In this document: positions 1 to 24,930 of the stretch, piece after piece
Numbering within the stretch: the first letter of the stretch is position 1
Layout: every line of letters begins with the position of its first letter
From: Cyanobacteriota bacterium
GTDB taxonomy: Bacteria; Cyanobacteriota; Cyanobacteriia; Cyanobacteriales; Nostocaceae
Reading direction: 5' to 3'
NCBI GenBank assembly: GCA_046045965.1
Contig: JBJOKS010000045.1
Location: 1 to 24,930, forward strand
Length of the DNA: 24,930 nucleotides
Program-made: the position numbers and the translations under genes
Notes under the pieces: generated by a model
What the model was told of the DNA's origin: nothing
Database searches by the model: none
Seen by the model: only the letters and a program-made list of their open reading frames with translations

Positions 1-18
1 TTTTTTGCTGGTTGTCAT
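1..18 (-). CDS. possible 5' end of a gene leaving the window (MTTSKK...)
   Basis: ATG at 18-16 on minus preceded by purine-rich GAGAG; only 6 codons visible. Confidence 0.25.
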
Positions 19-322
19 GGCTGCTCTCAATTGCTCAATTACTTGTCTAGATTGAGTTTCCCATGTTTTTGACCACTACAAATACCACCCTTGACAATTT
101 CCCTTTTTCCTTAACTTGTCACTAATGGGCTGTACCCCATCTACAGTACCAAGATTGCTAATGATTTCCGTCGCTCACGGTATATAACAACAATCAAGGG
201 CATGAATTTTTATCAAGGTGCTTTATTTGCTTATATCACTGTTGATTCTCAGAATAACTCATCATCCTGGGAGATAATTAATCTCACCTCTTTAAAGCAA
301 GAAATAGAAAATGCTAAATTAT

Positions 323-505
323 TATAGCAATCCTAAATCTTTCATGAGAAATTGCGTAGTTCAAGAAAGATATTTTTAATACCCTATAAAATTTTGTTTG
401 GTGGTTTAAGTGCTATATTTAGCGTAATTCATGGGAAGATTATTAGTTATATAAAACACACAAATTAATACCGTGTTTTCTCACATTTCAATTAGGATTG
501 CTATA
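323..505. mobile_element. MITE with TATAG...CTATA ends (IS630-family-like, non-autonomous)
   Basis: Imperfect terminal inverted repeats TATAGCAATCCTAAAT..TGAGAAA / TTTCTCA..ATTAGGATTGCTATA; related ends at 9876-10032 and 24245-24341; no transposase. Confidence 0.7.
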
Positions 506-652
506 GCTAATTAATTTCTTGGAGGATAGGGTGCGATTAGCAGAAGTTAAACACGCTCATTTAATTAAGGTAAGATGTCTGTAGTTTTTCTAAAATTGCC
601 TTGTGCATTTGTTTAGCTTCTTGACTGGTTTTTTCTTGGGGGATGGAATGAG

Positions 653-681
653 GCGTTAGCGTAGCTTACCATAGGTATCAC
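653..681. repeat. degenerate small dispersed repeat inserted in a HIP1-like site
   Basis: GCGTT + 21-nt AGCGTAGCTTACCATAGGTAT (hairpins AGC-GTA-GCT and TACC-ATA-GGTA) + CAC; same layout as the insertion at 11071-11094. Confidence 0.55.
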
Positions 682-685
682 TATT

Positions 686-1828
686 TCAAACATTTGAATG
701 AACATCTTGAAGCGCCCGGCGTGCTAATTTAACATAAGTTTTAACTGTGGTGTATGGTATTTCTAAATCTTGGGCTATGATTTGTAATGATTCTCCCATT
801 TCTCTTCTTGCTAAAATTGTCGCCCAGGTTGTGGCTATTTTTTCCGTGCGATCGCCTCCTGTGCGTTTCCTTTGTGCTGTGAATATTTCTGTTAGTTGTT
901 CTATGCGTTCTGGTAATAAATTAGTTGTAATTTCTGTAGATATATTTGATGTTGGTTCTATCCATTCTAAGCTAGTTTGCCCTAGTCCAAAGGTGGTTTT
1001 ATGTCCCGTGCCACAATAGGGAGCAAGTTGTAATAAAGCATAAAATAACTGAGTAAATTCGATATTAGCTAAGGCGGTTTTTGCTAACCCTAGAGAAATT
1101 GCCCCTGTAAAACCTGTGACTGAACCCCGTTTACCTGCGGCGACTTTGACAGATTCTAAACTGTGTTTATGAATGATAACGTTTTCATCTATCCATTCTA
1201 AAAAAGCATCTTGTTCTACTGGCATTCCTGAAAAATCATTCCAACGTCTGAGGTAACTATGAAAAAGATTTATGGGAACTGGAAGCGGAAAATGATGTCC
1301 TTTACGGCGAAAACTGGTAGGTGAAATAAAACTCAGATTAATGTTATGATGTTTTTGGGTGGATGATGCTAAAATTTGATTGTAAGTAGTTGGTGGGTTA
1401 ATAATATTTATTTGTTTGATTTGTAATTCGGCATCTCTTAAATTTATGGTTGATGGTAGTTGGGTTAACCATTGATTTAAAAACTCAACTACTGGCTGAG
1501 AAAAAACGTTAACATACCAATGATAGGTATTATTTGCTTGTAATTGCAGTTGTTTACCTGTGGGAACTAATTGACCTTCTAAAGCTGAAATATTAAAGGG
1601 TTTTTCTGATTCACCATCATGTAAATATGCTGAAAGTGTGGGGTTAATTTGGCGTACTTGATCCAAAAACCAAGCATGAAGTCCAATGGTATATTGTGAA
1701 TATAAAGATACGGAAGTAACTGGTTCTAAGTCAAATACTAAACCAATTAATTCGGTATTTTCTGACCATTCCAAAGGTGTGTTTTTTACTGGGTTTTTTC
1801 GTCTGTTAGATACTGCTGCTCTTGGCAT
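686..1828 (-). CDS. cas6: CRISPR-associated endoribonuclease Cas6 with C-terminal HTH extension
   Basis: GLHAWFLD, KPFNIS, FISPTSFR, GFTG and Gly-rich loop GTGHKTTFGLG; ~95 extra residues ending in GESLQIIAQDLEIPYTTVKTYVKLARRAL; adjacent to the array. Confidence 0.93.
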   Translation of the reverse strand: MPRAAVSNRRKNPVKNTPLEWSENTELIGLVFDLEPVTSVSLYSQYTIGLHAWFLDQVRQINPTLSAYLHDGESEKPFNISALEGQLVPTGKQLQLQANNTYHWYVNVFSQPVVEFLNQWLTQLPSTINLRDAELQIKQINIINPPTTYNQILASSTQKHHNINLSFISPTSFRRKGHHFPLPVPINLFHSYLRRWNDFSGMPVEQDAFLEWIDENVIIHKHSLESVKVAAGKRGSVTGFTGAISLGLAKTALANIEFTQLFYALLQLAPYCGTGHKTTFGLGQTSLEWIEPTSNISTEITTNLLPERIEQLTEIFTAQRKRTGGDRTEKIATTWATILARREMGESLQIIAQDLEIPYTTVKTYVKLARRALQDVHSNV

Positions 1829-1865
1829 TTTAGCTATATTCTGTGATGATTATTGATTCTACTCT

Positions 1866-1902
1866 CTTTTAGTCCCCTTGTGGGGATGTATTATGATTGG
1901 GT
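1866..1902 (-). repeat. degenerate terminal CRISPR repeat
   Basis: Minus strand ...CCAATCATAATACATCCCCACAAGGGGACTAAAAG vs consensus GTTTCCAATTACCTAATCCCCGCAAGGGGACTGAAAC; hairpin TCCCC/GGGGA retained. Confidence 0.75.
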
Positions 1903-1922
1903 TTGTGTTGGCGATCGCTCTT

Positions 1923-4905
1923 GTTTTAGTCCCCTTGCGGGGATTAGGTAATTGGAAACCTTCCTAGCCTTGTCGCATCAAACGGAAGTTTCAAGTTTCA
2001 GTCCCCTTGCGGGGATTAGGTAATTGGAAACTGGGACAGCGGGGACAGTGGAATTTCCACTTTCTAAATGTTTCAGTCCCCTTGCGGGGATTAGGTAATT
2101 GGAAACATTCCTCCTATTTCGTTCATCCTTTCCTCGTATTCTCGTTTCAGTCCCCTTGCGGGGATTAGGTAATTGGAAACGTTCCTGGGAATGCCCTGAT
2201 TTTTCTCTAAGTGTTTTTAGGTTTCAGTCCCCTTGCGGGGATTAGGTAATTGGAAACCTCACTGATAGACAGAGAAGCTACTATGAGGTCTCAGGTTTCA
2301 GTCCCCTTGCGGGGATTAGGTAATTGGAAACTATTAAGAATGTGATTGGTAGTAGACCTACTATGGAACTGTTTCAGTCCCCTTGCGGGGATTAGGTAAT
2401 TGGAAACTCCAAGTCTTGCGAGTACCGTTAGGCAGAAGGCTAAAAGTTTCAGTCCCCTTGCGGGGATTAGGTAATTGGAAACCCCTTTTTTGATTTCTCC
2501 CTTCTCTTTTCTTCTGTAGTTTCAGTCCCCTTGCGGGGATTAGGTAATTGGAAACTAGCAGCATTAAACAGTCTTGTGTTAAATAGTTTTGTTTGTTTCA
2601 GTCCCCTTGCGGGGATTAGGTAATTGGAAACGATCTAATTTGTTCCTCGGTGTATTGCCCCTCAAAAGTTTCAGTCCCCTTGCGGGGATTAGGTAATTGG
2701 AAACTTACCCTATCACCTAAAGACCTTCTAATCATCCAAAAAGGGTTTCAGTCCCCTTGCGGGGATTAGGTAATTGGAAACAAAGGTTGCCACTGCCTTT
2801 GCATGGTTCGCCTACAAGTTTCAGTCCCCTTGCGGGGATTAGGTAATTGGAAACGTCGTTGGACCAGTTCCATTAGCTAATGTCACAGTAGTTTCAGTCC
2901 CCTTGCGGGGATTAGGTAATTGGAAACATTCATAGCACCAATGGTACATTTCCAGCAACTCGTGTTTCAGTCCCCTTGCGGGGATTAGGTAATTGGAAAC
3001 AACTGAATCCCAAATATAATAAGCGAAGAGAAAAACGTTTCAGTCCCCTTGCGGGGATTAGGTAATTGGAAACTTTGCAACTTTGGATGGACAGCAAGTA
3101 GAAGTTCCCGATGGGTTTCAGTCCCCTTGCGGGGATTAGGTAATTGGAAACGTGAATCACCTTCTCAAAAGCAAGCTGCGCGATCGGTTTCAGTCCCCTT
3201 GCGGGGATTAGGTAATTGGAAACAAAATATCACCCTTTGTAAAGTTGACTTTTAATTAGGTTTCAGTCCCCTTGCGGGGATTAGGTAATTGGAAACGATA
3301 ACTAATTTCCTTACTAATCAATAATCTTCTGTTTCAGTCCCCTTGCGGGGATTAGGTAATTGGAAACGAGACAAAAGGAACTTTTTTTTGCAATCCATAA
3401 AAGTTTCAGTCCCCTTGCGGGGATTAGGTAATTGGAAACATATTCAGCCTTGCCTTCAGTATATGGGTGCTTGCGGTTTCAGTCCCCTTGCGGGGATTAG
3501 GTAATTGGAAACATAGCTTGCTGGCTACGAATTCCACAAAAATTCATTGTTTCAGTCCCCTTGCGGGGATTAGGTAATTGGAAACCGCCTAACTGACCTC
3601 TAAGCTCTTCGGCAGAAACTTGTTTCAGTCCCCTTGCGGGGATTAGGTAATTGGAAACTCTGGGGTCAATTTGTAAGTTAAGGAGAAGGCTGAATGTTAG
3701 GTTTCAGTCCCCTTGCGGGGATTAGGTAATTGGAAACTCCAAATCCAGGCAGAACAGGGAAGCAGTCAGCAGCGTTTCAGTCCCCTTGCGGGGATTAGGT
3801 AATTGGAAACAAATCGGGGTTCTGTTGCGCCAATTTTCGCACATCAGGTTTCAGTCCCCTTGCGGGGATTAGGTAATTGGAAACCTGATAAATTTGAAGC
3901 TGCTTTTAATAAGTGATGTGGTTTCAGTCCCCTTGCGGGGATTAGGTAATTGGAAACTTATAAGCTCATTCCCGGCAAGTTTACTTAATACTTGTAAGTT
4001 TCAGTCCCCTTGCGGGGATTAGGTAATTGGAAACGTTCCTGCTGGTTTGACTTTGCAGGATTTAGATCGCGTTTCAGTCCCCTTGCGGGGATTAGGTAAT
4101 TGGAAACGATTTTTTTAGCGTCCTCTACAGTAATAGGGTATAGTTTCAGTCCCCTTGCGGGGATTAGGTAATTGGAAACGGAAGAGACAAAAGGAACTTT
4201 TTGCGATCCATAAAAGTTTCAGTCCCCTTGCGGGGATTAGGTAATTGGAAACTTTATCTCTTTTTCTTTAATTTCTCCTGCTTTTGCGTTTCAGTCCCCT
4301 TGCGGGGATTAGGTAATTGGAAACACTTCCTGGGCATAGCTCCCCTTATGCTCCTAGCGCGTTTCAGTCCCCTTGCGGGGATTAGGTAATTGGAAACCTA
4401 CGAATCCCCAAATTTATTGCAAAATCCATATAAGTTTCAGTCCCCTTGCGGGGATTAGGTAATTGGAAACAATTAGCAGGGTTACAGCACCCCGTCGAGC
4501 TCGTTAGTTTCAGTCCCCTTGCGGGGATTAGGTAATTGGAAACGGCATCATGGGACAGTGGGACAGTGGAAAAATTTTGTTTCAGTCCCCTTGCGGGGAT
4601 TAGGTAATTGGAAACCATCGAAACCTCCCAGACTTCCCAACCTTTGCCACGTTTCAGTCCCCTTGCGGGGATTAGGTAATTGGAAACTATCTGTGGAAAT
4701 TTTGCGAATTAAGCCCGGTGAACTGTTTCAGTCCCCTTGCGGGGATTAGGTAATTGGAAACATTTTGCATGGCTTGAATTAATGTTTGACCAATGTGTTT
4801 CAGTCCCCTTGCGGGGATTAGGTAATTGGAAACAATAACCAGGGCTTTTCCCAAGGGAAGTTTTTCATGTTTCAGTCCCCTTGCGGGGATTAGGTAATTG
4901 GAAAC
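1923..4905 (-). CRISPR. CRISPR array, 41 repeats / 40 spacers
   Basis: 37-nt repeat GTTTCCAATTACCTAATCCCCGCAAGGGGACTGAAAC (minus), spacers 34-42 nt; only the 1923 copy carries a substitution. Orientation from the 3' ACTGAAAC handle, the degenerate end at left and the leader at right. Confidence 0.99.
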
Positions 4906-5100
4906 CCCGCCATCTGAAACACAGTCTAGGAGCAGACTGTAGGGGGGATTTTGGCAGACCTCTCAAAAAACCTCATTTCAGGATTCGGGTCAACTGCCAA
5001 CTGAAACTAACAAAACGCTGAAAGTATTTAATTGTCAAGGTTCTGGCGATTTGGCGAATCTCCAGGGTTTTTGACCCCGCTCTAGGTTTGCCAAATTTAT
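4906..5100 (-). promoter_or_regulatory. CRISPR leader
   Basis: Non-coding, abuts the non-degenerate array end; contains related motifs ATTTTGGCAGACCT, ATTTGGCGAATCT and inverted AGGTTTGCCAAAT, typical of cyanobacterial leaders. Confidence 0.8.
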
Positions 5101-5561
5101 CTTTATATAAGAGTAAAATTTAACCAGTAACTTGTCAAGATTTACTGTATTACAAATATTTAAGTGTTAGATTGACCAATTGAGTCAATTATATCTGATA
5201 TAGCCCTATTTCCTTGACAATATCGGCTGTAACTTTCTGTCTTAAATCATAGGGTAAGAGAATTTCTACCTTCGGTCGCCATGCTCGTAAACGCATAGTT
5301 ACATTGTGATCACCATGTCGGTACTGAAGACTGTAGTAAGCATCCTTTGGTGAACGATTTGCCATAACCTTTAATATAATAATTCTGTTTTTTGTTCTGA
5401 ATTAATTACAGAGTTTTTAATCAAGCCTTTCGCTTTTGAGTAGTCAATTAATTTAAAAATTTCATGTCGAAAGGTATCCTGAATGTAGTAGTCATGATAA
5501 TCTAGTTTAAGTGGTAGTAACATCTACATCTATTGAGAGTGAAGGGTATCAAACAGTGGCA

Positions 5562-6431
5562 ATGGAAGTAAAAATTCAAACTCTCACTCCAATCTGGACA
5601 GGCGGTATTGAGGCCGGAAAGTGCGATCGCATTCACGAAACCGGACTGCTTGGTAGTCTGCGTTGGTGGATGGAGGTTCTGGTACGCGGGATGGGGGGTG
5701 TGGTCTGTGATCCTACGGCTGAAAAATCACAAGATCGCAGCAGCCTAGATACTGAAAAATTTCATGCCAAGAAGTATCGTGAATTGCAAAATGAAGTTGA
5801 GCGACGTAAATACTTACGCGATGCGGGACTTTGCGATGTCTCGCAAATTTTTGGCGCGACTGGATGGAAACGTCAGTTTCGGCTGGAAGTCGAAGAAAAA
5901 AATACATCAACTATTCAAATTGAGGATAAATATGCAAAAAGTCGTTCCTTAACGGCAATAAAAGGTAAATTCACTATCAAAATTCAGGGCTTAAACCCAA
6001 CTTTTGATCCACAAATTATTGGTGGTTTAATTCAGTTTATTGCTGATTATTCAACATTAGGAGCGCGTCCTCGAATGGGTTTTGGTGTGATTAAGATTGA
6101 GGGTGATCGCATCCCTATGCAGCCACTTTATAATTGGCTCATTGGTACATCTGGATATAAAAAATATGAAAATTTACCTTCATTAAATAATATTTTAATG
6201 GCAAAAATACAGCCTAAAAATTTAAGTTTTGATGACAAAGGCATAAAGCACGATCTGAGACAACTGTTGAGGACAAATGAAGACAAGCCAGAGGTTAAAA
6301 GCAGTAAACCCATTCTAAAAAAAGATAAAAAGAAGAATCAGTTAGCAGAAGAGAAAAATTCAGTTCCACGAAATCAAAAAGATGCTCAAGTATTTTTACG
6401 TAGCTTATTAGGATTATCAGAGGATATGTAA
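5562..6431 (+). CDS. cmr1: type III RAMP protein Cmr1 (Cas7 group)
   Basis: MEVKIQTLTPIWTGG, ETGLLGSLRWW, SQIFGATG, Gly loop LGARPRMGFG; start moved from GTG 5511 to ATG 5562. Confidence 0.85.
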   Translation: MEVKIQTLTPIWTGGIEAGKCDRIHETGLLGSLRWWMEVLVRGMGGVVCDPTAEKSQDRSSLDTEKFHAKKYRELQNEVERRKYLRDAGLCDVSQIFGATGWKRQFRLEVEEKNTSTIQIEDKYAKSRSLTAIKGKFTIKIQGLNPTFDPQIIGGLIQFIADYSTLGARPRMGFGVIKIEGDRIPMQPLYNWLIGTSGYKKYENLPSLNNILMAKIQPKNLSFDDKGIKHDLRQLLRTNEDKPEVKSSKPILKKDKKKNQLAEEKNSVPRNQKDAQVFLRSLLGLSEDM

Positions 6432-7493
6432 ATGCAATATGAATATTCAGCTACTCAAGACTTTTGGCTGCAAGAAGCTATGTTTGCTAAAGATAAAAAA
6501 AATTATTTACCACAATGGCGAAAGCATTATGAAACAAGCGATCGCAGTCTAGTTGATCAGTTTGATTTTATTCCTAATTCTTCTGATGCTCTCAATAATT
6601 TACCAGCACTCAGTTTCATACTGCGTGTACCGTTCAAACTAAAAAAACCCTATTTGAGTAAAGACGATCGCTCTTTCCATTTACTTGATAATCCAGTACG
6701 GAAAGACAAGGTATTTAAAACTCCTATGGTTTCCTCTACAAGCTGGAAAGGAGCTTTAAGAGCAGCATTATGGCAGTTAGGACATAAAGAAGAAAATGAG
6801 CAAATTATTCGGCTATTTGGTAATGAGCGTGAGCAGGAAGATCATAAAAAACTGAAATCAGGACGGCTCTATTTTTATCCAACTTTCTTTGATAAGATTG
6901 ACAAACAGAAACAGCTAGAAGTAATTAATCCCCATGATCGCAAAAAAGGAACTTCTGCGCGGGGTCCCATTTATTTAGAATGTGTTCCCAAAAATTCTAC
7001 AGGTGAACTTGTTATTTTATATGTCCCTTTTGGGACGGTAGAAAAAAGCCAAGTTATTGAAGATTTGGAACTGGTTGTACAGGGAGTAAAAGAGATGCTC
7101 ACGGTTTATGGTTTTGGAGCAAAGACTAGTAGTGGTTTTGGAATTGTGGAGGATCAACTTGACAGTCAGGGAGAGTTAGCAATTCGGGGTGATATACCAG
7201 AGTTAAAGAAAAAATTAGAATTTCTCAATGATGATGGGACTTTAAAACAAGAGTTTGTCAACAACGATGGAAGTTTTAGAACTGAGTCACAATATAAAAA
7301 ATCCCTTCAAAAACAAAATATTTCACACAACCCGAAACTTTATAAGGAAGCTAAACAATGGTATGAGGAAAATAAACAGAAAATTGGGTCTAGCTCAGAT
7401 TTTATGACAGAAGTTCGTTTCAATAAATTGAGTGAGTTAGGCGATCGCGCCAAGGAAATAGCAGTGCATTTATGTAATGGAGTTCAAGTATGA
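6432..7493 (+). CDS. cmr6: RAMP superfamily protein, Cmr6-like (Cas7 group)
   Basis: SSTSWKGALRAA, RLFG, INPH, GFGAKTSSGFG; position between cmr1 and csx11 matches III-C gene order. Confidence 0.75.
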   Translation: MQYEYSATQDFWLQEAMFAKDKKNYLPQWRKHYETSDRSLVDQFDFIPNSSDALNNLPALSFILRVPFKLKKPYLSKDDRSFHLLDNPVRKDKVFKTPMVSSTSWKGALRAALWQLGHKEENEQIIRLFGNEREQEDHKKLKSGRLYFYPTFFDKIDKQKQLEVINPHDRKKGTSARGPIYLECVPKNSTGELVILYVPFGTVEKSQVIEDLELVVQGVKEMLTVYGFGAKTSSGFGIVEDQLDSQGELAIRGDIPELKKKLEFLNDDGTLKQEFVNNDGSFRTESQYKKSLQKQNISHNPKLYKEAKQWYEENKQKIGSSSDFMTEVRFNKLSELGDRAKEIAVHLCNGVQV

Positions 7494-9613
7494 CTAATAC
7501 TTTCTGGCGACCATCAGATGAACAAAGACGAACAATTTTATTGATGGAAGCTCTTGGATTAATTCATGACTTAGGCAAAATGAGCGATCGCCTTTTGCAA
7601 AAACAAGACCCTTCATTAAACGTGGAATATGGATACAACTTGTTATCTGACCCACGCAATATTGATATTTATTATAATTTCCAAAATATAACTTGTGATC
7701 CCAGTGCAGAATTTGTTACACAAATCTTAGATACAGCTAACAATCAACCTTGTGCATTTGGTGAAATAACTGGTATAAATGACCCTCTTAAAGAAATTGA
7801 ATTTACATGGGATAGTGAACAGTATAATTTTGCTGAATTAATGCCAATTCTAACCAAACCTAAATTGTCGGTAGATCAAAATGCTAACTGGAATGGGGTT
7901 TTGGGTAAATCAATGAAGCCCGGACTTCTCATTGCTTATTTACATGGCATTGCTCACATTGATAAAGAAGGTGATCCAGAAAAGCATAAACAACCCTATA
8001 GTAGTGTATTTCGTGCTACGCCATTTGGTCATGAGGAGCAAGTAGGTACACAGGGAGTTCAAGAGCTAACAAAAACTCTTAATAAATTACCTCTAAACGA
8101 TATTACAAAGATTGCTACTTCTCAAAGATCAGAGTGGCTTGAACAAATGAAGCTATTGATGCAAAGAGGTTTAGCAGATAATCGAAGACCTCATAATGAA
8201 ATATCTCTTTGGGATTGGGGTTATTCAGTAGCTACATTTGCTAAAGCAGCAACTAATTATATCTTTAAAAGTGGTTGGCCATCAAATATCAGGAAATTAC
8301 CTTTTTGTACACTAAGAATCAATTTGAATATTCTTGAATGCTATACACACAATGATAAGATTAGTGATTTGTTAGGAATTAAGCAAGTTATTGATGATGC
8401 TTTCAAAAAAGTAAAAACACTTCTTGAAGAAAATTATGCTTTAGGAAATCAACTTTATCGTGATGAAACAGGTTCTTATTATCTACTACCTAATATTTTT
8501 GATAATAACGAACAGATAGAGTTAAAACAAGAAATTCAATCTCTATTTCCACCAGATTTGAAACCAAAAATATATTTCAGTAATTCATTTACTGCTGATG
8601 CTCTACACCATTTTAAATCAGGAAGTGATAATTCAAATACAGACAGCAAAAATGCTGCAAAAGGAGATGTAAATAAGCTAGTTGCTGAACCAAGACTAGA
8701 AGCGCGAAAAGAAAAGAAAACTACTAATAATAATTTTTATCTTTTTGAGACAGAGTGGAAAGATAATCGCCCTGAAAACTCAGAAACTTGCACAGTTTGT
8801 GGAGTACGGCCTGTTGGTTATCCACTTCAAGGTTCATGTCCTGAAGTAGAGATAACATTAAGTCAGTGGGCAAAACAGAAGAAAGCTCAAGATCGTAAGA
8901 TTTGCCGTGTTTGTTTAGACAGAAGAGGGCGACGATCTGAGCAATGGCTTAAAAATATTGGGCAGGAACATCAACGAAATACAATCTGGACAGACGAAGT
9001 AGCTGATAATAATGGTCGTTTAGCCCTATTTGTTGGAAAACTGGGTTTAGAAGGTTGGCTTGATGGTACATTACTTTCTACTATTCAAGTGACTGATAAT
9101 ATAACTAAAAATCCCTCTCCTGCTCGGTTGTATCGTATTGCTGAAACAGCCCGTGCTTTTTGGCAAAAAGTGACAGATGAATTAATGCCCAACACTGTTG
9201 GTCTGCGTTCATTTCGTTTAGAGTTATCTCCAGATGTTGATGATTTCCCAGATTTAGGAGATTATCAAGCATACGATTTAGATATTGATGGTGTAGTTTT
9301 AAGTGTGGTTTGGGATAAACCCAATAAAAGATTTTTAATAACAGATAACTTGAATTACTGTTCGACTCAATTAGGTATTACTGAGGCTGATATCATTGAA
9401 AAATTGCAAGGAAAAACCTTTCAGCTTTCAGAGCCATCTAGCTTTTTGCAGTCTAGTCGCCCAAAAACAAAAGTTAATGTTCAAACTGTTAAGCAAATTA
9501 ATGGCTACTATCCTTGCATTTCTCTACTATCTGAACCTACTGTTAGCCTAATCCTAGTTCCGGGGAATAAAGCCTTAGAACTAGGACTTACGCACTGTAC
9601 AAATTCCCTATGA
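7490..9613 (+). pseudogene. csx11: Csx11/Cas10-like large subunit (type III-C), 3'-truncated by a MITE-like element
   Basis: N-terminal HD motif IHDLGK, ADNRRPHNEISLWD, CTVC...CRVC Zn finger, KNPSPARLYRI; the last 9 codons (GLTHCTNSL) come from the element starting at ~9581; no cmr4/cmr5/cmr3 follow. Confidence 0.8.
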
Positions 9614-9865
9614 TGTGCATGAACGAAAATCCGCCGTTTCTCAAATCTTGCACCACTCCGTACCAACTCAGACAATCTAAAAAGATGCGCCATAAGGCTA
9701 CCTGATTTTTATTGGTTTTCAACAGTAAATCAAGGGTTTTGAGATTATAACCCACATTCCGCAGATATTGAAGTATATTAAATAATTAGGAATTGTAAAA
9801 AGACAAAGCCTGAAATGGTTAGCTGGTAATCATTTCAGGCTATTTATTATACAATAATAAGTGCG
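9581..9865. mobile_element. MITE-like element with AGGACTTACGCACT terminus
   Basis: Left end CTAGGACTTACGCACT; partial inverted end AGTGCG at 9860-9865; terminus recognised as a common Nostocales repeat end; no intact ORF. Confidence 0.6.
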
Positions 9866-9875
9866 AAATAGAGAA

Positions 9876-10032
9876 TATAGGACTCCTATTTGAGTTATGA
9901 ACTGTTCTTTTTAACTAACCACAGAGACACAGAGAAGCCAGTGCGTTGGGCGGGTTTCCCGACTTGAAGCAACTGGCGCGACACAGAGGTAGAGAAATAA
10001 GAGATGTTCACATTTCATTTAGGATAGCTATA
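9876..10032. mobile_element. TATAG...CTATA MITE carrying a nested hairpin repeat
   Basis: Ends TATAGGACTCCTATTTGAGTTATGAAC / GTTCACATTTTCATTTAGGATAGCTATA; internal GCCAGT...ACTGGC stem (9937-9977) flanked by GACACAGAG direct repeats. Confidence 0.65.
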
Positions 10033-10046
10033 TATTTTACTAATTA

Positions 10047-10649
10047 TCAATTATTTAAACTCTGCCACAAATACCAACAAGCAATGGTGCGGTAAGGTTG
10101 CCATTGTTGGGCGATTTGTTCTAAGGTTTTTTTATTGGGCAAATCATCCAAATTATAAAGATTACGAATAGCAGTACGAATACCCAAGTCATCAACAGGT
10201 AAAATATCCCAACGATGTAATCTGAAAATCAACAACATTTGTACAGTCCAGCGTCCTATCCCTTTGACTACAGTTAAGGATTTAATGATTGTTTCATCGT
10301 CCATTGTTTGCAGTTCATCTATGTTTGGTAATTCTCCAAACCGTTGTGCTAAATCTTTGATATATGTAATTTTAGGACGGGAAATACCCACTGAATGTAA
10401 AATATCATCGGGTGTATTGAGAATATCATTAACTGTTAATGAATTAGGATAAATTTGTAAAAATCTCTGGTGAATAGCTGCTGCTGCTTTCCCTGAAAGT
10501 TGCTGGTAAATGATGGCGCGAGATAAACAATAAAATAAATCTCCGGTTTGTTGTACCTGGTTTAGTCTGCATTCTCCTATCTGCAATATTACATCTGCTA
10601 AAATAGGATCTTGTTTCAGTGTTTTGATGGCAACAGAGTAATTTATCAT
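10047..10649 (-). CDS. alkA: DNA-3-methyladenine glycosylase II (AlkA/HhH-GPD family)
   Basis: IIYQQLSGKAA, HhH VKGIGRWT, LPVDDLGIR, WQPYRTIACWYLW. Confidence 0.9.
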   Translation of the reverse strand: MINYSVAIKTLKQDPILADVILQIGECRLNQVQQTGDLFYCLSRAIIYQQLSGKAAAAIHQRFLQIYPNSLTVNDILNTPDDILHSVGISRPKITYIKDLAQRFGELPNIDELQTMDDETIIKSLTVVKGIGRWTVQMLLIFRLHRWDILPVDDLGIRTAIRNLYNLDDLPNKKTLEQIAQQWQPYRTIACWYLWQSLNN

Positions 10650-10671
10650 TAATTAGCTATTTCCTCAAATT

Positions 10672-11556
10672 TTAAATGCTGATAGTGAGAAAATTAATAA
10701 TTTCATCTAAGAGTAATTGCGGTTCATCAACACGAATTAAATGACCGCTATTTTCAAATATTTTTAAATAGGCGTTAGGAATAGCTTGGGCAATTTCTTC
10801 TGAAAATTCTGGGGGACATATCCAGTCATGTCGTCCGGCAATTACCAGTGTTGGTGAGGTAATTTTATGTAATTCGTTGAGGATATTATAGTTTCTTAAA
10901 AAGCCACTAAAGGCAATGTTAATAGCATCAACTGAGAGGATAGTTTGGTCTGAGTCTGGGGAATTTGTTTTCCGGTTATTGCTTTGGCAATACATTGGAT
11001 TCATGATTTTAAAAAATTGCCGTAGCTGTTCTTCGTTTTCAAAATTACCTGCCCAAAGTTTAGAAGCGATAGCGTAAGCGCTGACTTGTCAGTTCGCTTT
11101 TTGTTCTGAGTTTCCGCGTTGTGCTAAAATTTCTTGAGCGCGTTGTAAAAAACGGGAACTGGCAGTTGTGGCAATTACTATTAAATGAGAAACATTTTGC
11201 GGATATTTGATAGCATAGGACAGGGCAACCATACCCCCATAGGAAGAACCAATTAAAATGATTTTTTCTAACCCCAAATATTGGCGTAATGCTTCCATGT
11301 CCTCAACGTTATTTTCTAGGGTATAGGTTTCTTTTGATCCACGTGCTGACCTTCCCTGACCCCGATGATCAAAATACACCATTTGTAGGTGATGACTGAG
11401 GGGAAAAAAACAAGGTTTATAGCTGGTGTGGTCTACTCCGGGTCCACCATGAATGATGAAAGCAACTGGTTTTTCACGTATTCCCTGTTCTTCAACTGCT
11501 AAACCACAACCATCTATATCAAAATATATTTCTGTATCTCTTATTTTTGCTTTCAT
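10672..11556 (-). pseudogene. proline iminopeptidase-like alpha/beta hydrolase interrupted by an in-frame 24-nt insertion with a stop
   Basis: HGGPG, DHRGQG and GSSYGG in ORF 11089-11556; GRHDWICP and SGH in ORF 10672-11004; same frame; the single TGA lies inside the insertion. Confidence 0.88.
11071..11094. mobile_element. 24-nt small dispersed repeat inserted in HIP1
   Basis: GCGAT|AGCGTAAGCGCTGACTTGTCAGTT|CGC; removal restores GCGATCGC and the reading frame K-A-I-A-S-K-L. Confidence 0.85.
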
Positions 11557-11912
11557 TTTTAATTTTATACTCTTGATAATCTACAGTTTGCACCAGTAAA
11601 TTAGTAATATTAGTAGAGGTAGATTGGCGAAACTTCAAAGTTTTAATTACCCTTAAAAAAATAGTTGTAGCTTTTCCACTGTTTAAATTGACTTGCTGTT
11701 GTGCATTTAGAATGTACAACAGCTTATCATCCCTATTTCCAGATATCTTAACCAGCAAACTGTTCAAATGGTTTAATCCTACCAAATGTAGATGATTTAA
11801 ACACATTCGGATTTGAGCATATATATATTTAGGCGATTTGTTGTCGTGACTCAGTGTGATTTTGGAATTTTTTAGTGATTTTTTATCACCCAGGATCAAT
11901 CATTTAAAAGCC

Positions 11913-12767
11913 ATGCACCATCCTTTATTGCTGATTTTCGTGAAAATCACGATTTTTTCTTTGATGTTAGCCATAGGAAGCAATCTCTGTTTTGAGGAAA
12001 TGCTCTCACTGTGGCGAAAACCTGTTTTACTATTCCGTGCGCTTTTAGCCGTTGTAGTGCTGGTTCCTGTAGTGGTTATCGTGCTGCTAAAACTGTTTAA
12101 CTTACAGCCAGAAGTGATGACAGGATTAGCCTTGTTAGCGGCTTCTCCAGGTGCGCCTCTGACCACAAAAAGAGCGCAAATGGCTGGATGCAGATTCTCC
12201 TACTCAGCCAGTCTTCAGCTAACTCTCGCTATACTTGCAGTCTGCGTTACTCCCATCACCTTGGGGATTTTTTTCACCCTATTTCAGCATCTTGTAGAAA
12301 AAGTGACAATTTTAGAAGTCGCTCAACAGGTAATTATAGTACAGTTATTACCTGTCAGTATCGGTCTTTTGCTGCAAAAGTTTGTTCCTAAATTTGCCGA
12401 AAAAATCGCCCAACCCTTAAATTTTATTGCTAATGGTCTTTTTTTGGTGCTGGTTATTTTGGCGTGTATTTTAGGAATTCCTCTGTTTTTCCAAGTTTGG
12501 GGATTACCAATGGTTGTGATCACAATTATGGTAATCGCCTCTCTAGCAATCGGATACATTTTAGGGTTTGACGATGATGATACACGACCGATTTTAGCGA
12601 TCGCCTGTATTGCTCGTAATGTCGGTTTAGCTTTGTTTATCGCTATTTTGAATGACATACAACAAAAGGTAATTCCCACACTCATAGCTTATGTAATTGT
12701 AGGAGCAGTTCTAGGTGGTTTTTACTCAATCTGGAATAAACGCAAATTAGAGAAACAACCTACTTAA
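11913..12767 (+). CDS. bile acid:sodium symporter (BASS) family membrane protein
   Basis: Multiple TM segments, ASPGAP and RNVGLAL motifs; ATG 11913 preferred over GTG 11856. Confidence 0.8.
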   Translation: MHHPLLLIFVKITIFSLMLAIGSNLCFEEMLSLWRKPVLLFRALLAVVVLVPVVVIVLLKLFNLQPEVMTGLALLAASPGAPLTTKRAQMAGCRFSYSASLQLTLAILAVCVTPITLGIFFTLFQHLVEKVTILEVAQQVIIVQLLPVSIGLLLQKFVPKFAEKIAQPLNFIANGLFLVLVILACILGIPLFFQVWGLPMVVITIMVIASLAIGYILGFDDDDTRPILAIACIARNVGLALFIAILNDIQQKVIPTLIAYVIVGAVLGGFYSIWNKRKLEKQPT

Positions 12768-12852
12768 AGGCAGTTTTTTAATTCCTCTCTTGCGGCTGGA
12801 GCGTGAGAACAAAAATGTATTTCATTGATTTATTTTCTTATTCAAGAACTTG

Positions 12853-13290
12853 ATGAGTCAGCCACCCAGAAACCCAGAAACACCTGAACAACTTTCTACC
12901 AATGACTTAGCAGCAGATAGGACAGAACTAGCTAAATACCGCAGTCGGGCAGCAGCAGACCGCACATTAATGGCGTGGATACGCACCTGTCTTTCGTTGA
13001 TTGGTTTTGGTTTTGGTATTCCCACCATTGTCAGAGCAATTGAAAATACTCGTCTGAGTCATCATCTCAACTCAGTCAGATTTTCGGTAATTGTGGGACT
13101 GTCTTTTATTGTTACGGGAATGTTGGGAATGGTTTTAGGGTTGAGAGAACACGGTCGGTTACTTAAACAAATTCAAAATAATCGCTATACCTACGAAACC
13201 TCTCACAGTGCGGAAATTATCGGAGTGGCTTTACTCGTAATTGGCTTAGTTAGTTTTATTGGTGTGCTAATTAGGGCAATGAATTTTTAA
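12853..13290 (+). CDS. DUF202/YidH-family inner membrane protein
   Basis: AADRTLMAWIRTCLSLIGFGF motif, three TM segments. Confidence 0.85.
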   Translation: MSQPPRNPETPEQLSTNDLAADRTELAKYRSRAAADRTLMAWIRTCLSLIGFGFGIPTIVRAIENTRLSHHLNSVRFSVIVGLSFIVTGMLGMVLGLREHGRLLKQIQNNRYTYETSHSAEIIGVALLVIGLVSFIGVLIRAMNF

Positions 13291-13291
13291 A
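13240..13291 (+). repeat. direct repeat copy 1 (DUF202 3' end)
   Basis: 46/52 identical to 14843-14894. Confidence 0.9.
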
Positions 13292-13294
13292 GAT

Positions 13295-13699
13295 TTAAGG
13301 TGCAATTAGCTGTAAGTTAGGAAAATAGGTTCTATATCGCTTTGCATCTCTAGTTAGTAAGGGAATTTGTCGGATGACGGCATGAGCGCCAATATAAAAA
13401 TCTGGTAGAGGGGAACGGCGATCGCCTTTACTCTGCCGATATTGCTGAAATGCTTTACCTGCAAGAAAAGCAGCTTCCCAAGGTAAGGGTTCGCGCTGAA
13501 AGAAGTTTGGGGGGATGACGCTATCAAGTTCGTCTAGTTGGACAAAACCAATAGAGACTTCTGCATAGATGATGGGGTTGATGAGGAGATTTCCTCTACT
13601 TTCACATTCTATGAGGTGCAGGGATGACCATTCAAACCAATTTGGGTCTTCGGTGATGATATCGAGAATAATATTGCTATCAACTAAAACATCAGTCAT
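13295..13699 (-). CDS. vapC: VapC-family PIN domain toxin
   Basis: VLVDSNIILD, IYAEVS, PLPDFYIGAHA, LLTRD; overlaps the upstream AbrB-type gene. Confidence 0.9.
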   Translation of the reverse strand: MTDVLVDSNIILDIITEDPNWFEWSSLHLIECESRGNLLINPIIYAEVSIGFVQLDELDSVIPPNFFQREPLPWEAAFLAGKAFQQYRQSKGDRRSPLPDFYIGAHAVIRQIPLLTRDAKRYRTYFPNLQLIAP

Positions 13700-13922
13700 A
13701 AGTGGAGCGAGTGATTTCCATAATTTCGTCAGTGCTGAGATGGGTAGTTGCTTTTCCTCGCATAAGATTGATTAAAGTTTCCCCTCTGGTGGGACTATTT
13801 TTTTTCTGAAGTTGTAATATATTCCCTATAATTTTTAACTCAACCTCAGTACCCGGTAAAAATCCTAGCTCTTCTTGAATATCCAGTGGGATTGTAATGC
13901 TTCCATCTTGGGTTATTTGCAT
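13692..13922 (-). CDS. AbrB/MazE/SpoVT-family antitoxin
   Basis: MQITQDGSITIPLDIQEELGFLPGTEVEL; AGGAG RBS upstream of ATG 13922. Confidence 0.85.
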   Translation of the reverse strand: MQITQDGSITIPLDIQEELGFLPGTEVELKIIGNILQLQKKNSPTRGETLINLMRGKATTHLSTDEIMEITRSTYD

Positions 13923-13963
13923 TTTTATTACTCCTGATTTAATCCTGTAATTCACTTTCCTGA

Positions 13964-14128
13964 TTATACTAAACTAATCTTTTTGGGAGTATAAGACACA
14001 AATTGTCTCTTGCTTTTCTTTTCTTGTGCTTTTAAATCTTGATAAATTGCCTTTAAATCGTAGTTAAATTGTCGAGAATGTGCTTCCCTAGTCTGACGAA
14101 TTTCTTCCACAATTGGATCTTTCCACAT
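13964..14128 (-). CDS. 54-aa conserved-looking small protein (not in the ORF track)
   Basis: MWKDPIVEEIRQTREAHSRQFNYDLKAIYQDLKAQEKKSKRQFVSYTPKKISLV; resembles small DPIVEEI..FNYDL proteins often found beside PIN genes; purine-rich RBS. Confidence 0.7.
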   Translation of the reverse strand: MWKDPIVEEIRQTREAHSRQFNYDLKAIYQDLKAQEKKSKRQFVSYTPKKISLV

Positions 14129-14152
14129 AAATTTTATCTCTCTATCAGTTCT

Positions 14153-14419
14153 TCAGGAGTACAAATGATTACATTTTAATACTGTAATTCCTTCTAACGT
14201 TAATTCCCAGCGATCGCGTGGTGAATCTTCTTCTACATAACGGTTGACTAATCCCCGATGGGCAAGATTTTTTAAAACTTCCATCATGTCAGGTTCTCTC
14301 GGAACATCTTGACGGGAAAGTGCATTCGCTAATTCATACCAACTCCATTGACCTTTTCCTTTCTCAACTAATTTTAGTAAAACAAATTCTAGCTGAGTTA
14401 ATTGAGTCGTGTTTTTCAT
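14153..14419 (-). CDS. winged-helix small protein, putative immunity/antitoxin
   Basis: LTQLEFVLLKLV..WSWYELANALS..MEVLKNLAHRGLV..WELTLEG wHTH pattern; ATGA overlap with the upstream toxin-like gene. Confidence 0.65.
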   Translation of the reverse strand: MKNTTQLTQLEFVLLKLVEKGKGQWSWYELANALSRQDVPREPDMMEVLKNLAHRGLVNRYVEEDSPRDRWELTLEGITVLKCNHLYS

Positions 14420-14829
14420 ATCATATCCTCCACACTAGGATGAAATAAAACTCCAAAACCTTCTTTTAAACCATAATCTTCTAGAGTAGCTGTGTGAGCA
14501 TTATTCCATAATTCATAGGCTTCATCTGGATCACTTGGCTGTCCGATGACATAACCTAATTTTTTATATCTTAAATACTCGCGTAACTCATGAGTATAAA
14601 AACGCAAATCTACTGATTCAGCTTTCGATGTACCTTGAGCAATACCTCTTAATCTCTCTACCATTTTAAGCTCTGCATCACCAACTGGGTTGAACCGACG
14701 AATATGAGTTTCAACAATATCAACTCCTTTAGCAGTAATTTTAACATTTTGATAGGATAGTTGGAGGATAATTCCACCCGCTTGAGATGGATCAAAATTT
14801 CTGCCACTAAATAGACCTTTTTGCCGCAT
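14416..14829 (-). CDS. stand-alone pyocin S3/carocin D-like (non-HNH) DNase toxin domain
   Basis: SGRNFDPSQAGG, RFYTHELRE..RY..LG and WNNAHTATLEDY motifs, recalled as the C-terminal toxic domain of pyocin S3-type bacteriocins and polymorphic toxins. Confidence 0.7.
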   Translation of the reverse strand: MRQKGLFSGRNFDPSQAGGIILQLSYQNVKITAKGVDIVETHIRRFNPVGDAELKMVERLRGIAQGTSKAESVDLRFYTHELREYLRYKKLGYVIGQPSDPDEAYELWNNAHTATLEDYGLKEGFGVLFHPSVEDMI

Positions 14830-14842
14830 ATTTTAGATCATG

Positions 14843-14894
14843 ATTGGCTTAGTTAGTTTTCTTGGTGTAGTAATTCGGGCAATAAATTTATAAA
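14843..14894 (+). repeat. direct repeat copy 2 (orphan DUF202 3' end)
   Basis: Encodes IGLVSFLGVVIRAINL* vs IGLVSFIGVLIRAMNF* in copy 1. Confidence 0.9.
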
Positions 14895-14969
14895 TTATCC
14901 CCTCCTAAAGAGGATATAGAATTTCGGGGCTTTTTGTTAAAAATTAAATATTCTCAAGAGTTTATATTT

Positions 14970-17324
14970 ATGTCTCTGCGTGAATACAAACCCGGAACTA
15001 CCTTCCCCGGTGTCATCGGTCGGACAGTTGATAAATCCAGTCCAGCTTGGCCAGAACCTTTACGGGCAAAAGAAGGTACAGCAAACGTCCTATTTATCGT
15101 TTTCGATGATACAGGATTTGGACAATTTGGATGTTACGGAAGTCCCATCAAAACACCCAACCTAGACGCACTAGCCGCTAATGGTTTACGCTACAACAAC
15201 TTACATACAACGGCACTGTGTTCTCCTACCCGTTCTTGTCTGCTGACTGGACGCAATCACCATTCTAACGCCATGTCCTGCATTACAGAAGGGTCTACGG
15301 GTTATCCCGGAGGTAATGGGAATATTCCCTTTGAAAATGGGTTTCTCTCAGAGATATTACTCCAGAAGGGTTATAACACTTATGCGATCGGCAAATGGCA
15401 TTTAACCCCCTCAGACCAACTTTCAGCCGCTGGACCCTATGATCGTTGGCCTCTCGGTCGCGGTTTTGAACGTTTTTATGGTTTTCTAGGTGGAGAAACC
15501 CACCAGTATTATCCAGATTTGGTTTATGATAACCACACCGTCAAGCCGGAAAAGACCCCCGCAGAAGGCTACCATTTAACGGAAGATTTAGCAGACAAAG
15601 CCATTAGCTTTATCGCTGATGCCAAGCAGGTTGCCCCAAATAAGCCTTTCTTCATGTATTTCTGCCCTGGTGCGATGCACGCCCCTCATCATGTCCCCAA
15701 AGAATGGGCTGATGCCTACGCTGGACAGTTTGATGATGGTTGGGAAGCTTACAGGGAAAAGGTTTTTGCCCGTCAGCAGGAAATGGGGATTGTTCCCGCA
15801 GATGCCGAACTTTCTCGCCATGATCCCGATGTCCCTCACTGGGATTCCCTCTCTGCTGCCGAAAAACAGCTTTATGCCCGGATGATGGAAGTATATGCTG
15901 GGTTTTTAACCCATACTGACTACCATATCGGTCGTTTACTCGATTTCCTCAAATCTATCGGTGAGTTCGAGAAGACTGTCATTATGGTGATTTCGGACAA
16001 TGGGGCAAGTTCGGAGGGGGGACCGACTGGTTCAGTAAATGAGAACCTGTTTTTTAACAATGTTCCAGAATCCCTAGAGGAAAATCTCAAAGCATTGGAT
16101 AAACTAGGCAGTGCCGAAACCTTTAACCATTATGCTTGGGGCTGGACTTGGGCAGGGAATACGCCTTTTAGGCGGTGGAAACGGGAAACTTATCGCGGGG
16201 GAATCAGCGACCCTTTAATTGTGCATTGGAGTCAAGGCATTGAAGCAAAAGGAGAAATTCGGACTCAGTACGCTCATGCTATTGACCTTGTGCCGACGGT
16301 GCTGGAATTACTGGAAATTGCCCCACCGACAACGATTAAGGGTGTGACTCAATCTGCCATTGAAGGTGTCAGTTTTGCCCATACTTTTAATCATAGTACC
16401 GCACCTACTAAGCATCTTACCCAGTATTTCGAGATGATGGGACATCGTTCTCTTTACTATGATGGTTGGCGGGCGGTATGTCCTTGGCCGGGTCCGTCAT
16501 TTACAGAAGCGGGGCGGTTTTTTGGTGAGGCGATTTCGGCAGAAACTCTGACGGATTTGGATACTCATCATTGGGAACTGTATCACGTTGCCTCGGATTT
16601 TGCGGAAAATCACAATATTGCGGCTGATAATCGCCCTAAGTTGATTGAGATGATTGCTACTTGGTATGTGGAGGCTGGTAAGTATAATGTATTGCCTGTG
16701 GATGGACGTGGTACGCAACGACTGGCGGAAGAACGCCCGCAAATTGCTGTCAATCGTAGCCGCTATGTTTACTATCCTGATACTCAGGCAATTCCCGCCG
16801 GTAGTGCGGTGAGGGTGTTAAATCGTCCCCACAGTATTACGGCTGATGTGGAGATTCCCACAGGTGGCGCAGAAGGGATATTACTGGCTCATGGGGGTAA
16901 TGATAGTGGCTATTCTTTCTATGTCCAAAATGGCAAACTGCACTGGGTTCATAATTATGTGGGGCGATCATTGTATCATGTTGAATCTGGGTCATCTGTG
17001 CCGGCAGGTCGTCACCAGTTGCGGTTTGAGTTTAAAGTCACGGGTCAACCAGATTTAGCGAAGGGGAAAGGAACGCCAGGACGCGCCCAACTTTATATTG
17101 ATGAGAGATTGGTCGGGCAGATTGATGTGCCTGTAACTACTCCCTTAGCACTAGGTTTGACTAGTGGTGTCACCTGTGGAATTGCTCCTGGTGCGCCTGT
17201 TACACCCGATTATGAGCCGCCTTTTAAGTTTACAGGGAAGATTTACTGTGTGATTGTTGATGTGAGTGGCGATTTGATTCAAGATCGGGAAGCTGAAATG
17301 CGAACTATTATGGCGCGACAGTAG
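14970..17324 (+). CDS. arylsulfatase (Cys-type, large family with C-terminal beta domain)
   Basis: FDDTGFG, CSPTRSCLLTGR (CxPxR), GKWHL, SDNG; ATG 14970 preferred over TTG 14934. Confidence 0.93.
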   Translation: MSLREYKPGTTFPGVIGRTVDKSSPAWPEPLRAKEGTANVLFIVFDDTGFGQFGCYGSPIKTPNLDALAANGLRYNNLHTTALCSPTRSCLLTGRNHHSNAMSCITEGSTGYPGGNGNIPFENGFLSEILLQKGYNTYAIGKWHLTPSDQLSAAGPYDRWPLGRGFERFYGFLGGETHQYYPDLVYDNHTVKPEKTPAEGYHLTEDLADKAISFIADAKQVAPNKPFFMYFCPGAMHAPHHVPKEWADAYAGQFDDGWEAYREKVFARQQEMGIVPADAELSRHDPDVPHWDSLSAAEKQLYARMMEVYAGFLTHTDYHIGRLLDFLKSIGEFEKTVIMVISDNGASSEGGPTGSVNENLFFNNVPESLEENLKALDKLGSAETFNHYAWGWTWAGNTPFRRWKRETYRGGISDPLIVHWSQGIEAKGEIRTQYAHAIDLVPTVLELLEIAPPTTIKGVTQSAIEGVSFAHTFNHSTAPTKHLTQYFEMMGHRSLYYDGWRAVCPWPGPSFTEAGRFFGEAISAETLTDLDTHHWELYHVASDFAENHNIAADNRPKLIEMIATWYVEAGKYNVLPVDGRGTQRLAEERPQIAVNRSRYVYYPDTQAIPAGSAVRVLNRPHSITADVEIPTGGAEGILLAHGGNDSGYSFYVQNGKLHWVHNYVGRSLYHVESGSSVPAGRHQLRFEFKVTGQPDLAKGKGTPGRAQLYIDERLVGQIDVPVTTPLALGLTSGVTCGIAPGAPVTPDYEPPFKFTGKIYCVIVDVSGDLIQDREAEMRTIMARQ

Positions 17325-17341
17325 GGATAAATATTTCCCAG

Positions 17342-17361
17342 GGTGGGTGATCTAACCCACC
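17342..17361 (+). terminator. hairpin downstream of the sulfatase
   Basis: GGTGGGT-gatcta-ACCCACC; no good U-tract. Confidence 0.35.
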
Positions 17362-17398
17362 ATTAATCAAGTTATTCATATTTACCTAAAATATTAAA

Positions 17399-17615
17399 TA
17401 GGGCTTGCTGAATAAACCCAAAAGCCTGATAAATCAAAGGTTGGAGGCTCATAAAAAAGACAGTAGGTGCTTTTGTTATAGCCTCTTGAGTCTGAAAAAC
17501 CTTGCACTTTTATGGGCAACCAGAGATGAAAAAATGTTTTTAATTCTCCTCCTGACTCCTGACTTCTGACTCCTGACTCCTAGCCCTAACAACAAGACTT
17601 TTTCAGCAAACCCTA
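17399..17615. mobile_element. MITE with GGGCTTGCTGAA/TTCAGCAAACCC ends and internal heptamer STRR
   Basis: TAGGGCTTGCTGAATAA ... TTTTCAGCAAACCCTA; (CTCCTGA)x4 with one variant at 17549-17581. Confidence 0.7.
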
Positions 17616-17819
17616 AATATCGTCTTCACTGAGGTTAGCCACTTTTAGAAAATGCCGTAACAGTCCAGGTTTTAGTGATTGATTTCCATGAATAGGAACA
17701 GAAATTCTGGCTGGATTATCGGATTTACCGTAGATATGATGACTACCATTAATGCGGAGAAGTTGCCATCCGTGAGACTCTAATACTTTAGCAAAATTTT
17801 TCCCTGAAATTGATTTCAT
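17613..17819 (-). CDS. hicA: HicA-family toxin
   Basis: LESHGWQLLRINGSHHIY..ISVPIHGNQSLKPGLL. Confidence 0.92.
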   Translation of the reverse strand: MKSISGKNFAKVLESHGWQLLRINGSHHIYGKSDNPARISVPIHGNQSLKPGLLRHFLKVANLSEDDI

Positions 17820-18016
17820 ACGGCAATTTCTAATATTTGAGCAGATTCATCAAGCTCTAATGAATCAACATCAACAAGTAGGCAACCTTCAACGGCTTCA
17901 TATATATTTTGTAGTAATTCTTCAAAAGTGTCGCCCTGGGTGGCACAACCTGGGATAGCAGGAACTTCTGCCCAGTAACCTGCTTCTTCTTTGTGAATAA
18001 TGACTTTGATTTTCAT
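17816..18016 (-). CDS. hicB: HicB-family antitoxin (short form)
   Basis: YWAEVPAIPGCATQGDTFEELLQNIYEAVEGCL; ATGA overlap with hicA. Confidence 0.92.
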   Translation of the reverse strand: MKIKVIIHKEEAGYWAEVPAIPGCATQGDTFEELLQNIYEAVEGCLLVDVDSLELDESAQILEIAV

Positions 18017-18227
18017 GGGTTGAAGTTCAAGTTTTCCAGTAGGGGATGATTAAAAACAATTATATCTTAATAATAGCCTCTGGTTTGTTGGTGAGACCTA
18101 ATTATAAAGCTTCGCTATAAAATTTTATTATAAAAATAAAATTATTCGTGTGAAGTTGCTGTTAATAAATCTCGATAAGGGTAGGTGGATTTTACTTTCT
18201 ATTCTATTTGATCTTTAATACTCATGA

Positions 18228-18818
18228 TTAATACTTTCTGATTGAATTGTTAATTGTCTGTTGTGCAAGTTGAATCCCAGCAAAATCAAGCCTAGCATAA
18301 CGATTGGCTGTACTCCAATCATACTCAGTTACATTCAGATCCCAACCGTTTGGCATAGATGTTTTAAGACCAAATCCTCCACCAGCAATACTTCTATCAA
18401 GAATATTTTTTTCATCTTTACTAATGAAAACTATCTCAACAAGGTGACTGAGCATACTAGCAATTTGTTCATTGCTGGCACCCTTGTTTAACATATTAAA
18501 AGTTATCGACTTCACCAGCGATGTAGGTACTATATGTTCACCGTGAGTTGAACCTTTACTGTCCCGAAGGTAAAGATTATCAGGTTTCCCTTCTACAATC
18601 AACCAAGCTGCTTCAGAAAATTTGCAAAATTGTCTCGCTTCGCGTAAATAGCAGACATTTTTACCTTCTATTTCTGTAAAGTATGCAAGTTCATCAAATA
18701 TATTTCTGCAACGATATTCCCAACCATGACAGAACTTTCCTGGTGCAGTGAAGACTGAAATATCATAAAGAATACGTATAATTTTAGCTGTAGCAAGTGC
18801 AAAATTTTGATTTGACAT
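18228..18818 (-). CDS. hypothetical protein with possible His-Me finger (HNH-like) motif
   Basis: 196-aa ORF; HGEHIVP...ISKDEKNILD...MPNGW...RYARLDFAGI. Confidence 0.7.
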   Translation of the reverse strand: MSNQNFALATAKIIRILYDISVFTAPGKFCHGWEYRCRNIFDELAYFTEIEGKNVCYLREARQFCKFSEAAWLIVEGKPDNLYLRDSKGSTHGEHIVPTSLVKSITFNMLNKGASNEQIASMLSHLVEIVFISKDEKNILDRSIAGGGFGLKTSMPNGWDLNVTEYDWSTANRYARLDFAGIQLAQQTINNSIRKY

Positions 18819-18999
18819 TGTTTATTCTAGAAACCTCTGTAAATTTACAAACAATAAAAGTAGATTATAGCAATAGGGAGCAAACAACCCAGAGAAAGCA
18901 GGGACAAAATAAATACCACCCTTATCTAGTATAACCACATTATTCAAACCCCCCCCAATGTTATAAAATATATAAAAGCTAACCCCTCACTCTATACTC

Positions 19000-19113
19000 A
19001 TGAGTCTCCATCCCCTTTTAAAATTTGACATTTCTGAACTCAGCATTGCAGAACGTATCCAACTTACTGAAGATTTATGGGACAGCATCTTAGAACAGCA
19101 AGAAGAACATTAA
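19000..19113 (+). pseudogene. truncated addiction-module antitoxin component
   Basis: MSLHPLLKFDISELSIAERIQLTEDLWDSILEQQEEH*; the LS..ERIQL..DLWDSI motif is present, the C-terminal half and a partner toxin are absent. Confidence 0.7.
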
Positions 19114-19399
19114 CCGCTAAAGAATTTATTAGCTGGACAAGAAACCGAGATCCCAGAAGTATAGGGTGGGAATACCACCCAGAAGATGATTTATATCATC
19201 CTCTGCAACAATAATTAGCGTTTAATTAAATTCTGTTAGCGTTAAAAATTGTCGTCTAAATATCGTTGTTTGGAAACAGAAGTTTTTAATACTCATCTTC
19301 TATAAGTATACAAACTGTAATTTTTGGTTGTTATATTCTCACCAAATTCATGTATCCTAAATATTAAAGTTTATCTCCATAAATGATGAGAACAAAGCT

Positions 19400-22300
19400 A
19401 TGAAAATCCTTCATGGCACTTGGATACCTAACACAGAAACCAACTTTATTCAGTCAGGTTCATTTTATCTGTGGGTAGAAACGCCTGTACTAAAAAACAA
19501 ACGCAATTCTAAACAACAAATTCATCCTGGACATCTCTCCAAAGATGAATTATTGCAATTTTTAGTTCAGGAATTAGGAATTAAAGAACCATTACCCATA
19601 TTAAAGGAACGCATATCTGCTAAATATTTTGCGCTGCCAACCGCCGATAATCAACCTTTACCCTCACCAGAATTAATTAAATATCTAGAAATAGAAACAC
19701 CGGAAGAATACACAGAATTTCAATATTGGCAAGTAGATTGTTATGAAACTTTAACTTCTATTAAAAGTAATACGCCAGCAATTAATATTATCAAACTACT
19801 CAACGATATTCATTTTTTAGCCATCAATAACCTGAGCGAAATTCAACTCGGTTCAGATTTATTATTTTGGTATCACTATACGCAATCATTTAAGCAAATA
19901 ATTCTCAAAGACCAATATATCCCCACTCTCAAATATCGCCAATTAGAATCTGCTCAAACCAAAAGTAAAACTAAAACTAAAAAACCCATTCCAACTGCAT
20001 TTGAAATTTACGCTGGGTGGGAAATTATTTCTGAACAGTATGAAGCTAATATTCAGAAATATATTGAATATATGCCCTTGATTTGTGTGGCAGGTTCAAC
20101 TGGAAAAAATGAAAATATTGATTTTTTTGATGAAGAAACCCTATTACGCCACTTTTCTGAATCTATTCTCAATAACATAGTTAATCATACACCCTCAACC
20201 GTTGCCTTTGATAAACAAATTGCAGATTCCTTAGTTTACTATTGTTTTTATTCGCAACAGCATAATCCCTGCACAAAGAATGTAACCTTAGAAGAATACA
20301 AACAATGGCAGACATGGAAAAGTAAAATTACTCGCTCCCAATCAGAATTACCTTTTTATCTGTGTTTTCAACTCAATTCCCCTCCTGCTGAACAAATAGA
20401 TAACTGGGAAATGCAGTTTTTGGTTTCTAGTAAACAAGACCCTTCCCTGAAGTTAGCTTTGGCAGATTATTGGCCAATGAGTCCAAAAACAAAAACAGGT
20501 GTACAAAAGCAGTATGGTGAAAACTTTGAAACTAATTTGTTGTTGAATTTAGGATATGCAGCACGGATGTATCCTCAATTATGGCAAGGATTAGAAACAG
20601 ATACTCCTATAGGAATGCAACTTTCATTAGAATCAGCATTTGCATTTTTACAAGAAAGTGCTTGGGTGTTAGAAGATGCAGGTTTTAAAGTAATTGTCCC
20701 TGCTTGGTATACTCCTGCTGGTCGTCGTCGTGCTAAATTGCGACTCAAAGCTTCTGGTAACAATCGTTCTGCAACTAAAGGAGAAAACAAAAGTTATTTT
20801 GGTTTAAATTCTTTGGTGCAGTATGAATATGAATTAGCAATTGGTGAGGAAGTTGTTACTAAACAAGAATGGGAACAATTAATTAATGCTAAAGCTCCCT
20901 TAGTACATTTTCGCGGTCAATGGATGGAATTAGACCGAGATAAAATGCAGCAGTTACTAGAATTTTGGCAATCTCATGGTGAGGAAAAACCAGAGATGTC
21001 TGTCTTGGAATTTCTGCAACGTAATGCTGAATCTGGGGAAGATTGGGATATTGAACATGATGAAATTTTGTCAGATATGATGGCGAAATTACAAGATAAA
21101 AGTAGATTAGAACCAATTTCTGACCAATTAAATCTGCAAGGTAATCTGCGAGAATATCAAAAGCGTGGTGTTGCTTGGTTAGAATATTTGGAACGGTTGG
21201 GTTTAAATGGCTGTTTAGCAGACGATATGGGTTTAGGTAAGTCGGTACAGGTAATTGCTAGACTTGTCCAGGAGAGAGAGTTGCTTCCTGTTGAGGGGGA
21301 AATAGGGAAATCGGAAGATGAGAAAAACAAAAAATCTCAAGAAGACAGAGGAAATAAGAGAAACAAGAAGGATAAAGAAGATAGAGGAAATGGGAGAGAT
21401 GGAGAGAATGTCAACCGTTCTCAAAAATCTGTGTTACCAACATTATTAATTGCACCTACATCTGTGGTTGGTAACTGGCAAAAGGAAATTGCTAAATTTG
21501 CACCTCATCTTCAAAGTATGGTACATCATGGGAGCGATCGCCTACAAACTGTTCCCGAATTCAAAACCGCTTGTCAACAACATGATGTCATCATTACCTC
21601 TTTTACTTTAGCACGCAAAGATGAAAAACTCCTGCAAAGTATCGAGTGGCAAAGAATTGTTTTAGATGAAGCACAAAATATCAAAAATCCTAAAGCTGCA
21701 CAAACCAAAGCTATTCTCAAACTTGCAGCTAAACACCGACTAGCTTTAACAGGAACTCCTGTAGAAAACCGTTTGTTAGATTTATGGTCAATTTTTAATT
21801 TTTTGAATCCTGGTTACTTAGGTAAAGAAGCACAGTTTCGCAAATCTTTTGAAGTCCCCATTCAAAAAGATAACGATAGAATCAAATCTAGCACTCTCAA
21901 AAAATTAGTTGAACCTTTAATTTTACGTCGAGTCAAAACCGACAAATCTATTATTAACGATTTACCAGATAAAGTTGAACAAAAACTTTACACTAATTTG
22001 ACTAAAGAACAAGCATCTTTATATGAAGTAGTCGTTAAAGATGTAGAAGAGAAATTACAAACAGCCGAAGGAATTCAACGCAAAGGTTTAATCCTTGCAA
22101 CTTTGATGAAATTAAAGCAAATTTGTAATCATCCTGCTCAATTTTTACAAGATAACAGCGAATTTTCTACCGAACGTTCTCACAAACTCAGTCGCTTAGT
22201 AGAAATGGTAGATGAAGCTGTTTCTGAAGGTGAAAGTTTGCTAATATTTAGTCAATTTACAGAAGTATGTGAACAAATTGAGAAACACATTAAACACAAT

Positions 22301-22720
22301 TTACATTGTAACACTTACTATCTGCATGGTGGCACAAGTCGCCAACGCCGGGAACAGATGATTACTGAATTTCAAGACCCGGATACAGAAGCATCTGTGT
22401 TTATTTTATCATTAAAAGCAGGTGGTGTAGGGATTACTTTAACTAAAGCTAATCACGTTTTTCATTTTGATAGATGGTGGAATCCAGCAGTTGAAAATCA
22501 AGCCACAGATAGAGCTTTTCGGATTGGACAGCAAAAGAATGTGTTTGTCCATAAATTTGTGGCGATTGGTACTTTAGAAGAGAAAATTGACCAAATGATA
22601 GAAGATAAGAAAAAACTGTCTGCATCTGTGGTTGGCAATGATGAATCTTGGTTAACGGAGTTAGATAATGAGGCATTTAAACAATTAATTGCTTTAAATA
22701 AAAGTGCAATTTTGGAGTAA
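19400..22720 (+). CDS. SNF2-family DEAD/DEAH helicase
   Basis: LREYQ, LADDMGLGKS, LDEAQNIKN, ALTGTPVEN, SLKAGGVG, WWNPAVENQATDRAFRIGQ. Confidence 0.95.
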   Translation: MKILHGTWIPNTETNFIQSGSFYLWVETPVLKNKRNSKQQIHPGHLSKDELLQFLVQELGIKEPLPILKERISAKYFALPTADNQPLPSPELIKYLEIETPEEYTEFQYWQVDCYETLTSIKSNTPAINIIKLLNDIHFLAINNLSEIQLGSDLLFWYHYTQSFKQIILKDQYIPTLKYRQLESAQTKSKTKTKKPIPTAFEIYAGWEIISEQYEANIQKYIEYMPLICVAGSTGKNENIDFFDEETLLRHFSESILNNIVNHTPSTVAFDKQIADSLVYYCFYSQQHNPCTKNVTLEEYKQWQTWKSKITRSQSELPFYLCFQLNSPPAEQIDNWEMQFLVSSKQDPSLKLALADYWPMSPKTKTGVQKQYGENFETNLLLNLGYAARMYPQLWQGLETDTPIGMQLSLESAFAFLQESAWVLEDAGFKVIVPAWYTPAGRRRAKLRLKASGNNRSATKGENKSYFGLNSLVQYEYELAIGEEVVTKQEWEQLINAKAPLVHFRGQWMELDRDKMQQLLEFWQSHGEEKPEMSVLEFLQRNAESGEDWDIEHDEILSDMMAKLQDKSRLEPISDQLNLQGNLREYQKRGVAWLEYLERLGLNGCLADDMGLGKSVQVIARLVQERELLPVEGEIGKSEDEKNKKSQEDRGNKRNKKDKEDRGNGRDGENVNRSQKSVLPTLLIAPTSVVGNWQKEIAKFAPHLQSMVHHGSDRLQTVPEFKTACQQHDVIITSFTLARKDEKLLQSIEWQRIVLDEAQNIKNPKAAQTKAILKLAAKHRLALTGTPVENRLLDLWSIFNFLNPGYLGKEAQFRKSFEVPIQKDNDRIKSSTLKKLVEPLILRRVKTDKSIINDLPDKVEQKLYTNLTKEQASLYEVVVKDVEEKLQTAEGIQRKGLILATLMKLKQICNHPAQFLQDNSEFSTERSHKLSRLVEMVDEAVSEGESLLIFSQFTEVCEQIEKHIKHNLHCNTYYLHGGTSRQRREQMITEFQDPDTEASVFILSLKAGGVGITLTKANHVFHFDRWWNPAVENQATDRAFRIGQQKNVFVHKFVAIGTLEEKIDQMIEDKKKLSASVVGNDESWLTELDNEAFKQLIALNKSAILE

Positions 22721-22836
22721 AATAAGTAGTGGTAAATAAATTGTATATTTAGGAGAGGGAACAGGAAACAGACAAAGAATACAGAGATTTTTGTTTGTTC
22801 TAAAAATGTTAAATTAATTTTATTCAGGTACTTATT

Positions 22837-23676
22837 ATGGCTAAATTCAGTCGGACATGGTGGGGCGATCGCTTTATTCAAGCATTAGAAAATTTTACTG
22901 ATGATAGTCGGTTGCAAAGAGGTCGTTCCTATGCCAATAATGGTAAAGTTTTAAATTTTGAAATTGAACAAAATCATATCACTGCCAGAGTCAAAGGTTC
23001 AATTAATCCTTACTTTGGCGTGTATAAAGAACCAACTTACAATATTTCTATTGAAATTAAAGCGATCGCTAAAAGTAGTTGGAATGAAGCTATTGATAAG
23101 CTATCATCTAAAGCTAGTATTGTTTCTAGGTTATTACTGAATGAAGTTCCAGAAAATATAGAAGATACATTTCAGGAATTGGGATTACACTTATTACCTC
23201 ATAGTAGTAAGGATTTTAAAACTAAATGTTCTTGTCCAGATTATGCTAATCCCTGTAAACACATTGCCGGAGTTTATTATTTAGTTGCTTCCCAATTGGA
23301 TAATAATCCATTTCTGTTATTTGAACTGCGGGGATTATCAAAGGACGAACTTCAGACTAAACTAGCTAATTCTAACTTAGGTAAAGCACTAGCACAGGAA
23401 TTGAATACCCAAGAAATTAGTTTAGAGTCTTCTACTTCGTTCTATACCAAGCTAGAAAAACAATCTGTTAGTGAAAAGCCAAGTGTGCGGGAATTTTGGT
23501 TAGGGAAAAAGCGTTTACCGCAAACTATAGAAGTACCTAGTTCTAGTGGTGTTTCCGCAATTCTTGTTAAGAAACAAGGAGATTTTCCGGCTTTTTGGCA
23601 TAAAGATAATTCGTTTATTGAAACAATGGAGGAATTTTATCAACGGGTAAAAACGAAAAATCAAAGTTTAATTTAA
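22837..23676 (+). CDS. SWIM zinc finger protein
   Basis: RLQRGRSYA, CSCPDYANPCKHIAGV, PFLLFELRG; usual partner of this SNF2 subfamily. Confidence 0.92.
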   Translation: MAKFSRTWWGDRFIQALENFTDDSRLQRGRSYANNGKVLNFEIEQNHITARVKGSINPYFGVYKEPTYNISIEIKAIAKSSWNEAIDKLSSKASIVSRLLLNEVPENIEDTFQELGLHLLPHSSKDFKTKCSCPDYANPCKHIAGVYYLVASQLDNNPFLLFELRGLSKDELQTKLANSNLGKALAQELNTQEISLESSTSFYTKLEKQSVSEKPSVREFWLGKKRLPQTIEVPSSSGVSAILVKKQGDFPAFWHKDNSFIETMEEFYQRVKTKNQSLI

Positions 23677-23818
23677 GGTATCTTCGGTACATAGTACGCT
23701 AAATCTAGTTGAATTTTAAAAACCTACAGTAGATTTGAGTTTGATGAGGTACAGTAAATGATTGAACTTTAAATTTTATAACTAATTTTGTAAGTATTCA
23801 GCTATCAACCGTCAGCAG

Positions 23819-24055
23819 TCAGCTAAAACTGCTTCTTGGACTAAGTTTAAAGGATTTTTGAGGGAGACTGATATCAAAATCAATTCCTAGTTTTCCACTT
23901 AAAATGCTCATAAATTCCAGGTTTGGCTGATTACTCTGTTCTAATTGATTTTTGGCTTTAAAGGCTTCGATTATAGTTTGCACTTGTTCAATTTGTTCTG
24001 GTGTTAATCCGGTGACATTAAGTGGTTGATTCATCATATCATTCGCTAGAATCAT
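23819..24055 (-). CDS. small hypothetical protein, possibly an orphan antitoxin-like gene
   Basis: 78-aa ORF with LNVTGLTPEQIEQVQTIIEAFK helix; true start may be a later Met. Confidence 0.4.
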   Translation of the reverse strand: MILANDMMNQPLNVTGLTPEQIEQVQTIIEAFKAKNQLEQSNQPNLEFMSILSGKLGIDFDISLPQKSFKLSPRSSFS

Positions 24056-24123
24056 GTTGTAGAAATTGGGAATTTAGCGTAAGCATTCAGCTAATGCCTC
24101 TAGCTTGCGTGACGACGTAGGAG

Positions 24124-24244
24124 TCATACGGACAGTGCAGTAATCCCACTATGACGAATGCGGTGTGGTGACATTAACTTTTTCACACCAGCAGCATCAA
24201 AATAATTGACAATGATTTTTCCAATACCATCCCCAGTCAAGCGA
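24124..24244 (-). pseudogene. tyrosine recombinase/integrase internal fragment
   Basis: RLTGDGIGKII..AGVKKLMSPHRIRHSGITA (HxxRH box); upstream codons of the listed ORF come from a MITE end. Confidence 0.75.
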
Positions 24245-24341
24245 AGCGATCCTACCCCAATCGTGAGAAAGTAAATAAAAATCTTTGTTTTATAAGCATT
24301 TGAGGCTGTTGAACGCTCACGGATCATTTAGGATTGCTATA
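24245..24341. mobile_element. degenerate TATAG...CTATA-family MITE
   Basis: Left AGCGATCCTACCCCAATCGTGAGAAA, right TCATTTAGGATTGCTATA; compare 323-505. Confidence 0.55.
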
Positions 24342-24356
24342 GGCGATCGCATGAAC

Positions 24357-24803
24357 TTAACGAGTAATACGCAGAATTTTATCCCTCTGTGGAGGACAAT
24401 TTCCCCTGCCATCACAGTTACTGGTGGTGACATATAATTCACCATCTGTCCCCATAATTGCTTCTCGCAGCCTACCATATTGACCTTGCAAATACACCTC
24501 ATGACGCTCAATTTTTTGGGGAGATTGGGGGTTGAAAACAACGCGCTGCAAGTGTTGAGAACGAAGAGTGGCAATTATTAAACTCCCTTTCCATTCAGGA
24601 AGAGAATTGCCTGTATAAATTACTGCACCACCAGGAGGTAAAGCTTCACGCCAAACAATTGAAGGAGTAACCATTCCTTTCTGTGATTCACAACGGTAGA
24701 TGGTAGGCCAGCCCAGGTTATCTCCTGCTTTTGCTAAACTGAGTTCATCGTGACCTCTTCTTCCCAAATCCCCACTAGGTCCGTGATCTGTCACCCATAG
24801 TGT
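24357..24803 (-). pseudogene. PQQ-dependent sugar (glucose/sorbosone) dehydrogenase, C-terminal fragment
   Basis: TLWVTDHGPSG, DEL..AGDNLGWP, GRLREAIMGTDGELYVTTSNCDGRG; in-frame TGA just upstream, N-terminal part missing. Confidence 0.8.
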
Positions 24804-24930
24804 TCAGTAAACCAAAAAGTTTTTCTCCGAAGAGCGATCGCTAAGTATTATGGAGTGTGTAGTAATTTAAAGCACAAGAGTAGACGACAGTATATATAAA
24901 AAATACTTATTATTCTACTAAATAACAAAA

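What the first reader, a model, noticed from the sequence alone, without database searches (positions are those of the whole stretch)
686..975. Cas6 fused to a C-terminal sigma70-region-4-like HTH
Seen: ~95 aa continue after the Gly-rich loop GTGHKTTFGLG and end in ILARREMGESLQIIAQDLEIPYTTVKTYVKLARRAL. Known: Cas6 normally ends just after that loop, and the extension pattern matches sigma70 region 4 / LuxR-type HTH domains. Inference: a bifunctional crRNA maturase and DNA-binding regulator that could link crRNA processing to transcription of the array or cas genes.
Basis: partly seen in the sequence, partly recalled or inferred. Interest (0 to 1): 0.75.

Follow-up and report, generated by a model that had tools for sequence, protein, structure and literature searches.

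The report
Known Cas6–HTH fusion, candidate operator found
This cyanobacterial CRISPR RNA-cutting enzyme carries a DNA-binding-type tail that was already described in 2020, but a palindrome left over from a CRISPR repeat sits in the predicted promoter of many related genes and may be the site the tail binds to control its own gene.

Summary
ORF 686-1828 (-) is a 380-aa Cas6 followed by a linker and a conserved four-helix domain (residues 304-379) ending in a helix-turn-helix. It is not new: Reimann et al. 2020 described the same 70-aa sigma70-region-4-like extension in Anabaena Alr1482, proposed dsDNA binding and called its function elusive. A PADLOC profile also records the fusion. The window protein is 70% identical to a 377-aa Nostocaceae Cas6 that is probably Alr1482. 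What I add is a candidate target. In 114 of 172 distinct homologous loci, mostly without an array, the palindrome of the CRISPR repeat (TCCCC-N4-GGGGA; here 1873-1886) lies just upstream of cas6. A -10-like hexamer follows it 10-11 nt downstream (100 of 122 elements against 1 of 109 internal repeats). Its arms are kept (2 of 250 changes) while loop, 5' part and handle decay (20-25%). Best reading (0.45): the HTH binds repeat DNA and autorepresses cas6. DNA versus RNA recognition is unresolved, and 50 of 172 loci lack the palindrome but keep the domain.

The parts
686..1828 (-). cas6 gene, 380 aa, Alr1482-type Cas6 with C-terminal HTH domain
968..1750 (-). Cas6 core (about residues 27-287), double ferredoxin/RAMP fold
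   Evidence: TIGR01877; Foldseek best match T. thermophilus Cas6 4c9d, E 1.1e-17
980..1012 (-). Gly-rich loop, residues 273-283
   Evidence: G273, T274, G275, G281, L282 and G283 invariant in 40 aligned homologs
920..967 (-). variable linker, residues 288-303; much longer in some homologs
   Evidence: conservation 0.44
692..919 (-). C-terminal four-helix domain, residues 304-379; HTH = helices 348-355 and 359-379; T361, K363, Y365, K367 and R370 at 98-100% conservation
1856..1861 (-). -10-like hexamer TAGAAT of the predicted cas6 promoter (start site not mapped)
   Evidence: TAn[AG]AT 10-11 nt behind the palindrome in 100 of 122 elements against 1 of 109 internal repeats
1873..1886 (-). repeat-derived palindrome TCCCC-ACAA-GGGGA, the core of a decayed last repeat; predicted position about -37 to -24; candidate operator
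1923..4905 (-). CRISPR array, 41 repeats of 37 nt; orientation inferred from repeat end and decayed trailer, so cas6 lies at the trailer end
4906..5510 (.). array leader and region between array and cmr1; no perfect palindrome copy
5511..9613 (+). adjacent type III-C-like genes: cmr1, cmr6, cas10c (707 aa)

Best explanation
The protein is an Alr1482-type Cas6. Its RAMP core cuts pre-crRNA (shown for Alr1482 in the 2020 paper; inferred here from 70% identity). Its C-terminal HTH domain most likely binds double-stranded DNA (fold and conserved recognition helix shown; binding inferred). I propose that the site is the palindrome of the CRISPR repeat itself, TCCCC-N4-GGGGA. One copy, left from the last repeat of an ancestral array, is kept over the -35 region of the cas6 promoter (conservation and spacing shown; promoter and start site inferred). 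Free Cas6 would then repress its own gene. The many repeats of dispersed arrays, as DNA or as pre-crRNA, would draw it off, so enzyme supply would follow crRNA load (inferred, untested).
For: (1) Palindrome with at most 1 mismatch 25-125 nt upstream of the start in 114 of 172 distinct loci (at most 2 mismatches: 122). The control inside the coding sequence gave 0 of 172 and 1 of 172; shuffles in the first set gave 11 of 11000. (2) 89 of the 122 have no array behind them. (3) In 25 loci with an array, the last repeat differs from the consensus at 2 of 250 arm positions, 20 of 100 loop, 98 of 400 5' and 43 of 175 handle positions. In 71 solo elements the arms carry 1.6-2.0 bits, and the loop has 30 sequences at fixed length. 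(4) -10-like hexamer at 10-11 nt in 100 of 122 elements against 1 of 109 internal repeats; this would put the palindrome outside the mRNA made from that promoter. No fixed -10 position upstream of it. (5) Of 71 solo elements, the nearest upstream ORF is on the opposite strand in 11 and absent within 1.4 kb in 8, so read-through is not general. (6) The element also occurs in lineages at 55-65% protein identity (23 of 49), some with other spacings (7, 8, 13, 19, 22 nt), which fits repression better than phase-dependent activation. (7) 112 of 113 perfect palindromes in the genome lie in or at its three arrays, so the site would be specific. (8) 0 of 12 tail-less cas6 genes in the same loci have it (weak control, these are mostly internal operon genes). 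(9) Fold matches include operator- and -35-bound HTHs.
Against: No binding or start-site data. 50 of 172 loci lack the palindrome yet keep an intact-looking domain; only 1 of 12 below 55% identity has it, and several Nostoc-level lineages lost the left arm or all of it. I saw no clear covariation with the recognition helix (by eye). A palindrome is also the RNA stem that Cas6 recognises. Arm changes do not separate DNA from RNA: C>T on the left in 8 loci, G>A on the right in 5, no compensatory pair. Two handle A's stay at 69 of 71, and 37 of 71 solo elements have a same-strand gene upstream. In the four stand-alone genes with this domain, the -10-like box lies 66-145 nt from the repeat, not 11. 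Loci are related, so counts overstate independence; the repeat comparison is ungapped; about five of the 2-mismatch hits look like chance. Shmakov et al. (10.1101/2023.03.03.530964, passages) judged type III repeat-like elements to be degraded and non-functional.
Confidence: 0.45

Rival explanations
1. The kept palindrome works as RNA. Transcripts reading through from the array or an upstream operon carry the hairpin, the Cas6 core binds or cuts it and so tunes cas6 mRNA, and the HTH has an unrelated job.
For: The element is the Cas6 substrate stem plus part of the handle (Y at +1, AA at +4/+5 conserved). Left-arm C>T changes keep a U-G pair (8 loci). 37 of 71 solo elements have a same-strand upstream gene, and 33 of 122 elements close an array.
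Against: A conserved -10-like box lies downstream of the hairpin. The element is kept with opposite-strand or no upstream gene in 19 of 71. Right-arm G>A changes break the stem in 5 loci and none is compensated. The handle decays as fast as the loop in array loci.
Confidence: 0.2
2. The HTH binds DNA elsewhere (array leaders, cas operon promoters, or the type I-D system, as Reimann et al. raised), and the palindrome is kept for a host factor or as promoter sequence.
For: Group 2 (type I-D) crRNAs over-accumulate when alr1482 is deleted, and the authors name the domain as one possible cause. The domain persists in 50 of 172 loci without the palindrome.
Against: It does not explain why arms but not loop are kept at a fixed distance from a -10-like box in front of this gene. 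I made no motif search of leaders. If the HTH binds repeat palindromes, the I-D effect could follow from the best explanation too.
Confidence: 0.2
3. The domain mimics sigma region 4 and docks Cas6 on RNA polymerase (or another protein) for co-transcriptional processing, rather than reading DNA.
For: The nearest profiles and many fold matches are sigma region 4 domains. That region 4 binds the polymerase flap is recalled knowledge.
Against: The most conserved residues include T361, K363, Y365, K367 and R370 of the recognition helix, as expected for DNA contact. Matches to repressors and response regulators score the same within 1 Z unit. The domain also occurs on proteins with no RNase.
Confidence: 0.1
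4. The tail is a non-functional passenger and the upstream repeat a neutral relic of array loss.
For: Most cyanobacterial and other Cas6 proteins work without it (for example 290-aa Alr1566). Type III solo repeats were judged degraded in a broad survey.
Against: The tail is as conserved as the core (0.82 against 0.78). Arms are about 25-fold better kept than the rest of the same repeat.
Confidence: 0.05

Closest known systems
Alr1482, type III-D Cas6 of Anabaena sp. PCC 7120 (Reimann et al., bioRxiv 10.1101/2020.04.14.041012)
   Same: Same architecture: about 377-380 aa with a 70-aa C-terminal domain resembling sigma70 domain 4 and repressors, conserved in the whole clade, dsDNA binding proposed. 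The window protein is 265/378 (70%) identical to P0257, a 377-aa Nostocaceae Cas6 with accession BAB77848.1. That P0257 is Alr1482 is inferred from its length and a recalled accession series.
   Different: Here it sits at the trailer of an array beside III-C-like genes. The parts of the paper I read name no binding site and do not mention an upstream repeat palindrome.
PADLOC profile PDLC01151 'HTH' (two HTH domains; C-terminal domain often fused to Cas6)
   Same: The window tail matches profile positions 258-329 of 330 at E 2.4e-23.
   Different: The profile is built on stand-alone proteins with an N-terminal Xre/KilA-N/BstA-like region (P0218, P0223, P0201); the window protein has only the last domain.
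Cbp1 of Sulfolobales (10.1101/2023.03.24.534125, abstract only)
   Same: An HTH protein that binds CRISPR arrays as DNA and shapes array transcription; this is what the proposed mechanism works like.
   Different: Archaeal, stand-alone, three HTHs, recruits Cren7, no RNase. No homology was tested or claimed.
CRISPR repeat-like regulatory RNAs (CreR/crlRNA; 10.1101/2023.03.03.530964, passages)
   Same: Degenerate repeats near cas genes used for autoregulation.
   Different: Those act as guide RNAs for type I or V effectors with a spacer match and PAM. Here the repeat remnant overlaps the predicted promoter itself, and the systems are mostly type III or orphan.

Membership tests
Cas6 endoribonucleases | Family profile above curated cut-off | tested here: met
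   TIGR01877 103.6 bits against 58.65; PF10040 75.9 against 25
Cas6 endoribonucleases | Double ferredoxin/RAMP fold with Gly-rich loop | tested here: met
   AlphaFold model and Foldseek match to 4c9d, E 1.1e-17, TM-score 0.80 by target; loop residues invariant
Cas6 endoribonucleases | Cleavage of cognate repeat RNA | not testable with these tools
   Shown for Alr1482 in the paper, not for this protein
Alr1482 clade (Cas6 plus 70-aa tail) | Full-length similarity and conserved tail | tested here: met
   70% identity over 378 columns to P0257 including the tail; identification of P0257 as Alr1482 is inferred
Sigma70 region 4 (PF08281) | Score above gathering threshold | tested here: inconclusive
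   25.0 bits against 25.7 for the tail; some homologs pass, e.g. P0140 at 29.3
Sigma70 region 4 (PF08281) | HTH fold like region 4 | tested here: inconclusive
   Z 6.5-7.3 to sigma region 4 chains, tied with DesR, DeoR and an archaeal factor; no Foldseek match at E <= 0.001
Sigma70 factors | Region 2 in the same protein | tested here: not met
   No region 2 match at E <= 1; the N-terminal part is Cas6
Sigma70 region 4 (PF08281) | Binds -35 DNA and the RNA polymerase flap | not testable with these tools
   Needs biochemistry
LuxR/GerE HTH (PF00196) | Score above gathering threshold | tested here: not met
   15.5 bits against 23.5
Cbp1-type repeat-binding proteins | Stand-alone protein with three HTH repeats | tested here: not met
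   One HTH fused to Cas6; works-like comparison only
Cbp1-type repeat-binding proteins | Binds CRISPR repeat DNA | not testable with these tools
   Indirect support from the conserved palindrome
CreR/crlRNA regulatory mini-arrays | Spacer-like guide with partial match and PAM in a cas promoter | not tested
   No target search was run; a second repeat relic 40-43 nt upstream was seen in 7 of 23 loci examined

The most novel reading that the evidence does not exclude
One protein reads the CRISPR repeat twice: as an RNA hairpin through its Cas6 core and as a dsDNA palindrome through its HTH. A fossil last repeat has become the operator of cas6, and dispersed orphan arrays titrate the repressor, so crRNA maturation capacity tracks the number of repeats in the genome. 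The same HTH module on BstA/KilA-N-like proteins beside cas6 could tie a putative defence protein into this circuit.
Probability: 0.35. Interest if true: 0.8.

Novelty: already known. Interest (0 to 1): 0.45.

Why it matters
The fusion itself is published and common (219 of 389 genomes of the family), so as stated the finding is not new. Its function was left open in 2020. A 14-bp candidate operator with a predicted promoter makes that question testable with one gel shift and one reporter. If it holds, it would be a Cas6 acting as a transcription factor on repeat DNA, a bacterial parallel to archaeal Cbp1. It would also explain how one often-orphan cas6 serves many scattered arrays, and it would be a counter-example to the view that solo repeats near type III systems are debris.

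Tried and rejected
Homodimer prediction of residues 294-380: no verdict (score 0.05, mark 0.42); it is no evidence either way. Foldseek of the tail alone gave no match at E <= 0.001. The generic promoter scan did not list the 1856-1861 site, since it needs a -35 hexamer; it found 10 sites against 7.2 expected. My first idea that arm changes fall on a single mirror pair and so prove a DNA site was wrong: a recount showed two inner pairs and no discrimination. Helical-phase (activator) spacing: only 1 lineage at 22 nt, others at 7, 8, 13 and 19; rejected. Covariation of recognition helix with palindrome loss: not seen by eye. The full-length stand-alone family was not found with query P0180 in 401 phylum genomes; it was found in 2 of 401 order genomes. 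Rfam: nothing at gathering score in window 1-5600. Earlier scan findings: three look-ups returned nothing. Papers not held: the RNA Biology version of Reimann et al. and Hou et al. 2019.

Full report
Observation. The window holds a 380-aa ORF at 686-1828 on the minus strand. It passes the Cas6 cut-offs of NCBIfam and Pfam, and its model matches solved Cas6 structures (4c9d, E 1.1e-17). After the Gly-rich loop (residues 273-283) come a variable linker and four helices (304-319, 326-343, 348-355, 359-379). The last two form a helix-turn-helix that scores 25.0 bits on Pfam Sigma70_r4_2 (gathering 25.7) and 15.5 on GerE (23.5). Folded alone it matches sigma region 4, DesR, DeoR, KorA and Mor-type HTHs at Z 5.9-7.5; Foldseek gave nothing at E <= 0.001. 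So it is an HTH of this broad class, without a proven assignment to sigma or LuxR. It is conserved: the best 120 of 1347 homologs are all 373-386 aa, and in 166 aligned homologs the tail (0.82) is as conserved as the core (0.78), with T361, K363, Y365, K367 and R370 at 98-100%.

It is known. PADLOC profile PDLC01151 is described as 'two HTH domains ... the C-terminal domain often fused to Cas6' and matches residues 303-374 at E 2.4e-23. Reimann et al. (bioRxiv 10.1101/2020.04.14.041012; I read parts 1, 3, 4 and 5 of 5 plus searched passages; figures and tables are images; supplements closed) report that the 377-aa type III-D Cas6 Alr1482 has an extra 70-aa domain similar by HHpred to sigma70 domain 4 and to repressors. 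They say it is present in all homologs of the clade, suggest dsDNA binding, call the function elusive, and raise it as a possible cause of the dampening of type I-D crRNAs. The window protein is 70% identical over its length to P0257, a 377-aa Nostocaceae Cas6 with accession BAB77848.1. I take P0257 to be Alr1482 from its length and a recalled accession series; no call names it so.

Distribution and context. The tail was found in 67 of 401 genomes sampled from the phylum and the Cas6 in 219 of 389 genomes of the window's family. Of 80 named loci, 78 had a full gene. Their neighbours within up to 10 kb were III-D genes in 24, III-A in 9, a III-B-like Cas10 in 3, I-D in 4, I-A-like in 4, cas1/2/4 in 8, and none of these in 37 (16 of them with full flanks). 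There is thus no single-subtype linkage, and the gene is often an orphan, which implies its own promoter. In the window it lies at the trailer end of a 41-repeat array, with cmr1, cmr6 and cas10c on the far side.

The upstream element. Of 261 loci examined, 7 were dropped (4 no start, 2 no N-terminal match, 1 short flank), and 254 collapsed to 172 distinct upstream regions. These come from the named set, 49 phylum-level loci, 2 stand-alone loci, and 129 loci of the family search, whose listing left out 86 matches, so the sample leans to closer relatives. The repeat palindrome TCCCC-N4-GGGGA lies 25-125 nt before the start with at most 1 mismatch in 114 of 172 and at most 2 in 122; the coding-sequence control gave 0 and 1 of 172. 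By identity to the window protein the counts (at most 1 mismatch) are 39 of 41 (75% or more), 51 of 70, 23 of 49 and 1 of 12 (under 55%). 89 of the 122 have no array behind them. A TAn[AG]AT hexamer follows at 10 or 11 nt in 100 of 122, against 1 of 109 internal repeats of the own genome. If that is the -10 box, the palindrome covers about -37 to -24. In 25 loci with an array, the last repeat departs from the consensus at 2 of 250 arm, 20 of 100 loop, 98 of 400 5' and 43 of 175 handle positions (ungapped, related loci). The window shows this: 13 of 16 5' bases changed, arms intact.

Mechanism. A selected palindrome with a free 4-nt spacer over the -35 region of the gene for an HTH protein reads most simply as an operator for that protein. 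I put 0.45 on autorepression through repeat DNA, with titration by arrays as an inferred consequence. Shown: fold, conservation, element, spacing. Inferred: promoter, binding, repression, titration. Against it: 50 of 172 loci keep the domain without the palindrome. The same palindrome is the RNA stem of the Cas6 substrate, and arm substitutions do not discriminate (8 loci C>T left, 5 loci G>A right, none compensated). Of 71 solo elements, 37 have a same-strand upstream ORF, 11 an opposite one, 8 none within 1.4 kb, and 15 had too little flank. Shmakov et al. (passages) considered type III mini-arrays degraded and non-functional. Rivals: RNA-level control (0.2), another DNA target (0.2), sigma mimicry toward RNA polymerase (0.1), vestige (0.05).

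The domain on other proteins. A search of 1.84 billion cluster representatives gave 75 hits. Besides Cas6 fusions and fragments, several carry an N-terminal KilA-N or Xre-like region. This is the family of PDLC01151, with a weak BstA match at the N-terminus (E 3e-6 to 5e-15). It was found in 2 of 401 genomes of the order (G500, G624), two copies each, all beside a Cas6-HTH gene and each 149-234 nt behind a repeat or array end. Their -10-like boxes lie 66-145 nt from the repeat, so they support an association with repeats but not the promoter geometry.

Literature limits. Eight searches found no paper that tests the domain or describes the upstream palindrome. From them I read passages of PMC12102369 and PMC12669027 (nothing on this domain) and the abstract of the Cbp1 preprint; the rest I saw as listings only. 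The journal version of Reimann et al., its supplements and Hou et al. 2019 were not available and could mention the element.

Verdict. Real, conserved and already described; function still open. Interest 0.45, carried by the candidate operator rather than by the fusion.

Noticed in passing
L156:10122-11222 and 15558-16709; L157:7923-9002 and 10101-11204: Stand-alone proteins with a KilA-N/Xre/BstA-like N-terminus and the same C-terminal HTH domain, two per locus, beside cas6-HTH in type III-A-like loci, each behind a repeat or array end. Possibly a defence protein tied to the CRISPR locus.
   Followed up: partly
L156:10035-10124 and 15471-15560; L157:7833-7925 and 10012-10103: The four stand-alone genes share an approximately 70-nt 5' leader that folds into a stem with 2 compensated pairs among 4 sequences; no Rfam match other than weak CRISPR-DR21 hits at nearby repeats.
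   Followed up: partly
L020, L029, L044, L048, L053, L059, L289 (40-43 nt upstream of the proximal palindrome): A second repeat relic forms a two-repeat mini-array in 7 of 23 loci examined; no guide target was sought.
   Followed up: partly
window 5511-9613: The III-C-like module has only cmr1, cmr6 and a 707-aa cas10c (below the Csx11 cut-off) before unrelated genes; it may be truncated or split.
   Followed up: no
G000:C6:164904-171511 and G000:C66:4335-5569: Two more arrays with the same palindrome (52 and 18 copies). The C6 array begins its leader with the same 16 bases as the window array and lies near a second Cas6 without the tail.
   Followed up: partly
window 3368-3402 and 4180-4215; 2032-2069 and 4544-4579: Two pairs of near-duplicate spacers, suggesting repeated acquisition from related elements.
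   Followed up: no
window 323-351, 477-505, 10008-10032, 24316-24341: A short dispersed repeat of about 25 nt, forming an inverted pair around 352-476 downstream of cas6.
   Followed up: no
L257, L213, L101, L196, L025: Broken copies of the gene (frameshifts or stops; in L257 and L213 the recognition helix is interrupted) that still carry the upstream palindrome.
   Followed up: partly
window 13295-13955, 14934-17324, 19400-23676: ORFs that look like a PIN-toxin/antitoxin pair, a sulfatase and an SNF2 helicase with a SWIM-finger partner (labels recalled from the translations, not tested).
   Followed up: no

Follow-up and report, generated by a model that had tools for sequence, protein, structure and literature searches.

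Two overlapping genes, ORF1 and ORF2, in a 24,930-nt stretch of DNA from a cyanobacterium of the family Nostocaceae (the window) appear to form a toxin-first, type II toxin-antitoxin (TA)-like module derived from the tip of a polymorphic toxin. We put the probability of this reading at about 0.6. Its basis is homology, the stand-alone anatomy of the toxin, the linkage of the two genes, purifying selection and one-sided gene loss.

The gene pair and its surroundings

The pair and the features next to it are as follows.

14416..14829, minus strand: ORF1, 137 aa, bare toxin domain of the carocin S3/D type, predicted to be a DNase
14153..14419, minus strand: ORF2, 88 aa, putative cognate immunity protein/antitoxin of winged-helix fold
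14427..14431, minus strand: GGAGG, Shine-Dalgarno-like site for ORF2, within the 3′ end of ORF1
13964..14128, minus strand: 54-aa ORF, neighbour outside the conserved pair, no family match above cut-off
13692..13925, minus strand: AbrB/MazE-like antitoxin (PF04014, E = 4.7e-5, 23.7 bits, slightly below the cut-off of 24.7 bits; TIGR01439, E = 0.003)
13295..13699, minus strand: VapC/PIN toxin (PF01850, E = 1.4e-8)
13235..13291, plus strand: 57-nt direct repeat, copy 1, at the 3′ end of a DUF202 gene; left border of a 1.6-kb block
14838..14894, plus strand: 57-nt direct repeat, copy 2; right border; its end lies 9 nt upstream of the start codon of ORF1

As originally predicted, the 137 residues of ORF1 include SGRNFDPSQAGG, FYTHELRE and WNNAHTATLEDY, the reading frame runs stop-Asn-Met with a TAA two codons ahead of the ATG, and the gene overlaps ORF2 by ATGA, both genes lying on the minus strand. 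ORF1 contains no N-terminal trafficking, signal, receptor-binding or translocation segment; it has its own Met and starts where the domain starts, and there is no upstream stub for recombination. Both genes are present in one copy each in the genome that carries this locus (G000, 92% complete). No operator-like repeat stood out on inspection of the sequence upstream of the pair, and a promoter scan returned 4 sites versus 6.1 expected, with no promoter standing out. In metatranscriptome X1 an identical 866-nt contig spans 13793-14658; since parts of the sulfatase and DUF202 genes are represented too, this coverage may be DNA background.

The 54-aa, AbrB/MazE-like and PIN ORFs come after ORF2 on the same strand. 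The two 57-nt repeats are 86% identical and enclose a 1.6-kb block of TA-type genes, an arrangement which suggests that the block was inserted. The pair had been described as part of an operon-like run with a genuine AbrB/VapC pair. The same-strand AbrB-like and PIN genes are indeed present, but the linkage is not conserved: among 78 loci with flanks of 1.5-6 kb, AbrB/VapC accompanied the pair only in the window and in one other locus (L090), in differing order, and we rejected a conserved operon. L090 has the same genes as the window block in another order, and in L003 and L004 a NACHT gene follows; from these differences the block site would be a hotspot for the swapping of small modules. 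The 54-aa ORF is probably a stray gene of antitoxin type. Its paralog on G000 contig C52 (near 2239), 39% identical, directly follows a 157-aa ORF that is PIN-like by eye, so the 54-aa ORF may represent an unlisted antitoxin family.

Two other regions of the window were noted. At 17613-18818 (minus strand) a HicA/HicB pair lies beside a low-GC 196-aa ORF that has no Pfam, NCBIfam or PADLOC match and a weak PHROG match (E = 0.03). Positions 686-9613 hold a cas6-like gene, a CRISPR array of ∼3 kb and RAMP/Cas10-like genes, as judged from the ORF list.

The killing domain of ORF1

ORF1 is 45% identical to carocin S3K (P0558, S5G4D1) over 121 aa (E = 4e-29), and the alignment has the motifs FYTHE.RE and WNN.HTATLEDY in common. 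Carocin S3K was reached by a search from a colicin tip, which led to Pectobacterium bacteriocins, one of them named Carocin S3K. An 827-aa bacteriocin of Pectobacterium carotovorum carries the killing domain as well; the look-up of sequence records returned none named carocin D. Carocin S3K is reported to digest DNA with Mg2+ and to be blocked by its immunity protein, carocin S3I (PMC7461348). Since in the same report S3I by itself also digested DNA, and the passages on the S3K assay include no catalytic mutant (PMC7461348), the DNase assignment is of moderate strength. That report describes S3K as ∼80% similar to carocin D from Gly507 to the end (PMC7461348), and the killing domain of carocin D is called the ‘CarD DNase domain’ and stated to be a DNase (PMC7461348, PMC5821083). 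We assign ORF1 as a carocin S3/D-type killing domain and predict, with moderate confidence, that it is a DNase.

This assignment differs from the original label of the domain as pyocin S3-like. In order to locate pyocin S3A, we used the pyoS3A-I primers published in the supplement of PMC5493400. One primer was found in metagenome contigs and four more matched the same locus exactly, so that pyocin S3A in L060 was identified by exact matches to five published PA14 primers; scans of viral contigs with the primers gave no match. The pyocin S3A gene encodes 767 aa and is followed by a 153-aa immunity protein of the DUF6392 family (pyocin S3I). We rejected ORF1 as a pyocin S3-type DNase: the best BLASTP match has E = 20, and the hhalign probability is 0.2%. 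ORF2 was likewise rejected as an S3I-type immunity protein, with no DUF6392 match and a score of −1.2 bits for S3I against the ORF2 profile. All that pyocin S3 and ORF1 have in common is that both types of tip occur on Pyocin_S-domain carriers; pyocin S3 has no sequence similarity to ORF1 and an immunity family different from ORF2. Because both its killing domain and its DUF6392 immunity protein differ, the pyocin S3 label fails; the comparison with carocin S3K agrees with the other half of the original label, carocin D-type.

No match to ORF1 was found in Pfam, NCBIfam, PADLOC (2023) or PHROGs, and the carocin S3/D killing domain is without a Pfam model. Among 101 ORF1 homologs, H42, D74, H80, W108, H112 and L116 are invariant, and R10, R45, E81, R83, E84 and R87 are nearly so. 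The structure model of ORF1 has a pLDDT of 95.4. No solved relative was found by sequence, and none by Foldseek against the PDB or BFVD at E ≤ 0.001; the best VIA-align result among 48,161 chains had a Z score of 4.6 and an rmsd of 2.6 over 64 residues, which is not proof of a new fold. The ESM Atlas gave clusters without names and one 37% Pyocin_S cluster at 0.89.

The original prediction that the domain normally ends a long exported protein was borne out. Longer homologs made up 39 of 286 candidates, with 450 representatives at E ≤ 0.001, and in these the domain is mostly C-terminal. In 31 scanned homologs the domains ahead of the toxin tip were PAAR, RHS, MuF, LysM, T7SS-signal, DUF4781 and Pyocin_S, and the domain also arms colicins, klebicins, pyocins and Rhs and T7SS toxins. 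ORF1-type tips on polymorphic toxins are 41-62% identical to ORF1. The toxin domain was found in 36 plasmid records, and those that are annotated are mostly colicin- or pyocin-type bacteriocins. Since long homologs and plasmid bacteriocins bear the domain, mostly C-terminally, we regard it as a polymorphic-toxin tip, one that is common in soil and water bacteria. Some very long proteins (L043:582-3344, plus strand; P0166, P0176, P0177 and P0202) have the toxin domain in an internal rather than a C-terminal position, and some of these show annexin-like matches.

Carrier-less forms in cyanobacteria

ORF1 homologs accounted for 178 of 182 candidates of similar length. This, together with dN/dS of ∼0.15 for both genes, indicates that the ORFs are beyond chance. 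In a length-filtered search, 115 among at least 119 near-length homologs had 128-141 aa, and among the matches listed all near-length homologs bearing an organism name were cyanobacterial. In the species-genome collection, 40 of 52 loci were of the short form. All 37 short-form loci with a match from residue 1 have an in-frame stop ahead of it, at a distance of 0-31 codons (at most 8 in 35 of them), so the predicted lack of an export or translocation domain in ORF1 extends to these loci.

A quick tree was built from 124 of 224 extracted toxin domains. The 30 short-form sequences in it fall on one side of a branch with an SH-aLRT of 91 (not starred), and nearest to the stand-alone branch are a MuF toxin and a Cystobacter sequence. 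A Nostoc contig in which the domain lies inside a 920-codon frame (L043) was placed outside the stand-alone clade. The closest named relatives of ORF1 are on Dolichospermum contigs (94%), with Trichormus variabilis as a cluster mate, and the module is kept across Microcoleus, Nostocales and Microcystis relatives. Distribution of the toxin gene is patchy; it was found in 9 of 401 genomes of the phylum and in 17 of 301 genomes of the family of the window. Judged from the sequences, the stand-alone toxins of cyanobacteria make up a single clade, on which purifying selection acts.

The toxin domain also has a second, distant relative with no carrier (L116-L126, e.g. L116:1465-2420, plus strand), of ∼124 aa and with an hhalign probability of 98.7%. 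It occurs in at least 11 of the 301 family genomes and is absent from G000. This relative always precedes a gene of 192-195 aa that is not a winged helix and has no Pfam, PADLOC or PHROG match, and it also adjoins a conserved membrane-type gene of 125-128 aa. Separately, a 281-aa metagenomic protein (P0255) combines, in a single frame, the greater part of the toxin domain with a winged-helix relative; its middle appears frameshifted, so it may be an artefact.

The winged-helix partner ORF2

The prediction that ORF2 is winged-helix-like agrees with its AlphaFold model (pLDDT 83.7), which Foldseek matched to MepR/PadR (E = 1.5e-4, TM 0.75). In PADLOC 2023 it gave only a weak CARF3 match (E = 0.005). 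In each of the 40 short-form loci ORF2 is the gene immediately after ORF1; three of them are partial or frameshifted.

A profile built from 14 cyanobacterial copies of ORF2 also picked up genes that follow the toxin elsewhere: those of Anaerolinea, Cystobacter and Dyella, of six actinobacterial loci and of an enterobacterial plasmid. Their scores were 19-75 bits, and reversed controls reached no more than 3.3. In Dyella, Micromonospora, Anaerolinea and the enterobacterial plasmid, the winged-helix relatives come after long toxins. Because relatives of ORF2 follow toxins, several of them long, in other phyla, ORF2 is best regarded as the inherited immunity protein of the toxin family. The same observation leaves the originally proposed new coupling of toxin and partner unsupported. 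What stands of that proposal is that ORF2 behaves as an antidote, as seen in its linkage to ORF1, the one-sided loss described below and the modelled complex. Compared with colicin, pyocin and klebicin immunity proteins, used as stand-ins for those of the CaroS3I/CarDI type, ORF2 gave an hhalign probability of 1.7% (E = 0.03) and hmmsearch scores at the level of reversed controls; by these comparisons, homology of ORF2 to the carocin/colicin-type immunity family is not demonstrated.

Modelling of the pair, one of the checks proposed with the original prediction, gave a complex score of 0.86; the best of three controls scored 0.20. The mark used for this score is reached by 116 of 157 solved complexes and by 2 of 215 mismatched pairs. 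Between runs, at least 97% of the contacts were shared, and the partner had a pLDDT of 85 or more. In the model, residues 26-46 and 62-69 of ORF2 contact residues 8-11, 46-53, 96-109 and 122-129 of ORF1, and the interface takes in the conserved R10, W108 and N109 of ORF1 and helix 2 and the wing of ORF2. The model supports direct binding of ORF1 by ORF2. Autoregulation of the TA type is doubtful because no operator-like repeat or promoter was seen and the modelled DNA-binding face of ORF2 sits on the toxin. DNA upstream of the pair varies by lineage.

About 16 Microcoleus-type loci have a C-terminal extension on ORF2, and in the one full-tail copy scanned (L005) it matches a HicB-like antitoxin domain (PF15919, E = 2e-12). 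Tails differ by lineage, being HicB-like in L005:6408-6893 and related Microcoleus loci and helical, with no family assigned, in others (L006:6411-6800, L031:6411-6818).

Selection, gene loss and translation signals

Median dN/dS was 0.137 for ORF1 and 0.158 for ORF2. The ORF1 value is pairwise, from 286 usable pairs of 630 among 36 sequences, and the pairs are not independent. Across 36 intact cyanobacterial copies, 19 of 20 checked ORF1 positions are invariant or nearly so, and the start Met is present in 34. The putative catalytic residues are invariant at dS above 1. Together with the low dN/dS, this invariance argues that ORF1 is maintained as a protein and is not decaying debris.

In 301 genomes of the family of the window, ORF2 was found in 30 and confirmed in 29 (L098 was dropped). 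The toxin is intact in 13 of these 29 genomes, broken in 6 and missing from 10 (one at a contig edge), and in the 17 family genomes with strong matches to the toxin, ORF2 always lies beside it. Drawn from the 78 loci, 58 distinct loci comprise 36 with both genes intact, 16 with the toxin broken or absent and ORF2 intact, 5 with both damaged and 1 with the reverse; these counts combine searches led by the toxin with searches led by ORF2, and related loci have lesions in common. The reverse case (L030, the same as L096) is a 79% complete MAG in which the toxin is intact and ORF2 is cut at residue 69. Among the lesions are four distinct premature stops, frameshifts and no fewer than four distinct deletions; deletions that drop the toxin and spare ORF2 are in L085, L090, L079/L086 and L071. 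For harm to the toxin's own host when ORF2 is limiting, the imbalance of 16 to 1 would be indirect evidence. One-sided loss is also expected from the retention of orphan immunity genes.

Ribosome-binding-like motifs were counted in 33 of the 36 intact pairs. Such a motif precedes ORF2 in 32 of the 33 and ORF1 in none, and the copy in the window likewise has no Shine-Dalgarno-like site before ORF1. The ORF2 motif is also present in 10 of 10 loci in which the two genes are 80-150 nt apart.

Neighbourhoods and possible carriers

The neighbour survey covered 84 of 104 extracted proteins, and its TA neighbours are a listing without background comparison. Flanks differ by lineage: Microcoleus has ispG next to a GUN4 gene of kinase or caspase type, Nostocales have dusB and a DnaK-like gene, and elsewhere there are the TA genes PemK/MazE, PIN, DUF433/DUF5615, nucleotidyltransferase and YefM. 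Some neighbours are of conflict type (TIR-TPR, NACHT, caspase- or kinase-GUN4, Pepco), and most are housekeeping genes (ispG, dusB, DnaK-like) or ordinary TA genes. The gene-neighbourhood check put forward originally upheld the pairing of ORF1 with ORF2 and not the AbrB/VapC linkage. Among the scanned proteins there was neither a carrier gene adjoining the pair nor a conserved secretion or lysis gene.

In G000, all 154 long homologs match this locus. The carrier regions of these homologs gave no match in the genome at E < 1e-8 (one subtilase matched at 3e-7), and no Rhs or PAAR match was found in the 92% complete assembly; four TPS-domain proteins are encoded on other contigs. With regard to phages, there were no relatives among 33 IMG/VR pattern matches and none in INPHARED.

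Mechanism and alternative explanations

We propose that the killing domain separated a single time from a polymorphic-toxin carrier, taking its own immunity gene with it, and that cyanobacteria have kept the pair as a toxin-first, type II TA-like module. As in type II TA systems, two small genes are coupled and an export signal is absent; as in polymorphic toxins, a cognate immunity gene lies immediately downstream in every short-form locus. Having no domain for export or uptake, the toxin would remain in the cytoplasm of its producer. ORF2 would be translated more strongly than ORF1, judging from the ribosome-binding sites, and in the model it binds the rim of the conserved His/Glu/Arg/Trp site via its helix-turn-helix and wing face. 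If ORF2 ran short, the toxin would be expected to attack the DNA of its own cell as a metal-dependent nuclease, as the reports on carocin S3K and carocin D suggest.

An orphan tip/immunity cassette would explain some of the same observations. In that case the toxin would be a silent reserve or a passenger, and selection would act mainly on ORF2, which would protect against incoming toxins of the same family from neighbours. That toxins of soil and water bacteria commonly end in this domain, that ORF2 persists without ORF1 in 10 of 29 genomes, that ORF1 has no ribosome-binding motif and that the Nostoc contig L043 has the domain in a 920-codon frame would all fit. We nevertheless consider this unlikely, since ORF1 has a dN/dS of 0.137 with its putative catalytic residues invariant, has its own Met at the domain boundary and no recombination stub, and sits in a 92% complete genome with no Rhs or PAAR match; L043, moreover, lies outside the stand-alone clade. 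Release of a minimal interbacterial toxin that lacks a fused carrier, through lysis, through vesicles or with a carrier or adaptor encoded elsewhere, would make ORF2 a self-immunity protein. All characterised relatives are exported weapons, and Microcoleus and Nostocales dwell in mats and colonies. However, signal, receptor-binding and translocation segments are absent from the toxin, the scanned neighbours include no conserved secretion or lysis gene, and the flanks vary by lineage; we believe this explanation to be very improbable.

Infection could also be what frees the nuclease, so that host and phage DNA are both destroyed and one cell of the filament is sacrificed. Many TA modules are anti-phage, the distribution of the pair is patchy (9 of 401 phylum and 17 of 301 family genomes), and some neighbours are of conflict type. 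On the other hand, PADLOC and PHROGs gave no match, IMG/VR and INPHARED contained no relative, most neighbours are housekeeping or ordinary TA genes, and a sensor domain is absent. No finding speaks specifically for phage defence; such abortive infection is quite unlikely, and would be a special case of the TA-like reading and not another chemistry. Also rather improbable is a bolder form, in which cyanobacteria, on one occasion, domesticated a DNase tip of bacteriocin type as a suicide nuclease triggered by phage or stress, with ORF2 doubling as the sensor. A phage protein, or DNA competing for the helix-turn-helix face, would then release ORF2, and the HicB-type domain would be a gain of the Microcoleus ORF2. 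If true, this would be a new TA/abortive-infection family of filamentous cyanobacteria with a nuclease that has no characterised structure.

Relation to known systems

Several elements of the TA-like module that we favour are already known, namely the toxin domain, the pairing of toxin and immunity genes and the role of orphan Rhs tips as TA modules inside the cell. Carocin S3K and carocin D have an immunity gene of ∼90 aa with an ATGA overlap, as described for them and as in ORF1/ORF2; carocins, however, are exported bacteriocins of 830-880 aa, whereas ORF1 is a bare domain. Polymorphic toxins with Rhs, PAAR, MuF, T7SS, LysM or S-type pyocin carriers have the same domain as their C-terminal tip. 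Unlike these, the cyanobacterial pair has no carrier, no adjacent full-length toxin or cassette array, and a start codon of its own throughout the clade. A published precedent is that orphan Rhs toxin-immunity pairs of Salmonella are described as acting internally as type II TA systems (PMC7043789). As far as that description goes, what is shared is a tip and its cognate immunity protein expressed internally as a TA module, which for our pair is a proposed role. The cyanobacterial pair differs in being detached from a carrier, in belonging to another toxin family and in persisting across several orders. Because the orphan Rhs pairs are a precedent for the principle, the surprise is limited. 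A literature search, with journals outside subscription as its scope, returned no description of the cyanobacterial pair.

Single-domain gene homologs of toxin tips were tested by Nachmias et al. (bioRxiv 10.1101/2021.10.19.465003), and one of their toxins, PT5, is described there from Actinobacteria, Proteobacteria and the cyanobacterial Microcoleaceae. This range, compared by description only, fits the ORF1 family, and PT5 could be the ORF1 domain. In the passages on PT5, cells became rounded and chromosomes were not degraded, and enterobacterial bacteriocins are not listed for it. Should the two domains be the same, toxicity has already been shown and the DNase reading is weaker.

If our reading is true, the pair shows clearly how the tip of an exported toxin, along with its immunity gene, has turned into a self-contained intracellular module. 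The pair of 137 and 88 residues also gives a handle on the carocin S3/D killing domain, for which there is no Pfam model. With a pair of this size the chemistry, the catalytic residues and the mode of winged-helix immunity become directly testable.

The carocin-type tip was also seen on a P. aeruginosa S-type pyocin that lacks annotation in its plasmid record (L055:2309-4701, plus strand). This pyocin falls in a 90% cluster with pyocin S2 records and has an immunity gene of 85 aa.
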